Shown piece by piece: positions 1 to 64,000 of a DNA stretch of 64,000 bases. Positions within the stretch are counted from its first letter, which is position 1. Each line of letters begins with the position of its first letter. Location: the NCBI GenBank assembly GCA_024233595.1, contig JACKPK010000001.1, positions 153,260-217,259 of the forward strand. Reading direction: 5' to 3'. The notes below the pieces were generated by a model. The model saw only the letters and a list, made by a program, of their open reading frames with translations, had not been told where the DNA came from and did no database searches. The stretch comes from Deltaproteobacteria bacterium (lineage in GTDB: Bacteria; UBA10199; JADGCS01). Made by a program: the position numbers and the translations under genes.

Positions 1-1112
1 TTCCCCCGCTTCTCTTGATCTCGTTCAATGGATTCAAACAAGGCTTGGAAGTTGCCTTGCCCAAAACCAATAGCACCATGCTTACGTTGGATGATCTCGT
101 AAAAGAAAGTCGGACGATCACTAATCGGTTTTGTAAACAATTGTAAAAGATAACCTGTTCCACCGCGTTCCACATCACAAAGAATACCCAGCTCCTCAAG
201 ATCATCGATGTTTTCTTCAATAAGACCACTCTCTTTGTTTTTTTCGCGCAAGGCATCGTAATAAGTTTTGGGGACGCTTAAAAACTCCACCCCATTGGCA
301 CGCATGGCGCGAATGCTTTTGATGATGTCCGGCGTGGCGATCGCAATGTGCTGCACACCCGTGCCGTGAAATTGCTCGATGTACTCTTCAATTTGCGATT
401 TACGCACACCCTCGTATGGCTCGTTAATCGGGTTTTTGATGACATCATCTTTAGAGCGCACCACCTTAGAAAGCAAAGCGGAGTATTTTGTTGAAATGTC
501 TCCCGGGCCAAAATGAATGATGGTTTCAAAGTCCAGAGCCTTATTGAAATAACTCTCCCAAAAATTCATTTCGTCTTCACGAACATTGCCCACAATGTGA
601 TCAATATTATTTAAGCCCGTGTCTTGCGATGAGATCTCCATTTTTTGAACAGGCTCTTTAAAACCAGGCTGAAAAAGTCCTTTGTAGTTGTCATAATTCA
701 CGAACACAATTTCGGCATCGTCGTAAATTCGGATGGCAGCCTTTTCGACATAGCCATTTTCGTCTTCGATTTTATATGGGCGGTGCACAGGGATTGCGCC
801 GTGCTCACGAGCAAATTGAAACGCTTTGGTGACATCATCGACTTCAAAGCCCCAGCGTTTTACACCATCGCCATGACGCTCTAAAAATGAAGTGATCTCG
901 TGTGTGCCAGGATCACAGCTGGTGGTGATGACGAACTTAAGATTATTTTTAGTCAGAAGATAAGAATTACGATCACGGCAACCTGTTTCTGGTCCCATAT
1001 AGGCCTTGGCTTCAAAACCCATGGCGCGCATATGCCAATAGGCTGTCATTTTTCCTGAGCCCACAAAAAATTCCACAAAATCATAGCCGCGTATGCCAAC
1101 GGTGTTTGCCAT
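1..1112 (-). CDS. hppD: 4-hydroxyphenylpyruvate dioxygenase, 3' end runs off the window
   Basis: Manual translation from ATG at 1112 (GGAGG RBS upstream): MANTVGIRGYDFVEFFVG...DHIVGNV...GVQHIAI...GYLLQLFTKPISDRPTFFYEIIQRKHGAIGFGQGNFQALFESIERDQEKRG. The frame is open to the edge, so it is absent from the ORF track. Confidence 0.93.
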   Translation of the reverse strand, partial: MANTVGIRGYDFVEFFVGSGKMTAYWHMRAMGFEAKAYMGPETGCRDRNSYLLTKNNLKFVITTSCDPGTHEITSFLERHGDGVKRWGFEVDDVTKAFQFAREHGAIPVHRPYKIEDENGYVEKAAIRIYDDAEIVFVNYDNYKGLFQPGFKEPVQKMEISSQDTGLNNIDHIVGNVREDEMNFWESYFNKALDFETIIHFGPGDISTKYSALLSKVVRSKDDVIKNPINEPYEGVRKSQIEEYIEQFHGTGVQHIAIATPDIIKSIRAMRANGVEFLSVPKTYYDALREKNKESGLIEENIDDLEELGILCDVERGGTGYLLQLFTKPISDRPTFFYEIIQRKHGAIGFGQGNFQALFESIERDQEKRG

Positions 1113-1231
1113 AAAACCTCCAAAAATTGTTTAGGGGATCTCTAATGTCTCGGTACGAAAATGCAAGCTCTGTCCCAAGCAATTTTCTGCACTGCAAAAC
1201 ACGAACAAAAGTTGTTTAGAAAGGGCTCTAG

Positions 1232-2797
1232 CTAGGAATTTTGGATTTTAGGCACGGGGTCACGCGAGAGTTTAAAATAGAAGGTCGTGCCCTTTCCGGG
1301 TTCCGACTCAAAAGAAATTTTCCCACCATGGCGTTCCACAACCTTTTTACAAATGGCCAAGCCGATGCCGGTGCCTGGAAATTCCGACTGCAGGTTTAGT
1401 CTTTGAAAAACCTGAAAAACACGGTCCGAAAATTTGGATTCAATGCCAATGCCATTGTCTTTAACCCAAAACTCAAAGACCTTGCCATTGTCCCGAGATT
1501 CGATCGCAACATGCGGGACTTTGCCAGCCGGACAAAATTTAATCGCGTTGCCAATCAAATTTAAAAACAGTTGATGCAAGAGTGTTTTCGCCCCCACCAA
1601 AGAAGGCATGGGGCCAACCTCAATCGTGGCGCGTTTTTCTGTGATCTCGGCTTCTAAATCATTTAACACACCATCGATGAGCTCTTTTATAGAAACACTT
1701 TCCCATTCTAAATCAGTTTTTCCCGCACGTGAAAACTGCAACAGGTCTGCAATCAGAACTTGCATTTTAGAGGCAGACCCAACAACGCGATCTAAGTAAC
1801 TCAAATTATCTTCATCAAGTTTGGGTCCCATCTCTTCTTTAAGAATATCACTGTAACTGACAATCCGTCTTAAAGGGCCTTGTAAATCATGGCTAGCCAC
1901 ATAGGCAAATTGCTCAAGCTCTTGATTACTCTGTTTGAGTTCTTCGTTCATTTTCTCCAAGCGCACTTTGAACTGAATCTGGTCAGTGATATCTTGGATC
2001 TGAGAAATAAAATACAAAGGCTTGTCATCATGAGAACGCACAAGCGAAACGGTCAGATTAATCCAAATCAATCCTTTTTTAGGCGTGATGTAACGCTTTT
2101 GCATTGAGTAAGATGAAATCTCTCCAGCAAGCAATTGACGAACATTGTTCATGTCGGAATCAATGTCTTCAGGATGAGTGATACTTTGAAAATCAGTGGC
2201 TAAGATTTCGTCCTCGGACATTCCCAAAATACTCACCAGCGCTGGGTTCACTTTTAAAAACCGCCCATCCAAAGAAACCACAGTCAAGCCTATGGCTGAA
2301 TACTCAAAAGCACTTCTAAAACGTTCACGATCTTCAAAACGAGCCCATTCGTGTTGTTTTTCAAAAGACAAATCAAGAATGACCCCCAGGTACCCCACGA
2401 TCTCATTCTTAGAATCATACAAAGCTGTTACCGTTAAGCTCACAGGAAATCGTTTGCCCTGTTTCGAAACGAAGGTCCATTCCTGGGTTTCCTTTTCGCC
2501 ACGTTTAGCGGCATGCACAAACACATCAAAACCTGGTTCTATTTTTTGATTGTAGATTTGACTCAACTGATCAGCGCGGTTTTTGATTTCATCAAGGTCA
2601 TGCCAAATGGCGGGGGTCTGTTTGCCCACAATTTCATCTGCTGTGTAACCCAATAATTTTTCGGCGGCCCTATTAAACTGAGTCACCACCCCATCTAAAT
2701 CGGTAGAAATCACCATATGGGCACTATTGGCTAAAATTTGTTCCGCCAAGCGGTTCCCATCAATCTGATCCTGATTCGGCTGTTTTTTTTCGTTCAA
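1232..2797 (-). CDS. Cytoplasmic PAS-PAS sensor histidine kinase (orphan)
   Basis: Two PAS/PAC repeats; H-box FAYVASHDLQGPLR, N-box NLIGNAIKF, G1 VKDNGIGI, G2 GTGIGLAICK and GKGTTF; no TM segment and no adjacent response regulator. Confidence 0.92.
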   Translation of the reverse strand: MNEKKQPNQDQIDGNRLAEQILANSAHMVISTDLDGVVTQFNRAAEKLLGYTADEIVGKQTPAIWHDLDEIKNRADQLSQIYNQKIEPGFDVFVHAAKRGEKETQEWTFVSKQGKRFPVSLTVTALYDSKNEIVGYLGVILDLSFEKQHEWARFEDRERFRSAFEYSAIGLTVVSLDGRFLKVNPALVSILGMSEDEILATDFQSITHPEDIDSDMNNVRQLLAGEISSYSMQKRYITPKKGLIWINLTVSLVRSHDDKPLYFISQIQDITDQIQFKVRLEKMNEELKQSNQELEQFAYVASHDLQGPLRRIVSYSDILKEEMGPKLDEDNLSYLDRVVGSASKMQVLIADLLQFSRAGKTDLEWESVSIKELIDGVLNDLEAEITEKRATIEVGPMPSLVGAKTLLHQLFLNLIGNAIKFCPAGKVPHVAIESRDNGKVFEFWVKDNGIGIESKFSDRVFQVFQRLNLQSEFPGTGIGLAICKKVVERHGGKISFESEPGKGTTFYFKLSRDPVPKIQNS

Positions 2798-2875
2798 AAG
2801 AACTCACCTACCTTGCTCATTAGAGAGATTATTATAGGACAAAATCAGAGGTAAAGCAGCAAAAATACGGTTAAC

Positions 2876-3565
2876 TCATGCTGCCTGTTGTAAAAAGGCT
2901 TTTAAGAATGCATAGCTTTTCAGAGGTCTTTGCAACTGCCTTTCGATTGCCAAACACAAGACCCTCACGACATCATCAGAACAAAGTTTTTCGGTATTGT
3001 GCTCTTCGCGAATTTGCCATTGCGACACCACCTTGTGTGAAACACAAGCGCCACACAACACGCCACCTCTTTCGGGATCAAACACAATCGGTGTCGAAAA
3101 CAACGTGCTCTTGCATTCCAAACAAGTCGAAAAGTTCATCGCAAAACCAGTGAGTTTTAAAAAATCCAAAAGGCATTGACCAAAATCCAATGAATTCTCT
3201 TGAATGCTTTTTAAAACACTCTCCCACAACAAGAAGGTTTCGTCTCCACCTTCGCCATCGGGATGAAAGGCAATGGTGACTTCGGCAAGCAGATTCAAAA
3301 AACCATAAAGCTTCAGGTCATTGACCACGGAAGCCACAAGAGGCTTTTTTAGACTGTCGAGCTGTTTGCAAGGCTTGCTTTTCTCTAACCACGAAATTAC
3401 CAAACTAAAAGCCCAAACACACCAGCGCCTTCTTGGGTTACGTAGGCCTTCACAAAAAAATTTTTCTCAGGCCAACGTCTTTAATAACACAGTGATGATT
3501 TCATCGGCTTCGCCGTATGGGGTTTTAAACAGAACAAAACCGGAATGGGTTTGGAGTTCAATCAT
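2876..3565 (-). CDS. recO: DNA repair protein RecO, interrupted by indels (probable consensus error)
   Basis: N-terminus MIELQTHSGFVLFKTPYGEADEIITVL from ATG 3565; C-terminal part carries the Zn finger CLECK...GGVLCGAC; follows mgtE with an ATGA overlap. Confidence 0.8.
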
Positions 3566-4955
3566 GATAAGGATGATGGCAAGTGAATGAGTCCCGCCAC
3601 CTGAAAGTAAACTAATAAGCTCATGGCATCCATTAAAAGAAATGCACAAAACGCCCGAACTGAGTTTAGAGAATCCCTGGTTTAAAGACGATCAAAAACA
3701 AATGGCATAAAAAAGGTTCCAAAAGACCGAAAAAACAGCCACGCTGAACACTTAAAAGACAAAGCCAATGCTCATTTTCTATTTCGCCCTATGAAAACGC
3801 AAAACGCCATAGGCATAAACCAAAGTTGCCAACACCAAGGACACCAAAAAAGTAATGCTGTTTTGTCCCCACAAAGCACGGCGTGCGCGTGTTTGTTCAA
3901 AATCTTTACTCAAGACACCTTCATACACCAGGGTCGTGCTTTGGGTCGCAATGCTTCCCCTAAACACCAAGACCAAGGGCGCAAAACAAAAAGCCACAAC
4001 CTCTTTTGGCAAGTGACCAAAAGTAACGCAAATGATTTCCGGAACAAATGGGCCCACCCAAAAACAACAGCCCATACCAAACGGCACCGAAGCAAAGGCT
4101 CTCCAAAAGAAAGTCTTCAATGGCCTCTGGTTCTACCCTACCAATTGCAAAACTTCCTCGTGCTGCTCATCGCGAATGTAATCGATGACATCGTCCACCA
4201 TGACCACACCAGCCAATTTGCCTTCGCGATCCACAACCGGGAGACTCACAAAATTATACTCTTCTACATAGCGAGCAGCTTTTCTTACCCAGATCATACA
4301 AGCTCACAGTATGAGCACATGCGAATCATGAATTCTTTGAGCACACGTTTGCTTAGCACTTGCAAAAGCTGTTTAAGCGAAATGACGCCAACCAGGTTTT
4401 CAAAGTCATCGGTGATGTAAGGTAAAAAAGTTTTCGACTTCATCCGGCATCTGCTTGTTGGATTTTAGAAATCGCCTCGGCAGCTGCATGTCGTTTTGGT
4501 TCACGGAAAAAACGTTCACCGCCATGAAATACGACCACAACTATCGTCTTCGTACTGCGAAGTCGTTTACTTTAACGCTGCATGGGGCCTTTGATCACAC
4601 GTTGACAAAGCTCTGCTACCGCCAAATCCTCGTCTGAATCTTCAGCCAATAAATTCGCGGCTTCGTCTTCCGAAAGATTCTGCAAAACATGCACAATGTG
4701 TTCTTTGTCTTTGGTGATTTCCAGATAGGTCTCGACAAACTTGCCCTCTAACTCCACAAAAGCATCGGCTTCGATCTCGGTGCCTTTGATGAGCTTCAAC
4801 AAGGCCACAGCCTCGTCATCAGCAAACTGCCTTAAAACAGAAGCCACTTCCGAGGGGTGAGACTTTAGGAGCAAACGTTTCGCATGCTCCAAGGCATCGC
4901 GTCGCATGAGACGCTTGATGCTTTGTAATAGGATGTCAGATTTGCTGACCTTCAT
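3562..4955 (-). CDS. mgtE: Magnesium transporter MgtE, full-length span but multiply frameshifted
   Basis: MgtE_N (SHPSEVASVL, NLSEDEAANLL), CBS pair fragments (LPVVDREGKLAGVVMVDDVIDYI) and C-terminal TM remnants (GTFFMPFVFDRL, MDAMSLLVYFQVA) ending in a TGA at 3562 that overlaps the recO ATG. Confidence 0.8.
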
Positions 4956-5849
4956 GATATTTGCATGTTATTGAATTTGCCCAAACCTTGGAATTCGGTG
5001 AAGCGGGTCTTGATGTCTTCAAAGTTGATTTCTTTCAATCGTTCACAACTGAATTTTTCGACATTAAAACTAGCCATGACCGAACCACAAATCACAGCGG
5101 TTTTCATGGAGTCGTAATCAAAGCGTTCACAACGATCAAGGTAACCAAGCATACCACCAGCAAAGCCTCCACCAGCACCTGTTGGGTCATTCCGTCATCA
5201 ATTGGCAAACTGGAGCGCTGAAATCTCTTGTCCAAAAACAAAAAGCGCCGTATTCCCCTTGTTTGATCACAACAATTTTGGGGCCCCACTCTTGCAACTG
5301 ACGAGCTGCTTTCACAAGATTGGATTGCTCTGTCAGCATGCGGGCTTCGCCTTCGTTCAGGGTCAGCAAGTCCACCTTAGCCAAGGTTTTAATAACCGAT
5401 TCTTTTTTGTGATTGATCCACAGATTCATGGTGTCCATCACAACCAATTCTGATTCACCCGCTTTATCGATAACGGCACGTTGCTGATCAGGATCAATGT
5501 TGGCCAAAATAAAATGCGAATTTTTGTAAGACTCAGGCAAAACCGGCTCGTAGTTTTCGATCGTTGAGCTGTGCCAAAGTGTGCGCCGTGTTCATGTCAT
5601 TACTCTGGTGCCCCACCAACGAAAGGTTTTCTTGCCTTGCATCACCTGCAAACCATCGGTGTGATACCGGTCGCGGAACATGTGCTCATCGGGAAAGTCA
5701 TCCCCCACCACGGCAATCATATTCACATCGGTGAAAAAACTCGCCGACATAGAAAAGTGCGACGCTGTGCCGCCCAAGCCATCTTTGATTTCTCCAAAAG
5801 GCGTTTTCACATCGTCAAAAGCCACGGTTCCAATTACTGTTACTGCCAT
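4952..5849 (-). CDS. PfkB/ribokinase-family carbohydrate or nucleoside kinase, frameshifted
   Basis: Three ORF pieces: VIGTVAFDDVKTP...LGGTASHFS; LANIDP...MDTMNLWI...LNEGEA...VVIKQGEYGA; anion-hole segment PTGAGGGFAGG; stop overlaps the mgtE start (ATGA). Confidence 0.85.
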
Positions 5850-5923
5850 TTTTACATTCCTTTCATCTAGCCGTTGGATCTACTATTTTGCCACAACAAG
5901 CCTCTTCTATCTTAAACTGTTCC

Positions 5924-6787
5924 CTAGTCCTTAAAATATTTCCCAATGATGGGTTCTAATCTTTGGATCACATCTTTGCTGATCAATTCACGCTTGGTCA
6001 TGACCGCCGATTTCAAAACGCCTTCGCTCTCGAGCTTTTGATCAAAATCAAAGGCCTGTACCGCAGACACCAAGATTTTTTGAGCGTTTGCGATGTTTTT
6101 ATTCAGAGTCGCAATCACCTGCTCTGTTGTAACATGATCATGCTCCGGATGCCAACAATCATAGTCAGTCGAAAGCGCCAAAGTGGCGTAATCGATTTCG
6201 GCTTCACGCGCGAGCTTGGCTTCTTGCAGGTTGGTCATGCCAATGACATCGGCACCCAATTGACGATAAAAATTGCTTTCGGCAATGGTCGAAAACTGTG
6301 GCCCTTCCATGCACACATAAGTGCCTTTCTGATGACACTCAGCTCCAATTTTCTGGCAAGCCGCAATCAAGATTTTGCGCAAATAGCCGCTCACGGGGTG
6401 AGCCAAACTCACGTGCCCCACAATGCCTTTTTCGAAAAAAGTGGATGGACGCTCACGCGTGCGATCAATGAACTGATCCACAATCACCATATGCCCGGGC
6501 ACGATCTCTTGTCTTAAAGAGCCCACCGCCGAAACCGAAAAAATAGCTTTTACACCGACTTTTTTAAAAGCCCAAATGTTAGCGCGGTAATTGATTTCTG
6601 AAGGCGAGTACCGATGCCCTGCCCCATGGCGCGCCAAAAACACAACCGGCACACCTGCCAATTTGCCAATGCGCAAGGGATCAGAAGGCATCCCAAAAGG
6701 AGTTTCGATTTGACGCTCTTCTTCAAGTTGAAATTCTTCCATGTCGTAAAGGCCACTGCCTCCGATGATCCCAATGTACTGACTCAT
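5924..6787 (-). CDS. mtnP: S-methyl-5'-thioadenosine phosphorylase
   Basis: IGIIGGSGLY, FLARHG, NYRANIWA, EGPQFST, GMT..EA.LARE, STDYDCW motifs. Confidence 0.93.
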   Translation of the reverse strand: MSQYIGIIGGSGLYDMEEFQLEEERQIETPFGMPSDPLRIGKLAGVPVVFLARHGAGHRYSPSEINYRANIWAFKKVGVKAIFSVSAVGSLRQEIVPGHMVIVDQFIDRTRERPSTFFEKGIVGHVSLAHPVSGYLRKILIAACQKIGAECHQKGTYVCMEGPQFSTIAESNFYRQLGADVIGMTNLQEAKLAREAEIDYATLALSTDYDCWHPEHDHVTTEQVIATLNKNIANAQKILVSAVQAFDFDQKLESEGVLKSAVMTKRELISKDVIQRLEPIIGKYFKD

Positions 6788-6851
6788 AATGTTATCCTTT
6801 TTTGAGTTCTCAGGTCTTGCACTTTACGCTTTGCTCTGCGAGAAAACACTC

Positions 6852-8228
6852 ATGCAAGACATTGCCCTAGATAAAATTTTGCAAGCGACTAAAAACAGCG
6901 ACAATGCGTTTGCTGAAATCTTTATTGAGTCATCAGAATTAGAGGAACTCAACTTTAGCAACAACAAACTCGAAAGCTACAAACACGGCAGCGACCAAGG
7001 AGCCGGCATTCGTCTCATTGAAGGTCTTGATTCGGCTTACGCCTACAGCAACGACCTGAATGAACAAAACCTGCACGCCTTAGCGCAATCCTTAAAATCA
7101 GCCTTTCCCGCAGCTGCATCGCATAAAAAGATCACCCTCAAAAAACAAGGAACAAATTACCTTAAAAACAGCAAGCATCTTGACCCCTTACAAGACCACA
7201 AGCAGAAGCTTGCCCTCTGTGAAGAAGCCAACGAGCTGGCCAGACAAAAAAGCCCACTTGTGCACCAGGTCGAGATCCAATTGAATCAAAGTTTATCGCA
7301 ACGCCTCATTGCCAACTCAGATGGTCTTTTGGTCAACAGCCCTCTTGATCAAATCACGCTCGCCATCACAATCACCATTAAAAAAGACGACGACCTCATC
7401 ACCGCGCTAGAAGCTTTGGCGTTCACAGGAAACTTTAAAGACATCCTCAAACAAGACTGGAAATCAAAAGTCATCCAAACCACAGAACGAGCCATTCAGC
7501 AGCTTTCCGCACGCACAATCAAAGGCGGTCCCATGCCAGTTGTGATCTCGAGCGAAGCCGGTGGCACTTTGATTCACGAAGCCGTTGGCCATGGTTTAGA
7601 AGGTGACTTGGTTGCAGAAAATTTATCCGTGTTCAAAAACAAACTCGGCACCGCGATTGCCTCTCCTAAAATCACAGTGATTGACGATCCCACACTCAGT
7701 AAAAATTATGGGTCTTACCCTTACGATGACGAAGGCACCAAAACACAAAAAACAGTTTTGATCGAAAACGGCATTTTAAAAAACTACCTTTGCGATCGCC
7801 TTGCTGCCAAACGTTTGCAACTGCAACCCACCGGCAATGCCAGGCGTGAATCATACGAACACCGACCACTTGTGCGCATGAGTAACACTTACGTGGCGCC
7901 AGGGTCGGACAACCCACAAGAAATTTTAGCCAGTGTCGACAAGGGGCTTTTTGTCAAACGCATGGGAGGTGGGCAAGTCGATACCGTCACCGGCGAATTT
8001 GTGTTTGAAGCCGAAGAAGCCTACCTGATCAAAAACGGAAAAATCACCGATCCGATTAAGAACGCTTCATTAATTGGCAATGGCCCGCGCTTGCTCAAAG
8101 AAATCGACATGATTGGCAATGATTTGCACTTTTGTTCTGGAGTGTGTGGCAAAGACAATCAATCCGTGCCTGTCACAGACGCGATCCCCACTTTGCGTAT
8201 CCCCAACATGGTTGTGGGCGGAAAATAA
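6852..8228 (+). CDS. tldD: TldD/PmbA family metallopeptidase
   Basis: GTLIHEAVGHGLEGD (HExxxH), DDEG, GNARRESY, RMSNTY, GVCGKDNQSVPV; ATG at 6852 preferred over the upstream start in the ORF track. Confidence 0.9.
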   Translation: MQDIALDKILQATKNSDNAFAEIFIESSELEELNFSNNKLESYKHGSDQGAGIRLIEGLDSAYAYSNDLNEQNLHALAQSLKSAFPAAASHKKITLKKQGTNYLKNSKHLDPLQDHKQKLALCEEANELARQKSPLVHQVEIQLNQSLSQRLIANSDGLLVNSPLDQITLAITITIKKDDDLITALEALAFTGNFKDILKQDWKSKVIQTTERAIQQLSARTIKGGPMPVVISSEAGGTLIHEAVGHGLEGDLVAENLSVFKNKLGTAIASPKITVIDDPTLSKNYGSYPYDDEGTKTQKTVLIENGILKNYLCDRLAAKRLQLQPTGNARRESYEHRPLVRMSNTYVAPGSDNPQEILASVDKGLFVKRMGGGQVDTVTGEFVFEAEEAYLIKNGKITDPIKNASLIGNGPRLLKEIDMIGNDLHFCSGVCGKDNQSVPVTDAIPTLRIPNMVVGGK

Positions 8229-8230
8229 AA

Positions 8231-8956
8231 CTAAAATAAATTTTTAAAAGCCGCACGACGAACGCGCTTTTTGTGATTCGAAACACTGTCCCACAAAGCT
8301 AAGCTCAAAGGACATTGAGCCTCTGCCGCTTGCACTTGGTCATAATCAAAAACAGCTGTTGTTCTGATCAAAGCACTTGTTTGCTCTGCGCTTAAAGGCT
8401 GATTGTTTTGCTCGCATAAAAAATCAAGTTGCAAGAGACTTTCTAAAGAAAGAGACGCGGCCTTGTTTTGGGCACAAGCACCACAACGCACACAATCGAG
8501 TGCCTGCTGATTTTTAGGAACACCTGCGAATGCCTTTGCCTGCTTGTAGTTTTGTTCTGTGAGCGAATGCTCGTGAAACCCAATGGGAACAATCCACTCT
8601 GCCAAAGCTTTTGTTTCGTCTTCGCTTTGGCGCAGGTCAACCCAAAGATCACGGATCACAGAAAACCCTGCCAAAGGCTCGACAACAATGGGCTGCACCA
8701 ATTCATCAAGAACCACATCGCGAATCGACAAAGCAGCCCCGTTAACAATCACCATGGTTTTACTTTGCTCAAAAGACGACTGCGCTTCCCACACAACCGG
8801 CGCGACTGATTCGCCGTTTAAATTAATGGGGCGTTCTTGAATGACTTGCAAAGCTGTTTCTAAAGTGGCTCTCTCTGGTAACTGCAATTGAAATTGCTCC
8901 CAGTAAAAACTCTCGTTTGCTTTTTGGCGCCGGATTTTTAACAACACTGTTTTCAT
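8231..8956 (-). CDS. Divergent SdhB-like protein retaining only one [4Fe-4S] ligand set
   Basis: Bacillus-type SdhB scaffold (IQERPINLNGE..PVVWE, QPIVVEPLAGFSVIRDLWVD, AAFKNLF). No [2Fe-2S] Cys; CVRCGAC plus distal QCP retained. Confidence 0.85.
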   Translation of the reverse strand: MKTVLLKIRRQKANESFYWEQFQLQLPERATLETALQVIQERPINLNGESVAPVVWEAQSSFEQSKTMVIVNGAALSIRDVVLDELVQPIVVEPLAGFSVIRDLWVDLRQSEDETKALAEWIVPIGFHEHSLTEQNYKQAKAFAGVPKNQQALDCVRCGACAQNKAASLSLESLLQLDFLCEQNNQPLSAEQTSALIRTTAVFDYDQVQAAEAQCPLSLALWDSVSNHKKRVRRAAFKNLF

Positions 8957-10560
8957 TATCCTGCCACCTCCAAGCGCTGACGTCGCTTTGGCTTAACAAT
9001 GGCGTGCTGCAAGTTTTTGAGCTGGTAATCGTAACGCCCTTGTTTAAGCGTGATGCAAGAATCTTGTAGGAAAAGATCATCGCGTGGTTCGTAAAAACCA
9101 ATTTTGTAATGCACGCCACGCGATTCATCGCGTTTTTCGGCCGCCATACTCAACGCTGGCGCCAATTCCAAAGCAGTGAATAAATCACGAGCGCGTGCTA
9201 ATTCTTGGTTGGCGTGCTCAGATTGATCATGCAAACCAAGACGACTGGCCTTTTCTTTAAGGGCTTCACAACGCGTGGCAAATTTTTGCAAGACAGCGTT
9301 GTCGCGCATAGGACCCAAGGCAAAATGACAGAGTTCGCTCAATTCTCTTTTGAGCGCGCTGAGGTTTTCGGGTCCGCTTAATTCCAAAAGATCTTGCACC
9401 CGTCTTTTTTGATCATCTTTAAGAGCGGGTAAAAATTGCTTGGCACTAAGAGAAGAATCACCACCCCAATGCGTTTTCTGCATAAGCTGATTGGCCAGGT
9501 CCAAACCCGTTTGCATCTGCAGAGCAAAGGCATTGCTTGGCAGACAACCGGCACCAAACAAGGCATTGCTGGCAAAGCCAATGGCATAAAGCCCCGACAA
9601 ATCTGTTTGGTGTGCGTCATCTGTGGCAAGCCCACCTAAAAAGTGTTTGAACCCAGGACGCACCGGGATTTGTTGATCGCCCTGCTCTAAGAAAATGCTC
9701 TCGCCCGTTTTAGCCGTGGCTTGCACCTTGGCCATGGCACGGCTGATTAAAAAATCAGGCAAGTCCTGCCAATCGCTATACCAGTCTTCTAAAAAGTAAA
9801 AACGCTCGCCATTGTTTTTTTGCAAAAACAAGCGACCAGCTTTTTGATTTAAAACATCGAGCGATAAGTAAGAGCTGCCCACTTGCGAAGACGCAGTCAA
9901 AGGATGAAAGGCAATGAACTCAGCGCCCTGCAACGAAGCGCCTTCTTTTAAGCAGCTCAATAAAAAGCCATCGTTTTGAAACGATGACTGTGAAAAAAAC
10001 AAAGATTGCGCAAATCCTTCTGCACAAACCACCGCTTCAGCAGAAAAGGCTTCGATTTCCATGCTGGCCGCGTTCTCGGCCACAACACCCGCCACACCTT
10101 GCTCGGTGTTTGCCAAAGCCAAGGGACGCCAGTGTTCTAATACACGCACGCGATGACTGGCTTGATGACAACGCAACTGCTGCAATAATAATTGGTAAGC
10201 GCGCTGCTCATTGAATTCATAAAAACCGTTCAGACCCAAAGATGAATTGGCGGCTTTGAGCTCTAGCCCCAAGGCTTGCAAGTATTGTAAATAAGAAGCG
10301 CTAGATTGACAGAGTTCGCGGATCTTAATGTGATTGCCTAAGAAACCCGCGAAACGCACGCTGTCTAAAAAATGTTGGTCTTGATCTTTTTTGCTTAAGC
10401 TAGCGCGAAACACACTTTGGCCAAGAGCCTGCGGCGCCACACCCAAAGTGCGTTGCGAAAACAACAACACCTGATGCCCTGCCATTGCCATTTCGTTGGC
10501 CAAACAAATGCCTGCAACCGAAGCGCCTAAGATGATCACACGTTGAGAATGATTTTTCAC
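8956..10560 (-). CDS. Divergent SdhA-like flavoprotein homolog lacking the covalent-FAD His and catalytic Arg residues
   Basis: Collinear with Bacillus-type SdhA (VIILGASVAG, EHWRPL, EFIAFHP, YFLEDWY, KHFLGGL, GLYAIG, GPENL..L..EL, RDESRGVHY). GTG at 10560 overlaps the upstream TGA; its TAA overlaps the sdhB-like ATG. Confidence 0.85.
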   Translation of the reverse strand: MKNHSQRVIILGASVAGICLANEMAMAGHQVLLFSQRTLGVAPQALGQSVFRASLSKKDQDQHFLDSVRFAGFLGNHIKIRELCQSSASYLQYLQALGLELKAANSSLGLNGFYEFNEQRAYQLLLQQLRCHQASHRVRVLEHWRPLALANTEQGVAGVVAENAASMEIEAFSAEAVVCAEGFAQSLFFSQSSFQNDGFLLSCLKEGASLQGAEFIAFHPLTASSQVGSSYLSLDVLNQKAGRLFLQKNNGERFYFLEDWYSDWQDLPDFLISRAMAKVQATAKTGESIFLEQGDQQIPVRPGFKHFLGGLATDDAHQTDLSGLYAIGFASNALFGAGCLPSNAFALQMQTGLDLANQLMQKTHWGGDSSLSAKQFLPALKDDQKRRVQDLLELSGPENLSALKRELSELCHFALGPMRDNAVLQKFATRCEALKEKASRLGLHDQSEHANQELARARDLFTALELAPALSMAAEKRDESRGVHYKIGFYEPRDDLFLQDSCITLKQGRYDYQLKNLQHAIVKPKRRQRLEVAG

Positions 10561-11177
10561 AGCACGCTCCATTGGTTCACAAAAGCGATGACTCCCAAGC
10601 CAAATAACAACGCGTTCCCACCTAACCAAAGATTACGGAGCAATGAACCTTGATCCCAGCGTGAGACAAAAGCGTGTTCTGTGAAAAAAGACCGCCCTAA
10701 AAGATAAAGGTACGCAATGAGTGCTGCAAAACCAACCCAGTAAGCGCTCATCAGAAAGACATTGGCGTGCAAAGCAAGCACCATCTGATAAACCTGATGA
10801 CCCATGAGTCCCTGTTGCACAGCTTGCCCCCAATAAAAAAGGTGCGCGCCCCAAAAGGCCGCAACCAAAGGCAAAAGCAAATTTTGCAAAGTGGGAAACA
10901 AAAAGATTTTTTTGTTTAAAACCTGCGGCAACACCAACAGCTCTTTTAATAAAAACAAACTCAGAGGGACAATGAGAAACACGAGCTCAACAAATAAAAA
11001 GCCTGGGAATTGTTGCCACAAAAACAACGCCTCCAAAACCTGTTTTGGAGAATACAAAAGCGTGTAAACAGCCAACAGCTGCCACAACACAAAGCCAAAT
11101 AGGCAAAGCAGTGCCCACGCGTTTGCAAAAAACGCAAAAAGGTAGTTTTTGATGACGTCTTGAGGACAGGCGGTCAT
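10557..11177 (-). CDS. Divergent SdhC-like five-TM membrane anchor lacking most heme His ligands
   Basis: About 206 aa with five hydrophobic segments, first gene of the C-A-B order, directly downstream of mdh; only one His at a heme-ligand-like position (FWGAHL). Confidence 0.7.
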   Translation of the reverse strand: MTACPQDVIKNYLFAFFANAWALLCLFGFVLWQLLAVYTLLYSPKQVLEALFLWQQFPGFLFVELVFLIVPLSLFLLKELLVLPQVLNKKIFLFPTLQNLLLPLVAAFWGAHLFYWGQAVQQGLMGHQVYQMVLALHANVFLMSAYWVGFAALIAYLYLLGRSFFTEHAFVSRWDQGSLLRNLWLGGNALLFGLGVIAFVNQWSVL

Positions 11178-11222
11178 GCGCTCATCATGTGCTCTCACTG
11201 TGCAAAGGTCAAGCTTGAAGGC

Positions 11223-12176
<954 letters not shown>

Positions 12177-12187
12177 CTATTTTTAAA

Positions 12188-13443
12188 TTACATATTAGAC
12201 ACAATCGCGTCCCCAAATTCAGAGCATTTGAGAAGCGTTGCGTTTTCCATTAAACGTTCAAAATCGTAAGTGACCTTTTTTTCTGAGATGGTTTTTTCCA
12301 TGGCGCTCACGATTAAATCCGCCGCTTCCTGCCACCCAAGGTACTCTAACATGAGCACACCAGATAAAATCACCGATCCAGGATTCACTTTGTCTAAACC
12401 AGCGTACTTAGGCGCTGTGCCGTGAGTGGCTTCAAAAATAGCCACACCCGTGTTGTAGTTGATGTTGCCACCAGGCGCAATGCCAATGCCACCAACCTGA
12501 GCCGCCAAAGCGTCTGACACATAGTCACCATTTAAATTGAGAGTCGCGATGACATCGTACTCAGCAGGACAAGCAAGATTTGCTGCAAGAACGCATCGGC
12601 AATGACATCTTTAATGATGAGTTCTTTGCCATCTTTTTTAATGACCTGCCAAGGACCACCATCTAAATCTTTTGCGCCAAACTCATCTTTAGCCACTTGG
12701 TAACCCCAATCACAAAACGCACCTTCAGTGAATTTCATGATGTTGCCTTTGTGCACCAAGGTGACCGACTTGCGGTTGTGATCTAAGGCGTAGTTGATGG
12801 CCGCACGCACCAAACGAGCTGTTCCTTCTTGCGAAACAGGTTTAATGCCAATGCCTGATGTTTCTGGGAAACGAATTTTTTTAACGCCCATTTCGTTTTC
12901 GATGAAAGCGATGACTTTTTTGGCTTCGTCGGTTCCTTCTGCCCATTCAATGCCGGCGTAGATGTCTTCTGTGTTTTCACGAAAGATAACCATATCGACA
13001 AGCTCTGGTTTTTTAACCGGAGAAGGCACGCCCGAAAAATAACGCACAGGGCGCAAACAGGTGTAAAGGTCCAAACGCTGACGCAAGGTCACGTTCAAAC
13101 TACGAATGCCTTTGCCAACAGGCGTGGTCAAAGGTCCTTTAATGGACACAAGATGTTTTTCGATTTCGGTGATTGTTTCTTCAGGCAAAAAGTTTGCGGG
13201 GCAATCGTTACCGTAAACCTCTTTGGCTTTTTCGCCAGCGTAAACTTCGTACCAAGCGATTTTACGATCGCCGTTGTAGGCTTTTTGCACAGCAGCATCG
13301 AACACACGCGACGCAGCTTTCCAGATATCGGGGCCAATGCCATCACCTTCAATGAAAGGGATGATTGGGTTTTGCGGAACATCGAGTTTTCCGTTTTTAA
13401 TGGTGATATTTTGGCCATCACTGGGTCGTTTTAAGTAAGTCAT
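12188..13443 (-). CDS. icd: NADP-dependent isocitrate dehydrogenase, single 1-bp deletion near 12560
   Basis: [46 protein letters not shown]. Restoring one C gives [33 protein letters not shown], joining both ORF-track pieces. Confidence 0.95.
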
Positions 13444-13597
13444 GCAATTCCTTTATTTACACAAAGATCAAAAAGCCTCTAAAAGACATTTACTAGTAAT
13501 GAAGGCACTCCCCGATCGTCAAGTTCATTTGCCTTTACACAAAAGCCAAGCTACAGTATTGTGCCCGCGACATTTTATATCTGATGTCACTGTGCCT

Positions 13598-13623
13598 TTT
13601 TCTTAAGCTTGGGCTTAAGAAAA
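13598..13623. promoter_or_regulatory. Perfect 11-bp inverted repeat in the divergent icd/sdhC intergenic region
   Basis: TTTTCTTAAGC-TTGG-GCTTAAGAAAA, about 50 bp upstream of the sdhC ATG. Confidence 0.4.
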
Positions 13624-13675
13624 TTAAATATTTATTTAGAAAATCTTAAACGCGCTGACTCATTTTGGAGCCCTT

Positions 13676-14344
13676 ATGTTTTCGTTTCTTTGTTCCTCTC
13701 TTGGTAAAAAATACCTCATGGCTTTAACAGGCCTTGGCCTCATCGGTTTTGTGATCGCACACTTAATCGGAAACCTTCAGGTTTTTGCTGGTCCCGAAGC
13801 CATTAACTCTTATGCTCAAACTTTAAAAGACCTTGGCCCCCTTCTTTGGGTCGCACGCGGTGGTCTCATTGTGCTCTTTGTCACTCACCTCACTTTAGCG
13901 TTGCAACTTAACCGCACCAACCAAATGGCTCGGCCCATTGCTTACGCCAAAGCCGACACCATCAAAGCCACCCTCACTTCGCGCACCATGGTTTTGAGTG
14001 GCCTCCTTATATTATTGTATGTGATCTACCACCTCTTGCACTTCACCATCCACATCATCGACCCATCCTACACAGCGCTTCTGGACGCGCAAGGTCGTCA
14101 CGATGTCTACCAAATGATCATCGCCGGCTTTTCGCACCCTGTGATCACAACCACTTATTTGCTCGCCATGTTTGTGTTGGCGGCTCACTTGCACCACGGC
14201 GCATCCAGTGTGTTTCAAACATTAGGACTTAACAACGGCAAATACCGTCCTATCACTTCTCTTATTGGACCAGCTTTGGCATTCTTGGTGTTTGTGGGTT
14301 ACGGCTCTATCCCTGTTGGGGTCATGTTGGGCTGGATCAACTAA
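13676..14344 (+). CDS. sdhC: Succinate dehydrogenase/fumarate reductase diheme cytochrome b subunit
   Basis: SSLGKKYLMALTG, His ligands in FVIAHL, FVTHL, IYHLLH and AAHLHHG. Confidence 0.93.
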   Translation: MFSFLCSSLGKKYLMALTGLGLIGFVIAHLIGNLQVFAGPEAINSYAQTLKDLGPLLWVARGGLIVLFVTHLTLALQLNRTNQMARPIAYAKADTIKATLTSRTMVLSGLLILLYVIYHLLHFTIHIIDPSYTALLDAQGRHDVYQMIIAGFSHPVITTTYLLAMFVLAAHLHHGASSVFQTLGLNNGKYRPITSLIGPALAFLVFVGYGSIPVGVMLGWIN

Positions 14345-14392
14345 GGGCATTGCAGATCATTTCATTATTTTTAATTATTTAGGATAACGCTT

Positions 14393-16306
14393 ATGAAACT
14401 CGATTCAAAAATTCCTAGTGGGCCAATCGAAAAAAAATGGGATCAACACAAGTTCGACATGAAACTTGTGAACCCGGCCAACAAAAGAAAATTCAAAGTC
14501 ATCATTGTGGGAAGTGGTTTGGCTGGAGCTTCTGCTGCCGCCACCATGGCTGAGCTCGGATACGACGTTCACTGCTTCACCTTCCACGATAGCCCAAGAC
14601 GCGCGCACAGCATTGCGGCTCAGGGTGGCATCAACGCCGCTAAAAATTACCAGAACGACGGCGACTCCATTTACCGTTTGTTCTACGATACCGTCAAAGG
14701 CGGTGACTTCCGATCGCGCGAAGCCAACGTTTACCGATTGGCACAAGTGAGCGTGAACATCATCGATCAATGCGTGGCGCAAGGTGTTCCTTTTGCACGC
14801 GACTACGGTGGCTATTTGGCCAACCGCTCTTTTGGTGGCGCGCAGGTTTCAAGAACCTTTTACGCTCGCGGGCAAACAGGCCAACAACTTTTATTGGGTG
14901 CCTACTCTGCTTTGAGCCGTCAGATTGGCGCGGGCAAAGTCAAAATGTACAACCGCACCGAAATGCTCGATTTGGTTTTGGTCGATGGTCACGCACGCGG
15001 CATCATCACTCGTAATTTAAAAACCGGTAAAGTCGAATCACACGCGGGCGACGCAGTGGTCTTGGCCACTGGTGGTTACAGCAACGTTTTCTTTTTATCG
15101 ACCAACGCCATGGGTTGTAACGTGACAGCCGCTTACCGTGCTTACAAAAAAGGCGCGGGCTTTGCGAACCCTTGTTACACACAGATTCACCCCACTTGCA
15201 TCCCTGTTTCGGGCGATCACCAAAGTAAACTCACTTTGATGTCCGAATCACTCAGAAACGACGGCCGCATTTGGGTTCCCAAACAACAAGGCGATAAACG
15301 CAAGCCAAGTGAAATTCCCGATGCAGAACGCGATTACTACCTAGAGCGCAAGTACCCAAGCTTTGGTAACTTGGCACCACGCGATATCGCATCGCGCTCT
15401 GCTAAAGAAGCCTGTGATGAAGGTCGCGGGGTTGGCGAAACTGGATTGGGTGTTTACCTTGATTTTAGAGATTCAATCAAACGTTTGGGCAAAGATGTCA
15501 TTGAGCAACGCTATGGCAACTTGTTCGAAATGTACGAACGCATCACAGACGAAAACCCATACCAAGTGCCCATGCGCATCTTCCCTGCTCCTCACTACAC
15601 CATGGGTGGACTTTGGGTCGATTACAACCTCATGAGCACAATCCCAGGCTTGCATGTTTTGGGTGAAGCTAACTTCTCAGATCATGGTGCCAACCGTTTG
15701 GGGGCCAGCGCTCTCATGCAAGGTTTGGCAGATGGTTATTTTGTCATCCCTTACACCATTGGTCATTACTTTGCTTCGCACAAAATCGAAAAGATCACCG
15801 AAGATCACCCTGCGTTTAAAGAAGCCGAAGCCGAGGTGAATCAAAAAATCAACAAACTCCTCAATGTTAAAGGCAGCCGCACAACAGATTCGTTCCACAA
15901 AGAATTAGGACGTGTCATGTGGGATAACTGCGGCATGGCTCGTAACAAAAAAGGTTTGGAAGAAGCCCTTAAAAAAATCCCAAGCATTCGTGAAGAATTC
16001 TGGAACAACGTTAAGGTTCTTGGCGAAAACGAAAACTACAACGTGGCACTCGAAAAAGCGGGCCGCGTTGCGGATTTCTTGGAGTTTGGTGAAATGATGT
16101 GCTTAGATGCCCTTCGTCGCGAAGAATCGTGTGGTGGTCATTTTAGAACCGAACACCAAACAGAAGAAGGCGAAGCCAAACGAAACGACAAAGACTTTTC
16201 TCATGCTACAGTTTGGGAGTTCCAAGGTGTTGGCAAAGAACCTGTTGAGCACCGCGAGCAACTCGAGTTTGAAAACGTGGCATTGGCAGTAAGAAGTTAT
16301 AAATAA
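14393..16306 (+). CDS. sdhA: Succinate dehydrogenase/fumarate reductase flavoprotein
   Basis: [17 protein letters not shown] (covalent-FAD His), [39 protein letters not shown] all intact. Confidence 0.97.
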
Positions 16307-16319
16307 AAAGGACAAGACC

Positions 16320-17063
16320 ATGAATTTGACCTTACACATTTGGCGACAAAAAGATCGCAACGACACAGGAAAAATGACCATCTACAAACTAGAAGACGTC
16401 AGCCCTGATATGTCTTTTTTGGAAATGTTAGACGTCCTAAACGAAAAGTTAGAAGTCGAAGGCGAAGAGCCCGTTGCTTTTGACCACGACTGTCGTGAAG
16501 GCATTTGCGGCACCTGCTCGCTCATGATCAATGGCAAAGCGCACGGACCACGTGCCAGCACAACCACTTGCCAATTGCACATGCGTGAATTCAAAGACGG
16601 CGACGAGATTTTCATTGAGCCTTGGCGCGCTGAAGCTTTCCCGATTGTGCGAGACTTAGTTGTCGATCGTTCTGCTTTTGACAAAGTCATTCAGGCAGGC
16701 GGCTACATTTCGGTGAATACGGGTAACGCGCAAGACGCCAACTGCATCCCTATTTCAAAAGAGCAAGCCGATATCGCTATGGATGCTGCGGCTTGCATTG
16801 GTTGCGGTGCCTGTGTGGCTCAATGTAAAAATTCATCTGCCATGTTGTTTGTGGCCGCTAAAGTGTCTCAGTTTGCCAACTTGCCCCAAGGTCAAGCAGA
16901 ACGCTACGCACGTGCAAAAAACATGGTGGCCGTCATGGACGACCAGCACTTTGGCAGCTGCACCAACCAATACGAATGTGAAGCGGCTTGCCCCAAAGAC
17001 ATCAGCGCTGATTTTATCGCGCAGCTAAACCGAGACTTTATGAAAGCAGGTCTGACAAAATAA
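16320..17063 (+). CDS. sdhB: Succinate dehydrogenase/fumarate reductase iron-sulfur subunit
   Basis: [10 protein letters not shown]...[28 protein letters not shown]: all three cluster motifs present. Confidence 0.96.
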
Positions 17064-17110
17064 AAAACAATTTAAGCCCCCAACCCTAACCAAAAAACAA
17101 GGCAAAGCAA

Positions 17111-17590
17111 ATGAAACCAAGCAAAGCAACCAAGCGGCAATTGAATGCCGAGTTATCGGCTATCGAAGATATCTATAGTGTTCTACTCAAACTCACTGCG
17201 GACCAACAAGAGTTTGTGCTGAGCACCGTTTTTCACCGATTGGGCCAAAGCCCAATGAGCTTAAAAAAGCTAGAACAAGGTCTTGTCAAAAAAGGCTCGC
17301 GCAAACGCGGCCGCCCTGTTGGCTCTAAGTCACAAAAGACAGTGCAACCTGACCCAAAAGCAAAAGCGTTTTTACAAGACAAAAGCCCTAAAACCGATGT
17401 GCAAAAAGCCGTGGTGATTGCAGGTTATTTAACACAAAAAGGAAAATCGCTTTTTAAAACAGGTGATGTGCGGATGGTGAATGAGCAAGCTGGACTTCGT
17501 CAGTTTGCCAACCCAACACAACCCTGGACCAAGCAGCGGCACAAGGCTTGTTGCTACAGGTTGGTAAGTCGCAGAAAAATTAACCTCTAA
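17111..17590 (+). CDS. Hypothetical basic protein with an AT-hook-like motif
   Basis: 159-aa ORF containing SRKRGRPVGSK; the C-terminus may be frameshifted. Confidence 0.55.
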   Translation: MKPSKATKRQLNAELSAIEDIYSVLLKLTADQQEFVLSTVFHRLGQSPMSLKKLEQGLVKKGSRKRGRPVGSKSQKTVQPDPKAKAFLQDKSPKTDVQKAVVIAGYLTQKGKSLFKTGDVRMVNEQAGLRQFANPTQPWTKQRHKACCYRLVSRRKINL

Positions 17591-17684
17591 AGGCAGAAGA
17601 CTTGTGGCGTCCTTGCCGGATTAAGATTCGCATGACGAAGGTGCTACTCCGGCCCTTCTTAATCGGCTCATAAAAATACGTCAT

Positions 17685-18733
17685 GAGTTCAATAAGTAAA
17701 TGCAACACCTAGTCATAAAAGAACCTCTCTGGGCTAGAGGATGTTCAAGAGTGAAAAGAGGTTGTTTACAGCTGTCATCTCTAAGAGGTATGTGATTCAA
17801 AAGGCTTTATGTGAATCACAAGTCCATTCGAGAGATAGCTAGGATTCTAGAACGATCCCCCAGTACAATCAGCAGAGAGCTAAGCCGTAATAGCTTAGAG
17901 AGTGGTCGGTATTTAGGTAAAAATGCCGAGAAAGTATCTGATGCAAGAAGGCGTCTTTCTAGAAAAGTGGAAAGAATCCAAAATATCCAAACTAGAGATT
18001 TTATTGAAGAAAAGCTCAAACAGGATTGGTCTCCAGAGCAGATTTCTGGGCGTTTAAAGCAATTAAAGGACTTTCGCCATGTCTGCCATGAAACAATCTA
18101 TCAGTGGATATACAGTGATCGTCCAGATCTGATTGTCTATTTAACCCGTAAGTTTAAAACGAGAATGCCAAGGGGTTATTCATTTAGATCTGGTCCTGGA
18201 AAGCATATTCCTTTCAAAACCCCCATATCAGAGCGTCCTCAAGAAGTGGATGATCGCAAAGAGTTTGGCCATTGGGAATCAGATCTTGTGGTTTCAAACA
18301 AAAATACCAGTTCGTTGTTAGTGACGGTTGAGAGAAAATCGCGTTTTGTGATCATTGGTAGAGTGGGCAATAAAAAGCCTCAAAACACCAGAAAGGCCCT
18401 CATAAACAACCTTTCCGAGGTTCCAGAGCATATGAGAAAATCAATTACATATGACAATGGGATGGAGAATAGAGATCATTGGAAGACCAATAAGGTTTTA
18501 AAAACCAAGTCCTACTTCTGCCAACCTTACCATAGCTGGGAGAAAGGAAGTGTTGAGAATACCAATGGGCTAATCAGAAGGTATCTACCTAAAAAGACAG
18601 ACCTGAGGAGAGTCAAAACCAAGAGATTGAAAGAAATACAGAATCTGCTAAACCATAGACCTAAAAAATGTCTCAACTTTTTAACCCCTTACGAGGTCTT
18701 CTCCTCCGGGTGTTGCACTTAGTTATTGAATCC
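17685..18733 (+). mobile_element. IS30-family insertion sequence
   Basis: 26-bp imperfect terminal inverted repeats (GAGTTCAATAAGTAAATGCAACACCT at 17685-17710 versus the reverse complement of 18708-18733, 21/26 identical) enclosing a transposase; no target duplication recognised. Confidence 0.9.
17811..18722 (+). CDS. IS30-family DDE transposase
   Basis: HTH SIREIARILERSPSTISREL, WSPEQIS, HETIY, GHWESD, ITYDNGME, WEKGSVENTNGLIRRYLPK, LNHRPKKCL. The extreme N-terminus (RYVIQKAL) lies in another frame just upstream. Confidence 0.93.
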   Translation: MNHKSIREIARILERSPSTISRELSRNSLESGRYLGKNAEKVSDARRRLSRKVERIQNIQTRDFIEEKLKQDWSPEQISGRLKQLKDFRHVCHETIYQWIYSDRPDLIVYLTRKFKTRMPRGYSFRSGPGKHIPFKTPISERPQEVDDRKEFGHWESDLVVSNKNTSSLLVTVERKSRFVIIGRVGNKKPQNTRKALINNLSEVPEHMRKSITYDNGMENRDHWKTNKVLKTKSYFCQPYHSWEKGSVENTNGLIRRYLPKKTDLRRVKTKRLKEIQNLLNHRPKKCLNFLTPYEVFSSGCCT

Positions 18734-18857
18734 GCCCGTACTCAGTACGTACATTACTTTCATAAATAATATATCTATTTGTATTTATTATATTTTTTAA
18801 TATTATAAAAAACAGAGTGGTCTTAGGCCTGTTTTAGGGATTAGAGGCTAAAGGCCA

Positions 18858-19098
18858 GTAGTGGCCGTTCGCGAACGGCCAAGAAAATTGCATTAGAATT
18901 ATGGTCGCTCACGAGCGACCACTACATTTTAATGAATAGTGAAGCTGGATTGCTTCGCTGCGCTCGCAATGACAGCAGAACAGTGGAACAAATAGATCAG
19001 TAGAACTTCTTTACCTAGGCTCCTAGGCACCTAAGCACTTACCTGTCGCGCCGTAGTCCGTCCGCCTTAGGCGGAGCGGACGAAGGCAGAAGCTCTTA
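18858..19098. repeat. REP-mosaic direct repeat, copy 1 (241 bp)
   Basis: Near-identical to 20503-20779. Contains GTAGTGGCCGTTCGCGAACGGCC, GGTCGCTCACGAGCGACCACTAC, GGATTGCTTCGCTGCGCTCGCAATGAC and GTCCGTCCGCCTTAGGCGGAGCGGAC palindromes. Confidence 0.95.
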
Positions 19099-19199
19099 GG
19101 TACAATAATTACGAGTCTCTTGCAATTCAATGCCCCTTTAGCGTACAGCCCAATCAACCTCCAAAAGAGCTGCTGATCAACGTTTGACAAGGACTCGCT

Positions 19200-20486
19200 A
19201 TGCAACCTGGATTAACCGCAACAACACCTCACATCGTCAACATCGCTGCTGATGAACTCGTACCCGATTTACAAGCACTTTCTCCCTCACTGGAGTTTCT
19301 TGGCAGACTCAACGAAGGAGTCGATGTGTCTGGACTAAACGCAGCGGGAATCGATGCTGCCCGCATTGTAGGGCCTGTTACACAGCACGCAGGCTTTGTG
19401 CGCGTTGATCTTCTTTCAACAAACAGAGAGCCGGGACAAGCCTACCTTCACACTCCCTACATTGGCACTGTGGTGAATGGCAGGCCTGTTCTTTACCGCG
19501 CTGATGGTGTTCCCCAGATAAGAAGAGTTCCCATTTCAAGAACTCAAGATAGCGCGCTTTTTGAAGAATTAGCACCAAGACAAACAGTCCAGGTGCCTAC
19601 GTTTTGGAGTCGTTTTCTGCCAAGTGTTTTTAAACCTAAAAGAGAACAACAAGATGCAAAATTAATCGAACTCGGCCCTTGGGTCCCAGAAAACGATGGC
19701 CAGTTGCGCGACGCTTTGGTCAAATCAGCCTTGCTTCTAGACAAGCCTGATCTGAGTCTGGTTCCAGACCAAGCTCTGCGTGATCACCTGGAATTCTTAG
19801 CTTTAGTGAATTTCATGTCAGCCAATTTTGTTTTCCCCGAGCTAGACAGCCACCCCTTGGTTACAGACCGCACACAAACTGAATATGAAGAGGATGTGAA
19901 TCAGATTTTAAAGGGATTGCAAGAATTAGACAAAAATAGCTTACTTACTTTTGAAACAACTCATTTGGCCGAAGCGCTAGTAAGCGCTCGCTGGTTTGCA
20001 CACATCATTGATCAATTTGCGACTGAATCTGACGATGACATTTTAAACATGGCACGGGTGTCAGAATACTTTGAGCACCGTTGGGCCCCCGCTGTGATTC
20101 TCTCTCTTAAAGGCGGCGAAAACAACATAAGCGCTCTTTTTGGCGAACTAGAAAACGTTGCTGACAACTATGCCAGTTGGGAATCTCAAAGAGGCCAACA
20201 CTGGGGCACGGCCTATGAACAAATCCTCACCGAAGCTTTGATTTTAGCCAAGGCCCATTCTCCGCAAGATGTGATCACCAAGATCCGTTTGCTGACACAA
20301 CTGGAAAAACGAGAAGACCTGAAACACGCTGCCAAGCTTGCTGGCCAAGCACTCTCAGATCATGCTCTGGCAGATGCGTTTTGGTATGGATCCACAACTC
20401 ACACAGCAGCCGATCATAAAACCATGCTGCATTACTTTACGGCACGATCAAGACAACAAGACTACAGCCCTTTTTTAATTCCCTGA
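19200..20486 (+). CDS. Hypothetical 428-aa protein bracketed by the direct repeats
   Basis: Long open frame with an AAGGA RBS; no signal peptide, TM segment or recognisable motif. Confidence 0.8.
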   Translation: MQPGLTATTPHIVNIAADELVPDLQALSPSLEFLGRLNEGVDVSGLNAAGIDAARIVGPVTQHAGFVRVDLLSTNREPGQAYLHTPYIGTVVNGRPVLYRADGVPQIRRVPISRTQDSALFEELAPRQTVQVPTFWSRFLPSVFKPKREQQDAKLIELGPWVPENDGQLRDALVKSALLLDKPDLSLVPDQALRDHLEFLALVNFMSANFVFPELDSHPLVTDRTQTEYEEDVNQILKGLQELDKNSLLTFETTHLAEALVSARWFAHIIDQFATESDDDILNMARVSEYFEHRWAPAVILSLKGGENNISALFGELENVADNYASWESQRGQHWGTAYEQILTEALILAKAHSPQDVITKIRLLTQLEKREDLKHAAKLAGQALSDHALADAFWYGSTTHTAADHKTMLHYFTARSRQQDYSPFLIP

Positions 20487-20502
20487 TGATTATTAAAACT
20501 CT

Positions 20503-20779
20503 GTAGTGGCCGTTCGCGAACGGCCAAGAAAATTGCATTAGAATTATGGTCGCTCACGAGCGACCACTACACTTTACTTTAATGAATAGTGAAGCTGGAT
20601 TGCTTCGCTGCGCTCGCAATGACAGCAGAACAGTGGAACAAATAGATCAGTAGAACTTCTTTACCTAGGCTCCTAGGCACCTAAGCACTTACCTGTCGCG
20701 CCGAAGCTTTAGTGGAGGCGGACCTGTCGCGCAGTAGTCCGTCCGCCTTAGGCGGAGCGGACAAAGGCGGAAGCTCTTA
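20503..20779. repeat. REP-mosaic direct repeat, copy 2 (277 bp)
   Basis: As copy 1 plus a 5-bp and a 31-bp insertion (AAGCTTTAGTGGAGGCGGACCTGTCGCGCAG). Confidence 0.95.
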
Positions 20780-20791
20780 AGCACAACAAAC

Positions 20792-21019
20792 TCACGCCCC
20801 GCGCTCTTCTTCGTAACGCTTACGCAATGGCGCCGTGAGCTTGCGCCCGGCCAGCACCAAAAACACCGCTGCGGGGCCATGAAAAAACATCATGAACTCC
20901 GGGTGTCCCATGCCGCGTTTGACGAAGATGCCGAGAAAAATCAGAAAAGCAAAGATCGAAAAAAACACCCAGCCTATGCGGATTTCTCGCTTGATTTGAT
21001 GCGCTTCCAATGTCGCCAT
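20792..21019 (-). CDS. Small two-TM membrane protein
   Basis: 75-aa ORF with two hydrophobic segments, last gene of a small cluster divergent from the oxidase operon. Confidence 0.6.
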   Translation of the reverse strand: MATLEAHQIKREIRIGWVFFSIFAFLIFLGIFVKRGMGHPEFMMFFHGPAAVFLVLAGRKLTAPLRKRYEEERGA

Positions 21020-21348
21020 AAAATACCTCCCAAGACCACGGACAAAGCCACGAAGAAAAAACCAAATTCGATCGAAAAAGGCAAAAAGATTTGCTGCCCG
21101 ACCGAGAACGGGTACGAAAAATTTTCGTCGTCCGCTTTGACCTGCAATAAAAAGTCACCTGTTTGTTCCAACCAAAACTGCGCCTGGTAGCCCTCTTGAA
21201 ACACCTCGGCTTCCACATGAAACGCGTCAACGTGACTTTCTTTGGATTGCGGCAAAACCACAATCTCGGGTTCACTCTGCGTTTCGGTGATGTTCACCGT
21301 CACCGGCACCAAGGTGCGCACGCTCTCCGGATTGACTTCGACTTTCAT
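20974..21348 (-). CDS. Hypothetical beta-rich protein with C-terminal TM (FixH/YtkA-like, tentative)
   Basis: MKVEVNPES...YQAQFWLEQTGDFLLQV followed by a TM helix; adjacent to the cbb3-like operon. Confidence 0.5.
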   Translation of the reverse strand: MKVEVNPESVRTLVPVTVNITETQSEPEIVVLPQSKESHVDAFHVEAEVFQEGYQAQFWLEQTGDFLLQVKADDENFSYPFSVGQQIFLPFSIEFGFFFVALSVVLGGILWRHWKRIKSSEKSA

Positions 21349-21475
21349 GATTGTGATCTTTCTTTGCTGTTTTAATGTACCAGATGGTCGCAGCAATACC
21401 CAACACAACACTGAGCTCCATGAGATGAATCATAAACTCAAAAATGGTGTTGTCGGTCATCATTCCCTGATCCAT
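21272..21475 (-). CDS. Small single-TM hypothetical protein
   Basis: MDQGMMTDNTIFEFMIHLMELSVVLGIAATIWYIK; overlaps the next ORF by 77 bp, so the two may be one frameshifted gene. Confidence 0.4.
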   Translation of the reverse strand: MDQGMMTDNTIFEFMIHLMELSVVLGIAATIWYIKTAKKDHNHESRSQSGERAHLGAGDGEHHRNAE

Positions 21476-21619
21476 AATTTGCCCTTCATTTGGATAAATC
21501 CCCATTTCAGAAAAAAACTTCTTAAAAAATGATCTAAGTCATATTAATAAAAGCCGCATTGGGTGAATAAACTGCTCGAAATTCTTAACTGATTCTCAAA
21601 CTCTTTGGGTGTTATAAAT

Positions 21620-22525
21620 ATGAAACTAAAAAAATTCGTTCTCGCCGCCACTGTCGGCATCACGGCTGTCACAATATCTTCTGTGGCCTACTCTCAAGTT
21701 GGCTTTCTTAAATCCGTCAAAAAACAACAGCTCATTGCTCAAGGCAAACAAGCCTATGACAATCGTTGTTCCGGTTGTCACGGTTTAGAAGGAAACGGTC
21801 AGGGACCCGCTGCGCAATTCCTCGATCCCAAACCGCGTGATTTCACAAAAGCCATTTTTAAATTTAAATCGACTCCCATTGGCAGCATGCCCACAGACGA
21901 TGACATCATGCGTATCCTGAATCAAGGCATTCCTGGGAGCAGCATGCCTGAGTTTCGCCTGGTCAGCACCGACGAAAAACAGGCCATTGTCGCTTACATC
22001 AAAACTTTCAACAAAGACGCCTGGAAAAACCAAAGTCACGAAGATGTGGTTCCTCATCTTAAACTCCCCAAAGGCGTTTTCACCAAAAAAGATGAATTCT
22101 TAAAATACGCTCGCCGTGGTCGCGTTTGGTACCAAGAGCTTGGTTGCCTTTCTTGTCACGGCGCCTCTGGCGAAGGCAATGGCCCTTCTGCCACAACGCT
22201 CAAAGACTCTTGGGGCGATGACATCCGACCTGCCAACCTCAAAAAAGATCACATCAAACGTGGTTGGACTGTTCAAGACGTTGCTTACTCTATCATGATG
22301 GGTGTCGATGGCACACCCATGCCAGCACACATCGATATCTTAGATTCTCTTGCTGATCAGTTCCCTGAGGTTCGCGAAAAACAATACCTTTGGGAATTGG
22401 CATCCTACGTTTTCTACCTAAGAGGCGTGGGTGCAGGGCTTTATGAAGACGAGCTCCCAGCCATTCCAGAATCAGGCATTCCAGCAGATGAAGTGCAAGC
22501 TCAAGTTGGAAAATATTTACAGTAA
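21620..22525 (+). CDS. Exported diheme cytochrome c, first gene of the oxidase operon
   Basis: N-terminal signal/anchor, CSGCH and CLSCH heme motifs, PKPRDF, GSSMP and GTPMP axial-Met segments. Confidence 0.9.
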   Translation: MKLKKFVLAATVGITAVTISSVAYSQVGFLKSVKKQQLIAQGKQAYDNRCSGCHGLEGNGQGPAAQFLDPKPRDFTKAIFKFKSTPIGSMPTDDDIMRILNQGIPGSSMPEFRLVSTDEKQAIVAYIKTFNKDAWKNQSHEDVVPHLKLPKGVFTKKDEFLKYARRGRVWYQELGCLSCHGASGEGNGPSATTLKDSWGDDIRPANLKKDHIKRGWTVQDVAYSIMMGVDGTPMPAHIDILDSLADQFPEVREKQYLWELASYVFYLRGVGAGLYEDELPAIPESGIPADEVQAQVGKYLQ

Positions 22526-22563
22526 GTTCATTATTTTTTGAAAACCACTTAGGAGACAAAAAC

Positions 22564-23958
22564 ATGTCTAACTCGAATTCCGAAAGCTCACTGGTTCCTT
22601 ACGGATTAGTTAAAGCACACCTTCTTATTTCGGTGGTGTTTGTGTTTGTTGCCGTGCTCGGCGGCATGACCTACGCCATGCAGTTCATTGACCTTTACCC
22701 TTTTAAGGCAGTGGAATGGTTTAGCCCTGGTCGTGTGCGCATGGTGCACACGCAAGCTGTGGCCTACGCGTGGATCGCGAACGCGTTCTTTGGCATCATG
22801 TACTACATGATCCCCAAGCTCACCAATCACCGTGTTCTTTCCGAAAAACTGGGTTGGGTTGTGTTCTACGTTTACAACGTTCTCATCTTAGCCACTGTGG
22901 TTTTGATTTTAGCTGGCTTTGGTCAAGGTTTGGAATGGGCCGAAACACCACGCGTGTTGGATCCTTTCATTGCTATCTTTGTTGTTCTCTTGGTGGTCAA
23001 CCTTGTGACCCCCATGTGGAAAGCACGCTCTAAACCTTTCTACGTGAGTGTCTGGTACATCTTAGCAGCTCTCATTTGGACCCCTTTGGTTTACGTCATG
23101 GGTAACTTTTTGCCAGAGTACGTTTACCCAGGTTCAGGTGGCGCGGCGATTTCTTCCATGTACATTCACGATTTGGTCGGATTGTTTGTGACACCAATTG
23201 GAACAGCCATGGTGTACTACTTGTTGCCTGTTCTCATGAAGCGCCCGATCTTCTCGCACGCTTTGTCACTCATTGGTTTTTGGGGATTGGCTTTCTTCTA
23301 CCCCATGAACTCAACGCACCATTACCTTTACTCGCCCATTCCAATGTGGTCGCAGTACGCTGGCATCATTGCTTCCGTGGGTGTTCACATTGTGGTGTAC
23401 ACAGTTGTGTTCAACATTGTGGCCACCATTGCGAGTGATTGGAAAGAGGCTATCAAGAGCACCGAAATCAAATTCTTGTTCACGGGCACCATCTGTTACC
23501 TGATCACCTGTATTCAGTGTGCCATTCAGGTCACGCTATCGGTACAATCCATCATCCACTTCACAGATTGGGTTGTGGGACATAGTCACTTTGTTCTTTT
23601 TGGTGTGTTTAGTTTTTGGGCCTTTGCCTGGATCTATTACCTCATCCCACGTTTGCTCAACACAGCCATTTACAGTGAATCACTCAAGTCTTGGCACTTC
23701 TGGTTGTCGACTTTGGGCATCTTCATCATGCAGTTTGACCTGCTCTCTGCTGGTTTGGTGCAAGGTTATATGTGGAAAAATTTGGCCCCGTTCATTGACA
23801 CTGTGGCCGCGTCCATGCCTTTCTGGTGGGTGCGCGCGTTTAGCGGCATGTTGATTTTCGTGGCTCAGGTTCTTTTGATGATCAACATCTACATGACCTG
23901 GAAACAATCAAGAGACAGTGCCCCTGCTAACGCAAACTTAGCAACAGCAGGCGCTTAA
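22564..23958 (+). CDS. ccoN: cbb3-type (family C) heme-copper oxidase subunit I, divergent subfamily
   Basis: 12 TM; RMVHT, YIHDLVG, FFYPMNSTHH, FTDWVVGHSH metal-ligand His motifs, with the helix-VII Tyr present. Confidence 0.85.
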   Translation: MSNSNSESSLVPYGLVKAHLLISVVFVFVAVLGGMTYAMQFIDLYPFKAVEWFSPGRVRMVHTQAVAYAWIANAFFGIMYYMIPKLTNHRVLSEKLGWVVFYVYNVLILATVVLILAGFGQGLEWAETPRVLDPFIAIFVVLLVVNLVTPMWKARSKPFYVSVWYILAALIWTPLVYVMGNFLPEYVYPGSGGAAISSMYIHDLVGLFVTPIGTAMVYYLLPVLMKRPIFSHALSLIGFWGLAFFYPMNSTHHYLYSPIPMWSQYAGIIASVGVHIVVYTVVFNIVATIASDWKEAIKSTEIKFLFTGTICYLITCIQCAIQVTLSVQSIIHFTDWVVGHSHFVLFGVFSFWAFAWIYYLIPRLLNTAIYSESLKSWHFWLSTLGIFIMQFDLLSAGLVQGYMWKNLAPFIDTVAASMPFWWVRAFSGMLIFVAQVLLMINIYMTWKQSRDSAPANANLATAGA

Positions 23959-23998
23959 AGAATCAACTTATATCGAGAAAGAAAAAGAGGAAACTCAA

Positions 23999-24655
23999 AT
24001 GGCAAGCAAATCGCAAAAGTATGAAAAATTCAGCGCGGTCTTTCTTTTGGCAGGACTGTTCTTTTTGATTGTCGCCTTTTTGATCTTGGGTTTGGCACCG
24101 GCTACACAGGTCTCCAACATCCCAGATAAAGTCGGCATGCCCACAGAGATCCCCGGTGATTTTCAAAAGTACTACTCTTCTTTAGAGCAGTATCATGAAG
24201 GTCTGCTAAACGGTCGCGACGTTTACATTAGTGAAGCTTGCTGGCATTGCCATAGTCAGTATGTGCGTCCTGTTTCCAACGAAACTTTACGCTACGGTCC
24301 TGTGTCACAACCTGGTGAGTACCAAAACAAACTCAACCTGCCTCAGCTTTTTGGCACACGCCGTGTAGGGCCAGACTTATCGCGTGAATCTGGCAAACGC
24401 CCCAATGACTGGCACTTTGTGCATCTTTACAATCCAAAATGGGTTGTGCCTCAGTCCGTCATGCCGCAGTACCCTTGGTATTTTGAGACAAAAAAGGTTA
24501 AAATCAACGATGGGAAGGACGAGCGTCTCGAGATCACACCTAAACAAGAAGCAATCGACGTGGTTGCTTACTTGCAATGGCTTGGTCTTCACGTTTCTTC
24601 TGTAACCCATAAATATTATGACAACGACGCCATCGTCATGCCGCCAAGAAACTAA
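23999..24655 (+). CDS. ccoO: cbb3-type oxidase subunit II (monoheme cytochrome c)
   Basis: GRDVYISEACWHCHSQYVRP, GTRRVGPDL, HLYNP, SVMPQYPW. Confidence 0.9.
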   Translation: MASKSQKYEKFSAVFLLAGLFFLIVAFLILGLAPATQVSNIPDKVGMPTEIPGDFQKYYSSLEQYHEGLLNGRDVYISEACWHCHSQYVRPVSNETLRYGPVSQPGEYQNKLNLPQLFGTRRVGPDLSRESGKRPNDWHFVHLYNPKWVVPQSVMPQYPWYFETKKVKINDGKDERLEITPKQEAIDVVAYLQWLGLHVSSVTHKYYDNDAIVMPPRN

Positions 24656-24926
24656 ATCGCGGCGACAAAAATTCATTCGCACAGGCATCATTTACCTGGT
24701 GGCTTTCTTTTCGATCTCCATCATTGGTTTGTGGGTCTTTGCGATTCGTAACACACATATGGGTGTCGCGCTTTTAGGCGCTGGTTATGCCCTTTTGTGC
24801 ACAGCATTTTTGGCAGCACAGCTTGTGGCTTTTGTGCGTGCTCATTTGGATTACGATCAAACCATTGAGTACCCCAAGTTTGAGCTATTAGAAGTCGAGG
24901 AAAAAGAATGGGCGCATCAAGCTTAA
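24618..24926 (+). CDS. Small two-TM oxidase-associated protein
   Basis: Two hydrophobic helices; its stop overlaps the next ATG (TAATG). Confidence 0.55.
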   Translation: MTTTPSSCRQETKSRRQKFIRTGIIYLVAFFSISIIGLWVFAIRNTHMGVALLGAGYALLCTAFLAAQLVAFVRAHLDYDQTIEYPKFELLEVEEKEWAHQA

Positions 24927-25114
24927 TGCATCCCTTACTCGCGTGCTTTTATTGCGGTGTGGATTCCACCCCGCTTGTGGTCTTCCTGGTTGGCTTAATC
25001 GGCAGCCTTGTGCTGGGCACATGCTGTATTGGTTTAAGCCTTGTGATGACCGGAAAATTTAAAAACCCCGAAGAGATTAAATACGAAATCTTCGAAATGG
25101 AAAAGAGAGTTTAA
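24926..25114 (+). CDS. CcoS-like oxidase maturation protein
   Basis: One TM followed by TGKFKNPEEIK, resembling the CcoS GQFDDxE pattern; N-terminal CxxC. Confidence 0.5.
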   Translation: MHPLLACFYCGVDSTPLVVFLVGLIGSLVLGTCCIGLSLVMTGKFKNPEEIKYEIFEMEKRV

Positions 25115-25115
25115 T

Positions 25116-25274
25116 ATGGCAGACTCTGACAACCTGAACCCTGAAGAACAACAATACGTCACCAACAAAGTTCCTAAAGTCCTCATGGCCATTTATGGCA
25201 TCTTCATCACCTGGGCACTGTTTTACTTTTTTTCTTACAGCCTTCCTGATCTTACAGAATGGCTGAACAAGTAA
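25116..25274 (+). CDS. 52-aa single-TM protein (CcoP N-terminus/CcoQ-like), not in the ORF track
   Basis: Manual translation MADSDNLNPEEQQYVTNKVPKVLMAIYGIFITWALFYFFSYSLPDLTEWLNK, starting 1 bp after the previous stop. Confidence 0.6.
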   Translation: MADSDNLNPEEQQYVTNKVPKVLMAIYGIFITWALFYFFSYSLPDLTEWLNK

Positions 25275-25367
25275 AAATATTAGTGACGACATAATTATCT
25301 GGTAATATAGAGAGCCCTGATTGATCTACGCATCAATCGATTACCGTCAGACACAGCGGAGAACTTT

Positions 25368-26399
25368 ATGTTTGAGCAATTACCAGAACCACCCCGTCCG
25401 GTTTTTAACAAAACTGAAAAACGAGAACGCAACCATCAGTTTGCCAAGGTGCTGAACTACTTTGTTCTTGGCTATAATATTTTACACAAATTGATCATGC
25501 CCCTTTATGTGGGTTGGACGCGTAAATCGGTGGACCCGACTGGCACCGATGTCGACTTTTGGTGGCTCTTTCATGTCCTCATTGCTGTATTATTAAACCG
25601 TAAAAAATGGGATGACGCCCTGCTACGCTTTACCTGCGTGGTGGGCATTGGTTCGTCTTTTTACCAATTGGTCTTCAGCATGTACGAGTTCCACACGCGT
25701 GTCATGTCCTATTGGCTAACGGCTGGGGCAACTCTTTCTGTTGTGATTTTTATCTTATCGATTTCAAAAATACGCCATGGCGTAAAAAAAGAAACGGCTC
25801 TCATTGTCGCTGGTATTTTGGCCGGGCTCACCTTGCAATTTTTTCTGTTATCGCGCCAAGAGATCAACCGTTGGGACAACTGGCGCGAAGCCCACAAAGC
25901 TGAAGCTGATCCTGCCACAATTGTTTTACAAGACAGCTCAAGCTGCGGTGGCAGTGGTTTTTCTTTTGTGAATCAAGGCGGACAGCTCACTGTGCCCCAA
26001 ACAGAAACCATTCAAAAGATCACCATCGAAACCTGCGGTCTTAGCCCCAAATTGGCTTATTTTGATGCGAGCAAGGGTTTGGATTTTTCTAACAACACCA
26101 ATGTCTACATGAACATCAAAGTCAGTCGCTTGCAGAAGAACCTTTGGAAGTCTTTTAAAAACATCCCCCTGAGACCACACACGGCCTTTCATTTTTCACC
26201 AGAAAAAATAAACGCCGAAATCATGGTGCTCTATTCAGACGCTCATCCCGAAATGGGACTGTTATTGCTTTTGCCTACCCCGCACTCTTTAGATGAGTTT
26301 GTGCAAAACCAACAAATCACAGAGCCCTATGTTGTGGTGGATCGATTGGGAATCTTTGGCGCTAAAAGCACGCCAAACGAAGAAGCCAGCAAAGAGTAA
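25368..26399 (+). CDS. Hypothetical membrane protein with a C-terminal soluble domain
   Basis: About five N-terminal TM segments, then a beta-rich domain with two Cys. Confidence 0.7.
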   Translation: MFEQLPEPPRPVFNKTEKRERNHQFAKVLNYFVLGYNILHKLIMPLYVGWTRKSVDPTGTDVDFWWLFHVLIAVLLNRKKWDDALLRFTCVVGIGSSFYQLVFSMYEFHTRVMSYWLTAGATLSVVIFILSISKIRHGVKKETALIVAGILAGLTLQFFLLSRQEINRWDNWREAHKAEADPATIVLQDSSSCGGSGFSFVNQGGQLTVPQTETIQKITIETCGLSPKLAYFDASKGLDFSNNTNVYMNIKVSRLQKNLWKSFKNIPLRPHTAFHFSPEKINAEIMVLYSDAHPEMGLLLLLPTPHSLDEFVQNQQITEPYVVVDRLGIFGAKSTPNEEASKE

Positions 26400-26401
26400 A
26401 G

Positions 26402-27217
26402 CTAGCCCGCAAAATAAATAATGATGCGCCTGACGTTTTCGTTCATGACGCCAAAGAAGTCTTTCATTTCGGTGACAATCACAAACACCGAAACATAAAC
26501 CATGATAGACCCCACATAGCCTTTGAGCATAAAGCCGATTTCAAAAACAGGAATCTGAGGCGCCATTTTGTTTGCAATGCCAAGAACCATGTCTGTTAAA
26601 AAAATCGCAATCAAAACGGGTGCCGCAAGCTGCATGCCGATGATCAGGACATCAGCCGACATGCGGATGATGATTTTTAAAAACGGCGAAATGCCGGGCT
26701 CAATACTAGGAATACTGTACACCGGCACAATCTGAAAGCTTTCGAAAAAAGCGCTTAAAAAGGTGATGTGACCACCCATGTAAAGAAAAAATGCCAAGCC
26801 TAACCAATACTGAAACAATCCAAAAATAGAGACTTGTCCCAATGATGGCAAAAAGATTTGCGCGTTGGCAGAACCACGCTGGCTATCGACAATACGGCCA
26901 CCAGCCTCAATGGCGTAGAAACACATCACAGCCACAAAACCAATCGCCAGTCCAAAAAAGATTTCTTTAAAAAACAAAACAATGATGAGCCCGTAATCGT
27001 CTGGCATGTTTTGGTTTAATTGATCGCCTATGAGGTAATAGACAAAGCCAGACAAAACAAAACTGGTGAGCAAGCGAATGCGGCCAGGAATACCACGACC
27101 ACCAATGAAAGGCGTGAGGATGAGCATCACGAAGACACGCGTGAAAATCAGCCCCCAGCTAATCAGGAAGGTGTAAAAATCAACTGTGATGCCTAGTTTT
27201 TCGATAAAGGGCTGCAA
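26402..27217 (-). CDS. sctT: T3SS export gate SctT (FliR/EscT family)
   Basis: FTRVFVMLILTPFIG, KEIFFGLAIG, EAGGRIVDSQRG, LAAPVLIAIFLTDMVLG, NKMAPQ. Confidence 0.92.
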   Translation of the reverse strand: MQPFIEKLGITVDFYTFLISWGLIFTRVFVMLILTPFIGGRGIPGRIRLLTSFVLSGFVYYLIGDQLNQNMPDDYGLIIVLFFKEIFFGLAIGFVAVMCFYAIEAGGRIVDSQRGSANAQIFLPSLGQVSIFGLFQYWLGLAFFLYMGGHITFLSAFFESFQIVPVYSIPSIEPGISPFLKIIIRMSADVLIIGMQLAAPVLIAIFLTDMVLGIANKMAPQIPVFEIGFMLKGYVGSIMVYVSVFVIVTEMKDFFGVMNENVRRIIIYFAG

Positions 27218-27225
27218 ATAAACAC

Positions 27226-27492
27226 CTACCCAATGTAGTCGCTAAAGCTTCCTAGGAGCGAGGACGCGTACTCAATGAGCAAGGCAAAACCAACCTGACC
27301 CAGCAAGGCAAGCACCAAGATGATGCACACAAGCTTAGGCACAAAAGTAAGCGTTTGTTCCTGCACCTGAGTGGTGGCTTGAATAATACTGACCGTGAGT
27401 CCCACAACCAACGCTGTGATCACGGGTGGTGCCGAAAGAATCAACACCAAATACAAACCTTGCTTAGCGACCGAGACAATATATGTATCCAT
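27226..27492 (-). CDS. sctS: T3SS export gate SctS (FliQ/EscS family)
   Basis: LSAPPVITALVVGLTVSIIQATTQVQEQTLTFVPKL. Confidence 0.94.
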   Translation of the reverse strand: MDTYIVSVAKQGLYLVLILSAPPVITALVVGLTVSIIQATTQVQEQTLTFVPKLVCIILVLALLGQVGFALLIEYASSLLGSFSDYIG

Positions 27493-27517
27493 AATTTTTC
27501 CTTTTGTAAGGCAAAGC

Positions 27518-28285
27518 TTAAACGTAGGCTTTGACCAAACCTTCTGTGATCAAATACCAGCCATCCGCCAACACAAAGAGCAAAAGCTTAAGTGGTAACG
27601 ATACCGTGATGGGCGAAACCTGAAACATACCCAGCGATAGCAAAATATTGGAAACCACCATGTCGATGATCAAAAAGGGCAAAAAGATAATGAACCCGAT
27701 TTGAAATGCCTCAGTGAGCTCACTGACCACAAAGGCTGGGATGAGCACCATAAAATCGTACTGCTCCAATCCCCCTAAGATGTCGTTGATTTTAAGTTTG
27801 CGACCAATGTCGTAAAAGAGTTTGCGTTCACGCGGGTTGGCGTGTCGTTTTAAAAATTCGCGCACGGGCTCTTTGCCAGCATCAATGGCCTCTTTAAGAA
27901 CATCTATTGATTGCATCGAAATCACTTCTGAGGGCCCGTTTGATTGAATCACCGTGCGTGAGGCATCGTAGGCTTTTTGTCCCACCGGAATCATCACATA
28001 CACTGTGAGAATAAGAGCAAGGCCTGTCACAATTGGGTTGGGAGGAATTTGTTGCGTGCCAATGGCTTGTCGAATGAGTGAAAGCACCACCGCAATTTTA
28101 ACAAATGATGTGGTCATCATTAAAATAAAAGGCGCTAGCGACATGAGAAACAAAACAAAGATCACCAAGACAGGCTTGGAAATCGGTTCGTCTTGCATAT
28201 TGGCGCTCAGTTGCGCAAAAACTGGAGAACTTAATAAAGAGCAAAATAGAAAAACTAAGAGCGATCCCCATTTTTTTCGAATCAT
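27518..28285 (-). CDS. sctR: T3SS export gate SctR (FliP/EscR family) with an N-terminal signal-like peptide
   Basis: MMTTSFVKIAVVLSLIRQAIGTQQIPPN, PAFVVSELTEAFQIGF, PFLIIDMVVSNIL, LPLKLLLFVLADGW. Confidence 0.94.
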   Translation of the reverse strand: MIRKKWGSLLVFLFCSLLSSPVFAQLSANMQDEPISKPVLVIFVLFLMSLAPFILMMTTSFVKIAVVLSLIRQAIGTQQIPPNPIVTGLALILTVYVMIPVGQKAYDASRTVIQSNGPSEVISMQSIDVLKEAIDAGKEPVREFLKRHANPRERKLFYDIGRKLKINDILGGLEQYDFMVLIPAFVVSELTEAFQIGFIIFLPFLIIDMVVSNILLSLGMFQVSPITVSLPLKLLLFVLADGWYLITEGLVKAYV

Positions 28286-28566
28286 TGTGAAACCTCCCAT
28301 TCAGCAAGCTTAGCAACATGATTGTCTGAAATCGCTAAAGCCACTTTTTTATCTTCGATTTGGACCAGGTACACGGCTTTTCGTGGGGCAATGGATTGTC
28401 GGTCTAAAATCTGAATCTTGGAATTGCTATTGCCTTGCGCGCCCGTTAAACGCGGGATCACATACTTGAGAACCAAGAAAGCCCCCACAATGATCACAAT
28501 CATCACAATGGATGTGATCGCAAAATTCCAGCCGTATGATAAATCACTTGCCGCTGCTAATAGCAT
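28282..28566 (-). CDS. FliO-like export-gate chaperone
   Basis: One TM followed by KIQILDRQSIAPRKAVYLVQIEDKKVALAIS, the FliO pattern; coupled to sctR. Confidence 0.75.
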   Translation of the reverse strand: MLLAAASDLSYGWNFAITSIVMIVIIVGAFLVLKYVIPRLTGAQGNSNSKIQILDRQSIAPRKAVYLVQIEDKKVALAISDNHVAKLAEWEVSQ

Positions 28567-28574
28567 GATGCCCC

Positions 28575-29060
28575 TTACTTAACCAACTTGATGACCTTGG
28601 CGCCCAACTTGCCATCAACAACCACAAGCTCTGCCTTGGCAATCAATTTGCCATTGGCCACAAGATCAATGGGGTCTTGCGGCAATTTATCAAATTCCAT
28701 GATCTCGCCTGAACGCACACCCAAAATGTCTTTGAGCTTGAGCGATTTTTTAGCCACAACCGCAGCCAAATGCACAGGCAAGTCCTGAGACAAACCCTTG
28801 GCATAACCTGACAAGTCTTCGGGCTCTGGTTCGGGACGCGCTTTGCTTTCTTTGACTTCTGGTGCAGGCGCAGCTGGCTTTTTAACAGGCGCATCAGCTT
28901 GTGCGGCTGGTGCCGGTGGCTCTTGCGATTCTTGCGCTGCAGGAACAGGATCCTTAGGTGGCAAAGGCTTTTTGTTTTTGACGACTTCACCAGGACCATT
29001 CACGTCTTCTGGGTCCAATCCCAATTCTCTGATTAAATCTTCGTCGAATACGTCATTCAT
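28575..29060 (-). CDS. FliN/SctQ C-terminal SpoA-domain protein
   Basis: Pro/Ala-rich linker, then LKDILGVRSGEIMEF...PIDLVANGKLIAKAELVVVDGKLGAKV. Confidence 0.88.
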   Translation of the reverse strand: MNDVFDEDLIRELGLDPEDVNGPGEVVKNKKPLPPKDPVPAAQESQEPPAPAAQADAPVKKPAAPAPEVKESKARPEPEPEDLSGYAKGLSQDLPVHLAAVVAKKSLKLKDILGVRSGEIMEFDKLPQDPIDLVANGKLIAKAELVVVDGKLGAKVIKLVK

Positions 29061-29072
29061 AGATTCATCTCC

Positions 29073-29993
29073 TTATAGGGCCGAAGTGACCTTGCCCTTC
29101 CATCCTGTGTTTGTTTGTTCAATATTAAGACCAAATCCCTGGCGCTCATTCGGGTCGTTCATAACCAACTCTGCTTTCCCTTGCCAGCCTTTGTGATCCG
29201 CCGAACGCTTAAGATGACCTTCATCAAAAAGGATGACATCACCTTCTTCTAGATCAAAAAAATCCTCTGGTGCCATGGTGGCCTCGGCGACTTCTAAACT
29301 AAAATCCGCTTCTAGGTTGCCAAATTGTTTTAAACGATTTTCTTTAAGAGCTTCTTGGTAATCGTTGGCCGCAAATTGCGAAAGGCTAGCCACTGGTAAG
29401 ATTAATCTTAAAAAGAAATCACGCCCAAATAATTTGAGCATAACCGTGTAAACACCAAATTGCTCATTGTCTTTATAGCGCTCGTGCAAGGACTTTGGGT
29501 TTTTAAAAAGATCTTCAAATTGTAACGAGAAGTTTTTGTGCGAAATGTTTTGTGAAATCTGATCCAGAATAGAAACCAGCAAATACTGCACAACAGCTTC
29601 TTCCATGCTGCTCAAGGGCTTAAGCTGTAAATCAGATATTTTTTTAGGGTCGATGATTTCTCCGGAAACCACCTGATGAGCCAGAGCTTTGGCCAACAAG
29701 GAATCAAAGGTTAGCAAAGCCTGCCCACAATGCGGGTCTATGCGCAAAACAGAAATGAGTGAATCTTTAGGCAAGGAGCCCGCCAGCTCTTCGGATGTGC
29801 GCGCTTCAAAATGAGTGATGCTCAACTGACTTTGTTGTTGGCATATTTTATCGAGCGGCTCAGTGAGGATCTCAAAAAAACGGCTTTGTTTTTCAAAAAA
29901 GAAAAAGGTCTTTAATAATTTTTGATAAAGGGCAGCTTCGGCGCGTGTGTAATGCGTGAGCTCGTTAAATGGAAAATTTTGAATTTCTGCCAT
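29073..29993 (-). CDS. FliM/SctQ-like C-ring (sorting platform) protein
   Basis: LKPLSSMEEAVVQYL middle domain and C-terminal SpoA start (DFFDLEEGDVILFD); position upstream of the FliN-like gene. Confidence 0.75.
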   Translation of the reverse strand: MAEIQNFPFNELTHYTRAEAALYQKLLKTFFFFEKQSRFFEILTEPLDKICQQQSQLSITHFEARTSEELAGSLPKDSLISVLRIDPHCGQALLTFDSLLAKALAHQVVSGEIIDPKKISDLQLKPLSSMEEAVVQYLLVSILDQISQNISHKNFSLQFEDLFKNPKSLHERYKDNEQFGVYTVMLKLFGRDFFLRLILPVASLSQFAANDYQEALKENRLKQFGNLEADFSLEVAEATMAPEDFFDLEEGDVILFDEGHLKRSADHKGWQGKAELVMNDPNERQGFGLNIEQTNTGWKGKVTSAL

Positions 29994-30010
29994 GTCACTT
30001 TCCTAAAATC

Positions 30011-30964
30011 TTAAACCACATCGATGCGCAGCACTTTGATTCCCTTTTTCTTTAACCGCATGTGAACCAAAGGCCTTTGTTTTAAAAACGTGCTTTTAAC
30101 CGCACGATTAGGGCAAAAAAAGCGCAGCACAACACCGTCTTTGGTGCGTTCGGTTGCCACTTTGAGCCCGTCAAAATACTCATCACTCAATTGCACAACA
30201 AACTCTTCTTGACCAGAATCATTCAAACCAAATTCCACCGACGTGATGATTTCGCTCAGGTCTTGTTCGCTAAAATCACGCGCGTTGCGATCAAACCCCT
30301 GGGCGCCAGAACCAAGGCGCTCTCGAATCGCCTTCACGGTGGCCTTTTTAAAGTCGTTTAGAGACTGACCTTTTTGCTGGTTCTGAGAGGAATCGCGCTC
30401 TTTTCCCAAATGACTTTGGCCTTCGCCTGCCGAACCATCGGAACCCGCAAAGCCTCCCGAGGAAGAACCACCATCGCCTTCTGATTTTTCGGCAACACGG
30501 CGGTAGCCTTCGTTCGAAATCTCGCCTTCTTTACGCGATGTTTCGCCCTTTTCGCTGGTTTTAGCCTTAGAAGTCGATTCTGATTTATCGTCTAAACGCT
30601 CTTCGTATTTTTGATTGTCTTCTTTTAAAAACTCTTGTTCTTCTTGATGATGCTCTTCCTGATGTCTGACTTGATCAACATGCGCTTGGTCTAATTCTTT
30701 ATTTTTATCCTTAGCAACACCAATGATTTTATCGAGCAAACCTTGTTTTTCTTCTTTGCTCTTTTTGCTGTCTTTTAATTGCTTGGCAAACTGTGATTGT
30801 GATTTTTGCACTTCGTCTGCGGTTTTCTCAGAAAGCTTGGCTTCAAAAGTCCGCATGGGCTCACGCTCTGCCTTAAGGCGATTCTGCCTTTTGGCTTCCT
30901 GACGGCGTTCATCAACACGCCGTTCTTCATCGCGTTCGCTTCGGTTGTCGTTATTGATTGTCAT
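30011..30964 (-). CDS. SctP/FliK-like length-control protein
   Basis: Charged, disordered N-terminus plus a compact C-terminal domain (EEFVVQL...GLKV...GVVLRF...LKKKGIKV); located after sctO. Confidence 0.7.
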   Translation of the reverse strand: MTINNDNRSERDEERRVDERRQEAKRQNRLKAEREPMRTFEAKLSEKTADEVQKSQSQFAKQLKDSKKSKEEKQGLLDKIIGVAKDKNKELDQAHVDQVRHQEEHHQEEQEFLKEDNQKYEERLDDKSESTSKAKTSEKGETSRKEGEISNEGYRRVAEKSEGDGGSSSGGFAGSDGSAGEGQSHLGKERDSSQNQQKGQSLNDFKKATVKAIRERLGSGAQGFDRNARDFSEQDLSEIITSVEFGLNDSGQEEFVVQLSDEYFDGLKVATERTKDGVVLRFFCPNRAVKSTFLKQRPLVHMRLKKKGIKVLRIDVV

Positions 30965-30967
30965 AAA

Positions 30968-31468
30968 CTATTGGTTTGCCTTGTTCATCTGATGAATGAC
31001 ATTGCCAAGCTCATTCATCTGTTTGTTTTCTTCCATGCTAAGCTGCCGTTGCATTTTTTTATGCCAAAGCTCCTTGTGCTTTTCCATCACGTTCATTTCT
31101 TGTGCCGCAATCACATATTCTCGGCGGCAGCGCTGCACATGCTTTTCGGCGCGCTTGATCTCTTCTTTTTGCTCTTCAATGCGCTCTTCTAGCTCTTCTA
31201 AATCTTCCTTGAGCTTGCGAATAAAATTCAAATGCGTCTGTGGGTCTTTAACCACGGCATCACCAGTGGCGACTTTTTCGCGCATTTCATTGCGTTCTTC
31301 CGCAATGCGTTCTTCGATTTGTTTTTTTTCTTCTTCTAACTTTTTAAGCTTTTCTTTTTCTTCCTCTAGTTGTTTCAAAGCGCGCGCTAGATTAATCTCG
31401 GCCTGCCTTTTGGCGCGTTCTTTGATCACAAGCAAAACTTGCAAGCGGTATTTTTCTTTTTTGGCCAT
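30968..31468 (-). CDS. SctO/FliJ-like coiled-coil stalk protein
   Basis: YRLQVLLVIKERA, long heptad coil, AAQEMNVMEKHKELW; directly after the ATPase. Confidence 0.82.
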   Translation of the reverse strand: MAKKEKYRLQVLLVIKERAKRQAEINLARALKQLEEEKEKLKKLEEEKKQIEERIAEERNEMREKVATGDAVVKDPQTHLNFIRKLKEDLEELEERIEEQKEEIKRAEKHVQRCRREYVIAAQEMNVMEKHKELWHKKMQRQLSMEENKQMNELGNVIHQMNKANQ

Positions 31469-31485
31469 GGCGCTAAAAATTATCC

Positions 31486-32814
31486 TTATTCAAAAAGATC
31501 GATCATTTCTTGGACCGAGTCTTGCAACTCTTCTTTTTCGTCCACTCGTTGTTTTAAAAACTCATTCACAGGCTCAATCATTTCGATCGCGTAATCCACC
31601 GCAGGATTGCTACCCGATTCGTAAGCACCAATTAAAATCAAGTCGCGCTCTTTTTCGTAGTTGGCGACAACCTCTTTGAGTTTACGCGCAGCAAAGTTAT
31701 GTTCTTCACTGACAATGTTGGTCATGACACGCGAAACTGATTCCGAAACATTGATGGCCGGGTAATGCCCTTGATTCGCCAAATCGCGACTCATCACAAT
31801 GTGACCATCTAAAATGGAACGCACTTCATCGGCCACAGGCTCGTTCATGTCATCGCCTTCTACCAACACGGTGTAAAACGCGGTGATCGAACCTTTGTCA
31901 GAGTTACCTGTGCGCTCCAAAAGTTTAGGCAGAGTCGAAAACACTGACGGCGTAAAACCTTGTCGCGCAGGAGGCTCACCAACTGCCAAACCGATTTCAC
32001 GCAGAGCTCTGGCAAAACGTGTGACCGAATCCATCATCAATAAAACTTTTCTGCCTTGATCACGAAAATACTCTGCAATGGCTGTTGCCACATAAGCCGC
32101 TTTGGCACGCACCAAAGAAGGCTGATCTGAGGTTGAGCAAATCACCACACTGCGCTGCAAACCTTCTTCGCCAAGATCATGCTCAATGAAATCACGCAGC
32201 TCTCGTCCCCGTTCACCCACCAGACAGATCACGTTGATTTCGGCTTCGGTGTTTCGCGCAATCATGCCCATTAAGGTTGATTTACCAACACCGGCTGCCG
32301 CAAAGATCCCCACACGCTGACCTTCGCCCGTTGTGAGCATGGCATCAATGGCTTTGACACCAACCGAAATCGGCTGTGTGATGCGTCGTCTTTTTAAAGG
32401 ATCCGGTGGCGTGTTGTTCACCGGGTAATAATCGTCGGGCTCAATAGGCCCTTTGGTGTCGACATCAACTGGATCACCAAGACCATCTAGAACACGGCCG
32501 CGCAATTTATCGCCAACAGGAACGCGCAGACAATCGCCGGTTGGCAAAACATCGTTACCGGGACCAATGCCTTCTAAATCGCCAAGTGGCATGAGCAAAA
32601 CGTCTTTGTCTTTAAAGCCAACAACTTCAGCTTTGATGGTTTTATTAAGATTTTGAATTTGAATGAAACAAAGCTCGCCCACTCGCACATTGGGAACAAC
32701 GGCTTTGACAATGAGGCCTGTGAGTTCTTTGACCTTTCCCTTCACGCGATAAACCGGTGCCCTACGAATAGCCTCGCGCTGCTTCGAAAAATTGATTTCG
32801 GGAAAGCTGATCAC
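31486..32814 (-). CDS. sctN: T3SS ATPase (SctN/FliI family)
   Basis: GIFAAAGVGKST Walker A, VGERGRE, MDSVTRFARA, GEPP, DEVRSILDGHI, HYPAINV. Confidence 0.96.
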   Translation of the reverse strand: MISFPEINFSKQREAIRRAPVYRVKGKVKELTGLIVKAVVPNVRVGELCFIQIQNLNKTIKAEVVGFKDKDVLLMPLGDLEGIGPGNDVLPTGDCLRVPVGDKLRGRVLDGLGDPVDVDTKGPIEPDDYYPVNNTPPDPLKRRRITQPISVGVKAIDAMLTTGEGQRVGIFAAAGVGKSTLMGMIARNTEAEINVICLVGERGRELRDFIEHDLGEEGLQRSVVICSTSDQPSLVRAKAAYVATAIAEYFRDQGRKVLLMMDSVTRFARALREIGLAVGEPPARQGFTPSVFSTLPKLLERTGNSDKGSITAFYTVLVEGDDMNEPVADEVRSILDGHIVMSRDLANQGHYPAINVSESVSRVMTNIVSEEHNFAARKLKEVVANYEKERDLILIGAYESGSNPAVDYAIEMIEPVNEFLKQRVDEKEELQDSVQEMIDLFE

Positions 32815-33491
32815 GAATGCCCTCCCAATGCTTTTTTAATCGCTTCCATTTGCACATCAAAATTAGCATCAATGGTGCCAATTTCTGATTCGATCACACA
32901 ACCATTGGGAGCCACGTTTTCGGAAGGACGAAGTTGAATGGTTTGAATGGCCTGCAAACCTTGCTGCAAAGCTGACTGACGTTCTTTAAGACGCTGGTAG
33001 TCTTCGGGGTTTAAATAGATGATGAGCTCGCTGCCCATAGCCGCATGCAAAGATTGCCGAATCATACTCAAAAACAAATCATCGTCTTTTTTAAGGCCCT
33101 CACCCAAAACCTTGTGAGCGATCTCGTAAACCAAATCCAAGGCTTCGCCTTCGAGCTGTTTTAAATACTCTTGCTTGTCTTTTTCCCAAGCCACTAGTTT
33201 TTGGGTGATCTCAGCATGACCTTCCGCACGGCCTTGCTCATAACCTTTTTCTTTGGCTTCTTTGATTTTTTGTTCGACCTTTAAGTAAACCGATTTAGCG
33301 TGGTCTAAAATTTTAGCGGCGTCTTTGCGAGCTTCCTCTAAAATGCTTTTCACTTTGGAACGCGATGCCATTTCTTCTGCCGAAAGAACCTTGCGCGCCT
33401 TTTCCATTTCGGGCTTGGGCGCCATATCAAATTGCTCTTCGAGTTTAAGCGATTCTTCTAGTTTATCTTTTTTAATGACCTTAGAAGCCAT
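32811..33491 (-). CDS. sctL: SctL/FliH stator protein
   Basis: AKEKGYEQGRAEG repeats, IYLNPED, GCVIESEIGTIDA. Confidence 0.9.
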   Translation of the reverse strand: MASKVIKKDKLEESLKLEEQFDMAPKPEMEKARKVLSAEEMASRSKVKSILEEARKDAAKILDHAKSVYLKVEQKIKEAKEKGYEQGRAEGHAEITQKLVAWEKDKQEYLKQLEGEALDLVYEIAHKVLGEGLKKDDDLFLSMIRQSLHAAMGSELIIYLNPEDYQRLKERQSALQQGLQAIQTIQLRPSENVAPNGCVIESEIGTIDANFDVQMEAIKKALGGHS

Positions 33492-33505
33492 CCCAACTCC
33501 TTCAA

Positions 33506-34444
33506 TTAATTTTGCAACACCGCTGTCATCGCGGCGATCACCTCTTCGCGATAAGCTAAAGCACTGGCCTCTGTGTTACTGCCCATTTGCTCCTGAGCCA
33601 ATTTGCGTAATTGCTTTGCCAAAACCAAAGGGAACATTTTTTCGATGATGCCCAAGTCTGATTCCTCTTTGGCCAAAATAGATTTAGAAAAAACCACAAA
33701 GCCCAGTCCCATCACAAATTCTTTTCCGGACGATTGTTTGTCCTGAGCATCGGATACATTTTGCTGCGCTAATTTGATGCGCTCTGGTGAAACACGGTCT
33801 CCCTTTTTTAAATAATCGGCCACAGCAGAGCGAACCTCGGCGGGAAAGCGTTTGAGCATGATGCTGCGTGTGCCCTCGGGCAAAGTTCTTAAACCCAAAG
33901 ACAATTCGCGGTAACCCAAATTTAAAAACACTTGCTGCACTTTACGCTGCCCAAGCAAAGGCAGGTGATTCATTTCTAGGGTTTCGCCTTTGCGATAAAC
34001 ACGATCGACAGCGAATAGGTTTTCGAAGCGTTGCTGTAACATCAGAAGCAAAATGGGACTCACCGAAAAAGTCTTTTTCATTTTGGGCATCTTGGATGAA
34101 ACCTCTGGAGGCAGGCGATCTAAAATACGTTTGGCGCGATCAACAGGCAAATAACGCAAAACAATCGCCACCATGGCAGGTGATTCTTTAAGTAAAATCT
34201 CGACCAACCAATCGTCATGCACATCGTTTAAATAGGTCTGGCTTTGACGTTTGACCAAACGCATGAGTTCGCTATGCGCCACCGCTTTGATGTTTTCGTG
34301 ACTCAAAGAAGCGATCTGATCGTAAAGCTTTTGTAACTGCGATTTGAGCTGCGTGTTTAGGTACGAAAAATACTGAACCGCGTTTTGCGGGTGGTCTTTG
34401 AGAACCAGTAAAAAGAAGGCTTTGTCACGCAGGGATAAACTCAT
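33506..34444 (-). CDS. FliG-middle-domain-like / SctK-position protein
   Basis: LLKESPAMVAIVLRYLP resembles the FliG EHPQ helix; sits upstream of sctL, where SctK normally lies. Confidence 0.55.
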   Translation of the reverse strand: MSLSLRDKAFFLLVLKDHPQNAVQYFSYLNTQLKSQLQKLYDQIASLSHENIKAVAHSELMRLVKRQSQTYLNDVHDDWLVEILLKESPAMVAIVLRYLPVDRAKRILDRLPPEVSSKMPKMKKTFSVSPILLLMLQQRFENLFAVDRVYRKGETLEMNHLPLLGQRKVQQVFLNLGYRELSLGLRTLPEGTRSIMLKRFPAEVRSAVADYLKKGDRVSPERIKLAQQNVSDAQDKQSSGKEFVMGLGFVVFSKSILAKEESDLGIIEKMFPLVLAKQLRKLAQEQMGSNTEASALAYREEVIAAMTAVLQN

Positions 34445-34545
34445 AATTAATTGTTATTCTTAATGAAAACACCAAATAAGTCCATCACTTAATCCACCCC
34501 GTGGGGCATTTCTTCGCCCTTTGCAAAAAGACCCGAAAGAGCGGC

Positions 34546-35037
34546 TTAAACCTGTTGCTGGAGTACTGTGTTGAGGTTTTGCGAAACCGATTGTGCTAGC
34601 TTAGAGAACATCTCGGTATTGATGGTGAGAGTCCCGATGCTAGCCTGGTAAGCAAGCAATTGTCGACGGCTGACCTTGGTGTTCGATGAGGAAAGCACTT
34701 CGATGATGGAGTCCATTTTGAGCACATCGCTATTCACCTGCGTGAAAAGATTTTGCACCCATTCTTTGCTGCTTCCAGGAACACGACCTGCCAATTCGCC
34801 TTCTGAAATGTTGATTTGGATATCATCAGCAGGAATGGCATTGATTTGATTCAACGCGGGCGATTTGTCTGTGACCGAGCTCGAAAGCTTTTCTAAAAAA
34901 CTATTATCTTGTTTTGTTTTTAAAACATCATCAAAGGATTTTGCGCCTGTTTGACCAGGATTCAATCCACCAGGCTTAAGGTTACTCACCTTTTGAGCCA
35001 GTCTCATATTCAGTTTTTTGATGATGGGATCAGTCAT
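34546..35037 (-). CDS. Putative inner-rod protein (SctI/HrpB2-like)
   Basis: C-terminal LLAYQASIG...EMFSKLAQSVSQNLNTVLQQQ helix pair typical of rod/needle subunits. Confidence 0.55.
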   Translation of the reverse strand: MTDPIIKKLNMRLAQKVSNLKPGGLNPGQTGAKSFDDVLKTKQDNSFLEKLSSSVTDKSPALNQINAIPADDIQINISEGELAGRVPGSSKEWVQNLFTQVNSDVLKMDSIIEVLSSSNTKVSRRQLLAYQASIGTLTINTEMFSKLAQSVSQNLNTVLQQQV

Positions 35038-35056
35038 TGTGTCGTTCCTTAAAAAC

Positions 35057-35842
35057 TTAAGAGAGTTCCTCTTTGTTCATTGTGCTCATGCGTTTGAACA
35101 TTAAATCTAAGGCCCGTGCGTGCAAGCGAGAGGTCCAAGATTTTGATAAATTCAATTGGTCGCCGATCTCTTCCATGGTTTTATTTTGGAAGTAATACAT
35201 TTTAATCAGTTTGCGTTCTTTATCGGGCAATCCTTCAATAGCACCGCAAACTTTTTCTTTAACCTTTTGAAACTCAGCTTTACGCTCAATTTCTTCGTTG
35301 GCTTTTTTATCTTCGACTTCAAAGTCTTCTAAGCTGTCGATGCTCATCACGTAAATCGAAGCCACAGCGTTCACGTCTTTGTTAATGTCGCCAAGCTCTT
35401 TACGGTAAAAGCGCGATTTAGCATCGTCGCGGCCTTCATTGGCTTTTAAGTATTCGTTAGCCGCTTGCTCAAACTTTATTTTAGAGTACAGAGAGCGTGG
35501 AATCCACCCTGTTTTTCGCAAACCATCATAAACAGCGCCTTTAATGCGGTAATAAGCAAATGTTCTAAAATCGACGCCAAACTTTTCATCATAACGCTTA
35601 GCAGCTTCTAACAAGCCCAAACGCGCGTTACAAAGAATGTCATCAAAATCGACTTCTGATGGAAAAGACCGCGCGAGCTTAGCCGCAATCGACGTTGCGT
35701 AAGGAAGATATTGCTCTACCAAAGCATCGCGTTCCGCGTTCACTTCTTGGTTTTCCACCGCGTCTTCTAATAATTCTTGTTTTTGTGTCACAGCCACCTG
35801 CTGCTCTTCTAATCCTAAGTTGTTCTCTTGTATGTCTTGCAT
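35057..35842 (-). CDS. FliA/WhiG-family sigma-28 factor heading the T3SS cluster
   Basis: Region 2 (LVEQYLPYA, GLLEAAKRYD, FAYYRIKGAVYDGLR) and region 4 (LPDKERKLIKMYY...LSKSWTSRLH); AGGAGG RBS before ATG 35842. Confidence 0.92.
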   Translation of the reverse strand: MQDIQENNLGLEEQQVAVTQKQELLEDAVENQEVNAERDALVEQYLPYATSIAAKLARSFPSEVDFDDILCNARLGLLEAAKRYDEKFGVDFRTFAYYRIKGAVYDGLRKTGWIPRSLYSKIKFEQAANEYLKANEGRDDAKSRFYRKELGDINKDVNAVASIYVMSIDSLEDFEVEDKKANEEIERKAEFQKVKEKVCGAIEGLPDKERKLIKMYYFQNKTMEEIGDQLNLSKSWTSRLHARALDLMFKRMSTMNKEELS

Positions 35843-36234
35843 CTGGCCTCCTTTTTCACGAACACACCTAGTAAAAGCAGAGACCATGCCAATTTGTGAC
35901 GAAGAACGCGGATTTTCTTATTTTTTTTGATTTCAAACGAAATCAGTCAAAAATAACAAATAAAAACAAAAGCTTAAAAAACAAGCTCACCAAAGACCCA
36001 ACAGCCTCTTGGTGGCTTTGGGGCAGAAAACAACGATGATCATTGAGGTTTTTCGGGGGATTCGTCCCCCAGTCCCAGGGGGAACTGTCCCAAGTGTGGG
36101 ACTGGTGAGACAGCATTTGTCCAAATTTTTTAACTCAAGGTTGCAAAAACCCGGTAATATAGAAGTCTCGCTTTGCGATGGAATTTGGAAGACGGAGTCA
36201 ATTGAAATAAGGTAAAAACGGAAGACGGAGTAAA

Positions 36235-36996
36235 ATGTACCGAATGCCAAAGACAATCCATCCGTTGGATTTTCCAGATGATTTTTCGACCACACGCGAG
36301 GGTTTGCTCGCCGTTGGCGGAAATCTGCACCCAATCACCATCATCAATGCTTACGCCAAAGGGATTTTTCCTTGGTTCAATGACGACGACCCCATTTTAT
36401 GGTGGCACCCTCACCCACGCATGATCATTCCTCCGTCTGCGGTGCACATCAGCAAAAAAATGAAGAAGCTTTTGAACAAAACCGCCTTGCGGCCTTGTTT
36501 TGAACCGGGGCGTGACGAGCTTTACCAAATCACGCTGAACCAAGATTTTATGCGGGTCATCAACGAATGCGCCAACAAACGGGACAAGAACCGCACCGAC
36601 ACCTGGATCACAGACGAAATGGCATCCACTTACATCACCTTGCACGAAATGGGTTTTGCTCATTCGGTTGAGGTTTGGAATCAAAATGGCGAATTGGTGG
36701 GTGGTGTTTATGGCGTGGCCATTGGCAAAGCCTTTTTTGGCGAATCCATGTTCAGCCACGAAACAAACACATCGAAGCTAGCCTTGATTCATCTTTGCCA
36801 ATTCATCGATCAACAGGGCTTCACATTGCTCGACTGCCAAATTGAAAACCCTCATCTGGTGACCCTGGGTGGTAAAAACATCGCACGCTCTAAGTTTTTA
36901 AAATTATTGAATCAGGCCGAGACAAACCTCAAACAACCTTCTTTGGCCTTTCCCAGCCACCAAACCTTGCGGCAAGTTTCTTCAGCCGGTGCATAA
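36235..36996 (+). CDS. aat: Leucyl/phenylalanyl-tRNA--protein transferase
   Basis: GLLAVGGNL, AYAKGIFPWF, ILWWHP, TWIT, AHSVEVW, GGVYGV, FFGESMFS, DCQ. Confidence 0.95.
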   Translation: MYRMPKTIHPLDFPDDFSTTREGLLAVGGNLHPITIINAYAKGIFPWFNDDDPILWWHPHPRMIIPPSAVHISKKMKKLLNKTALRPCFEPGRDELYQITLNQDFMRVINECANKRDKNRTDTWITDEMASTYITLHEMGFAHSVEVWNQNGELVGGVYGVAIGKAFFGESMFSHETNTSKLALIHLCQFIDQQGFTLLDCQIENPHLVTLGGKNIARSKFLKLLNQAETNLKQPSLAFPSHQTLRQVSSAGA

Positions 36997-37073
36997 AATT
37001 GAACCCCTTAGCACGCCCAAAAGCGTTCTGTTCCTAAACCACAGGATTTTCACACCAAACAGGGGACGCTTTT

Positions 37074-37440
37074 ATGAAGGTCATCTTACGCATCATTTTA
37101 CTCTTAATGAGTTTGTTTATTATTCTTACCGGCACACCGGCTTATGCCCATGTGTTTTTTGATGGCGACACCGAATGGGACGCGTCTCAAATTCTTCTCA
37201 CGGATATCAATGGCAATGATGATTTTGATCTGATTGTGAGCTTCCCAAGCTGGAGCGAGGAAGCCAATGAGAATGGCGCGGTGTTTGTTTTATAGATGCT
37301 GAAAACTTTAGCGAACTGATTCAGATGATGCCGATTATTTGGTTTTGGGCGAAACGACGACGCGCATCTTGGACAAAGCATAACGCTGATAGACGACATG
37401 GATGATGAGGATTCCCTGGACAGGAAATGAGTGAATGATA
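37074..37440 (+). pseudogene. FG-GAP/integrin-like repeat protein remnant
   Basis: Signal peptide, DINGNDDFDLIVSFP...NGAVFV, stop, then LGQSITLIDDMD in a downstream frame. Confidence 0.55.
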
Positions 37441-37564
37441 GCGAAACTGAAATCATCAACTCGCGCACCTGGTCTGTTATGCCTTGAAAAAAATCGCGTG
37501 AACGACTCAGAAACACATGCAGCGGTTTATGAGTGTGAATGTCGGCGTGGTCACGATGTGGATC

Positions 37565-40267
37565 TCACTGAACCAAGAAAAACCCAGGGTTTAACACAGG
37601 TTGGTTGGTGATTTGGGAACGCTCTTCTGTTATTTTTTGCCTGAACAACGGCGTGGCAAACATCAATGATCGATTAATAACATTTGGTAGTATTCTAAAT
37701 CCGCAATGTGCTCTGAATAAATTTTGTCCGAGCAATGCTACGATGCCGGCGCGTGGCGTCTTCGGTTTATTTCTATTGAACGCCCTGCTTTTTAAAATAG
37801 CTTCCATTTTCTCGCAGATAAAAACAACCGGTCATGAGGTGTCATTGCGAAGGAAAATCTGCGTGACTAAACTCAAAGGCTTCTTGCTAACAGACAAATT
37901 GTCTTCATTAAAATCATAAACCTCTAACAAGAGGTAAAGAGATTCTACAAGAGACTGGCTGTATGATTTGAGCCATTAAATTTTGAACAAAAGTCTGGAT
38001 TAATTTACAGGTCTTCGCTAACTGAATATAATCAATGCGCTCCAAAACTATTTTAAATCAATGAGCCAATTGCCAGGATGACCATCGGGATCAAAAACAC
38101 TGCATTTTCAAAACTTTGAGTTCCGCTTCAAAAATTTCCCGTGCGACACCTTGCTGCAACACTTTATCATTAGAAGCAAGCCTTGTGTATTAATGAGTTT
38201 GCTAAATCGCCACTTCTTTCTTCACTTTGTATGATAACAACTGTACTCTATTAAGGGCGTGCCACGTTAACTGAAAACTGTCGCCCATTGCCAGCAGCGC
38301 GCTGCATAGCTTGCCTGCATCATCATACGACGATTCATACTCCAGATTCAGCTCGACGCCGTCTTTGAGACAGAGTCGCCGCGCATGAGATCGTGCTTCA
38401 TCAATCATGCGAAACACGCCGCACTTCAGGCTCAGCATTTTCGGATAACGCAGAAAGCGCCTTGATCCAAATGCGATTTTCAAGGCAATCATTGGTTCAG
38501 CGTTTCATAGCAAACAATTGCCGCTTCTTGCGGCTCGGTCTCACCCATTCTTAAGGCTGCATGGATGCCTCCATAACAAAATTCCGGAACCGGACCAAGC
38601 AAATCACCAGAATAGTGCACTAACAAATCTTTGCCAAAGCAGCCTCAGAAGATCCATGATCTACCCCAAAAAGGCAGCAACGCAATGTCAAATAGGCATA
38701 TCCAGTTCAACTCTGGTTTCAGGCATTCACCATACACTGGTGCGAGAATCTGCTTAACCTTGATCTAAAGGCCCATATGGCTTCTAAAATGGTTTGAGCC
38801 TAGGTTGTTTGTCTTGCTATCGGCCATAGGCTAAAATGTAACCAGAATCTGCGCTGAGCAAGCCACAGGCATAAGATGGGCGTGAAAAAATTGATCTAAA
38901 AATAGTTTCATCTGCATATTTTCCAAGCACCAGATAACGCCAAATCAGTCGCTAATTCCGAATCTGATAACACACCCTGGTTTTCGTCGATCAGAGGCTG
39001 CATAGTGTACATGCGCGCGTGAATTGCGCCTCGTTAAAAGCACTTGCTCTCGCTGTTGCACGGTATTCGCTTGGCGAAATCTTATTTTCTCCATTTTCTA
39101 CAGAAAAGCGCTTTTAAGTTAGAATATCCCACTTGCACCTAGTAAACGAATAACAGCAAGCCTGTGATAATTATTAAACAACCTCATTCATTTTTGATGA
39201 ACAAGGTCAGCAATACCAATTGACGGTTTTTGCAATTATCCTGATTGATTTTTCTTTGATCTAAGAACAGTTTCTGCAAAACTACAAAGATTTTTGCTAC
39301 AGAGTTTCAATACATCATTCTTAAGAATGCAGGGTTTAGGAAGCATTTCATCTAATGTCACTGCAAGAGCTTGAACAAAAGGTCTTATTTCCTCTACCTT
39401 TGGCCTGTTGCGTTCTCTCTTTCTAACCTCATCTTCTAAACTTGAAATGTCATGAAACTGATCCAACTGCCATAAAATGAATTGTTTTTTATTTTCTTCT
39501 TAAAACAATCTCTTGTGGAAATCTGTAACCAACAAGTTTTTCTTTTCTTCTAACATCTTCAATTTTTCCCCAAATGAATTCAAAAGCTCGTCACTTGCTT
39601 TCGAAGAATCGAATACCCTAACAGTAACAACAAATAACCGCAACAGCTCATCGGCAGAGAGTTGTTGCCAAAAACCTATCAAAGGCCATTTCCTTAAAAT
39701 CAGAAACAGAAATAATTTAATCCTGCCATTAATTGTTAACGCTATCTATATTTTTCTCACGACCTTGATCGAAGAACATCGACCATGGTCAAATAGAGCT
39801 ACAAACAGTCTTTTGTAGAAATTTTTGATTATAAAAACATTTAAATCATCAGCAAAATCATCAACAGCAGATCAAAATTTGGCATCTTAACACCATTGAA
39901 AAATCTCTTAGGTAAGAGATAAATTGATACTTATCAAATTCATCAGAAAGTCCTTGATAAAACCCATCCAATACTCAAACGCTCACTTGTAAGCGAGTCG
40001 ATGCCTATGATTAAATTTTTAGAGAGTTGCTCAGTTCGTAAACCTTTGGTTGTCTTTAGGATTGCAAACAACAGCTTGTAGCGCAAACACGGCATCTTTG
40101 TATTGATTAATTTGGAGCCAATCACAAACGAAAAATCAAAGCAACATCATCTTGAGTCAATTCTCCATTTTCCGGTCTCTGCATGCTTGAAACTTTGGTT
40201 CTAGATACGTGTCTTTAAACAAAACAAAGTTCAAAAAACCTTGCTGCCCTGCTCTATAGAGCTGATG
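37565..40267 (-). pseudogene. Indel-broken coding region with ABC1/AarF/UbiB kinase motifs, probably the 3' half of the upstream M48 gene
   Basis: Ordered motifs across frames: IKVKQILA (38764-38741), IALKI (38489-38475), ELNLEYE (38354-38334), DPDGHPGNW (38092-38066), IDY (38036-38028). Confidence 0.6.
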
Positions 40268-43015
40268 TTAAAAAGACGTTTCAAGGCATAAAAGATTGAT
40301 TCTCTGACCCACGAGTTTTTGTTTAACTTTGTCTTCAGAAAAATCTTGAAACACCTTTAACAATACTTCATCGGCATATCTATTTTCTGGATCATAGAAA
40401 GCACGTAAATGAGGGGTATTCGCAAATATCAAACCAGCAATTTCTTCATCGCTTAAAACAGTCCCTTGGTCATCAGAAAATAATTCAGCACGTGCATTTT
40501 GAATCACTTCATAAAAAAACCTGTTTTTAATTTTACGAATTTTTTCTTTCAACTCATAAGAATCATGTAGAAAACCGTAAACCTCAAGAGTCGTATAAAA
40601 TTCTCTCAAAACACGTAAACGACCAACATGATCCATAAAAAATTTAGTTGGATCACTTGATCGCTCTTTTTCGTTCTCAAGTTTTGCAGCAAAAAAGATA
40701 TTCATCACTTTTAACAAGAATTCAGGAGTAAAAACCAGTGTCGCAAATTCTTGCGAAAATCTAAACCCCTCAAATCTATCTGTTTCAAAAACAAAAGCCT
40801 CCTCAAATTCATGGAATCGACCATCAAAGCCTATTCCTTTGAATACATTTGCCATCATACTCAAATTTGGGGCTGCTTCTAGGAAATCAATTAAAAAGCT
40901 CTGAATAAGGCTAACCAGACGAACTGGGTCATTTTGAAAAGCCGCAGAAAACAGAATACGCCAACTATCTTTAAGATATTTAAATTCACTGATGTGGTAA
41001 GAAATTACCCAATCGCGTTTTTCAGGATCGTTTAACGCTTTGGACAAAGACAAAAATACTGTTTCAAGAACTTCAGACGCATTTTCTTTTAATTCATCGG
41101 CATCATCAGAACTCCATCTACTCAGAAAATGAATTAAATCATTAAATTCTATTTCTTCTTTTTTTTCGACTATCCCTCTCACAATGAGATTATCAATATG
41201 ATTAAGCCTTGCCTTATTTCGGCGGCGTAAATCTGGAAAAACAAATTGGGTTTCGTTAATAAGGTTTAAGATGCGCTTGTAATTTTCATTTTCTCTTTCT
41301 AAATCACGGTTAAGGCGCTCTCGTTCAAAATTGGAAAGACGTTCAGAATCTTTCTTCTGTTGAATAGCCCTTCTATCCATGTCTTTTTGATGGAGTCGTT
41401 TTAGTAAGTATTCAATGTCTGCTGGAAAAGATGCAGCCATCAAGTCGTATTCTAATTTTTTTTCTTCGTATGCTCGCTCTAATTCATAAACCTGAGAACG
41501 GAGTTCTTTGGCTTCTTCGGCATCAAACGGTCTAAACAGTTCCTCTTTGTGATTTTGATAATCCGTAACAGCTCTTTCAAATTGAGTCTTAGCTGTACTT
41601 CGCTTGACATAAGCGTCTAAGAGAAATTCTCCATCAAGGCGACCCGAAATATGAGAATTCAATGATCGATAAAGAAGATAATTCCGAATATAACAGTCTC
41701 GCAATAATAAGAGCTCTTGCGTGTTTAATCTGGATAAATCTTGTCCGCCAAGCTCCTCTACAGTTTTCTCAAAGTGTGAATCGAGACAATAATGCAACTC
41801 TAGCTCAAATGCAATGAAGTCCACTTCAGAGATTAATCCAGACAAAAAGGCATGTAATTGTCGCCGTGCTTTATTAAAGCTACTCTTATAAAGCCAATTT
41901 AGGAGAGAATTTCCATGGCCGGTTTTTTCACCTGCTAAAGCTCTTTTTAAAATATCCCCTATCGATAAAGTAACACCAAGATCCCTTAGAAAATTTCTGG
42001 CCCTTTTCACCTGGTGATCTTTAAACCAAGGAGCCTGAACAAAATCTTCTTGTAGACCTCTTGTTAATTCATGGCTGTAATTTTCAGAAATATCTTCGGG
42101 GATCTTTTTATCAAAGACACGATCTGCCATTGTCAAAGCGACATTCACAGCATCTTTACGAGACGATAAACTGGTATGAGACGCACTCAAAAACGAACCA
42201 AATCGATCTATTAGTCTATTATGGAAATGCAATGCTGCATGCGGATTGTGACCATTTTCCAAAACCCGTCGTAACACAGACTTCACATCCACTTCTGTCT
42301 CGACAACACGTTTTAGTCCCCAAAGAATCAGACTATCTGCATTGTATTCTTCCCGCTTTTTTTCTTTCTCAATATAGGCATCAAGCTGAGAAGACCCATG
42401 TTCTAATTCGTGCCCAATCACAAATGCCAGTTCATCATCAGATTGCACAAAACGCAGCAACCCCAAATTAACAGCGACCACTTTATCGCCATTTTGCAAT
42501 TCAACAAAACAAGCATTGATTTCCATTGAATCAACCAAAACAAAATGAATGATAGCAGCGCCATCATCCTCATGACGAATGGATTCGATGAGTTCTCTAG
42601 CTCCTTTATAAAACTCGGTCACAGCGGGCATTGTGTTTTCGGGAACAGCCTTCTGCTCTGTTCTAAAGAGAAACTCATCGATTGTTCCTAAGGTTTGCGT
42701 CTTATTATTTTGACCAGAAGACCGTGCGTGCTTAATTTCTTGAGTCCTATTTTTAGAAGAAGCTAAAGCATCTGGTGTTTGAGCAGGCTCTAAGGTTGCA
42801 TTCCCTTGTGACGACAAAATCAAAGCTGTCGAATTGCCAAAGCGGTTGGCTTGCTTTTGCACAGCAAGAGATTCATCCGCTTTTTTTAATCCCGAACGAG
42901 CATTTAAAAATGAGCCTCTAAATAAAGCTGCCTCCTCTAATTTGATAACAGCAGGAGGCGGCTGTAATCCTGAAAGATAAATGAAGGGACGACTTGGAAG
43001 TTTTCCTAAAACCAA
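40268..43015 (-). CDS. Large M48-family zinc metallopeptidase with a long helical extension
   Basis: EINACF, VNLGLL, DELAFVIGHELEH (HExxH), ETEVD...GHNPHAA; no signal peptide. Confidence 0.85.
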   Translation of the reverse strand: MVLGKLPSRPFIYLSGLQPPPAVIKLEEAALFRGSFLNARSGLKKADESLAVQKQANRFGNSTALILSSQGNATLEPAQTPDALASSKNRTQEIKHARSSGQNNKTQTLGTIDEFLFRTEQKAVPENTMPAVTEFYKGARELIESIRHEDDGAAIIHFVLVDSMEINACFVELQNGDKVVAVNLGLLRFVQSDDELAFVIGHELEHGSSQLDAYIEKEKKREEYNADSLILWGLKRVVETEVDVKSVLRRVLENGHNPHAALHFHNRLIDRFGSFLSASHTSLSSRKDAVNVALTMADRVFDKKIPEDISENYSHELTRGLQEDFVQAPWFKDHQVKRARNFLRDLGVTLSIGDILKRALAGEKTGHGNSLLNWLYKSSFNKARRQLHAFLSGLISEVDFIAFELELHYCLDSHFEKTVEELGGQDLSRLNTQELLLLRDCYIRNYLLYRSLNSHISGRLDGEFLLDAYVKRSTAKTQFERAVTDYQNHKEELFRPFDAEEAKELRSQVYELERAYEEKKLEYDLMAASFPADIEYLLKRLHQKDMDRRAIQQKKDSERLSNFERERLNRDLERENENYKRILNLINETQFVFPDLRRRNKARLNHIDNLIVRGIVEKKEEIEFNDLIHFLSRWSSDDADELKENASEVLETVFLSLSKALNDPEKRDWVISYHISEFKYLKDSWRILFSAAFQNDPVRLVSLIQSFLIDFLEAAPNLSMMANVFKGIGFDGRFHEFEEAFVFETDRFEGFRFSQEFATLVFTPEFLLKVMNIFFAAKLENEKERSSDPTKFFMDHVGRLRVLREFYTTLEVYGFLHDSYELKEKIRKIKNRFFYEVIQNARAELFSDDQGTVLSDEEIAGLIFANTPHLRAFYDPENRYADEVLLKVFQDFSEDKVKQKLVGQRINLLCLETSF

Positions 43016-43211
43016 AATAAGCTCCTAAAAAACACTTATAAATGGCTATCGTAAGACCTGCTCATAGGTTGCGGGATTTTTTAATATTTTTTTCATCCAG
43101 ACCGACACAAGAAAATCTATTTTTCACAAATAATTTCAATGCCTTAAAAATTCACACACAGTGACAAGCGGTCTTCTTGAAAGTGATATTTTTAGCTGCT
43201 AGTCCCCAGAC

Positions 43212-44018
43212 ATGACAAACACCCTCACTGGCATCCTCAAAAAAATGCGCACCGATCGCGATGAGCAATCGGGCCTGATCAATTATCATCTGCGCCTTAG
43301 CGATTCCGAAGAAGCGCTGAACACAGTCGTTGGCAAAAAAATCAAACTGCAATTTGAAGGCGAGATCCATTGCATTCACTGCGATCGTAAAATCAAAAAG
43401 ACCTTTGCACAGGGCTATTGTTACCCTTGTTTTCAAAGCTTAGCCGAAACTGACATGTGCATTGTGAAACCGCATCAATGCCATTTTGCACAAGGGACCT
43501 GTCGCGATGAAGAGTTTGCCAAAAAGCACTGCTTTATTCCTCATGTTGTTTACCTGGCTGTCAGTTCTGGCGCTAAAGTGGGCATCACGCGTGCGCATCA
43601 GAAATTCACGCGTTGGGCAGATCAAGGCGCCATTAAAGCAAGCGTGTTAGCCGAAGTCCCTGACCGAAAAACTGCCGGCGACTTAGAAGTGGCTTTGTCC
43701 GAACACATTGCTGACAAAACCAATTGGCGAAAAATGTTATCAAACCAAGTACCCAGTCTTTCTTTGTCGGAATTAAAAAACGAAATCAAAAACAAAGTGC
43801 CCAAAGAATTTGAACAATTTCTTATAGAAGACGATGTGCACGACCTAAGCTACCCTGTTGAAGTCTTCCCTGAAAAAATTTCATCTTACAACCTCGACAA
43901 AACTCCGGTCATTGAAGACCAACTCATGGGCATTAAAGGACAGTACTTGGTTTTTCCTAAAAAGGTCATCAACCTTAGAAAGTACCAAGGCTACAAAATA
44001 AAGGCGACACTTTCGTAA
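43212..44018 (+). CDS. DUF2797-family Cys-rich protein
   Basis: CIHC, GYCYPCF, CIVKPHQCHF..GTCR, HVVYLAVSSGAKVGITR, WADQGA, GIKGQYL. Confidence 0.8.
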   Translation: MTNTLTGILKKMRTDRDEQSGLINYHLRLSDSEEALNTVVGKKIKLQFEGEIHCIHCDRKIKKTFAQGYCYPCFQSLAETDMCIVKPHQCHFAQGTCRDEEFAKKHCFIPHVVYLAVSSGAKVGITRAHQKFTRWADQGAIKASVLAEVPDRKTAGDLEVALSEHIADKTNWRKMLSNQVPSLSLSELKNEIKNKVPKEFEQFLIEDDVHDLSYPVEVFPEKISSYNLDKTPVIEDQLMGIKGQYLVFPKKVINLRKYQGYKIKATLS

Positions 44019-44069
44019 AATCTTACCATCACCGCAAACGCGTTTTGGTAAAAATCATTGGGGAGTAAA

Positions 44070-44736
44070 ATGGACTTTCAAAAAGCTGATTTAAAAAACA
44101 TCCGTTCTTTCAATGCCCCAGTTTGCGAACCGGAACCCAGCGAATGGCAAGTGCTTGATGGCATCGATTTTAATACCCAAGAAATTGTGGTGGAAGTCGG
44201 CTGCGGCAAAGGCGATTGGGTCTTAGATGCTGCTCTGGAAAATCCAAACAAAACATTCATTGCCATTGAGCGCACAAAAAACAAAAGCGATGCCTTGGTG
44301 AAAAAAGCCAAAAATAAAAAATTAGAAAACCTCTTTTCTCTGCGTGCTGATGCCATTGCACTTTTGAATCAACGCTTTCCCAAAGAAAGCAGACGAGTTG
44401 GTTTTTCTTTACCCAAACCCCACGCCAAAACGACGCCAAGCCAACCAGCGTTTTTTTGTGGGCGCGCAGTTTCAACTTTTAAATTCCCGTCTTAAAACAA
44501 AAGGCCAAATCACCTTGGCCACCAACATTAAAGATTACAAAGACGAAGCCTTAGATCATTTGCAAAAGCTTTGGGGCTACCATGTGCTTTCTGATCGCAG
44601 TTTACCAAGCGACTTTAAAGCCCGCACGGCCTTTGAAAAAAAATACCAAGAGCAAGGCCAAAAGCTTTACGAATTGATTGTGAAAAAATCAGGCGACACG
44701 CCCAAAACATGGTTTCCCTTGGTGTTCGAAAAATAA
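44070..44736 (+). CDS. TrmB-like tRNA (guanine-N7) methyltransferase, frameshifted near 44390
   Basis: VEVGCGKG, IAIER, RADA, FLYPNP, ITLATNIKDY, TAFEKKY split over two frames. Confidence 0.75.
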
Positions 44737-45117
44737 TCACTCAAACACCAATTTATCTTTAATGAGCGCGTAAAATTTTTGTGGCTCTTGCTCATCACAT
44801 TGAAACTTCCACCCAACATGCTCGTTGCACTTGGCGCACCCCAATATGCTCCAAGCATAGCCTGGAAACCAAGAGTACTCAAAACTAGGCTCTGGAATGG
44901 TCATCACGCCCTGGCAAACATTCACGGTGATCAGGTCAAAATGAAACCCTGCGGGATTCAAAAAGCTATGAAAAGGCGAACCCGCATCACCAACGCTACA
45001 CAAATGTGTTTCGTCTGATAGTTCATTAAAACAAGCCGCGCATTTGTAAAAAGCAGAACGCCTTTCTTCTTCTTGGTCTTGTTCGTCGTTTTCGCGTTTA
45101 ATGTGATCAAGTAGCAT
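44737..45117 (-). CDS. Bacterial cereblon-like (CULT domain) protein
   Basis: CAAC and CAKC Zn pairs, NPAG, and SWFPGYAW...HVGWKF with all three cage Trp. Confidence 0.9.
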   Translation of the reverse strand: MLLDHIKRENDEQDQEEERRSAFYKCAACFNELSDETHLCSVGDAGSPFHSFLNPAGFHFDLITVNVCQGVMTIPEPSFEYSWFPGYAWSILGCAKCNEHVGWKFQCDEQEPQKFYALIKDKLVFE

Positions 45118-45161
45118 GGCAGGGCTTTAGGATGAGTGTTTAAGGAGATCAAGAGATCTCA

Positions 45162-47822
45162 CTAAACAAGCACAGCATCATTATTGAGGATGGGGTTTTT
45201 GTACTCGCGAGCAGCATCACGACTCATTAAATCCATGTATTGAAAAGCTTCTGTATTTGTAGGAATTTCATTCAAGAGGTTTTGAATCTCATCCACCACA
45301 AAGCCCTCTTCTTCAGAAATGGGAATGCGGAATAAATCCATTAAAGTCAAAGCACGTCTTGACTTGTGATCTAGTCCCAAAGCCCCATCTTCAAGATACA
45401 ACTCTTTCACAATGGCTTTGCCCCAAGCCAATTGGTCATCTTGAACATATAACCTTGATAAACTTCTGATGCCCTGCCAGGTTTGTTTTAAATACGCCGC
45501 AATAAGACTTTTTGGGCGATCAATTTGTTTTTTATAATGCTCAATGGCCTCTTCAACCGTCAAATCGTGACCATTGATCTTGCGTTTTCTTTTGCGATAC
45601 ACTTCGCTATAAATTTTATGCCTTTCCTCAAGCAGAGCCAATAAACGATTAAAGCGCATCAAAATATCTTCAAGCCTTTTTTGCTTTTGAGGTTCAACAC
45701 TGCGTTCTCGTAAATCATACAGTTCATCATGCAAAAGCTCCTGAACATCTTTAAGATACTGTCTCATCAATCCAAACTGATGATTCATCAGATTAAAAGT
45801 ATCGAGCATAATAATGTTATTTCGAGCCAAATGTGGCTCGTTAATGCCAAAAAGAATTGCTCGGATTTGGTTCTGTACCCCTGCTTTACTATTTGAAGCC
45901 CGACGAAGCGCTTCATCAGCAAAATGTCGCCATAATTTGCGATACTCTGAATAGCTTCCTTGATAGGTTTGTACTTTTTTACGAACACGCTCACTTGTCA
46001 CCATGTGCGCATAATCAATATCGTGCAAAATCAATTTGTACTCTCGTTTGCCATCTTCTCCTGTTTTCCACACAAGTGAAGCTGTCTGACTTGGAAAATC
46101 AGTCGCACTTGGCACCGTATCATCAATCAAAGGCTTGCCAACAGGTCTATCTAACTTATTTTTTCCTCTTTCGATCTCGCCGTTTAAATTATTCCTTAGT
46201 TCCTCATGCTTGTGACCACTAATGACATAGTCAATATCCTCTGTAAAAGCACGTTTGACGCTTGCCCATAATTTTTTACTCCCTCTTAAAAAATCATAAT
46301 AATACTTTAAAGGGTAATGAGAGGCTAAAATAAAATGAGCCTTGCCCCCATTTTTTTCCTCTAATTTTTTTGCGTGACGTTTATACAATTGAATGAGAGC
46401 CGCTTGTAAAAATGAGCTCCGGGCCACAAGCCCTGGTATTGGCTCAGAAGCTGTCAAATGATCAGTTCCATCAACTGAAATAACGTGCGTGCCATCAGGC
46501 ATGCGAACCGCGGATAAAATAAAATACTCTTTGATCGCTCGACCTGATTCTGGTGCATAGACTGTAGCAACATAACGGTTTGCGTGTTTTGTTGGTTTCC
46601 AAAACACATCAAAGTGCTCATCTAAAGCGTCATCAGGCATGTTATCCGAAATCAATATCTCGGGATTTTCTTTCACACGAAAGGCTAGAATGTTGATGCC
46701 CAAAAAGAACTTTAAAAAACGATAACTAGGATCCCACCAAGAACTCCAGGATCTGATCACTTTTGAAAACAAAGAAGAATAAATAACGCGATCAACCTGA
46801 ACAGGTTGATTCTTTGGATTCTGAGATTCTTGCTTGCCATGATAAAGCTCATTTGTTTTCTCAACAAAGCGCTTCTTATCGCAGATCTGGTCCTTACCAC
46901 CAACATTGGGACCCCATTCTTTTTCTTCATAGCTATCAACGCTGAATCCTAATTTTCTTCCATATTTGCCAACCGTTGCTGCTTGCTCGTGCCCTAACCA
47001 ATGCCCCAACAACCCATAAAGGTTGCTGCTAAGATCCATATTCCCAGCATGAAAAACATCATGATTGCCGCTGTTCACAATAAACGTAAGAGTGGAATCT
47101 GTTTGCTCACTAATCGCATAAATCATTGCGGATTTCATGAGAAGATCATACTCAAACACGCTACCGCGATCGCCCTGGTCACCATTAAATAAAACCATCA
47201 TTGGGTGTTTTGCGGTTTGAGCATATTGAGTAAAAGCCAAAGCATGCGCTTTGACCAGAGAGAAGCCAAATAAATCTTGTGCAATCGGGCGAACCGATTC
47301 TTCAACAAAACCAAGTGAAGAATTTGATTGGTACAAACCACGCCTGCCACCTAGATACGCCAATTGTGGATCGGAAAGAATCCAAATGGCACCATCAATA
47401 TCTTTGGGGAAGCCTTTAAACCCTTTTAAAATCTTCTGAAAACCAAGCTGCCCCTTTGTGTAATCTGAAACTGGTGGCTGAAGAGAGTCCAAAGAAACAG
47501 AGTCACCAACAATAGTCTGGTCTTCACTTAAAAAAGGAGCAACATCGTGCCAAGCACGTAGCTGCATCGGTATGTCCACATTGGACAATGGTTCGTACTT
47601 AATAGGATTATAATGAAACTGATTGTAGCTATCTAAATAAGGGTAACAACCACGTTGTGTCCCAAAACTATCGACTACTATTGGAAAAAATGAATAATCG
47701 GATACACTTGCTAGCGTGGGTACAGAAGGCGCCAAAGGTGAAGAAACATCAGGAGAAAAAAGATCAAAACCTCCTGCGAATTGCACTGCACTTGATGCTG
47801 ATGATGATAAAGCTTGATTCAC
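45162..47822 (-). CDS. Calcineurin-like metallophosphoesterase with long N- and C-terminal extensions
   Basis: ILSDPQ, NGDQGD, SGNHD, ASHYP, SGHKH in canonical order; Ser/Pro-rich N-terminus and helical C-terminus. Confidence 0.82.
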   Translation of the reverse strand: MNQALSSSASSAVQFAGGFDLFSPDVSSPLAPSVPTLASVSDYSFFPIVVDSFGTQRGCYPYLDSYNQFHYNPIKYEPLSNVDIPMQLRAWHDVAPFLSEDQTIVGDSVSLDSLQPPVSDYTKGQLGFQKILKGFKGFPKDIDGAIWILSDPQLAYLGGRRGLYQSNSSLGFVEESVRPIAQDLFGFSLVKAHALAFTQYAQTAKHPMMVLFNGDQGDRGSVFEYDLLMKSAMIYAISEQTDSTLTFIVNSGNHDVFHAGNMDLSSNLYGLLGHWLGHEQAATVGKYGRKLGFSVDSYEEKEWGPNVGGKDQICDKKRFVEKTNELYHGKQESQNPKNQPVQVDRVIYSSLFSKVIRSWSSWWDPSYRFLKFFLGINILAFRVKENPEILISDNMPDDALDEHFDVFWKPTKHANRYVATVYAPESGRAIKEYFILSAVRMPDGTHVISVDGTDHLTASEPIPGLVARSSFLQAALIQLYKRHAKKLEEKNGGKAHFILASHYPLKYYYDFLRGSKKLWASVKRAFTEDIDYVISGHKHEELRNNLNGEIERGKNKLDRPVGKPLIDDTVPSATDFPSQTASLVWKTGEDGKREYKLILHDIDYAHMVTSERVRKKVQTYQGSYSEYRKLWRHFADEALRRASNSKAGVQNQIRAILFGINEPHLARNNIIMLDTFNLMNHQFGLMRQYLKDVQELLHDELYDLRERSVEPQKQKRLEDILMRFNRLLALLEERHKIYSEVYRKRKRKINGHDLTVEEAIEHYKKQIDRPKSLIAAYLKQTWQGIRSLSRLYVQDDQLAWGKAIVKELYLEDGALGLDHKSRRALTLMDLFRIPISEEEGFVVDEIQNLLNEIPTNTEAFQYMDLMSRDAAREYKNPILNNDAVLV

Positions 47823-47958
47823 ATATAGAATTCTCGCCAGTTTTCACCAAAAGTTGCAATTAAAATGATATCTTGTGACGCAATGCTCATGACGCACTCA
47901 CACAGTCCAAATTTTCTCAATTTGCCCTTAACATTGCCCTTAAACACTTTCCGCCATT

Positions 47959-49065
47959 TTGTTCCTTGCCTTTTTTGCCAGAATTATTGAATGGCTTTAC
48001 CGAAAGGACCCGCGCAAAGCAGCATCTGATATGACCCTAACCCCTTCTACCAACCCAGTTCTTAGCAATTGGCAGAAAAAGCTTCAACTAGGCATCTCTA
48101 ACGGCATCCCTTACGTTCCCATTGCCAAAGGTGATGGATCCTTTGTGTCTAAACCTTTGGTAAGCCAAAATCTGGGCGATTTTTTAAGATCGATCCCAAC
48201 AGAAGCAAAGGCTGAAGATATGTTTAGGGGGGAAATAGAACCCGATTACTTTGGGTCTTACCAATTTTTTAGTGGCCCACGTTGTCTAAGAATGTCCGCT
48301 ATATTTAACCAAGCACGTTGGAAACAAAATGTTTTTTGGAATCCGCAAACACTAAAAACAACACGCCAAGAAGCCATCCTGCAAATGCCCATACCGGTGA
48401 CCATTGCTCAATTGCGTCGTCACCTAGCCCCCAAACGAGCTCTAGAGATATTACAATACATCACCATGAAACTCGCTGCCGAATACCAGGCATCGCAAGA
48501 CCCTCAAAACAACAGCTCAAATTGGTTTGAACAGTTCGCCCAATCAGAATCTGCGTTTCAAAACGCACCTCTACCTTATGATTTGCTCACGGATTTGTTT
48601 TCTGTTTTAGAAAAACAAGAGCGACTTTATTTTTACAAAAATTACATCATGCAAATGGGAGCACAGTTTTTTGGATGGCGCCTTGCTGAACCCATTGCCG
48701 GTATAAGAGATGAAATTCTCTTTCATGCTGCTTTTGATGCCCTTGGTTGGTCCAACTCAGATTATCCTTTTTATGAAATTGACCCCACAAAAGATCATTT
48801 TTGCCAATTAACACAGCTCGAACAACATGGTGTTTTTATCGATCCAAATTGTCAATCAATGGCTTTTCAAATTTTACCATTAGCTCCCAAAATTGAATTC
48901 AAATTTGTGCAAAACACAGATGAAGAAAGACAGATAAAAACAATTCCTACAGGCTTAGCCTTGTTGGTTTTAAAGGAACTTGGTTTTCAAGAAGACAATC
49001 CTGGCTTGCCAAATTTTATCAATTGGCAAAATATTCACGCCTCAGTCAGAGTAAAACCTCAATGA
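47959..49065 (+). CDS. Hypothetical 368-aa protein
   Basis: Long open frame with no recognised motif; the start may be ATG 48031. Confidence 0.75.
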   Translation: MFLAFFARIIEWLYRKDPRKAASDMTLTPSTNPVLSNWQKKLQLGISNGIPYVPIAKGDGSFVSKPLVSQNLGDFLRSIPTEAKAEDMFRGEIEPDYFGSYQFFSGPRCLRMSAIFNQARWKQNVFWNPQTLKTTRQEAILQMPIPVTIAQLRRHLAPKRALEILQYITMKLAAEYQASQDPQNNSSNWFEQFAQSESAFQNAPLPYDLLTDLFSVLEKQERLYFYKNYIMQMGAQFFGWRLAEPIAGIRDEILFHAAFDALGWSNSDYPFYEIDPTKDHFCQLTQLEQHGVFIDPNCQSMAFQILPLAPKIEFKFVQNTDEERQIKTIPTGLALLVLKELGFQEDNPGLPNFINWQNIHASVRVKPQ

Positions 49066-49250
49066 ATCTATGTCTAAAAACACGATAATATTGAACCAGA
49101 TGTAAGCTAATACCTTAACGCACGACTGGGGAGCACTTGAAGAATAGTGCTTAATCTTTATTGAAAAAACGACAATTTCAAAGATTAAAATAAATGCAAA
49201 AAAATACAACCAACACACAACTTTTGAATTCTTTGCCCGATACATTAGAC

Positions 49251-49778
49251 ATGAAACAACGCCTTAAACTCATTTTGGTTTTCTTTGCTTTTTTGAGCCT
49301 TTTCATTTTTGGTAACCCGGCCTCGGCAGGCTACTACCAATCCCCTACTTTTTTGCCTCCGGCTTTTGGAGTTTACGTGGGCACACCGGTTTACTACCCT
49401 TACACTAGCATTTGGGGATGGGGTTACACTGGCTACGGCGCTGGTTTTTATGGCTCATTTAACTATGGCTATGGCCCTGGTCGTGTTTGGTGGAAACGCT
49501 ACGCCCCACAACAATCTTTAAGAAACAAACTGGCCTTACACCGACAAGCCGTGCGTGTCTTTGCTAATAACATGCACCAATTCCAACTAGAAAAAACACA
49601 CGAGCAAGCCGTGCAAGAACAGACTCAGTGGAATGCAACACAAGATAAAATCCTTGGACCCGCTCCGGAACAGCACGATATTAAAATCAACATCCAAGAA
49701 GAACAAAGCCACGAAGTGCCCACACCCAAAGAAACCACAGTGATTGGCAATGGCGCTGTTGTGATGAATGTTTATTAA
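49251..49778 (+). CDS. Exported Tyr/Gly-rich hypothetical protein
   Basis: Signal peptide MKQRLKLILVFFAFLSLFIFGNPASA, followed by a YGxGxYG-rich segment. Confidence 0.7.
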   Translation: MKQRLKLILVFFAFLSLFIFGNPASAGYYQSPTFLPPAFGVYVGTPVYYPYTSIWGWGYTGYGAGFYGSFNYGYGPGRVWWKRYAPQQSLRNKLALHRQAVRVFANNMHQFQLEKTHEQAVQEQTQWNATQDKILGPAPEQHDIKINIQEEQSHEVPTPKETTVIGNGAVVMNVY

Positions 49779-49844
49779 TCTAAAGTCCAAACACCACGTT
49801 TCCTGACACTTGAAGTTACTTTAGCGACACGCTAAAAACAGTCC

Positions 49845-50645
49845 ATGAACCAAAACACATTCTCTGGGACTGAGTCCTACATTGTTTCCCCCGAACTCAA
49901 AGAAATCGTCAACGTTGCCATTGCTTTGGAACGCCCGCTCTTGCTCAAAGGCGAACCCGGCACGGGCAAAACCTTGTTAGCCTCTGCCATTGCACAATCT
50001 TTAAATAAAAAACTGCTGCGTTGGAATATTAAATCAAGCACCAAAGCCATAGAGGGTCTTTACACTTACGACACCGTGCAACGCTTAAACGACGCACGCT
50101 TTGGTGAAGGTGATGTCAAAAACATTGCCAACTACATCAAGCTAGGTCCTTTAGGGCAATCCTTTGCTAGCGATGAACAAGTTGTTCTGCTCATTGATGA
50201 AGTCGATAAAGCTGACATTGAATTTCCCAATGACCTTTTGGCTGAACTCGATGAAATGACCTTCACCATCAACGAAACAGGCGAAACCATCAGCGCTAAA
50301 AAACGCCCCATTGTACTCATCACTTCAAACGCCGAAAAAGAACTACCAGACGCGTTTTTAAGACGTTGTTTGTTTCACTACATTGAATTCCCTGAAGCAG
50401 CGCTCATGCAAGAGATTGTAAAAGTGCACTTTGATAAGCTGGATGAAAAACTTTTAAAAATGGCCTTGGCAAAATTTTACTGGGTTCGCGAACAAGATCA
50501 GCTCCGTAAAAAACCCGCCACCAGCGAACTCATCGATTGGATCAAAGCCCTCATTGTTGGCGGCATCGATTTAAAACAATTCGAAAACCACATTCCTTTT
50601 TTGGGAACTTTGATCAAAACAGAAAGGGACCTTGAAAAATTTTAA
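49845..50645 (+). CDS. MoxR-family AAA+ ATPase
   Basis: PLLLKGEPGTGKT, LLIDEVDKAD, ITSNAEKELPDAFLRRC. Confidence 0.92.
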   Translation: MNQNTFSGTESYIVSPELKEIVNVAIALERPLLLKGEPGTGKTLLASAIAQSLNKKLLRWNIKSSTKAIEGLYTYDTVQRLNDARFGEGDVKNIANYIKLGPLGQSFASDEQVVLLIDEVDKADIEFPNDLLAELDEMTFTINETGETISAKKRPIVLITSNAEKELPDAFLRRCLFHYIEFPEAALMQEIVKVHFDKLDEKLLKMALAKFYWVREQDQLRKKPATSELIDWIKALIVGGIDLKQFENHIPFLGTLIKTERDLEKF

Positions 50646-50691
50646 TCTTTTTTACTGCTCCCTGGTCCCTTGCCCCTAAACCCTATAATAT

Positions 50692-51858
50692 ATGATTTTC
50701 ACCGACTTCTTTTACACGCTTCGCCAATACGGCATTAAGGTCTCTTTTAAAGAGTGGCATGCTTTGCTCAGTGCTCTAGACAAAGGTCTTATTGGCAATA
50801 GCTTGGACCGCTTTTACAACATCGCGCGTGCCATTTTGGTAAAAGACGAAAGCGAGTATGATTTATTTGATCAGATTTTTTTGCACACCTTCCGTGGTGC
50901 CATGGAGCCTTCGGACATCAATGATCAAATTTGGGATTGGTTGAACCGCGTTCCGCTAGAGCGCCACATTTCGCAGGAAGAAATCGACAAACTCAAAAAG
51001 CTCAGTTTGGACGAATTACAAAAACTTTTTGAAGAGCGCCTTAAAGAACAAAAAGAGCAACATCATGGCGGTAACCGTTGGATTGGCACCGGTGGCACCT
51101 CGCCCTTTGGTCATGGCGGCCACCATCCTTCTGGCATGCGTGTGGGCGGGGAATCCGGCAGAAGATCCGCTATGAAAATAGCTGCTGAACGTCGTTTTCG
51201 CAATTACCGCAAAGACCTCACTCTGGACATCCGACAAATTCAAGTGGCTTTAAAAAAATTACGCGAGCTCAAACGTCATGGTTCCCACGAAGAATTGGAT
51301 CTGGACGCCACCATCGAAAAGACCGGCAAGAACGCTGGTGAAATCGAGTTGGTGTTTGCGCCACCACGAAAAAACCAAACCAAACTTTTATTGCTCATGG
51401 ATGTTGGGGGCACAATGGACCCTTACGCCCACCTGGTCAGTCAGCTCTTTAGCGCCGCGCACGCCAGCAATCACTTTAAAGACTTTAAATTTTTTTACTT
51501 TCACAACTGCGTGTACAGTCGTCTTTACACCGATGTTGAACGTTCCAAAACCATTGCCACACAAGATGTGCTCAACAAATACAACGAGGATTACAAACTC
51601 ATTTTTGTGGGGGACGCGTGGATGCACCCTTATGAATTATTTTTTCAGGGTGGGCACATTGATTATTTTTCTAAAGAAAAGGCTTCGGGCATTCATTGGT
51701 TGCAACGGCTCAAACAACATTTTCGCAAAAGCATTTGGTTGAATCCAGAACGACAAAGCTATTGGGGGGCCGACACCATTGCGGCCATTGCTCAGATTTT
51801 CCCGATGTTTCCGCTGAGCATTGCAGGTTTAGAAGAAGGCATCAGTAAGCTAAAATAA
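50692..51858 (+). CDS. VWA-domain (CoxE-like) partner of MoxR
   Basis: GGNRWIGTGGTSPFG, LDLDATI, LLMDVGGTM (MIDAS-like), YFHNC, FVGDAWM, IWLNP. Confidence 0.88.
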   Translation: MIFTDFFYTLRQYGIKVSFKEWHALLSALDKGLIGNSLDRFYNIARAILVKDESEYDLFDQIFLHTFRGAMEPSDINDQIWDWLNRVPLERHISQEEIDKLKKLSLDELQKLFEERLKEQKEQHHGGNRWIGTGGTSPFGHGGHHPSGMRVGGESGRRSAMKIAAERRFRNYRKDLTLDIRQIQVALKKLRELKRHGSHEELDLDATIEKTGKNAGEIELVFAPPRKNQTKLLLLMDVGGTMDPYAHLVSQLFSAAHASNHFKDFKFFYFHNCVYSRLYTDVERSKTIATQDVLNKYNEDYKLIFVGDAWMHPYELFFQGGHIDYFSKEKASGIHWLQRLKQHFRKSIWLNPERQSYWGADTIAAIAQIFPMFPLSIAGLEEGISKLK

Positions 51859-52016
51859 AAAGAGCCCCAAAAGATCAGATCGAAGCAAGCCCAAATAGCC
51901 TAGATCGTCTCCCAGGGGCCACGGAGAAGAGGAATCTTTCCTCACCCCCATCTTCGAGACCTTGATTCATAAGTTGCGTGTTTTTTTAAAAAATAATGAT
52001 GCTGCAAAAATAAAGG

Positions 52017-52859
52017 CTAAAACGGCACATTGCTCTCGACCCAAGTCACTTCGCCCTGTTCATCGGGAACACCAAGTTCACTAGCGTGTAAATACAAACG
52101 ATCCGCGCTTTTGCCGCCATAAAGTTCATCACCCAATAAGGGAGATCCAAGCAAAGCCAGGTGCGCTCGGATTTGATGACGACGCCCTGTGATCAAGCGC
52201 AGCTGGTAACGGATGCCCTGATCGCAAAGTTCGGCAGCGATGATCTCGGTGACGACTTTCAAAGCGCCCTCTTCTTCTTCGAAGGACAAATAGACCTGAT
52301 CAGAACCTTTGCTCTTTAATAGCTGGTAGGCTTGGTAAACCCCAAGTTCTAAAGCCTCACCCGTGGCAACACAGTGATAAATTTTTTCGACCTTGTTTTT
52401 AGAAAACTGATCACGCAAAAATTCATAGGCCTGCTTGTTTTTGCCCGCCACCACAACACCCGATGTTTCAAAATCCAAACGATGCGCAAGCCCGGCTTCT
52501 AGAGGATGAATCTGCAACTGCTCGGGACGCAACGCAGCCAAATAATTGGCCACCGTATCGTGGTCTTGTCTGGTTTGAGCCACAGAATGCATTTGGCTGG
52601 GTTTTTCGATAAAAAGCCAATCGTCAGTGCTGTGTAAGATCTGACAAGGCAAATCAGCATGACCCTGCAATTGATCTTGTATTTGGGCAATGCTCAGTTG
52701 CGCGATCTCGGATTCTAAAACCCAGGAATTAACACCCATGGGCTTTTTGCCACAGTAAACATTTTGTTGTTCCAGATGGCCTTTGATTTCGGCGCGGGAA
52801 AGCTCAGGAAAGATTTTTTTAAGCGCTTGCCGCACACGGATTTTATTATCTGCCGTCAT
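52017..52859 (-). CDS. RluA-family pseudouridine synthase
   Basis: IEKPS, AHRLDFETSG (catalytic Asp), LITGRRHQIRAHL, GDELYG, LYLHA. Confidence 0.92.
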   Translation of the reverse strand: MTADNKIRVRQALKKIFPELSRAEIKGHLEQQNVYCGKKPMGVNSWVLESEIAQLSIAQIQDQLQGHADLPCQILHSTDDWLFIEKPSQMHSVAQTRQDHDTVANYLAALRPEQLQIHPLEAGLAHRLDFETSGVVVAGKNKQAYEFLRDQFSKNKVEKIYHCVATGEALELGVYQAYQLLKSKGSDQVYLSFEEEEGALKVVTEIIAAELCDQGIRYQLRLITGRRHQIRAHLALLGSPLLGDELYGGKSADRLYLHASELGVPDEQGEVTWVESNVPF

Positions 52860-52948
52860 AAATATATTTTACAGCCTTTACGTCATGCCCATTTTTCGGG
52901 TAAATTCCCTTTATAAAAGCGTCCGTAAAAAAACCAGAGCATAAAGGC

Positions 52949-53863
52949 ATGAATTCCCAGATCCAGCAAAAATACTTTAAAACCTTTGATGGCCACAAAA
53001 TCGGTTACCAAGTCATGGGCAAAGGCAAAAAACCTTTTGTACTGTGTAATGGGCTTGGTGGCAGTGCCATTGCCTGGAAACCCATTGTCGATCAATTTCA
53101 AAATGAATACCGTTTCATCACTTGGGACTATTGTGGCCTTTTTAGCTCCGAAACAAAAGACACCCCAGATGACTTACGCATTGAACGCCATGTCAAAGAC
53201 ATGGAAGCCCTGCTCAAACACGAAGGCATCAAAAAAGCTGTCTTTGGCGCTTGGTCCATGGGTGTGCAAGTCTGTTTAGATTACTATCGTGATCATTCAG
53301 AGCAATACCAAGGCATGGTGCTTTTTAACGGCGCTGCCGGGGAACCTTACAACACCGTTTTAAATTCCAAACTCAGTAAATTTGTTTTGCCAGTTTTAAA
53401 CCAGCAAATCATCCGACTCATGCCGATCATGCAACCGCGTTTGCAACCTCTTGCGGAATTGGTTGTTGATCACAAAGAATTCATCCGCATCATCAAACGA
53501 TTAAAAATCGTGCATCAAAATTTAGATACCGAAATCTTTCGGCAAGTCGCGCTTTCGATGATGAAAACCAACCTCACCGTTTATCATCATATTTTAGAAT
53601 GCCTAAGCCTTCACGACGCCTCAGACGTTTTACCACATATCGAGATCCCCACATTGGTGATGGCCGGCAGCCGCGATGTGCTCACGCCACAAAAGGTCGC
53701 CGAAAGCATGGTGGAACAAATCCCCCATGCAGAACTGCTTGTGCTTCCGCAAGGATCTCATTACATGCTTTTGGAATTCCCTGAGTGGATCAATAAACGT
53801 TTGGATCAGTTTTTAAACGAGCACCAACTCATTGGCAAAAGAAAGAAATCACAAAAAACATGA
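52949..53863 (+). CDS. Alpha/beta hydrolase
   Basis: CNGLGG oxyanion loop, AWSMG nucleophile elbow, GSRD acid, GSHY His. Confidence 0.9.
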   Translation: MNSQIQQKYFKTFDGHKIGYQVMGKGKKPFVLCNGLGGSAIAWKPIVDQFQNEYRFITWDYCGLFSSETKDTPDDLRIERHVKDMEALLKHEGIKKAVFGAWSMGVQVCLDYYRDHSEQYQGMVLFNGAAGEPYNTVLNSKLSKFVLPVLNQQIIRLMPIMQPRLQPLAELVVDHKEFIRIIKRLKIVHQNLDTEIFRQVALSMMKTNLTVYHHILECLSLHDASDVLPHIEIPTLVMAGSRDVLTPQKVAESMVEQIPHAELLVLPQGSHYMLLEFPEWINKRLDQFLNEHQLIGKRKKSQKT

Positions 53864-55449
53864 GCACGTCCTCTGACATTTTAATCATTGGTTCCGGCAT
53901 CAGCGGTTTAAGTCTGGCCATTAAGTTGGCCAATGAACACAATGTGTTTGTGGTGACAAAACGCGAAGCCATGGAATCCAACACCCGTTACGCACAAGGT
54001 GGTATCGCCTCTGTCATGACTCACCCGGATAATTTTGACGCACACATTCAAGATACCCTAGAAGCCGGTTCGCATCTTTGTGATCCCAAAGTGGTCGAGC
54101 AAGTGGTGTGCTCTGGCCCAGCTTTAATTCAAGAGCTTTTGCAAGCCGGTGTTAAATTTGCCAAAACAGATGACGATCACTTTGATTTGGGTCGCGAAGG
54201 TGGCCATTCTGAACGCCGTGTTTTGCACGCCATGGACTTAACGGGTTTCGAAATCGAAAAAAAACTTTTACGCAAAGCGCGCAAGAACCCGCGCATTCAT
54301 TTTTTAGAACACCACATTGCCATCGACCTCATCAGCGATCGCCATCTTAAAAAATCCGCCAAAAATAAATTAATTTACGGTGCTTATATCTTAGACAAAA
54401 ACACCGGCAAGATCCTAACCCTGCGTGCAGACGTGACTGTCTTAGCCACGGGTGGCGCAGGCAAAACTTATTTGTACACCAGCAACCCAGACATTGCCAC
54501 TGGTGATGGCATAGCCATGGCTTACCGAGCTGGCTGCGAAATTGCTAATCTGGAGTTTGTGCAGTTCCACCCCACTTGCTTGCACGACCCACGCGCTAAA
54601 TCCTTTTTGATTTCAGAAGCCATGCGTGGTGAAGGTGGCACTTTGCGTTTGATGAACGGCAAAGCCTTCATGAAAGACTACCACAAAATGGGCGACCTGG
54701 CGCCGCGCGATCACGTGGCACGTGCGATCGATTTTGAACTGAAAAAACGCGGTGATCGTTTTGTGACTTTAGACATGACACATCTGGATCGCACCTTTTT
54801 AAAAGAACGCTTCCCCACCATTTACAAAACCTGCCGTCGCTATGGTTTTGACATGGCAAAAGAAGCCATCCCGGTTGTGCCCGCCGCGCATTATTTTTGT
54901 GGCGGTGTGCGTGTGAACCTAAAGGGTCAAACAGCTCTAGAAAATCTCTACGCCATTGGCGAAGTCAGTTGCACAGGATTGCATGGTGCCAATCGCTTGG
55001 CTTCTAATTCCTTGCTCGAAGGTTTGGTTTACGCTGACAAGGTTGCCAAAGACATTTTAAAATCGCCCCCTACATCTAAAAAAGATGTGAAGGTCAGAGA
55101 CTGGGACCCAGGCAAAGCCATTGATTCCGATGAAGCCGTGGTCATCATCCAAAACTGGGATGAGGTGCGCCGTATGATGTGGAACTATGTCGGCATTGTG
55201 CGCAGCACCAAACGCTTGTTGCGTGCCAAACGGCGCGTGGATGTGCTTTTGGAAGAAATCAAAGAATACTACTGGGATTTTACCCCCACGGCTGACCTTT
55301 TAGAACTGCGCAACCTGGCTCGTGTGGCTGATCTGACCATTCGCTGCGCGTTGCAACGCAAAGAATCTATTGGACTCAACCACAACATCGATTACCCAGA
55401 GCCAAAAGCCAAGAGCAAACGCTTTAATGTGATCAGAAAGTTTTCATGA
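53860..55449 (+). CDS. nadB: L-aspartate oxidase
   Basis: GSGISG, SNTRYAQGG, REGGHSERR, QFHPT, LISEAMRGEG, LAPRD, HGANRLASNSL, ESIGLNH. Confidence 0.95.
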   Translation: MSTSSDILIIGSGISGLSLAIKLANEHNVFVVTKREAMESNTRYAQGGIASVMTHPDNFDAHIQDTLEAGSHLCDPKVVEQVVCSGPALIQELLQAGVKFAKTDDDHFDLGREGGHSERRVLHAMDLTGFEIEKKLLRKARKNPRIHFLEHHIAIDLISDRHLKKSAKNKLIYGAYILDKNTGKILTLRADVTVLATGGAGKTYLYTSNPDIATGDGIAMAYRAGCEIANLEFVQFHPTCLHDPRAKSFLISEAMRGEGGTLRLMNGKAFMKDYHKMGDLAPRDHVARAIDFELKKRGDRFVTLDMTHLDRTFLKERFPTIYKTCRRYGFDMAKEAIPVVPAAHYFCGGVRVNLKGQTALENLYAIGEVSCTGLHGANRLASNSLLEGLVYADKVAKDILKSPPTSKKDVKVRDWDPGKAIDSDEAVVIIQNWDEVRRMMWNYVGIVRSTKRLLRAKRRVDVLLEEIKEYYWDFTPTADLLELRNLARVADLTIRCALQRKESIGLNHNIDYPEPKAKSKRFNVIRKFS

Positions 55450-56204
55450 GTCAAAATCTAAAAATTCAAGACGTGGTGATTTTAGCAGCCGGTAAAGGCA
55501 CGCGTTTAAAAAACATCACAGAGAATTTACCCAAAGCGCTGGTGCCAGTTGCCAACAAGCCTATCGTTTTGCACGTTTTAGAATTCTTGAATCAACTTGG
55601 TCCCCTGCGCGTTCATTTTGCTTTGGGATTTTGTGGCGAAGCCATTCGTGATTTTTGCGCTAAACAAAATTTAGAAAATCTGAGTTTTCATTTTTACGAA
55701 AACGATCTCTACGATCAAACCAACAACGCCTATTCTTTGCACCAGATCACCAAAGATTTAAACCGCGCCTTTGTTTTGATCGATGGCGATTTGATTTTAG
55801 ACAAAGCGACCTTAGAGCAAGCACTTTGCTCTGAGCAAAGCCAGCTCTTTTGCGACACCCGGGTTGACCGGCTTGACGAAGAAGCCATGAAGGTTCTTTG
55901 TGACTCGCCAGACTCTCAAAGCATCACTAAAATTTCCAAAAAACTATCCATTGCGGGATCGCAGGGTGAGTACATTGGTCTCTTGAGCTTGCAAGCAGAC
56001 TGGGCCACAGCACTTGCCAAACAATTACACACCGATATGCAGAACAAAGATTATTGGAATGATTATTACGAAGACGCTTTGCAACGCATTTTAGATAGCG
56101 AGCAAAGTTTAAGTCCTTTGCAACTGACCTGCATTGGCGAAAGTGCCTGGTGCGAAATCGACGATCAAGACGATTTAGACCGCGCCCATCTGCTATTTAA
56201 GTAA
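55446..56204 (+). CDS. LicC-like sugar/choline-phosphate nucleotidyltransferase
   Basis: ILAAGKGTRL, PKALV, TNNAYSL, DGDL, EEAMKV, GEYIG, WCEIDDQDDL. Confidence 0.88.
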   Translation: MSQNLKIQDVVILAAGKGTRLKNITENLPKALVPVANKPIVLHVLEFLNQLGPLRVHFALGFCGEAIRDFCAKQNLENLSFHFYENDLYDQTNNAYSLHQITKDLNRAFVLIDGDLILDKATLEQALCSEQSQLFCDTRVDRLDEEAMKVLCDSPDSQSITKISKKLSIAGSQGEYIGLLSLQADWATALAKQLHTDMQNKDYWNDYYEDALQRILDSEQSLSPLQLTCIGESAWCEIDDQDDLDRAHLLFK

Positions 56205-56333
56205 AAAAAAGAGACCCGGGGGGGTGCTACGGCCCAAGTGGCCGTGCCAGGGCGCACAACGCCAAGCTTACCTTCTGGCAAGCTTTCCCGCAGTGCACTT
56301 TGCTGCGGCTTTTGCCGCAGAGAATTATTAAAA

Positions 56334-56360
56334 AAAAAGAGACCCGGAGGGTCTCTTTTT
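56334..56360. terminator. Bidirectional intrinsic terminator
   Basis: AAAAAGAGACCC-GGA-GGGTCTCTTTTT, a perfect hairpin with A/T tracts on both sides, between convergent genes. Confidence 0.85.
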
Positions 56361-56365
56361 AGATT

Positions 56366-56467
56366 CTGAATCATCAAATTTTCTGCACGACGTGAGTTAG
56401 CTGGCCTCATCACCCAAGGGCCAACCGCTACAAGCAATGTTGTTTCGCAGAAAGAAAAATGCTCCAG
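56366..56467 (-). ncRNA. Candidate rod-shaped structured RNA ending at the terminator
   Basis: Manual pairing: CUGGA/UUCAG, CAU/AUG, UUUCUGC/GCAGAAA, central bubble, GGUUGGCC/GGCCAGCU apical stem. No family recognised. Confidence 0.3.
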
Positions 56468-56583
56468 CCCAATACGAAGCCTAAAAACCAATGCCTTAGG
56501 CTCTATTTACTCTTAACGGATTTAAAAATACCCATCTTTAAAAATTTTTTTTAGAAATATAACCTACTGAAAAAACGAAGATT

Positions 56584-56928
56584 TTAAATAATCTCCTCTT
56601 CCTCGTCATCATCATCACTGTATTCTTGATCGTCGATTTCATCGTCGTCAAAGTTCATGCCCTTTAGATTAGGCGATTCGTCGTCAGAGTCTTCAAAATT
56701 AAGAGTTTCATCAACCCAAACTTTATTTTTGTAATCCTCGATATCTAAGTCTTCCAATACTTCGTCAATGACTTCGAGTTCTTCTTGGCTAGACACGCGG
56801 CCCGAAAGCGTGATGCTGCCATCAACCACTTCGATATCAATGTAGTTCATACTCAAGCGGCCGTCTTCTTCAAATGCCTCTAACATGGCTTCTAAAATCT
56901 CTTCATCTTGCATGGTTTCAATTCTCAT
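56584..56928 (-). CDS. BON-domain protein with a highly acidic tail
   Basis: IDIEVVDGSITLSGRVSS BON pattern; D/E-rich C-terminus. Confidence 0.75.
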   Translation of the reverse strand: MRIETMQDEEILEAMLEAFEEDGRLSMNYIDIEVVDGSITLSGRVSSQEELEVIDEVLEDLDIEDYKNKVWVDETLNFEDSDDESPNLKGMNFDDDEIDDQEYSDDDDEEEEII

Positions 56929-57024
56929 GACTGTGTGCCTTTCAAAACAAAAATGATCCCTAAATTGGGATGCAAGCGTGGCCTAAATAGATAAATGCCT
57001 TTGTTTGTCAAATTTTTTAGGAAA

Positions 57025-58047
57025 CTATTCGATCTTTTTGCCAGCTTTGATTTTTTTAATGTAATCAGCGACTTGTGCAAAATCCATCACCAAAATCCCA
57101 ACCGCCATCCAAAACAGAACCCGCAAGCGGCGCACGATTTGAACACTGAGGCCAATTTCACCATCAAATCCATACAGAACAGAAAAATTAGCATAAAGAG
57201 CTTCCACCACACCCAGTGCACCAGGAATCCAGCCAAAAACCACTGTAAAAAATGAAGTGAGCGCAATGAGGATCAAACAAAACACCAATTCCCATCGTCC
57301 CGTGAAACAATACAGGATGATCATGATCTCGACACCGCCTAAGACACGACCAACAAAGTGATAAAGGAAAGCAAGCCACACTGGGATTTTAGAGCGGTCT
57401 TTGTAAAATTCAAGATGCTCTCGCAGTTCGATGAGCTTTTGACCTGGCTGAGGGAAGCGCTTCCAACGGATGAGCAAACGCACAAATGGTTCAAGCACTC
57501 CGTAACCTTTGCCAGAAACCATTGAGATCAATAAACTTCCCATGACTGTGCAGAGAAAAATGTAAATGAGAACCATGATGATGTGCAACCAAGCCGGGAA
57601 CTCAATGGGCTGCGTGAGCAAAAGCGCCAAACCCACCAAATTAAAAACGTTGGCGGCCAAACTGTGTAAGGTGCGGTCAATCACCACGGATCGCAAACGC
57701 GAATCGGGACCCACAAGTTTACGTAGTAAAAGAATGCGCACGGGATCGCCCACCATGAAACCCAAAGGCGTCATGAAGTTCACCCCTTCTCCACTGAGTT
57801 TTATTTTGAGCAAGCCTCTAAACGGCACCCTTGGGCGAACTCCACGAAACAGCTGCTGCCAGGCGCGCGTGTAAAACAACATCCACAAAAAAGAATTAGC
57901 AATCACCCATAAATAAAAACCACGAACCTCACCGAGTTTATGTAAAACAACAGAGAAGCCACCAAATTTTTGAATGGAGACAACAAAGAGGCCAAGGCCA
58001 ATGATCAGACTGATCAGTCTTAATAAATTAGATAATCCCTTTTTCAC
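57025..58047 (-). CDS. Lysylphosphatidylglycerol-synthase-TM/flippase-like membrane protein (UPF0104-like)
   Basis: About eight TM; GEGVNFMTPLGFMVGDPVRI, VVIDR, WIPGALGVVE, VRRL motifs. Confidence 0.75.
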   Translation of the reverse strand: MKKGLSNLLRLISLIIGLGLFVVSIQKFGGFSVVLHKLGEVRGFYLWVIANSFLWMLFYTRAWQQLFRGVRPRVPFRGLLKIKLSGEGVNFMTPLGFMVGDPVRILLLRKLVGPDSRLRSVVIDRTLHSLAANVFNLVGLALLLTQPIEFPAWLHIIMVLIYIFLCTVMGSLLISMVSGKGYGVLEPFVRLLIRWKRFPQPGQKLIELREHLEFYKDRSKIPVWLAFLYHFVGRVLGGVEIMIILYCFTGRWELVFCLILIALTSFFTVVFGWIPGALGVVEALYANFSVLYGFDGEIGLSVQIVRRLRVLFWMAVGILVMDFAQVADYIKKIKAGKKIE

Positions 58048-58056
58048 AAAAGGCCT

Positions 58057-58767
58057 TTAAGAAATGTTTTTACTGATGATGCTTCTTGCTTTGGCAAGAT
58101 CGTCATCGGTATCGATTTCGGTCCACCACGAACCTGAAATGTCGATCATTTGGACAACATTGTGCTTGGCATACTGGTTCACGACTTCTTCAACGTGCAC
58201 CGCATCGCCTTTTTCGCGCAAAACACTCGCACATGTTTTAAGGTATTCCAAGGAGCAATTTTCTGGCACGTAAGTGACACCAACATAACCTCTTAAATGG
58301 CTCGGCAAGGCTTTAGACATTTTAGAAAATTCATCACGCAACACTTCTATTTTCATGTCATCGTCTGCAAGTGGGCGGTCCTGATCAAAAAACACACAGA
58401 GCTGGTTTTGTTGATTTTGATCATTCATGAGCTGATAGGTTCTGCTTGAATAAAAATGATCGGCATTAAAAACAAAAAAACCATCTTTAAGAAACGCTTC
58501 GGCCGTGAGCAGACTCAATAAGTTACCCTTTTGGTAGTCTTTGTTTCTAAGAAGAGTGATTTGCGGGAAATTTGTCTGCAAATAACTTTGCAAGGATTCA
58601 AAATCGTAACCACCCACAACAACAATAGAGTCAAAGCCACAACTTTGCATCGCTTGCAACTGCAAGCCCAAATAGATTTGATTCTGTCCGACTGTGACCA
58701 GAGACTTAGGGCCTTGCACTTCTTTTAAACGGGTGCCCATTCCCGCAGCCATCACAATGGCTTTCAC
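58057..58767 (-). CDS. Second LicC-like nucleotidyltransferase
   Basis: IVMAAGMGTRL, GPKSL, GNLLSL, NADH, DDDMK, GYVG, WTEIDTDDDL. Confidence 0.87.
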   Translation of the reverse strand: MKAIVMAAGMGTRLKEVQGPKSLVTVGQNQIYLGLQLQAMQSCGFDSIVVVGGYDFESLQSYLQTNFPQITLLRNKDYQKGNLLSLLTAEAFLKDGFFVFNADHFYSSRTYQLMNDQNQQNQLCVFFDQDRPLADDDMKIEVLRDEFSKMSKALPSHLRGYVGVTYVPENCSLEYLKTCASVLREKGDAVHVEEVVNQYAKHNVVQMIDISGSWWTEIDTDDDLAKARSIISKNIS

Positions 58768-59459
58768 GCAAACCTCTTTTGACGATCCGCAGATTGGTTT
58801 TGATTGGCCGCTTGAGCACGGAGTAAAGTCAATAGCTCGCTAAGGTTTTCTAGAGCGATGACATCTGGGTGATGCTCATTAAAATCAGAGCGTTCAAAGG
58901 TTCCAATTTTAGCAGCAAAGTTTATTTTATTTTCTTTGGCCATTTTGGCATCGTGCAGAGAGTCTCCAATAAAAAGAATCTGAGAAGGAGCAAAACCATA
59001 TTCAGACTGAATGCAATCGAAGTGATCTTTGCCTTTAAGAAACCCTGGTTGATACCCTAAAATACGTTTGAACGAAATGGGCAGCTGACTGATCTTTTCT
59101 TCAACGTTTGCCTGATGATTATTAGAAGACACAAAAAGAACAAATTCTTGCGCCAAGCTTTCTAGAACAGGCAGCACATCATTAAAAAAGGGAGCCTTGT
59201 CATAATCTAAAACTTTGCGAGTTTCGAATTCCTGCACAGCCTCTTCTATGTTTTGATGATCAGGAAAAATACTTTGAACTTGAAAGCGGAATGGCAAACC
59301 AGAAGTTTGACGGTAAGCTGCACGAGCCTCCGAAGGCGACAAACCAAAAAAATCAGTCAGAACCTCTTGGGCCACTTCCGAAAAATCGCGCATGGAATCC
59401 ACCAAGGTGCCATCCAAATCAAAAACCAGCGCTTTTACTTCATTAAACTTGTTGTTCAT
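58764..59459 (-). CDS. HAD-superfamily phosphatase
   Basis: FDLDGTLVDS, VSSN, KGK, FIGDSLHD; overlaps the next start. Confidence 0.92.
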   Translation of the reverse strand: MNNKFNEVKALVFDLDGTLVDSMRDFSEVAQEVLTDFFGLSPSEARAAYRQTSGLPFRFQVQSIFPDHQNIEEAVQEFETRKVLDYDKAPFFNDVLPVLESLAQEFVLFVSSNNHQANVEEKISQLPISFKRILGYQPGFLKGKDHFDCIQSEYGFAPSQILFIGDSLHDAKMAKENKINFAAKIGTFERSDFNEHHPDVIALENLSELLTLLRAQAANQNQSADRQKRFA

Positions 59460-59596
59460 GTTGTGCTCTTTCGAATTTTCTGTCTAAAAAATGAATCCAA
59501 GATCCCTACACCTGAGTCTCATTTTTAATCAAGATTTGGATTCCAAATCCTTGTCGATTTTCACAAAACCCGTTAAACAGAGGCCTCGGAGGCCCT

Positions 59597-61198
59597 ATGA
59601 AATTGGCAATCACAAGCCTAAACCCCATTGTAGGCGATGTTTACGGCAACATCGAAAAAATCCAGGCGTTTTGTAAACAAGCCATTCAAAACAAGGCCGA
59701 CTTGGTTCTTTTTCCGGAACTCAGCCTGATTGGCTACCCTCCGCGCGATTATCTTTTTTTTAAGACCCTGCTGCAACAGCAGCAAAAAGGTTTAAAAAAA
59801 TTACTGCCCTTATCGCAAAAAATCATGATTGTCTTGGGGGGCTATTCCCAAAACAAAAACCCCGGAAAGCACTTTCATAACGAGCTTTTTGTGCTTCACA
59901 AAGGAAAAATAAAAAAATACGCCAAGCACCTGCTTCCTCATTACGATGTCTTTGACGAACAACGCTATTTTGAGCCTGGCACTCAAGAATTGATCATCAC
60001 ACACAAAGGGCAAAAAATTGGTTTTTCGATCTGTGAAGACATTTGGTTAAACGAAAGCAAAACCAAAAGGTTTTACACAAATAGCCCTCTTAATCATTAC
60101 GCAAAAGCAAAGCTCGATTTTCTCATTAACATTTCGGCATCACCCTTTGAATCCGATAAAATCGACCGACGACAAAATTTATTAAAATCTGTGGCCAAAC
60201 AATGTGGCTGCCATTTGGTTTACGTGAATCAAGTCGGGGGCAACGACGATTTAATTTTTGACGGCGGCAGCACAGTCGTGAATGCCTCTGGCAAGGTGTT
60301 GTTCCAAAGCGAGCGCTTTGTTGAAGAGGTCTTTTACTGGGACAGTCAAGCAACACAAACAACTGCTATCAAAAATCCAAAAGCAAATAAAACAACCCAC
60401 ATCAAAAAAGCATTGGCACTGGGGCTGCGCGATTACGTCATCAAATCAGGATTTAAAAAAGTGTGTCTGGGTTTATCTGGCGGCATCGATTCCGCTGTGG
60501 TGGCAGCTTTGGCCGTAGAAGCCTTGGGAAAAGAAAACGTTTTGGGAATTTTAATGCCCTCGCGTTATTCTAGCAAAGGCAGCGTGACCGACAGCAAAGC
60601 GCTCGCCAAAAATTTGGGCATCAAAACCAAAACCATTGCCATTAAAGCTCCGCACAACACTTTAGAAAAATTGCTTAAAAAAGAGCTTGGCTCCTTAAGT
60701 GATCTCACCGAACAAAACATTCAAGCTCGGATCCGCGGCAATATTTTAATGGCGGTTTCTAATAACTCGGGTGCCTTGCTTTTAAACACCACCAACAAAT
60801 CTGAACTGACCATGGGCTATGGCACCTTATACGGTGATATGTGTGGCGCCCTAGCTGTCATTGGGGATCTCACCAAAAAACAGGTTTACGCTTTGGCAGA
60901 AGACATCAACGCAAAACAAAACATCATCCCACAAGCGATCATCACAAAAGCCCCTTCTGCTGAACTCAAACCCAATCAGAAAGACCAAGATTCTCTACCT
61001 GCCTATTCTAAATTGGATCGTTTTGTAGAAGAGTTCACCGAGGGAGCAGAACTTCCCAAATCAGCCAGTAAAAAGTTTGTGAAAGCCATGATGATCAACG
61101 AATACAAACGCTTTCAAGCCCCGCCTGTCTTGAAGGTATCGGGCAAGGCCTTTGGCCCAGGGCGCCGCTTCCCTTTGGTTGGAAAAATAAGTCTTTGA
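59597..61198 (+). CDS. nadE: Glutamine-dependent NAD+ synthetase
   Basis: Nitrilase domain (FPEL, YAKHLLP, ICEDIW) plus synthetase domain (GLSGGIDS, NIQARIRG, NKSE, GYGTLYGD, PSAEL, NEYKR). Confidence 0.95.
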   Translation: MKLAITSLNPIVGDVYGNIEKIQAFCKQAIQNKADLVLFPELSLIGYPPRDYLFFKTLLQQQQKGLKKLLPLSQKIMIVLGGYSQNKNPGKHFHNELFVLHKGKIKKYAKHLLPHYDVFDEQRYFEPGTQELIITHKGQKIGFSICEDIWLNESKTKRFYTNSPLNHYAKAKLDFLINISASPFESDKIDRRQNLLKSVAKQCGCHLVYVNQVGGNDDLIFDGGSTVVNASGKVLFQSERFVEEVFYWDSQATQTTAIKNPKANKTTHIKKALALGLRDYVIKSGFKKVCLGLSGGIDSAVVAALAVEALGKENVLGILMPSRYSSKGSVTDSKALAKNLGIKTKTIAIKAPHNTLEKLLKKELGSLSDLTEQNIQARIRGNILMAVSNNSGALLLNTTNKSELTMGYGTLYGDMCGALAVIGDLTKKQVYALAEDINAKQNIIPQAIITKAPSAELKPNQKDQDSLPAYSKLDRFVEEFTEGAELPKSASKKFVKAMMINEYKRFQAPPVLKVSGKAFGPGRRFPLVGKISL

Positions 61199-61230
61199 CG
61201 AGTCTTGTATAATAACGCTATGATATTTCT

Positions 61231-61866
61231 ATGCATTTTCTGAAGGTTGCAACGGCTACTGGAAAAATCTCGTGTTTTGCGCTGCTCTTGCTCTTGAGCC
61301 TCTTTGCTTCTCAATCCGCATGGAGCGCTCCAGAATTCGCCTATTCTTCTCACGAACAACCTTTAAGCAAAAGACAATTCACACAAAGCCGAGGCCGTAA
61401 TCACTTTGCCATCAACTTAGATGCCTTGGGCCACTATGGCTTCACTGACAAACACGATTTGTTATTTCAAATCCCAACCACGAACATCAGATTCTTAACC
61501 GGGGGTGCTCGTGCTGGTTTAGAAGGCATCAATAACCATGGCTTTGGTTTTCGTGTTTTGGGAGGCTATCGCAGAGTGCTTTGGGTTGACCAAGGAAAAT
61601 CACAGGTCGAAAAAAACATATACTCTGCCGATGTGTTTTTGGACTTTCATCCTATCAAAGAAGTCAAAACAATTGATCCTTATGTTTTTGCCGGACCAAC
61701 TATTTTGATTAGCAGCCACGCTCCGCAAGGACACCTTTCTTTTGGTGCGGGCATTAAGATTTTTCTAAGCGATGTGTTCGCTCTAAGAATTGAACCATCC
61801 GGGTTCACCGCATTTGAAGGCATCCAGGGACAAATCAGTTTGGGCCTAGCGGCTCATTTTGATTAG
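61231..61866 (+). CDS. Outer-membrane beta-barrel protein
   Basis: Signal peptide, alternating-hydrophobic strands, C-terminal GLAAHFD. Confidence 0.65.
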   Translation: MHFLKVATATGKISCFALLLLLSLFASQSAWSAPEFAYSSHEQPLSKRQFTQSRGRNHFAINLDALGHYGFTDKHDLLFQIPTTNIRFLTGGARAGLEGINNHGFGFRVLGGYRRVLWVDQGKSQVEKNIYSADVFLDFHPIKEVKTIDPYVFAGPTILISSHAPQGHLSFGAGIKIFLSDVFALRIEPSGFTAFEGIQGQISLGLAAHFD

Positions 61867-61870
61867 AAGT

Positions 61871-62182
61871 TCATTTAAGCACAACCTTCAAATCATATCC
61901 TGTTCGATTGACCTGATCCTGTAATGCAAGTGAAATAAACTGATTAACAGAGTAGCCTAGTTTTTTTGCAAACTTTGCAGCTCTTTCTGCTGCAACAAAA
62001 CGTCTGCCTTTTTCAATATCGCAAAGATGAGCCCTAGAGATTCCCAATGATTTAGCAAATTCACTTTGTTTAATTTCGTCAGCGGTCCTCACCGATTTTA
62101 AAAAATTTCCGAAAGTCATGGGACCACCACGCAATTTTTTTATAAATCTTTTGGCATCAGAAGATTTTTTTTCAATAGTCAT
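61871..62182 (-). CDS. XRE-family HTH regulator (HigA-like antitoxin), no toxin gene adjacent
   Basis: QSEFAKSLGISRAHLCDIEKGRRFV HTH_3 motif. Confidence 0.85.
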   Translation of the reverse strand: MTIEKKSSDAKRFIKKLRGGPMTFGNFLKSVRTADEIKQSEFAKSLGISRAHLCDIEKGRRFVAAERAAKFAKKLGYSVNQFISLALQDQVNRTGYDLKVVLK

Positions 62183-62191
62183 GTTTGGAAT

Positions 62192-62212
62192 TGTACCCTA
62201 TTTAAGGGTACA
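62192..62212. promoter_or_regulatory. Palindromic operator upstream of the XRE gene
   Basis: TGTACCCT-ATTTA-AGGGTACA, perfect 8-bp arms, 10 bp before the XRE start codon. Confidence 0.6.
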
Positions 62213-62248
62213 TAACAACTAAAAATTTTGCAAAAGAGTGCTCCTATT

Positions 62249-62791
62249 TTAAATCACACTCACTTTTCGCCAGACCTCATTCAAACCATCTTTCACGTAA
62301 ATTTTTTTGAGTGTCGACACGCTCTCTTTGACTGGCAATTGAAAATGAGAATAATCTTTAATGCTTTTAAAATCGCCGCCCCATTTGAGACCAAAGGACT
62401 TGCCGATTTTGCCGATCTCTTGCCAAGGGTGTTCAGCTGCCCAAGAAGCACTGCCATCAGGATCTCGAAACACAATGTCTATTGCCAGACCATAGTTATG
62501 AAAAGACATCCCTTCTTGTGCTTTGGTCACCGTGTTTTTTTGTCCGTAAAGATCGCTCTGCCTTTGCCACGAACGCCAGCCTTCAAAAATCATGATGTCA
62601 AAGCCTTGAGCCCGAGCTTCTTCTACAAACTTCACGACACGATCTTCAAAAACAGGGTGTAAATTCCCCTGAAATAAAATCTGATACGGATCAGGAGTCA
62701 GAAAATTATTTTGAGGAACTTGTTCCTGATTTTTCAGTAACTCTTGAGGTTTTTCTAGGCAGATATCCTGGCTAAACGTATTGACAGCCAT
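62249..62791 (-). CDS. M15-family peptidoglycan peptidase (L-Ala-D-Glu endopeptidase-like)
   Basis: EGWRS, SFHNYGLAID (SxHxxGxAxD), WGGDF, DYSHFQ; no signal peptide. Confidence 0.9.
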   Translation of the reverse strand: MAVNTFSQDICLEKPQELLKNQEQVPQNNFLTPDPYQILFQGNLHPVFEDRVVKFVEEARAQGFDIMIFEGWRSWQRQSDLYGQKNTVTKAQEGMSFHNYGLAIDIVFRDPDGSASWAAEHPWQEIGKIGKSFGLKWGGDFKSIKDYSHFQLPVKESVSTLKKIYVKDGLNEVWRKVSVI

Positions 62792-62818
62792 AGCGAGCAA
62801 TCCTTTGCGAGTGATTCA

Positions 62819-63718
62819 TTAGGCGTTCTGAACTTGTAAAAGAAGCTCTTCGGCATTCTGCCGTGCTTTCTGCGCCTCCGCTTCCACCGATGCAAAAAGT
62901 CTTTCGCGACTATTGAGCTGTTGCGCAGTGCTGTTCTTTTGCTTTGAGATCACATCAAGGTTTTGCCCGTCTTTTTTAATAGAGGAATCAAAGGACGCTT
63001 CCACCAACTTTTCGATCGCCATTTGAGCCGCTTGGCATGCCAGTTGACCAGTTATGCCTGTTGGGTCAATCATCATCGAAGCCCCCTGTAACACAGTCTT
63101 CACAACAGACATGGTCACAGTTTTGATAAGACCCATTTCTTTTTGTTTTTGTAACACCTTAACCATGGAACTTGTTTGATCGACCTGCTCTTGCCCGAGC
63201 TGTTCAATGCTAGAACGCCGCGCGGCGTCTGTATTTTGTTCAAAATCTTTTGCCAAAGAAGCCACATCAACCGCCGCCATGGCTTCCTCTAAAGAAAAAG
63301 CTTTCATCGCATCAGGATTCACAACGTTTCCTGCCTGCTCTTTGTTTTGACCATCAATGATGCGGCTCAATACTTTTAGTTTTTGCTTTGCTTGATCAAG
63401 AGTCTTTTGAAAGGCTTTTTGTAGATTCTTAACTTCTTCTTTTGCTATTTTAGCCACCGACTTAGCCACCTCTTGGAGGTACTTGATCCGTGATTGAATC
63501 ATTTTGGCACTGAACTGCTGTTTTAGCTTTAAAATTTGATCGGTGGTGTTTAGATCTTTTAGTCTTTTCCAATAATTGCTTTTGCTATCACTCAAACCCT
63601 GCGACCGCACTTTTTGGAGCGCATCTCGCTGAACAGCACGATCTTCGTTATGCGAGAGAACTTCATCACTTAAATATTGATGATACAAAACCTCGGATTG
63701 ATTGACTTCGAAATTCAT
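62819..63718 (-). CDS. Coiled-coil protein with an uncharged Gly/Ala-containing segment (translocator-like, tentative)
   Basis: Heptad-rich 299 aa; segment LIKTVTMSVVKTVLQGASMMIDPTGITGQLACQAAQMAI; GGGAG RBS. Confidence 0.7.
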   Translation of the reverse strand: MNFEVNQSEVLYHQYLSDEVLSHNEDRAVQRDALQKVRSQGLSDSKSNYWKRLKDLNTTDQILKLKQQFSAKMIQSRIKYLQEVAKSVAKIAKEEVKNLQKAFQKTLDQAKQKLKVLSRIIDGQNKEQAGNVVNPDAMKAFSLEEAMAAVDVASLAKDFEQNTDAARRSSIEQLGQEQVDQTSSMVKVLQKQKEMGLIKTVTMSVVKTVLQGASMMIDPTGITGQLACQAAQMAIEKLVEASFDSSIKKDGQNLDVISKQKNSTAQQLNSRERLFASVEAEAQKARQNAEELLLQVQNA

Positions 63719-63745
63719 TTTGTTCTCCCTCTGTTTACAAAGCGT

Positions 63746-64000
63746 TTAACTCATAAAATTTGTAACGGTTCTTTTGACTTCACGTTGCAATTCAATTGCG
63801 GTGGCAACAGATTCTAAAGCTTTTCTTTTTTTCCCAATCAGATCATCCATGGTGACTTTAAGCGCTTCCACTTCCTGCTCCACATCAGACATCAAGCTAT
63901 TCATGTGATCTAAGGTTGGTTGTAGAAAATCCGAATACAAAGCAAACTTAGGCCGACCATCTTCGGTTTTGTTATTAGTGTGACCATAATAGAATGCCAG
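63746..64000 (-). CDS. 3' end of a coiled-coil protein, start outside the window
   Basis: Frame open from 64000: LAFYYGHTNNKTEDGRPKFALYSDFLQPTLDHMNSLMSDVEQEV...RTVTNFMS-stop. Confidence 0.7.
   Translation of the reverse strand: MAFYYGHTNNKTEDGRPKFALYSDFLQPTLDHMNSLMSDVEQEVEALKVTMDDLIGKKRKALESVATAIELQREVKRTVTNFMS

Follow-up and report, generated by a model that had tools for sequence, protein, structure and literature searches.

Why should a genome with a presumed working succinate dehydrogenase (SDH) also keep, close by, a second SDH-like operon that has lost the majority of its cofactor ligands? We addressed this question in the window, the whole 64,000-nt stretch of DNA analyzed here. As the original prediction described, the ORF map contains a stop-free trio in sdhC-A-B order after mdh, joined by GTGA and TAATG overlaps. 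The canonical sdhCAB of a different subtype was likewise found where it had been described, transcribed divergently from icd-mdh with its start 2.5 kb from that of sdhC'. The features of the locus are as follows.

8231-8956, minus strand: sdhB', 241 aa
8954-8958, minus strand: TAATG overlap of the sdhA' stop and sdhB' start, with GGAGG 9 nt upstream
8956-10560, minus strand: sdhA', 534 aa from a GTG start; an ATG at 10572 would give 538 aa
10557-10560, minus strand: GTGA overlap of the sdhC' stop and sdhA' start, read from the sequence
10557-11177, minus strand: sdhC', 206 aa, or 213 aa if translation starts at a GTG at 11198
11223-12161, minus strand: mdh (malate dehydrogenase), a 312-aa ORF immediately upstream of sdhC' in the same operon
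12188-13443, minus strand: icd (isocitrate dehydrogenase), in two ORFs, heading the conserved icd-mdh-sdh' block
13676-17063, plus strand: canonical sdhCAB of the other subtype (PRK07573/PRK07570, b558 anchor), the presumed working SDH

The 981 codons of sdhC'A'B' contain no stop, and Shine-Dalgarno motifs (GGAG and GGAGG) precede the sdhA' and sdhB' starts. The GC content by codon position (GC1 > GC3 > GC2) resembles that of the neighboring genes. A promoter and terminator scan of the locus gave no signal above chance. The sequence of the trio is real, and an assembly artefact is excluded by two Logan short-read assemblies, L110 and L111, which are 100% identical to the window across 5684-12002 and 6611-10703, respectively; the canonical residues that reads might have restored are thus not present in them. 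Indels at 4109-5683 of the window are assembly errors when compared with the short-read contig. The icd gene is interrupted near 12521-12535 by a 1-bp frameshift and is intact (419 aa) in the genome G002; the frameshift may be an assembly error of the same kind. A split PfkB gene together with the frameshifted icd suggested a pseudogene-rich genome; for PfkB this idea was dropped, as the short-read contig has the gene intact.

SdhA' is still recognizable as a complex II flavoprotein. It matches the Pfam families FAD_binding_2 and Succ_DH_flav_C with E-values of 3.5e-17 and 6.6e-18, and its best family is the Bacillus-type PRK08641, where its 178.7 bits fall below the cut-off of 855. An AlphaFold2 (AF2) model of the protein (pLDDT 84.7, pTM 0.88) retrieved SdhA/FrdA chains as top Foldseek matches with TM scores of 0.80-0.87. 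Alignment confirmed all of the motif losses that had originally been read by eye: GASVAG stands in place of the Rossmann motif GxGxxG, GVAP replaces RSHS so that the covalent-FAD His is missing, SLD replaces SES with the catalytic Arg changed to Asn, PDF replaces PRD, and GCL replaces NRL with the substrate Arg of GANRLG changed to Cys. In addition, the HYxMGG position reads KHFLGG, with Lys in its place and the His shifted by one. Both catalytic Arg residues are therefore absent, and only the His of HPT is left among the four dicarboxylate-site positions. Compared with Bacillus-type SdhA, the protein lacks about 45-55 aa; the predicted loss from the capping region is borne out, although its size is about 40 aa in the alignment rather than the 30 aa first estimated. 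FAD binding by SdhA' is doubtful. Despite an overall identity of about 29%, SdhA' retains 50 of the 74 columns conserved in its clade.

The losses in SdhB' follow the boundaries of the iron-sulfur clusters. The protein has a single Pfam match, Fer2_3, and against its best family, the Bacillus-type PRK08640, it reaches 84.9 bits, again short of the cut-off (244). The Foldseek top matches of its AF2 model are SdhB chains, with a pLDDT of about 90 for the N-terminal domain and low confidence (50-70) for the C-terminal domain. Four of the 11 Fe-S cysteines are kept (C155, C158 and C161 of CxxCxxC, and C215 of the final CP), and these are exactly the [4Fe-4S] ligand set, those of the [2Fe-2S] and [3Fe-4S] clusters being gone. 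In the sister locus L120, SdhB' keeps exactly seven cysteines, the [4Fe-4S] and [3Fe-4S] sets, and has lost the [2Fe-2S] ligands. Under random Cys loss the chance of each of these two patterns is 1/330. The original prediction had left the cysteine losses of SdhB' unspecified. Other SdhB' partners (n = 13) and the class genomes (n = 22) have all 11 cysteines, apart from partial exceptions in the P0170 partner and G016. Fe-S ligand loss is confined to the window and its sister L120 and is no family trait, being seen in two lineages only, both from one set of samples.

SdhC' has no Pfam or NCBIfam match; it contains five hydrophobic segments. Alignment to the canonical Bacillus-type anchor of G040 bore out the claim that one of the four heme His is kept, namely that of helix 4. 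Between the window and L120, the two SdhC' proteins share no significant BLASTP similarity.

In the gene tree, the window and L120 group together and are nested successively within their family, their order and the canonical mdh-linked enzymes of the class (supports 0.73, 0.97, 0.85, 0.99 and 0.85). By sequence, sdhC'A'B' shows the strongest erosion within a large mdh-linked Bacillus-type complex II clade with a predicted dead flavoprotein, which comprises about 78 clusters at 50% identity and nests inside the canonical enzymes of the class. Its features recur in the window: the catalytic residues are lost, the C-terminal RxESRGxH is conserved, evolution is fast, and the synteny is icd-mdh-C'A'B'. 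The mdh-sdhC'A'B' order with coupled junctions recurs in L112, L115, L118, L120 and the sampled genomes, L120 having an equivalent 4-nt sdhC'/sdhA' overlap. The mdh gene product of the window shares 87% identity with its L120 counterpart and 72-79% with those of relatives in the order. Intermediate states are found as well: G011 is missing the covalent His only, and G009, G010 and G020 are without the catalytic residues. A fully canonical Bacillus-type complex II is found after mdh in G040 and 15 other class genomes, and because canonical orthologs follow mdh in these 16 relatives, we regard sdhC'A'B' as a vertical descendant of a Bacillus-type SdhCAB.

Several searches were made for closer relatives. 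HMMER against 1.84 billion representatives returned no SdhA' relative above 33% identity, and word-based protein searches with SdhA' and SdhB' recovered the window's own proteins and canonical SDHs and nothing else. The best match of an mdh-anchored metagenome scan was just 74% identical, and none of the five species in the GTDB family of the window is closer. The expectation of syntenic orthologs was nevertheless realized, in that mdh-linked operons with the same SdhA' losses occur across the order. Shared residue losses hold for SdhA' and fail for the Fe-S ligands, most orthologs having 11 of 11 cysteines, and the notion of a system without parallel gives way to a large dead-flavoprotein clade.

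The adjoining canonical SDH has every catalytic residue and Fe-S Cys, and all three of its subunits score above the NCBIfam cut-offs (SdhA 1200/866, SdhB 427/243, SdhC 187/96). Its subtype is patchy, occurring in 13 of 41 relatives, and a contig scan with the canonical SdhA found homologs only from other phyla, at 71-79% identity, with no close relatives among them. This distribution hints that the subtype may have spread horizontally, and an adjoining SDH of this kind fits a functional replacement. A third canonical SDH type is present in G005 and G008. In three relatives from the class, the degenerate complex occurs without any other SDH; replacement is therefore only part of the story. The view that the trio was left behind after replacement of SDH is thus supported by the patchy, cross-phylum subtype next door and qualified by these three genomes.

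To distinguish selection from decay, we compared the window with L120. SdhA' and SdhB' are 25-29% and 25% identical between the two, with significant similarity (2e-26 and 6e-21); PNP is 72% identical. Global amino acid identity is uninformative as a measure of selection, since a neutral simulation yields 22-30% through an alignment artefact. The dN values are 0.99 for sdhA', 0.98 for sdhB' and 1.2 for sdhC', and dS is 1.5 for mdh and 2.5 for PNP. As NG86 dS is saturated for the sdh' genes, omega was approximated from the dS of neighboring genes. The original prediction would have been supported by a dN/dS well below 1, whereas this closest pair gave a rough, saturated 0.4-0.65. Protein change is near saturation, SdhC' is unrecognizable and the identities are near the noise floor, so that only a minority of sites would be under constraint. 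At the locus, the contigs obtained from different runs do not differ and offer no polymorphism for pN/pS.

A pseudogene operon in neutral decay, by luck still free of stops and frameshifts, would account for the very rapid amino acid turnover (dN about 1), the loss of most cofactor ligands, an SdhC' that can no longer be recognized between the sisters and the working SDH next door. Yet in the neutral simulation the probability of finding no stop in 981 codons had fallen to 0.05 by 0.02 substitutions per site and was 0 from 0.05 upward, and both the window and L120 have three open frames with overlapping stop and start codons across a dS of at least 1.5. Against decay also stand the non-random loss of cysteines by whole cluster, the 50 retained conserved columns and the codon-position GC of a normal gene. 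A very recent loss of function may still have occurred, within the last ~2% of divergence. Operon polarity was considered as a cause of frame maintenance and rejected, because sdhB' is the last gene of the operon, nothing follows it on the minus strand, and the neighboring tldD is convergent. The persistence of frames and coupling, set against their simulated loss by about 0.02 substitutions per site, upholds the earlier argument against neutral decay, and we consider decay extremely improbable. If three genes are kept readable by selection, their proteins would do something other than respiration. That could still be redox chemistry, with SdhA' remodeled for a new substrate and electrons passed to quinone through SdhB' and SdhC'. 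For the family as a whole such a role is plausible, since SdhB' of the wider clade has all three clusters, most SdhA' proteins have the FAD-binding core motifs, and in the three class genomes mentioned the degenerate complex is the sole complex II-like enzyme. For the window it is very unlikely. GxGxxG is broken and the ligands of the [2Fe-2S] and [3Fe-4S] clusters are missing, leaving an electron wire without its first and last clusters, which makes flavin-to-quinone transfer impossible: the gap from flavin to [4Fe-4S] would exceed the tunneling limit, roughly 14 Angstrom in established complex II geometry, and no cluster would lie beside the quinone site. Nor is a new conserved active site visible, because the former active-site positions vary from member to member and the clade-conserved residues are all canonical ones.

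Selection might instead act on a trait other than a trimer, either on a single subunit (such as SdhA' acting as a soluble binding protein) or on the avoidance of harmful truncations. The harm in question would be truncated subunits disturbing the assembly of the real SDH or membrane integrity. Constraint is indeed uneven, in that SdhA' and the N-terminal domain of SdhB' are recognizable between the sisters and SdhC' is not, and other members with capping-domain deletions and GxGxxG loss have also kept the operon. Even so, no examined lineage has lost any of the three genes or either coupled junction, the SdhC' frames are open and hydrophobic in both sisters, and deletion of the whole operon, which would end any toxicity, was not seen in the order. 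We therefore hold this explanation to be unlikely.

We conclude from the sequences that sdhC'A'B' probably encodes a non-catalytic relic complex under weak purifying selection. As the original prediction proposed, the trio is not a working succinate:quinone oxidoreductase; with catalytic residues and ligands gone, the encoded complex, judged by its residues, cannot oxidize succinate or reduce fumarate. We assign a probability of about 70% to the reading that it is an eroded vertical descendant of an ancestral mdh-linked complex II, that its respiratory job was taken by the adjoining SDH, and that its remaining role is likely structural or regulatory. On this reading, the operon would go back by vertical inheritance to the ancestral complex II of the class, mdh-linked and of Bacillus type, and the respiratory job would have passed to the divergently encoded neighboring SDH, which is of another subtype. 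The homology, the residue losses and their order, the maintained frames and the fast evolution are shown by the sequences. Erosion removed the covalent-FAD His first and then, order-wide, the residues of SdhA' for dicarboxylate binding and proton shuttling. The heme His of SdhC' went next, the [2Fe-2S] ligands followed in SdhB' of the window and L120, and the [3Fe-4S] ligands disappeared last, in the window alone. The predicted remnant consists of an anchor with five helices, a protein of SdhB fold in which one [4Fe-4S] site is complete, and a protein of SdhA fold whose dinucleotide motif is damaged. Weak purifying selection would preserve the translation of all three genes at full length and their translational coupling, along with the core that defines the fold and one intact cluster. 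Most likely, the products would form an assembly without redox function that is anchored in the membrane, is produced along with Mdh and has a structural or regulatory role, and we infer that the three subunits still assemble and that the remaining cluster is structural.

A broader possibility, which we put forward tentatively, is that the mdh-linked clade as a whole constitutes a distinct, undescribed class of membrane complex, in which the Fe-S subunit and anchor of most members handle electrons for something other than oxidizing succinate, and which has become an end-stage non-redox scaffold or sensor in the window and L120. There the single [4Fe-4S] cluster would hold together an end-stage complex co-produced with malate dehydrogenase.

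Among known systems, the relic complex is most like the Bacillus subtilis-type (type B) SdhCAB (PRK08641/PRK08640), with which it shares the C-A-B order, the single five-helix anchor and the folds. It differs in its missing covalent-FAD His and catalytic Arg residues, its displaced active-site His, its 4 of 11 cysteines and 1 of 4 heme His, and in scores 4-5 times under the curated cut-offs. It also stands apart from nearly all other sampled members of the dead-flavoprotein clade, which have 11 of 11 cysteines and mostly GxGxxG, the window having neither. Pseudoenzymes are well known among kinases, proteases and phosphatases. In the literature searched, no respiratory complex was described as persisting in its entirety as a three-subunit pseudo-complex depleted of cofactors. 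What comes closest is Tim18-Sdh3, a module of the yeast TIM22 protein translocase in which paralogs of complex II membrane subunits function in a non-respiratory, heme-free assembly (PMC10238741). It sets a precedent for parts of complex II being retained as structural components; in contrast to the whole bacterial three-subunit operon found here, it is eukaryotic, involves membrane subunits only and has a known new partner complex.

The locus and its relatives form a natural ordered series, running from the canonical enzyme through forms without the covalent His, the active site, the [2Fe-2S] cluster and the [3Fe-4S] cluster. Such a series can show which parts of complex II serve folding or assembly rather than catalysis, and it raises the question of which non-respiratory role keeps such a complex alive. 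Database names for members of the clade are only 'FAD-binding protein' and 'hypothetical protein' [Deltaproteobacteria bacterium], and automated metabolic reconstructions would miscount sdhC'A'B' as a second SDH or a fumarate reductase.

The original prediction of stop-free, translationally coupled C'-A'-B' frames after mdh, with a canonical sdhCAB diverging nearby, agrees with our annotation in reading frames, overlaps and coordinates (primes denote the degenerate, mdh-linked complex II genes). The genes of this part of the window are as follows:

8231-8956, minus strand: sdhB', open reading frame without in-frame stop
8956-10560, minus strand: sdhA', open reading frame without in-frame stop
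10557-11177, minus strand: sdhC', open reading frame without in-frame stop
11223-12161, minus strand: mdh, open reading frame without in-frame stop
12188-13443, minus strand: icd, split by a frameshift
13676-17063, plus strand: canonical sdhCAB, divergently transcribed
17811-18722, plus strand: IS30-like transposase (HTH_38 and rve domains), 0.75 kb downstream of canonical sdhCAB

The GTG start of sdhA' overlaps the sdhC' stop (GTGA), the ATG of sdhB' overlaps the sdhA' stop (TAATG), and GGAG and GGAGG motifs precede the sdhA' and sdhB' starts. GC content by codon position is normal in all three genes. The canonical SDH exceeded each of its curated NCBIfam cut-offs (1200 vs. 866, 427 vs. 243, 187 vs. 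96); SdhA' and SdhB' fell far below theirs (178.7 vs. 855 and 84.9 vs. 244), and the profile search gave no NCBIfam match for SdhC'. A 159-aa ORF without a family match lies between canonical sdhCAB and the transposase.

The degenerate residues are not assembly errors, because two Logan short-read contigs match the window exactly there: L110 is 100% identical over 5684-12002 and L111, from a second run, over 6611-10703. Reads carrying the canonical residues would have spoken against the degeneration; both contigs carry the degenerate ones. In its 7.9-kb overlap, L110 differs from the window only at 4109-5683, where 73 alignment columns, mostly 1-6-base indels in patches, break a PfkB-family kinase gene and the next gene. 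The kinase is intact in L110 (306 aa), which rules out the nearby apparent pseudogenes as a sign of genome decay. Local stretches of the window assembly are thus of low quality, and further indel-hidden genes of the genome may be artefacts. The icd gene is split by an apparent 1-bp deletion (12521-12535, minus strand), where the reading ...QQIL shifts frame, while its orthologs are intact (419 aa); since no independent contig spans the site, the split may be real or may stem from misassembly.

All SdhA' substitutions listed in the prediction, among them GASVAG for GxGxxG and the loss of the covalent-FAD His, were recovered when the protein was aligned by MAFFT to Bacillus-type and neighbouring SdhA sequences, and the retention of one of four heme His in SdhC' was borne out. 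SdhC' retains five hydrophobic segments. The only Cys retained in SdhB' are C155, C158, C161 and C215, which by the established complex II assignment are the [4Fe-4S] ligands, comprising the first three Cys of motif I and the last of motif II. The AF2 model of SdhA' (27-sequence alignment) has a confident SdhA fold (pLDDT 84.7, pTM 0.88), with SdhA/FrdA chains as best PDB matches (TM 0.80-0.87). In the SdhB' model, built from a shallow alignment, confidence is high for the N-terminal ferredoxin-like domain and low for the C-terminal one; the best matches of this model are SdhB chains.

The nearest relative of the window operon is P0105, encoded at loci L120 and L121, which come from the set of runs that also gave the window's matching contigs. 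The mdh-C'-A'-B' order and overlapping junctions are those of the window, and GAS(V/L)AG and G(A/F)GCLP are common to both; mdh is 87% and PNP 72% identical. The L120 SdhB' (3798-4529, SRR28385527; also in L121) has lost all four [2Fe-2S] Cys and kept the seven of the [4Fe-4S] and [3Fe-4S] clusters. Because L120 has lost the [2Fe-2S] set while the window keeps only [4Fe-4S], loss proceeded cluster by cluster, and L120 is an intermediate stage. If Cys were lost at random, either pattern would arise with a probability of 1/330, an argument that selection kept each cluster until it was dispensable as a unit.

Divergence between the window and L120 (NG86)
mdh: dN 0.095, dS 1.5
PNP: dN 0.225, dS 2.5
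sdhA': dN 0.99, dS saturated
sdhB': dN 0.98, dS saturated
sdhC': dN 1.2, dS saturated

With the neighbours' dS, omega for the primed genes is roughly 0.4-0.65, below 1 and not well below it, against 0.06-0.09 for the neighbours and 0.17-0.40 in other clade pairs. None of the searches, HMMER against 1.84 billion representatives among them, found relatives close enough for unsaturated dN/dS. Similarity to the sister is significant for A' (2e-26) and B' (6e-21) and not for C'. Constraint also shows in the 50 of 74 clade-conserved columns that the window keeps, among them the complete RxESRGxH motif and the GGL..D and G.YA.G motifs. That selection acts on a part of the system alone, or merely against truncations that would be toxic, is unlikely. 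That the operon consists of very recent pseudogenes, for which the fast amino-acid turnover might speak, is the least probable reading: when neutral substitutions were simulated in the three ORFs, the probability of no stop was 0.05 at 0.02 substitutions per site, and it was 0 from 0.05 upward, whereas each lineage has undergone at least 0.75. Operon polarity as a reason for the open frames was ruled out, as sdhB' is the last gene on its strand.

Complex II activity requires a set of His and Arg residues that bind the dicarboxylate and transfer protons, and an FAD-[2Fe-2S]-[4Fe-4S]-[3Fe-4S] chain that passes electrons to quinone. Because the active site and the first and last clusters are missing, a respiratory or fumarate-reductase role would be excluded on sequence grounds. 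Some other redox activity is improbable; every clade-conserved residue is a canonical residue, so no new active site is apparent. Long-term neutral decay is excluded by three observations taken together: both lineages still have the coupled frames, ligands went cluster by cluster, and the structural core is kept. The predicted repurposed, non-catalytic membrane complex is thereby upheld in part, by the persistence of the three frames. We favor, with a probability of about 0.7 for this class of explanation, a relic complex, non-catalytic and anchored in the membrane, that weak purifying selection maintains and that is co-expressed with Mdh, in which the single remaining [4Fe-4S] cluster of SdhB' is probably structural. 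Full-text literature searches turned up no account of a bacterial pseudo-complex II; a comparable reuse of complex II parts listed in a review is the heme-free Tim18-Sdh3 module of yeast TIM22 (PMC10238741).

The icd/mdh-sdhC'-sdhA'-sdhB' block is syntenic in related genomes, being present in all family and order relatives, where it usually adjoins the same divergent canonical operon. Among order relatives, the catalytic Arg pair is absent in all except genome G011 and the covalent His in all except G006, and several have a deleted capping domain (457-485 aa). A fully canonical Bacillus-type SDH follows mdh in 16 class-level relatives. In a larger tree, degenerate SdhA' sequences are nested inside canonical ones and branch as the taxonomy does, from window plus L120 through family, order, a 0.99-supported clade (G011, with only the covalent His lost, and G009, G010 and G020, with catalytic residues lost) and the remaining degenerate sequences to the canonical class enzymes; this nesting indicates vertical descent with stepwise erosion. 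Because the trees were FastTree trees of matches to a degenerate query, rooted at the midpoint, long branches may have influenced the pairing of the window with L120, although that pairing is backed by synteny and by derived residues common to both. In the mdh-linked SdhA of G011 (G011:C133, L023), the sole loss is that of the covalent-FAD His, replaced by Gly, and all catalytic residues and 11 Cys are kept; this protein is possibly the first step of the erosion series, and perhaps a fumarate-reductase-only enzyme.

The suggestion that the complex was left after replacement of SDH fits some genomes. SDH of the PRK07573 type, that of the window's canonical neighbour, occurs patchily (13 of 41 relatives) and shares 71-79% identity with proteins from many phyla, G034 carries both types in canonical form, and a third canonical type is present in G005 and G008, a pattern that fits the displacement of the old complex by an acquired enzyme. 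Not all cases can be explained in this way, because G016, G018 and G032 (the last 100% complete, in 3 contigs) have a degenerate complex and a NadB-like protein, with no canonical SdhA detected. Either these three are without SDH activity, or the 'dead' complex is essential there.

The broader dead-flavoprotein clade is a more interesting object than the window operon. The exhaustive HMMER search recovered many similar proteins, none above 33% identity to the window SdhA'. By motif, the catalytic set is missing in 120 of 192 collected sequences, 83 of which (78 distinct) form one clade (support 0.94), named at NCBI 'FAD-binding protein' or 'hypothetical protein' from 'Deltaproteobacteria bacterium' MAGs. 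Among seven metagenomic members, the C'-A'-B' order was found in all five reaching upstream of sdhA' (three behind mdh), and SdhB' Cys are full or nearly full in all seven. The clade evolves fast throughout: in G002, G003 and G004, identity is 78-82% for canonical SdhA vs. 35-47% for SdhA'. The whole capping domain is deleted in L013 (8101-9534), L014 (6978-8363) and L019 (2336-3742), and likewise in many proteins of 440-485 aa, some also without GxGxxG; SdhB' partners of capping-deleted members retain 11 of 11 Cys. In G004, SdhA' ends in TAA at residue 432 (L015 9047-9049; G004:C273, 38 bases from the contig end), probably a contig-end error; the near-identical P0046 (562 aa) reads through that point.

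Follow-up and report, generated by a model that had tools for sequence, protein, structure and literature searches.

The closest described relatives of the protein studied here (SdhB') are the iron-sulfur subunits of type B complex II, namely FrdB of Wolinella succinogenes (1QLB/2BS2) and the Bacillus-type SdhB. SdhB' shares their two-domain fold (Foldseek TM 0.6-0.75), and its operon has the sdhC-A-B gene order and the single five-helix anchor of type B complex II. Unlike type B FrdB, it keeps 4 of the 11 ligand cysteines and scores far below the curated cut-offs. Further differences from type B complex II are a partner flavoprotein without catalytic residues and an anchor without haem ligands. 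We regard the complex of SdhB' as a pseudo-enzyme derived from type B complex II.

Cluster N7 of complex I (NuoG/Nqo3) is off the electron pathway, is reportedly kept for stability and not for electron transfer, and was lost in many lineages. The [4Fe-4S] cluster predicted for SdhB' resembles N7 in that it belongs to a respiratory-complex subunit and would be too distant for electron transfer; the ligands of N7 are also lost elsewhere as a whole set. N7, however, is part of a working enzyme, whereas the whole complex to which SdhB' belongs (the Y type, described below) appears non-catalytic, and its cluster would have a structural role. The iron-sulfur sensors FNR, IRP1/aconitase and SoxR couple an exposed or labile cluster to a DNA- or RNA-binding output. 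SdhB' is similar to these sensors in its predicted single cluster that is not used as a wire, but no output domain accompanies it in SdhA', SdhB' or SdhC'. Soluble fumarate reductases and L-aspartate oxidase bind FAD non-covalently (PMC9557727) and lack the covalent-FAD His, and loss of this residue is also the first step of change in the Y type (G011, G020 and G010). These enzymes keep the catalytic His/Arg, in contrast to SdhA' of the window.

Complex II types in the class

The DNA analyzed (the window, 64,000 nt) belongs to the genome designated G000, and all of its relatives are MAGs or metagenomic contigs. Complex II genes were observed at two places in the window, the second of them next to mdh.

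13676..17063, plus strand: canonical sdhCAB of the X type, its catalytic residues complete and all its 11 Cys intact (Pfam, motif and Cys alignments)
8231..8956, minus strand: sdhB', Y-type SdhB/FrdB homologue, 241 aa (ORF call, Pfam, NCBIfam, AF2, Foldseek)
8956..10560, minus strand: sdhA', Y-type flavoprotein, 534 aa, GTG start (Pfam/NCBIfam, motif table)
10557..11177, minus strand: sdhC', Y-type five-helix anchor, 206 aa (alignment to Y anchors, homology to the L109 anchor)
11223..12161, minus strand: mdh, 45 nt upstream of sdhC', a conserved neighbour of the Y operon (ORF call, synteny)

When 40 related genomes were searched with each SdhB copy, three complex II types (Y, X and Z) were observed. 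The Y type, to which sdhB' belongs, is present in most of these genomes and adjoins icd-mdh. The X type is found in a patchy set of genomes, with 61-72 % identity to the window copy, and the Z type in G005, G008, G020 and probably G010. All 12 reference genomes of the order carry Y, and every one except G011, an incomplete MAG (84 % complete), has X or Z as well. The arrangement [X]-icd-mdh-[Y]-MTAP is shared with G001-G003, which belong to the same family. Among the metagenomic contigs, L110 has sdhCAB-X directly followed by C'A'B'-Y, and L139 and L140 have the gene order mdh-C'-A'-B', which continues in L140/L141 with a Na/Pi cotransporter and MTAP. A contig scan with Mdh returned mostly unrelated Alphaproteobacteria.

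Taken together, gene content and order show icd-mdh-sdhCAB of the Wolinella/Bacillus type B (the Y type) as the ancestral set of the class. The X-type sdhCAB is the predicted working complex II of this genome. SdhB' and SdhB-X of the window show hardly any similarity (E 5e-4), and this value together with the different subtype ruled out sdhB' as a recent duplicate of the window's sdhB-X. Identity of SdhB' to the SdhB of the relatives, whether their single or their second copy, is 27-33 %.

Some neighbouring genes and one relative showed irregularities. The tldD gene (6789-8228) lies convergent between sdhB' and MTAP with 2 nt between the stop codons, and in G001 sdhB' runs straight into MTAP. 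The icd gene (12188-13443) reads as one ORF of 303 aa and another of 110 aa, with an apparent 1-nt frameshift at about 12520-12545 relative to the intact orthologue of G002, which is either real or an assembly error. In G007, two ORFs of 94 and 171 aa (L018 3606-4288) make up the X-type sdhB, and the Y flavoprotein of this genome is degenerate; if the gene is truly split, G007 would be without an intact complex II.

The mdh-sdhC'A'B' operon

The sdhB' gene is the final gene of an mdh-sdhC'A'B' operon with overlapping, translationally coupled starts. The stop codon of sdhC' overlaps the start of sdhA' in GTGA, and that of sdhA' overlaps the start of sdhB' in TAATG, with GGAGGTG upstream; a GGAG-type Shine-Dalgarno sequence precedes both overlapping starts. 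Translation of the three sdh genes, which follow mdh, would thus still be coupled. A promoter and terminator scan gave results at chance level, and the operon contains no regulator gene.

The flavoprotein SdhA' has no covalent-FAD His and has lost the catalytic Arg. Its motifs read GVAPQ, HPL, LNQKAG, KHFLGG and GAGCLPS, compared with RSHS, HPT, RGEGG, HYxMGG and GANRLG in the catalytic set. The flavin-binding motifs are degraded as well, with GASVAG for GxGxxG, AEGF for TGG and AIGF for AAGE. For the anchor SdhC' no Pfam match was obtained, and alignment to Y-type anchors showed one of five conserved His, so that the bis-His haem site is absent. Relative to a functional complex II, the catalytic flavoprotein set is lost and the redox chain from FAD to quinone/haem is broken. 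The alignments and motif comparisons show a redundant ancestral operon that would be unable to catalyse succinate/fumarate turnover or to wire flavin to quinone.

Cofactor ligands in SdhB'

The sdhB' product matched Pfam Fer2_3 with 31.1 bits (gathering score 27). Its score against the NCBIfam model PRK08640 (Bacillus-type SdhB) was 84.9 bits, far under the cutoff of 244, that against TIGR00384 was 44.8, also under threshold (cut-off 88), and none of the Fer4 Pfam models matched. The N-terminal plant-ferredoxin-like domain was confirmed by Fer2_3 and by AF2 (pLDDT 90-98, residues 1-110). Descent and the sdhC-sdhA-sdhB gene neighbourhood place the protein in the family, since it falls inside the Y clade and is syntenic with intact Y operons. 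A homology search with the sdhB' ORF returned only itself, and phmmer against PDB gave nothing at E <= 0.01.

SdhB' was aligned with the Y-type SdhB from 26 related genomes and 93 near-full-length metagenomic relatives, and Wolinella FrdB (2bs2_B, E 5e-44) served as the anchor of the SdhB family profile. The four [4Fe-4S] ligands follow the assignment established for complex II, as in E. coli SdhB (C149/152/155/216) and W. succinogenes FrdB. The following parts of sdhB' are relevant to the ligands.

8717..8794, minus strand: former [2Fe-2S] loop, residues 55-80, VWEAQSSFEQSKTMVIVNGAALSIRD, with all four Cys replaced (alignments)
8462..8494, minus strand: motif 1 remnant CVRCGACAQNK, residues 155-165 (alignments)
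8414..8416, minus strand: extra Cys181 (FLCEQ) in a non-ligand column (alignment)
8309..8350, minus strand: motif 2 remnant FDYDQVQAAEAQCP, residues 203-216, with the last Cys215-Pro216 alone kept (alignments)

SdhB' contains five Cys (155, 158, 161, 181 and 215). Cys155, Cys158 and Cys161 align with the first, second and third Cys of CxxCxxCxxxCP, and Cys215-Pro216 with the last column of Cx5Cx3CP (motif 2). The protein therefore retains 4/4 ligands of [4Fe-4S], 0/4 of [2Fe-2S] and 0/3 of [3Fe-4S]. The four-Cys [2Fe-2S] motif Cx4Cx2Cx11C is gone, its ligand columns being S, gap, T and I, and the former loop is the part of the N-domain with the lowest pLDDT. CxxCxxC and the final CP alone remain of the full CxxCxxCxxxCP and Cx5Cx3CP: the fourth Cys and the CP loop of motif 1 disappeared through a deletion of about 6 residues, and the first and second Cys of motif 2 are replaced by Y and A. 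P0115, which is also without [3Fe-4S], has an extra Cys within one alignment column of Cys181; both lie in the helix that follows motif 1, perhaps by chance.

The sequence-only reading had described ORF 8231-8956 as an SdhB homologue that keeps exactly the [4Fe-4S] ligand set. All of the strings that it quoted are present, including WEAQSSFEQSKTMVIVNG (residues 56-73, N-domain), and the alignment columns agree with the ligand set. Its Cys inventory was correct for the ligands and overlooked the fifth, non-ligand Cys181. Its statement that the N-domain has no Cys in any frame holds for the gene's own frame; the other two frames do contain Cys codons, are stop-rich and show no CxxxxCxxC pattern. 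We also agree that SdhB' cannot serve as a wire from FAD to quinone, as ligands are missing for the clusters at both ends of the chain.

Two independent Logan contigs (SRR28385526 and SRR28385528) are 100 % identical to the window over the operon, with no polymorphism between them, and the sdhB' sequence is thus real and not an assembly artefact. An assembly error or frameshift hiding Cys codons was ruled out by the frame check and by these identical contigs. Contigs L140 and L141 (SRR28385527 and SRR28385526), from the same run series, represent another, related organism whose Y operon is also without [2Fe-2S].

Erosion of the Y-type flavoprotein

The SdhA-Y catalytic set (RSHS, HPT, RGEGG, HYxMGG and GANRLG) is intact in 8/8 genomes from outside the order. 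Most of these have no complex II besides Y, but G034 carries X in addition and G037 shows another SdhB-like match. Inside the order, the set is degenerate to varying degree in the 11 genomes examined out of 12, as well as in G020 and in four metagenomic loci. The covalent-FAD His is absent from the Y flavoprotein in all examined genomes of the order. The catalytic His/Arg are lost in all of them as well, except in G011, which lacks the covalent-FAD His alone. In addition, the capping domain (HPT to HYxMGG) was deleted in at least three lineages (G002, G003, G005 and L139), leaving SdhA-Y proteins of about 486-491 aa at the following positions.

L014 9059-10531 (G002): SdhA-Y without capping domain
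L015 7400-8860 (G003): SdhA-Y without capping domain
L021 2273-3739 (G005): SdhA-Y without capping domain
L139 1602-3062: SdhA-Y without capping domain

G000 is the extreme case of SdhA-Y degeneration among the examined genomes. The motif comparison shows that the substrate-binding His/Arg of the Y flavoprotein were lost step by step, together with the capping domain in some lineages. The Y type also evolves fast, as SdhB-Y identity between genera is 34-52 % vs 72-85 % for Mdh and 60-78 % for SdhB-X. SdhB-Y of G000 shares only 25-31 % identity with any other, although one local, partial alignment with G003 reaches 42 %.

These losses bear on the idea that the operon encodes an enzyme with a new function, in which SdhA' would bind a new substrate or cofactor and the single cluster of SdhB' would pass electrons to a different partner. 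Loss of the covalent-FAD His in known homologues abolishes succinate oxidation and leaves fumarate reduction (PMC9557727). Since the least eroded member, G011, lacks this His alone and the same change gives a fumarate-reducing-only type in homologues (PMC9557727), its state points to a change of function early on and not to loss at once. However, the flavin-binding motifs themselves are degraded in G000, the capping domain is missing from G002, G003, G005 and L139, and no new conserved motif was found across the degenerate set. A new catalytic function is thus very improbable.

Order and frequency of cluster losses

When SdhB' was compared with 1.84 billion representative proteins using phmmer (exhaustive search), 164 matches were obtained, of which the best non-self match was 34 % identical. 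No other sequence among these 1.84 billion representatives has the four-Cys pattern of SdhB'. All Y SdhB orthologues of the reference genomes keep 11/11 Cys, as do most metagenomic relatives, so the expectation of the sequence-only reading that these four Cys alone would be invariant among orthologues failed.

The two closest relatives of SdhB' (L109 and L140, both metagenomic) lack the [2Fe-2S] set only. SdhA and SdhB trees independently pair G000 with L109 (bootstrap 96 and 86), and G000, L109 and L140 form a clade with 98 % support, in which all three are without [2Fe-2S] and G000 alone is without [3Fe-4S]. Loss was therefore stepwise: trees and alignments together show that the flavin-proximal [2Fe-2S] was lost first, in the common ancestor, and the quinone-proximal [3Fe-4S] later, in G000 alone. 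The anchor of G000, and of no other member, also lost four of its five conserved His, as the alignment shows.

Losses were tallied over 59 Y-clade SdhB sequences.

[2Fe-2S], at least five independent losses: G000/L109/L140; P0011; P0019; P0033/P0024 (partial); P0118/P0119
[3Fe-4S], two complete and two partial losses: G000; P0115 (same deletion of about 6 residues); P0032 and P0054 (partial)
[4Fe-4S], no losses: 4/4 in every credible Y-clade sequence

An apparent loss of C-terminal clusters in 11 low-ranking hits was rejected, since these metagenomic gene calls contain frameshifts or are chimeras, with tails rich in Arg and Pro.

The preferential keeping of the [4Fe-4S] set proposed by the sequence-only reading is borne out, as the other sets were repeatedly lost in the Y clade and this one is 4/4 throughout. 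The accompanying figure of 1/330 is based on the wrong null, because ligands are lost not independently but cluster by cluster; the loss of a first ligand leaves the rest of its cluster free to drift. The realistic space is one of 8 cluster states. With equal risk for each cluster, zero [4Fe-4S] losses among 7-10 events has a probability of (2/3)^7 to (2/3)^10 (P ~0.06-0.02). The clade-wide sparing of [4Fe-4S] is thus suggestive and of modest significance, given that the match list was gathered with a CxxCxxC-containing query. For SdhB' itself, retention of 4/4 [4Fe-4S] Cys equals the base rate of conserved columns (78 %; 0.78^4, P ~0.37) and, taken alone, does not demonstrate special selection.

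Evidence of selection on the operon

The three genes sdhC'A'B' comprise 981 codons with zero stops, where about 33-100 would be expected at 0.5-1.5 neutral replacements per site. Their in-frame coding scores (0.25-0.32 per codon) are like those of neighbouring genes, with the frames clearly separated. SdhB' keeps 25/32 of the non-Cys columns that are >=80 % conserved, 43/173 of the variable columns and 0/7 of the ligand positions that served the two lost clusters (P = 2e-4, one-sided Fisher test on column retention). From this contrast, the fold was maintained and the loss was specific to two cofactor sites. The AF2 model of SdhB' had pLDDT 81 and pTM 0.75, with the N-domain very confident outside the former cluster loop, and the top 32 Foldseek hits of the model were all SdhB/FrdB chains. 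The operon also stayed open through the three long branches of G000, L109 and L140 (1.1-1.7 substitutions per site).

An alternative is that the Y operon is functionless in G000, simply happens to be free of stops and frameshifts so far, and retains the four Cys by chance. In each of the two trees the G000 branch is the longest of the clade, at about 1.4-1.6 substitutions per site. G000 is also the one member that combines two lost clusters, a degraded GxGxxG and an anchor with one of five His. At 1.79 Mb (78 % complete) the genome is small, the neighbouring icd reads as frameshifted, and the base-rate value of ~0.37 for 4/4 Cys is what chance survival would give. Against this stand the absence of stops in 981 codons where neutrality predicts tens, the normal codon-usage signal, the intact coupling overlaps and Shine-Dalgarno sites, and the retention of conserved SdhB' columns three times better than that of variable ones. 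L109 and L140 also keep their [2Fe-2S]-less operons open over equally long branches. We consider simple decay unlikely. Because the G000 branch is the longest and all cofactor sites but one are eroded, selection in this lineage may nevertheless have ended recently.

Proposed role of the remaining cluster

We favour the reading, at a probability of roughly 60 %, that the operon encodes a non-catalytic relic of complex II in which the remaining [4Fe-4S] would be a structural core, kept for some non-catalytic role. The four remaining Cys would still bind [4Fe-4S]. This cluster would hold the two Cys motifs together at the core of the C-terminal domain and would therefore be needed for folding, which would explain why this one site was never lost in the clade. 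The folded complex would be kept by selection for a role other than catalysis.

The sequence-only reading had offered a sensor or a structural cluster, and among these options the structural cluster fits best. As a sensor, the [4Fe-4S] would report O2, redox state or iron, with SdhA' and SdhC' as a signalling scaffold. Such a function would agree with a site that is the only one never lost in the clade, with an intact and coupled operon adjoining TCA-cycle genes, and with a cluster that, judging from known complex II geometry, would be more than one hop from any partner and useless for wiring. However, no output domain (DNA-binding, kinase or other) was found in SdhA', SdhB' or SdhC' by Pfam/NCBIfam, and the flavoprotein, the Fe-S subunit and the anchor are all eroded together. 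The central cluster of complex II is buried and not solvent-exposed (1NEK, 1QLB), which counts against sensing. The four-Cys pattern is limited to a single lineage, so a "sensor" state is not conserved, and relatives with two or three clusters are kept equally well. A sensor is quite improbable, and a structural brace is the more likely role of the [4Fe-4S] cluster.

A wider proposal, which we put forward tentatively and regard as doubtful, is that the Y operons of the order encode long-lived "pseudo-complex II" membrane assemblies with a function unrelated to succinate/fumarate turnover, for example as scaffold, regulator or reporter of Fe-S status for the adjacent TCA/respiratory genes. If so, [4Fe-4S] would be the sole indispensable cofactor and SdhB' the minimal natural form, and the sdhC'-sdhB' pair of contig L142, without sdhA', would be another stripped-down form.

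Full-text literature searches found no description of such a bacterial SdhB or of complex II relics. Apart from the role of SdhB' itself, the clade represents a natural deletion series of complex II, in which the operon stays open and coupled across an order of uncultured bacteria but has shed different combinations of its features: the covalent attachment of the flavin, residues for catalysis, the capping domain, the [2Fe-2S] and [3Fe-4S] sites and the ligands of the haem. The series tells which cofactor sites of SdhB are dispensable and which is not, namely the central [4Fe-4S], and it bears on the folding of Fe-S subunits and on the origin of pseudo-enzymes from respiratory complexes. Metabolic reconstructions of these MAGs become inflated when these genes, annotated as "succinate dehydrogenase iron-sulfur subunit", are counted.

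Other observations

Contig L142 (JGI 3300037311, 1502-2978) contains a Y anchor of 233 aa, then a [2Fe-2S]-less SdhB' and then sucC-sucD, with no flavoprotein gene between anchor and SdhB'. When the window was compared with Logan contig L137 (SRR28385528), positions 5681-12002 were identical and positions 4101-5680 differed by 54 indel columns and 19 substitutions. A PfkB-family kinase that is one gene of 306 aa in L137 appears as three ORFs in the window (5592..5849, 5187..5540 and 4952..5152). Positions 4101-5680 of the window are either a poor-consensus patch or a decayed allele.

Follow-up and report, generated by a model that had tools for sequence, protein, structure and literature searches.

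Direct copies of a BIME-like REP mosaic bracket a rare gene in an uncultured deltaproteobacterial genome

Introduction

REP elements are imperfect palindromes headed by GT(A/G)G (Nunvar et al. 2010, PMC2817692), and two inverted REPs separated by a short spacer make up a hairpin-forming REPIN (Bertels and Rainey 2011, PMC3116915). Near-identical higher-order arrays of REPINs can be present twice in one genome, as in Pseudomonas fluorescens SBW25 (PMC3116915). In the 64,000-nt stretch of deltaproteobacterial DNA analyzed here (the window), which belongs to a 15-contig, 78% complete assembly of 1.8 Mb, a sequence-only reading had noted two direct repeats around a single gene and proposed either a cargo gene acquired by recombination between repeat blocks or a mobile cassette with REP-mosaic ends.

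Several other described systems offer points of comparison for such a locus. BIMEs are also characterized by the binding of IHF, gyrase or Pol I and by an effect on mRNA stability. The neisserial dRS3/RS arrays are intergenic mosaics of short dispersed repeats, and the neisserial “minimal mobile elements” are accessory genes swapped by homologous recombination in repeated or conserved flanking sequence without a dedicated recombinase, in a genus with documented natural transformation and inter-strain exchange. IS26-type translocatable units and composite transposons carry direct repeats around a passenger gene, and a circle of one repeat and the passenger is a conceivable intermediate.

Results

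A repeat search and MAFFT alignment placed the left block (L) at 18858-19108 (+, 251 nt) and the right block (R) at 20503-20789 (+, 287 nt), with the same module order, in direct orientation and 1.4 kb apart around a gene. These are the blocks that had been reported as repeats of 241 and 277 bp; they are real, and their true extent adds about 10 diverged bases to each. Between them, as the sequence-only reading had stated, lies a single ORF of 80 aa or more, the 428-aa P0001 (19200-20486, +). R does begin 16 nt after the stop codon of this ORF, but the repeat context extends further left into the ORF itself through module U (20470-20502), and the 101 nt given for the distance from L to the ATG applies only to the narrower block end, the full block leaving 91 nt. 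Downstream, R ends 2 nt short of the stop codon of a convergent 75-aa membrane-like ORF (20792-21019, -), the first of a small minus-strand gene group and one with no Pfam match, and sits between two convergent stops. Three sub-motifs of the block were present in the window at L and R only and were absent from 100 shuffles. Rfam covariance models gave no match at E <= 1 over 18650-20950.

Global alignment of L and R shows zero substitutions across 224 nt (18858-19081), while all five substitutions fall within 19082-19106, in the last 27 nt (P = 2.9e-5 for this partition). Both limits of the substitution-free tract coincide exactly with repeat features, its start with a GTAG head and its end with the foot of another GTAG-headed hairpin, and because it includes the non-palindromic spacers, the earlier claim that the block was copied as a unit stands. 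R carries two insertions relative to L, of 5 nt at ~20572-20577 and of 31 nt at 20703-20733, and the identical runs common to both blocks measure 125 and 69 nt. The blocks thus have an age gradient, in which the confinement of all five substitutions to the last 27 nt indicates a recent copying or conversion tract that ends inside an older shared module. A tandem-duplication remnant was rejected, as the flanks of L and R have nothing in common on either side.

The same alignment bears on assembly mis-threading, under which the chromosome would hold a single block and the run of block, leader, P0001 and module U would come from a small circle or from the arrangement of another strain. The 15-contig, 78%-complete assembly has several contigs that end inside these repeat modules (C12:2-44, C5:1-42 and C7:15-79), as is typical of short-read assembly, and a swap within the 125-nt identical run would yield exactly this alternative topology. 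However, two indels and five substitutions separate L from R and give them two distinct graph paths, and the identical runs fall below the maximal k-mers and read lengths in common use. Moreover, the same geometry recurs, with other repeats, at three further loci, and the 1.65-kb circle would have no recognizable replication gene, whereas the P0001 homologue P0002 is chromosomal. Mis-threading is accordingly considered quite improbable.

Each block opens with a REP doublet (REPIN), after which come at least five other modules. The order is REP(+), spacer, REP(-), AT-rich arm, modules B, C and D, and a second-class REP(+), and every module is found separately elsewhere in the genome with its own copy number (3 to 29 matches). 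The doublet, module A (18858-18925, and 20503-20570 in R; +), is made up of GTAGTGGCCGTTCGCGAACGGCCA, a 20-nt spacer and the inverted REP TGGTCGCTCACGAGCGACCACTAC, folds as ssDNA into two 8-bp hairpins, and has about 16 full-length copies on 8 contigs. The AT-rich arm ATTTTAATGAATAGTGAAG, module a (18926-18944, +; 5-7 genomic matches), was delimited by flank comparison and is the inverted complement of an AT-rich arm family that includes module U. Module B (18945-18999, +) is rare, with three genomic copies at L, R and C2:206064-206118; modules C and D (19000-19052, +; TAGAACTTCTTTACCTAGGCTCCTAGGCACCTAAGCAC and TTACCTGTCGCGCC) are both dispersed, with 6-16 matches. The substitution-free tract stops at module E (19053-19081, +), which represents the second REP class and reads GTAG plus TCCGTCCGCC-TTA-GGCGGAGCGGAC. 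Its older tail (19082-19108, +), 18% diverged, holds all the L/R substitutions; related tails lie at C4:63810-63844 and elsewhere, and the E-plus-tail module is found independently elsewhere in the genome. The 31-nt module present only in R (20703-20733, +), bounded by the 11-nt direct repeat ACCTGTCGCGC, is likewise dispersed, occurring at C2:124595, C6:111497, C7:66913 and, in three tandem copies, C12:12107-12191.

Two further modules adjoin the blocks. Module U (20470-20502, +; TTTTAATTCCCTGATGATTATTAAAACTCT) covers the last four to five codons of P0001 (FLIP), its stop and the 16-nt spacer; it also precedes module A at C4:63616-63647, where it is intergenic, and has diverged copies on C5 and C11. 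Module X (18745-18857, +), the left neighbor of L, comprises an AT-rich stretch plus CCTGTTTTAGGGATTAGAGGCTAAAGGCC, and an inverted X-plus-REP-doublet arrangement of 75% identity is found at C1:17691-17896. Gene conversion needs homology on both sides of its tract, and on the left side of L this would exist only if the REPIN was already there, which weighs against the explanation preferred in the Discussion.

Genome-wide, the short-repeat clusters number 102 and total 16.8 kb; they are multi-copy and extragenic, with genic or extragenic position judged at the inspected loci. There are 36 single REPs in nine sequence variants, consisting of GTAG plus TGGCCGTTCGCGAACGGCCA and variants thereof, and all 36 retain 8/8 stem pairs, the stems being kept perfect through compensatory C.G to T.A changes. 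Eleven inverted doublets account for 22 of these REPs. A probable RAYT/TnpA-REP gene, of the kind that the sequence-only reading had suggested looking for elsewhere, was found at C7:13691-14290(-), flanked by inverted copies of the same REP (GTAGTGGCCGCTCGCGAGCGGCCA, at 13720(+) and 14324(-)). Its product matches PF01797 at 36.7 bits, above the cut-off, and its best NCBIfam match is NF047646 (REP_Tyr_transpos; E 2e-21), at 76.4 bits just below the 80-bit cut-off, with the HxH and YIxxNP motifs recognized by eye as MPNHIHGII and REYIKNNP; the score under the cut-off counts against the explanation preferred below. Five further Y1-family paralogues accompany it in the genome. Flanking of this gene by inverted REPs and a GTAG head on the REPs are both features that define REP/RAYT systems (PMC2817692). 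This RAYT is the probable dedicated transposase that spreads the REP elements of the block through this genome. In architecture, with alternating REPs and other conserved short motifs, the blocks are BIME-like REP mosaics without sequence relation to the BIMEs of E. coli, and their earlier description as REP mosaics was correct, in the form of a REPIN plus separately dispersed modules.

P0001 is preceded by a unique 91-nt leader (19109-19199, +) with no genomic repeat matches, in which an AAGGA Shine-Dalgarno-like motif at 19190-19194 lies upstream of the ATG and a promoter scan found no consensus promoter. The gene had been called an orphan, a label that is not strictly right, as an exhaustive HMMER search returned P0002, which is homologous over the full length (33% identity, E 1e-37), together with seven other proteins whose similarity lies chiefly in the C-terminal part. 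The homology to P0002 stops at residue ~423. The C-terminal domain (residues ~250-420) is conserved, all-helical and common to other proteins, including giant proteins within which it occurs; it is modeled by AF2 at pLDDT 70-92, with the N-terminal half poorly modeled. Foldseek searches against the PDB gave only generic helical-repeat matches (E > 0.08), and neither P0001 nor six of its relatives matched Pfam or NCBIfam. P0001 defines a rare, unnamed protein family. No homologues were found among 40 related genomes and no second copy in this genome, and P0001, found on one contig, is the only member of its 90%-identity cluster in a large protein collection. Its composition is unremarkable (GC at the 89th and tetranucleotide content at the 76th percentile), so that a foreign composition is unsupported; among long ORFs, its frame-specific coding signal ranks at the 10th percentile. 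P0002 is a chromosomal gene, located on contigs as long as 146 kb in a context unrelated to that of P0001, and no repeats were found flanking it. Given the ordinary composition, the homology to P0002 up to residue ~423, the derivation of only the last four to five codons from module U, and the occurrence of P0002 without such repeats, P0001 is best read as a resident gene rather than cargo. A 3' end that runs into a repeat module also fits repeats reaching an existing gene better than a gene bringing its own ends.

The element upstream of L was confirmed as an IS30-family insertion sequence (17688-18753, +). Its transposase ORF (17811-18722) matches NF033563 at 274 bits as well as Pfam HTH_38 and rve, its inverted repeats lie at 17688-17709 and 18709-18730, and its right terminus reaches the GTACTCAGTACGTAC palindrome (GTAC) at 18739-18753. 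It has five genomic copies with common flanks that include the GTAC palindrome, and the bracketed unit lies 127 nt downstream of it. An IS30 composite transposon was rejected, since IS30 ends are present only upstream of L and none lies downstream of the gene; a composite transposon or translocatable unit formed by the blocks themselves was likewise rejected, as these are non-coding, P0001 is single-copy and the full block is found at L and R only. Homologues of a neighboring 159-aa ORF were absent from 20-40 related genomes, exact-protein look-ups of both flanking ORFs gave no match, and the protein collection contained no near relative. No empty site or pre-duplication state was found; the closest SdhB is 80% identical, and the synteny of its contig breaks directly after sdhB, for which reason the order of events given below is one that we infer.

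This neighborhood has to be weighed together with the possibility that P0001 was acquired as cargo, from another genome or replicon with the same mosaic family, and integrated by homologous recombination in the block, either by Campbell-type insertion of a circle through a single crossover or by a double crossover with linear DNA, with one block on each side as the result. Direct repeats around an insert are the expected footprint of such an event. The position at a synteny break beside an IS30, the absence of P0001 from 40 related genomes, its single-member cluster, its codon usage at the 10th percentile and the presence of a foreign segment between direct repeats on contig C2 (described below) all point in the same direction. 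However, the donor itself would have had to carry blocks on either side of the gene or a circle closed at a block, which merely moves the question of how the bracket arose one step back, and the GC and tetranucleotide content of P0001 is not foreign. Furthermore, the ORF continues into module U without a 3' end of its own, the 18% divergence of the tails points to older homology at the two sites rather than to a single-crossover product, and no relative was found with a P0001-type gene and such blocks. Cargo acquisition is therefore regarded as unlikely, though it deserves to be kept in mind.

A genome-wide count of the block had been proposed as a check on whether it brackets other genes. The complete arrangement is present at L and R only; three more bracketed loci do exist (C2:182740-184821, C6:106233-108055 and C8:51243-55010), but they are built of different mosaics. 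In total, four loci (on C1, C2, C6 and C8) carry local direct pairs 1.6-3.6 kb apart, with a different mosaic at each, a number far above chance (P < 1e-5), which suggests that a general local process makes direct pairs. The segments enclosed at the C2, C6 and C8 loci are accessory-looking, and at the C2 locus a clearly foreign 33%-GC methyltransferase segment lies between 200-nt direct repeats. Accessory-looking enclosed segments, one of them of 33% GC, are also what a process of insertion with duplication would be expected to leave, and in this respect they count against the preferred explanation. If the excess of local pairs at the four loci were to represent gene-capture footprints, they would mark a recombinase-independent route of gene gain and loss.

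A third, shorter copy of the composite, without module B and without the 31-nt module, lies on contig C4 and brackets nothing. With three composite copies in 1.8 Mb and two of them around one gene, a local-copying step is still required, which is a further difficulty for the preferred explanation.

The four loci could also be taken as instances of a genuine mobile unit, a block-gene-block cassette moved in trans by the RAYT or another recombinase at the GTAG-headed hairpins of the block edges. Such a cassette would be comparable to an IS26 translocatable unit or an integron cassette in which REP mosaics took the role of recombination sites. The exact bounding of the substitution-free tract by a GTAG head and the foot of a GTAG-headed hairpin, the RAYT with its five Y1-family paralogues, and the accessory-looking genes inside four bracketed loci are consistent with this. 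Yet no bracketed unit has a second copy, the mosaic differs at each locus, the REPs at the two edges differ in class and are directly oriented, not inverted, the C4 composite copy brackets nothing and an integron integrase is absent. To our knowledge, RAYTs have been shown to act on REP DNA only, and not on gene-sized units. We consider such a unit highly unlikely. It is just as improbable that RAYT-type hairpin mosaics are the recombination sites of an integrase-less gene-cassette system, with single accessory genes undergoing capture, local duplication or excision as block-plus-gene circles and with the C1, C2, C6 and C8 loci as its products. An integron cassette or CALIN was rejected, the best TIGR02249 matches being Xer-like (85 bits against a cut-off of 265), in a genome whose 78% completeness keeps the absence of an integron integrase from being absolute. 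The proposal of a mobile cassette with REP-mosaic ends is unsupported, given the single-copy gene, the restriction of the full block to L and R, the different mosaics at the three other loci, the missing IntI, the C4 copy that brackets nothing and a P0002 that has no flanking repeats.

Discussion

The explanation that we favor, with a probability of roughly 0.55, is that L and R are neighboring copies of a BIME-like composite, arising through the ordinary copying and homogenizing of repeat clusters around a resident gene. Full or partial copies of the composite would have arrived in both intergenic regions flanking the already resident P0001. On the right, the repeat would have inserted within the final codons of P0001, whose stop it now provides. 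Recent homologous recombination between the nearby copies, by ectopic gene conversion or equivalent templated repair, would then have homogenized 224 nt, a tract that opens with the first GTAG and closes with the second REP hairpin, leaving the older 18%-diverged tail unchanged. The 5-nt and 31-nt module-level indels would have followed this homogenization. Judging solely by analogy with the REP/BIME elements of E. coli, the blocks probably form hairpin clusters at gene boundaries that serve in mRNA 3'-end protection or in termination between convergent genes.

The direct repeats make P0001 deletable by recombination, and their geometry implies that a RecA-type exchange between L and R would remove it as a circle of ~1.65 kb, an excision product that the sequence-only reading had pointed out; a dedicated cassette system is unsupported. 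If the copying and homogenizing explanation is true, this poorly sampled uncultured lineage has a complete REP/REPIN-RAYT system with BIME-like mosaics and provides a clear example of ectopic homogenization between adjacent repeat clusters, which would be useful for annotation and for the study of cluster evolution without being surprising.

Compared with known systems, the locus resembles the REP/BIME elements of Enterobacteria and the REP-RAYT systems of Nunvar et al. (2010, PMC2817692) in its GT(A/G)G heads followed by imperfect palindromes, its extragenic and multi-copy occurrence, its clusters mixed with other short motifs, its stems kept by compensatory changes and its single, probably cognate Y1 (HUH) transposase gene between two inverted REPs. 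It differs from them in its small REP population (36 strict REPs in 1.8 Mb), in its poorly sampled uncultured host, and in mosaics that comprise two or more REP classes and long AT-rich arms. Several traits are shared with the REPINs of P. fluorescens SBW25 (Bertels and Rainey 2011, PMC3116915): module A pairs two inverted REPs across a short spacer and folds into hairpins, most REPs are in doublets, and the clusters are disordered, as if elements had inserted into or beside existing ones. Unlike in SBW25, the duplicated unit is a heterogeneous mosaic instead of a tandem array of one REPIN, and a gene lies between its two copies, which are directly oriented and 1.4 kb apart. Bracketing of a gene by two 250-290-nt mosaics of identical module order was not found described for BIMEs in either of these papers (PMC2817692, PMC3116915).

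The blocks share with the neisserial elements their build as intergenic mosaics of short dispersed repeats, but have no sequence relationship to them. As in IS26-type units, direct repeats flank a gene; unlike those units, the blocks encode no transposase, and the IS30 lies outside the bracket with no second IS30 end after the gene. As with integron cassettes and CALINs (attC-ORF-attC), one promoterless-looking, poorly conserved ORF lies between two similar structured repeats and excision would give a circle, but here there is no IntI, the repeats are 250-290 nt long and composed of RAYT-type REPs, and a single “cassette” takes the place of an array.

Paired repeat blocks around a single gene

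As a sequence-only reading had described, alignment and an ORF scan show two near-identical direct repeats, L (18858-19108, 251 nt) and R (20503-20789, 287 nt), bracketing exactly one ORF of at least 80 aa, that of the 428-aa protein P0001 (19200-20486, + strand), with 91 nt between the end of L and the P0001 ATG and 16 nt between its stop codon and the start of R. In a global alignment, the first 224 nt of the blocks (18858-19081 in L) contain no substitutions, supporting the earlier claim that they were copied as a unit, and all five substitutions fall in the final 27 nt. Relative to L, R has insertions of 5 nt (near 20572-20577) and 31 nt (20703-20733); the longest runs of perfect identity are 125 nt and 69 nt. 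Within the window, matches to three block sub-motifs were restricted to L and R, with none in shuffled sequence.

P0001 has a weak, positive frame-specific coding signal (10th percentile of long ORFs in the source genome) and unremarkable composition (GC 89th percentile, tetranucleotide 76th). A word-based search of 5.8 billion clusters returned P0001 itself only, and 40 related genomes held no homologue. An exhaustive HMMER search recovered eight relatives, so the label of orphan gives way to that of a rare-family gene. P0002 (415 aa) is a full-length homologue, 33% identical to P0001 residues 57 to 423 (E 1e-37); it comes from marine metagenome contigs, up to 146 kb long, in a neighbourhood unrelated to the P0001 locus, and its inspected flanks contain no flanking repeats. 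The other seven (P0003-P0009) match mainly the C-terminal part, with matches starting at residues 214-291; two of them are very large (1299 and 7377 aa), and another, of 595 aa, has a C-terminal extension of unrelated sequence. In the alignment of the relatives, Trp, Gly-Gly, Glu-Ala and Arg positions are invariant, and the C-terminal domain carries the signature W-x-P-x-V-x-S-x-x-GG ... HW-x-x-A-Y-x-x-I-L-x-EA. The AF2 model is confident (pLDDT 70-92) for this all-helical domain only, a PDB search with it gave no significant neighbour, and Pfam and NCBIfam searches of P0001 and six relatives gave no family match; the domain represents an unnamed family without a Pfam model. From the coding signal, the HMMER relatives and the domain evidence, we conclude that P0001 is a real rare-family gene, complete save for a few C-terminal residues derived from module U, the left neighbour of R (20470-20502).

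Mosaic structure and age of the blocks

Genomic-match coverage along L and R changes stepwise, module by module, and this, together with GTAG-headed palindromes in inverted doublets, confirms the earlier description of the blocks as REP mosaics. Each block opens with the 68-nt module A (L 18858-18925, 16-29 genomic matches), in which a 20-nt spacer separates two inverted 24-nt units, each GTAG plus the palindrome TGGCCGTTCGCGAACGGCCA. Module A is followed by the AT-rich arm a (18926-18944, 5-7 matches), the rare module B (18945-18999, three copies: L, R and C2:206064-206118, where C numbers denote contigs of the source genome and the window lies on C1), modules C and D (19000-19052, 6-16 matches), module E with a second GTAG-headed REP, GTAG-TCCGTCCGCC-TTA-GGCGGAGCGGAC (19053-19081, 5-12 matches), and a tail (19082-19108, 1-5 matches). 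The 31-nt piece specific to R is itself a dispersed module, also found on C2, C6, C7 and C12. Within the genome, only L and R have the full A-a-B-C-D-E order; a third, shorter composite (C4:63616-63844) reads U-A-a-C-D-E-tail, without B and the 31-nt piece, and lies between two divergently oriented genes, bracketing none. The genome contains 102 short-repeat clusters of this kind (16.8 kb in total), and no Rfam family matched the blocks. Also on C1, two arrays of an approximately 90-nt tandem repeat (21170-22616, about 0.5 kb each, 88-94% identity) have units in common with mosaic clusters at C2:150585-150699 and C6:107680-107764.

On the left, the sequence common to L and R starts at the GTAG of module A, with nothing in common further out. 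Module X adjoins L (18745-18857) and recurs, in inverted orientation, beside a module A at C1:17691-17896 (75% identity). Module U, which spans the last 4-5 P0001 codons (FLIP), the stop codon and the 16-nt spacer, also precedes module A at C4:63616, where it is intergenic; on C5 and C11, diverged copies stand ahead of REPs. On the right, identity fades within the E-tail module, which is also present independently at other genomic sites. As all five substitutions cluster in the final 27 nt (P = 2.9e-5), the block is not of a single age; judged from the alignment, a recent 224-nt tract adjoins older homology. Such a junction of recent tract and older homologous tail would be the signature of ectopic gene conversion, or of other templated recombination between neighbouring clusters that already had end modules in common. 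Transposition in one step would not be expected to place its product precisely next to a homologous tail that was already there. L and R are a genuine, duplicated pair of BIME-like REP mosaics, and most likely they were homogenised recently, on either side of a rare-family gene already in place.

Alternatives to a resident gene

The proposal that the blocks are REP-mosaic ends of a mobile cassette is unsupported: P0001 is single-copy, the C4 block copy encloses nothing, and the homologue P0002 has no such repeats. An integron cassette is disfavoured by the lack of an integron integrase in this 78% complete genome (1.79 Mb, 15 contigs), the best TIGR02249 match reaching 85 bits where the cut-off is 265. 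An empty site with one repeat was not found in relatives; the most similar SdhB anywhere shares 80% identity, and synteny on its contig stops right after sdhB. Everything from the end of sdhB up to the convergent membrane-protein genes is lineage-specific and lies at a synteny break; this includes, between sdhB and IS30, a 159-aa ORF (17111-17590) that matches no family and lacks homologues in 20 related genomes.

The IS30-family insertion sequence reported just upstream of L was verified, 127 nt away (transposase 17811-18722, 274 bits against NF033563; inverted repeats 17688-17709 and 18709-18730). No IS30 end was found downstream of P0001, which argues against a composite transposon. Five copies, one truncated, occur in the genome at 92-97% identity (window 17661-18753; C2:206482-207514; C3:68126-69170; C4:153165-154257; C8:51451-52295). 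Their conserved termini run on beyond the evident inverted repeats to take in a GTACGTACTSAGTACG palindrome; lone copies of this palindrome adjoin module U, e.g. at C4:63590. Mosaic clusters adjoin at least four of these IS30 copies (those on C1, C2, C3 and C8), suggesting target preference or shared modules.

Bracketing beyond P0001 was found at three other loci, each pair being a different mosaic. The genome has about a dozen long non-coding repeat pairs of high identity; four of these are direct and local, with 1.6-3.6 kb between copies, an excess over chance (P < 1e-5, simple binomial estimate) that speaks for a systematic process and is the one aspect deserving further attention. Besides P0001 on C1, they enclose a clearly foreign LCM-family methyltransferase gene of 33% GC (C2:182740-182938 / 184625-184821), family-less ORFs (C6:106233-106395 / 107902-108055), and an IS30 remnant with family-less ORFs (C8:51243-51367 / 54887-55010). 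As the four mosaics differ, no cassette end is common to them. Proximity-dependent recombination between repeat clusters would fit the excess, as would tandem cluster duplication followed by insertion into the cluster, REP clusters being known insertion targets; gene capture at repeat clusters would fit it equally. Acquisition of P0001 as cargo at the blocks is a minority possibility.

The C2 segment (182740-184821; positions 1744-3814 of the fetched stretch L042) encodes a SAM methyltransferase, lies at the 0.1st GC percentile of the genome and is flanked by direct repeats of about 200 nt (95% identity) comprising AT-rich modules and 48 nt of normal-GC sequence, making it the genome's clearest candidate for an insertion of foreign DNA accompanied by a long duplication on its flanks. 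The C6 pair (106233-108055, stretch L041) spans 145-163 nt at 93-98% identity, its downstream copy beginning 18 nt past a stop codon, much like R past P0001; the C8 pair (51243-55010) spans 125 nt at 99%.

Several contigs end inside block modules, which suggests a short-read assembly, and a swap within the 125-nt identical run would turn the assembled order into a single block on the chromosome and a separate circle of 1.65 kb. The two indels and five substitutions give the assembler distinct paths, and three other loci show like behaviour, so the assembly is probably right.

A REP/REPIN-RAYT system

A strict pattern finds 36 single REP units in the genome, each with a perfect 8-bp stem, in nine sequence variants differing by compensatory C.G to T.A changes; 22 sit in inverted doublets, and module A has about 16 full copies. 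The RAYT gene sought elsewhere in the genome is present: among six Pfam Y1_Tnp matches, C7:13691-14290 encodes a protein of about 185 aa that has HxH (MPNHIHGII) and YIxxNP tyrosine motifs, and has inverted copies of the module A REP on either side (13720(+), 14324(-)). Its best NCBIfam match is the model 'REP-associated tyrosine transposase', at E 2e-21 and, with 76.4 bits, just below the cut-off of 80. Another Y1 (HUH) transposase-like family comprises five paralogues of about 240-270 aa (C10:1596-2363; C8:6649-7437; C5:69721-70524; C3:103668-104483; C1:139450-140376), with RAYT as a weak best NCBIfam match (39.6 bits). At least three (C10, C8, C5) are bounded by inverted CATGACGAAGG(T/A)C / GACCTTCGTCATG motifs and so resemble IS elements; over 1.1 kb the C10 and C8 copies share 91% identity. 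The motif also occurs alone beside several REPINs and at window 17631-17645, just upstream of IS30. The exact 24-nt REP pattern GTAGTGGCCGNTCGNGANCGGCCA recurs in MAGs of distant phyla, with matches in 11 fetched stretches of a Calditrichia bacterium, six of a Bacteroidia bacterium, two of an uncultured delta proteobacterium and one of a Halomonas, a distribution that hints at horizontal spread or convergence of the system.

By the two defining features of REP-RAYT systems in Nunvar et al. (2010, PMC2817692), a GT(A/G)G-headed palindrome and a cognate transposase gene lying between inverted REPs, the blocks belong to a complete REP/REPIN-RAYT system. Module A is the inverted REP doublet that Bertels and Rainey (2011, PMC3116915) call a REPIN, and the L and R blocks are alike in architecture to the BIMEs of Enterobacteria.

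Follow-up and report, generated by a model that had tools for sequence, protein, structure and literature searches.

Does an M48 protease ORF of 915 aa, followed on the same strand by 2.7 kb of broken, coding-like sequence, represent a complete gene or what is left of a larger one? We addressed this question for a locus on the minus strand of contig JACKPK010000001.1 from a Deltaproteobacteria bacterium, within a stretch of 64,000 nucleotides that we refer to as the window. A first-pass annotation had noted that the ORF stops at 40268 with coding-like fragments beyond, and had proposed one gene, hidden by indels, that joins a protease to an ABC1-type kinase. Kinase-like proteins of the UbiB/ABC1 type occur widely and matter in medicine (COQ8A), and what they do biochemically is still debated. 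We found both the ORF and, beyond it, a collinear remnant of a family of giant proteins.

The ORF spans 40268..43015 (minus strand), with a putative TTG start and a TAA stop codon at 40268-40270, and covers 45% of the ancestral giant gene, counted from its N-terminal end. Its residues 62-908 match positions 12-772 of the 24-member family HMM (E 2.4e-111). The ORF also scores above the cut-off for Pfam PF01435 (Peptidase M48; 28.7 bits, cut-off 20.3, E 1.4e-6), where the match covers only profile positions 25-75 of 186. Pfam, AF2 and Foldseek place a BepA-type soluble M48 zinc-protease domain at residues ~110-300 (42116..42688, minus strand). This domain contains an intact HExxH zinc-binding and catalytic motif (HELEH, residues 202-206, 42398..42412, minus strand) and a downstream acidic block, the family-invariant E-x-E-x-D (ETEVD, residues 239-243, 42287..42301, minus strand). 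Each of the two is near-invariant across the family, and the ORF keeps 8 of the 9 near-invariant N-terminal columns, HExxH among them. Judged from its likeness to the 'ExxAD' motif of M48 proteases, ETEVD probably supplies the third zinc ligand.

The protease domain is modelled by AF2 with a pLDDT of ~81-98 over residues ~110-300, and most of residues 120-350 exceed 90. The best Foldseek PDB matches of the 915-aa model are BepA (6AIT, E 1e-4) and an M48 peptidase (3C37, TMt 0.58), with E-values of 1e-4 to 9e-4 and a probability of 1.0, and the domain is thus predicted to adopt the M48 fold. It is followed by an all-helical alpha-solenoid at residues ~300-780 (40676..42115, minus strand), whose AF2 helices have a pLDDT of mostly 80-97 and which has only weak Foldseek matches to HEAT/TPR-like repeat proteins. 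The model is confident for residues 110-780, and confidence is low at both ends, i.e. the first ~108 and the last ~130 residues (785-915).

The family that matches the ORF comprises 102 clusters at 50% identity, with a median length of ~1,720 aa (mostly 1,600-1,950 aa), and unites three modules: M48 protease, alpha-solenoid and UbiB/ABC1-like domain. The first-pass annotation had suggested looking for intact M48 and ABC1 architectures in related genomes, and such ORFs exist: we found proteins of the same layout with 1,833, 1,803 and 2,635 aa, and one of 1,552 aa whose 5' end is cut by the contig end. We located 25 family loci in metagenome-assembled genomes (MAGs) whose labels include Bdellovibrionota, Oligoflexia and Deltaproteobacteria. 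Most family members are single ORFs, including those from the same GTDB family. In public records the proteins are labelled only as 'hypothetical' or 'M48 family metalloprotease', and our literature search returned no description of an M48-solenoid-UbiB fusion; the family is uncharacterised there. The family joins the UbiB/ABC1 fold to a BepA-type protease, usually with an export signal in front, a setting that is absent from the literature searched. A signal-like hydrophobic N-terminal segment occurs in ~60% of the full-length members; the earlier statement that there is no signal peptide thus holds for the 915-aa product of this copy, but not for the family.

The C-terminal domain of the intact members is predicted to have a UbiB-type fold. 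In the Pfam ABC1 scan, one of nine intact members was above the cut-off (E 7.8e-11) and four gave sub-threshold matches (E 2e-4 to 2e-3). An hhalign comparison between the family C-terminal domain and the UbiB paralogs of this genome yielded 95.4% probability over 270 columns. AF2 modelled the domain at a pLDDT of 86.7, and the ten top-ranking PDB matches of this model belong without exception to the UbiB family, namely MSMEG_1954, COQ8A/ADCK3 and Rv3197 (E 1.5e-10 to 1.6e-7). When the C-terminal alignment was run as a profile against PDB sequences, nothing useful came up. At the position of the beta3 lysine (VAVK), the family consensus reads VVVRxxR, with an Arg aligned to the Lys of the genome's UbiB paralog.

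Downstream of the ORF, the stretch 37565-40267 contains no ORF of more than 96 aa in any frame. It can be divided into three parts, all on the minus strand. The first (39665..40267) corresponds to family HMM positions ~773-995; its length is collinear, and about 10 stops interrupt the old frame. No residue similarity to the family is detectable in it, and the family members themselves show little conservation over the corresponding part. The second (37956..39664) is what remains of the pre-kinase region and of the UbiB/ABC1-like domain, and was aligned to family profile columns 996-1581 with a frameshift-aware method. The third (37520..37955) represents the helical tail at the C-terminal end of the ancestral gene, in decayed form and with an approximate end, as recovered with the 3-member alignment and tblastn. 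The 3-member profile alignment extends to 37675, and the old stop codon is extrapolated from P0003 to ~37475-37565.

A frameshift-aware search had been proposed as a check; run with family profiles, it placed the remnant far above chance, with scores of 151.7 for the 3-member profile and 193.5 for the 24-member profile. The nulls were measured for the 3-member run (151.7): 15 dinucleotide shuffles scored 28.8 ± 2.8 (maximum 36.7), 14 other stretches of the window 30.8 ± 3.7 and the opposite strand 32.3. With this profile, columns 320-1180 (the solenoid) score at the level of the null against the window. Independently, a family profile search of genomes detected the locus with two fragments of about 93 bits in total: 39143-39673 (E 2.5e-19, model positions 981-1161, with one TGA and two TAA inside) and 38051-38098 (E 3.5e-6). 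Furthermore, tblastn with about 100 family proteins resulted in dozens of collinear matches in frames -2, -3 and -1. HMM positions 157-327 map to 42643-42107, 1164-1255 to 39535-39263 and 1654-1670 to 38101-38051, and the spacing in the window agrees with that of the family to within a few codons, including HMM 772-996.

The motif strings quoted earlier are present in shifting minus-strand frames and correspond to motifs of the family consensus (LEAMGPFGIKAGQFLRTSG, ELDLxxER, FDPDGHPGNWLxD and RLVRIDYAQL). All four of KxGQ, ELD, HxDxHPGN and the DFG-like motif occur in the remnant, in order and with family spacing, over three frames. The KxGQ region (38738..38790, minus strand; family consensus ILEAMGPFGIKAGQFLRTSG) is broken into ILEA (38779-38790), GPLD (38763-38774) and IKVKQILAP (38738-38764). 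ELNLEYE (38334..38354, minus strand) carries an Asn in place of the invariant Asp of ELDLxxER. The best-preserved island is SVFDPDGHPGNWLIDLK (38051..38101, minus strand), a remnant of the HxDxHPGN-type catalytic loop that contains the string FDPDGHPGNWLIDLK at 38051-38095; it matches with an E-value of 1.2e-5 and up to 100% identity to many family members in tblastn. ERIDYIQLAK (38013..38042, minus strand), the equivalent of the DFG motif (family RLVRIDYAQL), does not share a frame with the catalytic loop, which sits 10 bases upstream. One of the original readings is doubtful: IALKI had been equated with VAVK, and the profile alignment instead puts the VVVRxxR strand at '...EAAI / FAMKR*'.

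General profiles and paralogs do not detect the remnant. The first-pass annotation had made its kinase depend on an ABC1 (PF03109) hit in 37800-38800; there was no match in any frame, and only the family-specific profiles detect the remnant. In a hmmscan of the three minus frames with X at stops, PF03109 gave nothing up to an E-value of 10, and a whole-genome PF03109 search reported five other loci. tblastn with the two UbiB paralogs and three Ser/Thr kinases of this genome gave only chance matches at the remnant, Rfam only two sub-threshold chance matches on 36900-40400. At the DNA level, no relative of the locus was found among 40 relatives. The practical lesson is that a remnant missed by Pfam and by BLAST with housekeeping paralogs needed family-specific profiles and frameshift-aware alignment.

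Is the gene then hidden by indels or has it decayed? The sequence speaks for real decay and against an intact gene. The best path through 37956..39664 needs about 15 frameshifts and crosses 10 stops, i.e. about 25 lesions, at 35% identity to the consensus, and the longest ORF of 96 aa in this stretch is unable to encode a kinase domain. The number of frameshifts varies with the penalty: the 3-member profile at -10 gives 28, the 24-member profile at -12 gives 15, and a penalty of -20 leaves 2 within 430 nt. At least 6 frame switches are backed by BLAST. The old frame 3' of the ORF (~900 codons) contains 34 stops, a mixture of TAA, TAG and TGA, compared to none in the 915 codons upstream. Of the 45 near-invariant columns of the remnant, 32 survive and 13 are lost. 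Judged from its sequence, the 3' half thus reads as a pseudogene, with many frame-disrupting lesions relative to the intact homologues and lost conserved residues. Recoding or read-through of the 3' half is ruled out by the mixture of all three stop codons.

An intact gene in the organism, with breaks that stem from consensus or assembly errors, is very improbable. Isolated indel errors are possible in this assembly, where a single frameshift adjoining a T5 run divides the neighbouring trmB, and some of the family's copies in other MAGs are split by one or two breaks. However, the ten stops on the best path and the 34 stops of all three types in the old frame need substitutions and not indels, and invariant residues have been replaced (e.g. 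ELD to ELN). The frameshift sites in the remnant do not lie at long homopolymers, and their contexts give no support to homopolymer sequencing errors. Finally, the lesions go exactly as far as the boundary with the 915-aa ORF, and ORFs of at least 120 codons cover 88.6% of the genome.

A second alternative is that the ancestor already consisted of two adjacent genes, one for protease and solenoid and one for solenoid and kinase, of which the second was lost, so that there never was a single polypeptide here. Split versions do occur in four MAG loci: L044 (844 + 1,480 aa), L047 (947 + 1,131 aa), L048 (571 + 1,178 aa) and L045 (908 + 423 + 315 aa). These loci have the protease-solenoid part and the kinase part in separate ORFs, with breaks in the same middle region as at the locus studied here; the breakpoints range from ~HMM 556 to 1022, several of them near the break in the window at ~HMM 772. 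The kinase parts of these four loci are well preserved (245-1,048 bits), whereas that of the window reaches about 93 bits. We nevertheless regard two ancestral genes as unlikely. Single ORFs prevail in the family, also within the same GTDB family, and the split copies may themselves be errors or young pseudogenes. Moreover, the junction in the window has no spacer, start signal or extra sequence, and the HMM 772-996 interval is collinear within a few codons.

Homology, collinearity and the lesions are demonstrated, and so is the assignment of each of the two modules to a fold; for the descent of the locus, we consider it likely that a giant fusion gene was truncated, with a decayed kinase half and a kept protease half. 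The ancestor would have been one gene of about 1,830 codons, from 43015 to about 37500 on the minus strand, close to the ~1,800 codons first estimated and with the layout of HExxH protease, helical spacer and kinase that the intact relatives share. It would have encoded a BepA-type M48 zinc protease, an alpha-solenoid of ~900 residues and, at the C-terminus, a kinase-like domain of UbiB/ABC1 (COQ8) type. The cut in this genome would have come after codon 915, and the sequence 3' of the cut would then have drifted as a 2.7-kb pseudogene, acquiring stops and small indels and losing invariant residues with little change in net length. The upstream 915 codons would have stayed open, with a product that is BepA-like in architecture (protease and helical repeat domain) and lacks the Sec signal typical of most family members.

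The difference between the two halves is striking. With 25 lesions per 1.7 kb, about 40 would be expected in the 2,745 nt of the 5' half, where we observed none (Poisson P ~4e-18). Selection has almost certainly maintained the protease-solenoid half. As the 915 codons are still open and HExxH and ExExD are kept, they most probably still give rise to a protein, made up of protease and solenoid and lacking the kinase; its activity and location are predicted likewise. The whole gene might instead be dead, with a 5' half that merely has not been hit so far. This copy is without a signal peptide, unlike most relatives, the ends of the ORF are modelled at low confidence, and no orthologue was found for a test of selection: JGI metagenome contigs, an exact-product look-up and a 5.8-billion-protein index contained no close relative of the ORF. 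Yet joint neutrality predicts the 5' lesions that are missing, and the catalytic blocks remain together with all but one of the near-invariant columns, which makes a wholly dead gene quite unlikely.

Within this genome, the locus is mainly a matter of ordinary gene decay. For the family, a lineage that dropped the kinase half and retained the protease-solenoid half bears on which module is autonomous. Possibly, though we propose this only tentatively, the locus is a natural domain deletion in which the protease-solenoid half was kept alone long after the UbiB-like half died; together with the splits in at least four other MAGs, it would point to a two-module machine whose M48 protease is able to work without its UbiB-like partner. 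If so, the kinase-fold domain would be a dispensable regulator outside the catalytic core. Across 27 family loci we found no conserved gene neighbours. The nearby cluster, taken earlier for a T3SS, is a flagellar export apparatus: its ATPase has 85-89% identity to proteins labelled FliI, and FliG, FliM and sigma-28 are found alongside. As the export cluster is flagellar, proximity says nothing on an effector role, and the proposal of a large effector loses its footing, with no injectisome association.

Compared to known systems, the 915-aa ORF resembles E. coli BepA (YfgC; 6AIT) and the Geobacter M48 peptidase (3C37) in the soluble M48 fold, HExxH, the acidic block and the helical-repeat domain. 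However, the identity to these proteins is only 13-18%, and the solenoid comprises ~480 residues or more, whereas the TPR domain of BepA has ~200. The ORF further differs in having no signal peptide and in its descent from a carrier of a kinase-like domain, and its protease role is predicted only.

The kinase-like domain of the family shares with UbiB/ABC1/COQ8A (ADCK3; 4PED, 5I35), Rv3197 and MSMEG_1954 the KxGQ motif (GIKAGQ), a Gly/Ser-rich loop, ELD, the HPGN catalytic loop and a DFG-like IDY. In contrast to UbiB, it follows a protease and a solenoid within one fused protein, usually with an export signal at the front, most members are below the Pfam ABC1 cut-off, and the beta3 position in the consensus is an Arg (VVVR) instead of the Lys of VVIK. 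In the window copy, the domain is a pseudogene with no Pfam match.

Lastly, in plastoglobules and cyanoglobules an M48 protease (PGM48 / sll1280) co-localises with ABC1 kinases (ABC1K1/3/6) (PMC8956952; PMC12223511). The same two enzyme families thus meet on one structure, yet as separate proteins; the pairing is one of co-localisation only, in a photosynthetic lipid-droplet context and with no solenoid, so that the likeness to the giant family lies in the enzyme families alone. As a lead, it is the type of link that a 'Rosetta stone' fusion predicts. If the two-module reading is true, it would make such a link between M48 proteases and the ABC1 kinases of plastoglobules firmer.

The 915-codon ORF occupies 40268-43015 on the minus strand and ends at a TAA codon (40268-40270). 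From 40267 to ~37500, no frame contains an ORF longer than 96 aa, and this stretch ranks among the larger ORF-less gaps of the genome (1.79 Mb in 15 contigs), where open frames of at least 120 codons cover 88.6%. The first-pass annotation had read this arrangement as a probable fusion of ~1,800 codons, joining an M48 protease to an ABC1 kinase and hidden by indels. In translations of all three minus-strand frames, with stops written as X, hmmscan found no Pfam match, to ABC1 (PF03109) or otherwise, and by that search alone the idea would fall. A PF03109 search of the whole genome detected two genes of UbiB type and three weaker matches to kinases, all outside this stretch; tblastn with the UbiB-type and kinase proteins of the genome gave only chance matches there, nothing was found in Rfam, and the 40 relatives searched contained no match at the DNA level. 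The idea of a kinase half was rescued by the collinear family profiles of giant relatives.

When the 915-aa protein was used as a query against the phylum's 93 genomes, its protease domain was found within intact giant ORFs of 1,833, 1,803 and 2,635 aa, and within a 1,552-aa ORF whose 5' end is lost at a contig end and which has Pfam matches to M48 and to ABC1 (the latter at E 7.8e-11). With phmmer, run exhaustively against 1.84 billion representatives, 102 clusters matched; their lengths are mostly 1,600-1,950 aa, and the protease domain lies close to the N-terminus; four of the five top matches scanned have sub-threshold ABC1 matches at the C-terminus. The family occurs in MAGs labelled Bdellovibrionota, Bacteriovoracaceae, Oligoflexia, Deltaproteobacteria and others, under no public name other than 'hypothetical protein' or 'M48 family metalloprotease', and no description of an M48/ABC1 fusion was found in the literature searched. 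Its consensus retains KxGQ, the GSGS loop, ELD, DPDGHPGNW and IDY, with Arg at the position of the UbiB beta3 Lys.

Compared with these relatives, the DNA 3' of the 915-aa ORF is a collinear remnant of the family's C-terminal half. Three segments of an HMM built from three giant proteins match the window, collinear and spaced as expected: columns 157-327 fall at 42643-42107, columns 1164-1255 at 39535-39263 (E 5e-6) and columns 1654-1670 (GsfDPDghrGnWlvdle) at 38101-38051 (E 1e-5). Frameshift-aware alignment of this profile to the DNA scored 151.7; as controls, dinucleotide shuffles gave 28.8 ± 2.8, other window stretches 30.8 ± 3.7 and the opposite strand 32.3. A 24-member profile scored 193.5 (columns 996-1581 against 39664-37956), on a path with 15 frameshifts, 10 stops and 35% identity to the consensus that retains 32 of the 45 columns conserved at ≥90%. 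A genome search with the family profile matched 39143-39673 (E 2.5e-19; containing one TGA and two TAA) and 38051-38098 (E 3.5e-6), and tblastn with all 102 family proteins gave dozens of collinear matches in three frames. The 604 nt between the ORF stop and the next detectable block correspond to ~220 missing profile columns.

An assembly error could in principle produce such breaks; however, several features argue strongly that the decay of the 3' half is real. The old reading frame is open for 915 codons, and the ~900 codons after that contain 34 stops, with TAA, TAG and TGA all represented. The 10 stops that remain on the best alignment path need substitutions, not indels. Near-invariant residues have been replaced (e.g. 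ELD to ELN), 13 of the 45 conserved columns are lost, the frameshift sites do not lie at long homopolymers, and the lesions end exactly at the ORF boundary. Both the 10 stops in ~570 codons and the ~29% loss at strictly conserved positions suggest, as a rough estimate, ~0.1 neutral substitutions per site after the gene was inactivated; the stretch has kept almost its full net length. The earlier observation is confirmed and its interpretation partly supported: the data favour an ancestral M48/ABC1 fusion, but the stops and lost columns contradict an intact giant gene hidden by indels. G+C is 0.44-0.49 in the kinase remnant (38000-38750) and 0.33-0.38 at 39250-41250, given as the intact protease-solenoid ORF; the higher value of the remnant is the opposite of AT-biased pseudogene drift.

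Residues 62-908 of the 915-aa ORF align to family HMM positions 12-772 (E 2.4e-111), and its stop therefore sits mid-protein. Around its HExxH motif, the ORF matches Pfam M48 weakly, though above the threshold. At the lesion density found downstream (~25 per 1.7 kb), ~40 lesions would be expected in its 2,745 nt under neutral drift; none is present (Poisson P ~4e-18). As the ORF is free of lesions and retains HELEH, ETEVD and eight of nine near-invariant columns, we infer that the protease-solenoid half is probably still under selection as a kinase-less protein; no close relative was found in the collections searched. The absence of a signal peptide was noted correctly: the window copy has no signal-like hydrophobic segment at its N-terminus, unlike ~60% of full-length members.

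Broken copies are common in the family. Other MAGs contain copies of 844 + 1,480, 947 + 1,131, 571 + 1,178 and 908 + 423 + 315 aa, with breaks in the same middle region and kinase parts that are still well preserved; such copies could be recent pseudogenes, genuine two-gene versions or errors of assembly. In the 844 + 1,480 copy (L044, 8621-13063 of an ENA contig), the kinase-half gene bears an unrelated 183-residue N-terminal extension before HMM position 697; with a DDE transposase-associated gene close by, this suggests a split that came after a rearrangement. The three-piece copy of a Bdellovibrionia MAG (L045, 1-5775 and 6001-11159) directly adjoins a flagellar cluster (FliJ, hook and rod genes), a proximity shared with the window that may be coincidence. 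Within 2 kb of another member (L046) lies a bAvd-like gene with a reverse transcriptase (RVT_1; 2867-4254); upstream of this pair are an HRDC gene and a gene for a 1,076-aa FGE-sulfatase-domain protein, and the arrangement resembles a diversity-generating retroelement.

The cluster 1.7 kb away in the window, previously taken for a T3SS, is a flagellar export apparatus (26402-35887, minus strand) with FliG, FliM, a sigma-28-type factor and an export ATPase (31486-32814) 85-89% identical to proteins labelled FliI in 'Deltaproteobacteria' MAGs. Since no conserved gene neighbours were found either across 27 loci of the family, the suggested effector role has no positional support. The flanking genes, both on the plus strand, encode a Leu/Phe-tRNA protein transferase (36235-36996) and a DUF2797 protein (43212-44018). 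Convergent to the end of the remnant, a plus-strand 73-aa ORF (37074-37295) encodes a clear signal peptide and a single FG-GAP repeat (E 2.4e-5) before it ends abruptly, and is probably what remains of the start of a larger secreted FG-GAP protein; the 3.2-kb gap would therefore contain debris of two genes. Beyond DUF2797, a tRNA (m7G46) methyltransferase-type gene (Methyltransf_4, 44058-44736, plus strand) is broken into two overlapping ORFs (profile positions 2-87 at 44058-44495, 76-173 at 44398-44736) by one frameshift near 44395-44407, beside a T5 run; this reflects either recent pseudogenisation or an indel introduced in assembly. The next gene (44737-45117, minus strand) encodes a 126-aa protein with a Yippee/Mis18-type zinc-binding domain (PF03226, E 7e-10), a fold better known from eukaryotes.

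We compared both modules to known structures. In the AlphaFold model of the 915-aa ORF (pTM 0.70; residues 110-780 confident), a compact alpha/beta domain leads into a solenoid made entirely of helices; in the PDB, only BepA (6AIT) and the Geobacter M48 peptidase 3C37 match the model significantly. For the modelled C-terminal domain of an intact relative (pLDDT 86.7), the ten best PDB matches are all UbiB-family structures (E 1.5e-10 to 1.6e-7), namely of MSMEG_1954, COQ8A/ADCK3 and Rv3197, whereas ordinary protein kinases score far lower; hhalign of this family domain with the UbiB paralogs of the present genome gave 95.4% probability over 270 columns. The architecture recurs but is uncharacterised, and the window locus represents a decayed instance of it; the one point added by this locus is a protease half that survives on its own. 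M48 proteases and ABC1 kinases also co-reside on plastoglobules and cyanoglobules, as separate proteins (PMC8956952, PMC12223511), a pairing that we regard as a possible parallel to the giant fusion and do not count as evidence.
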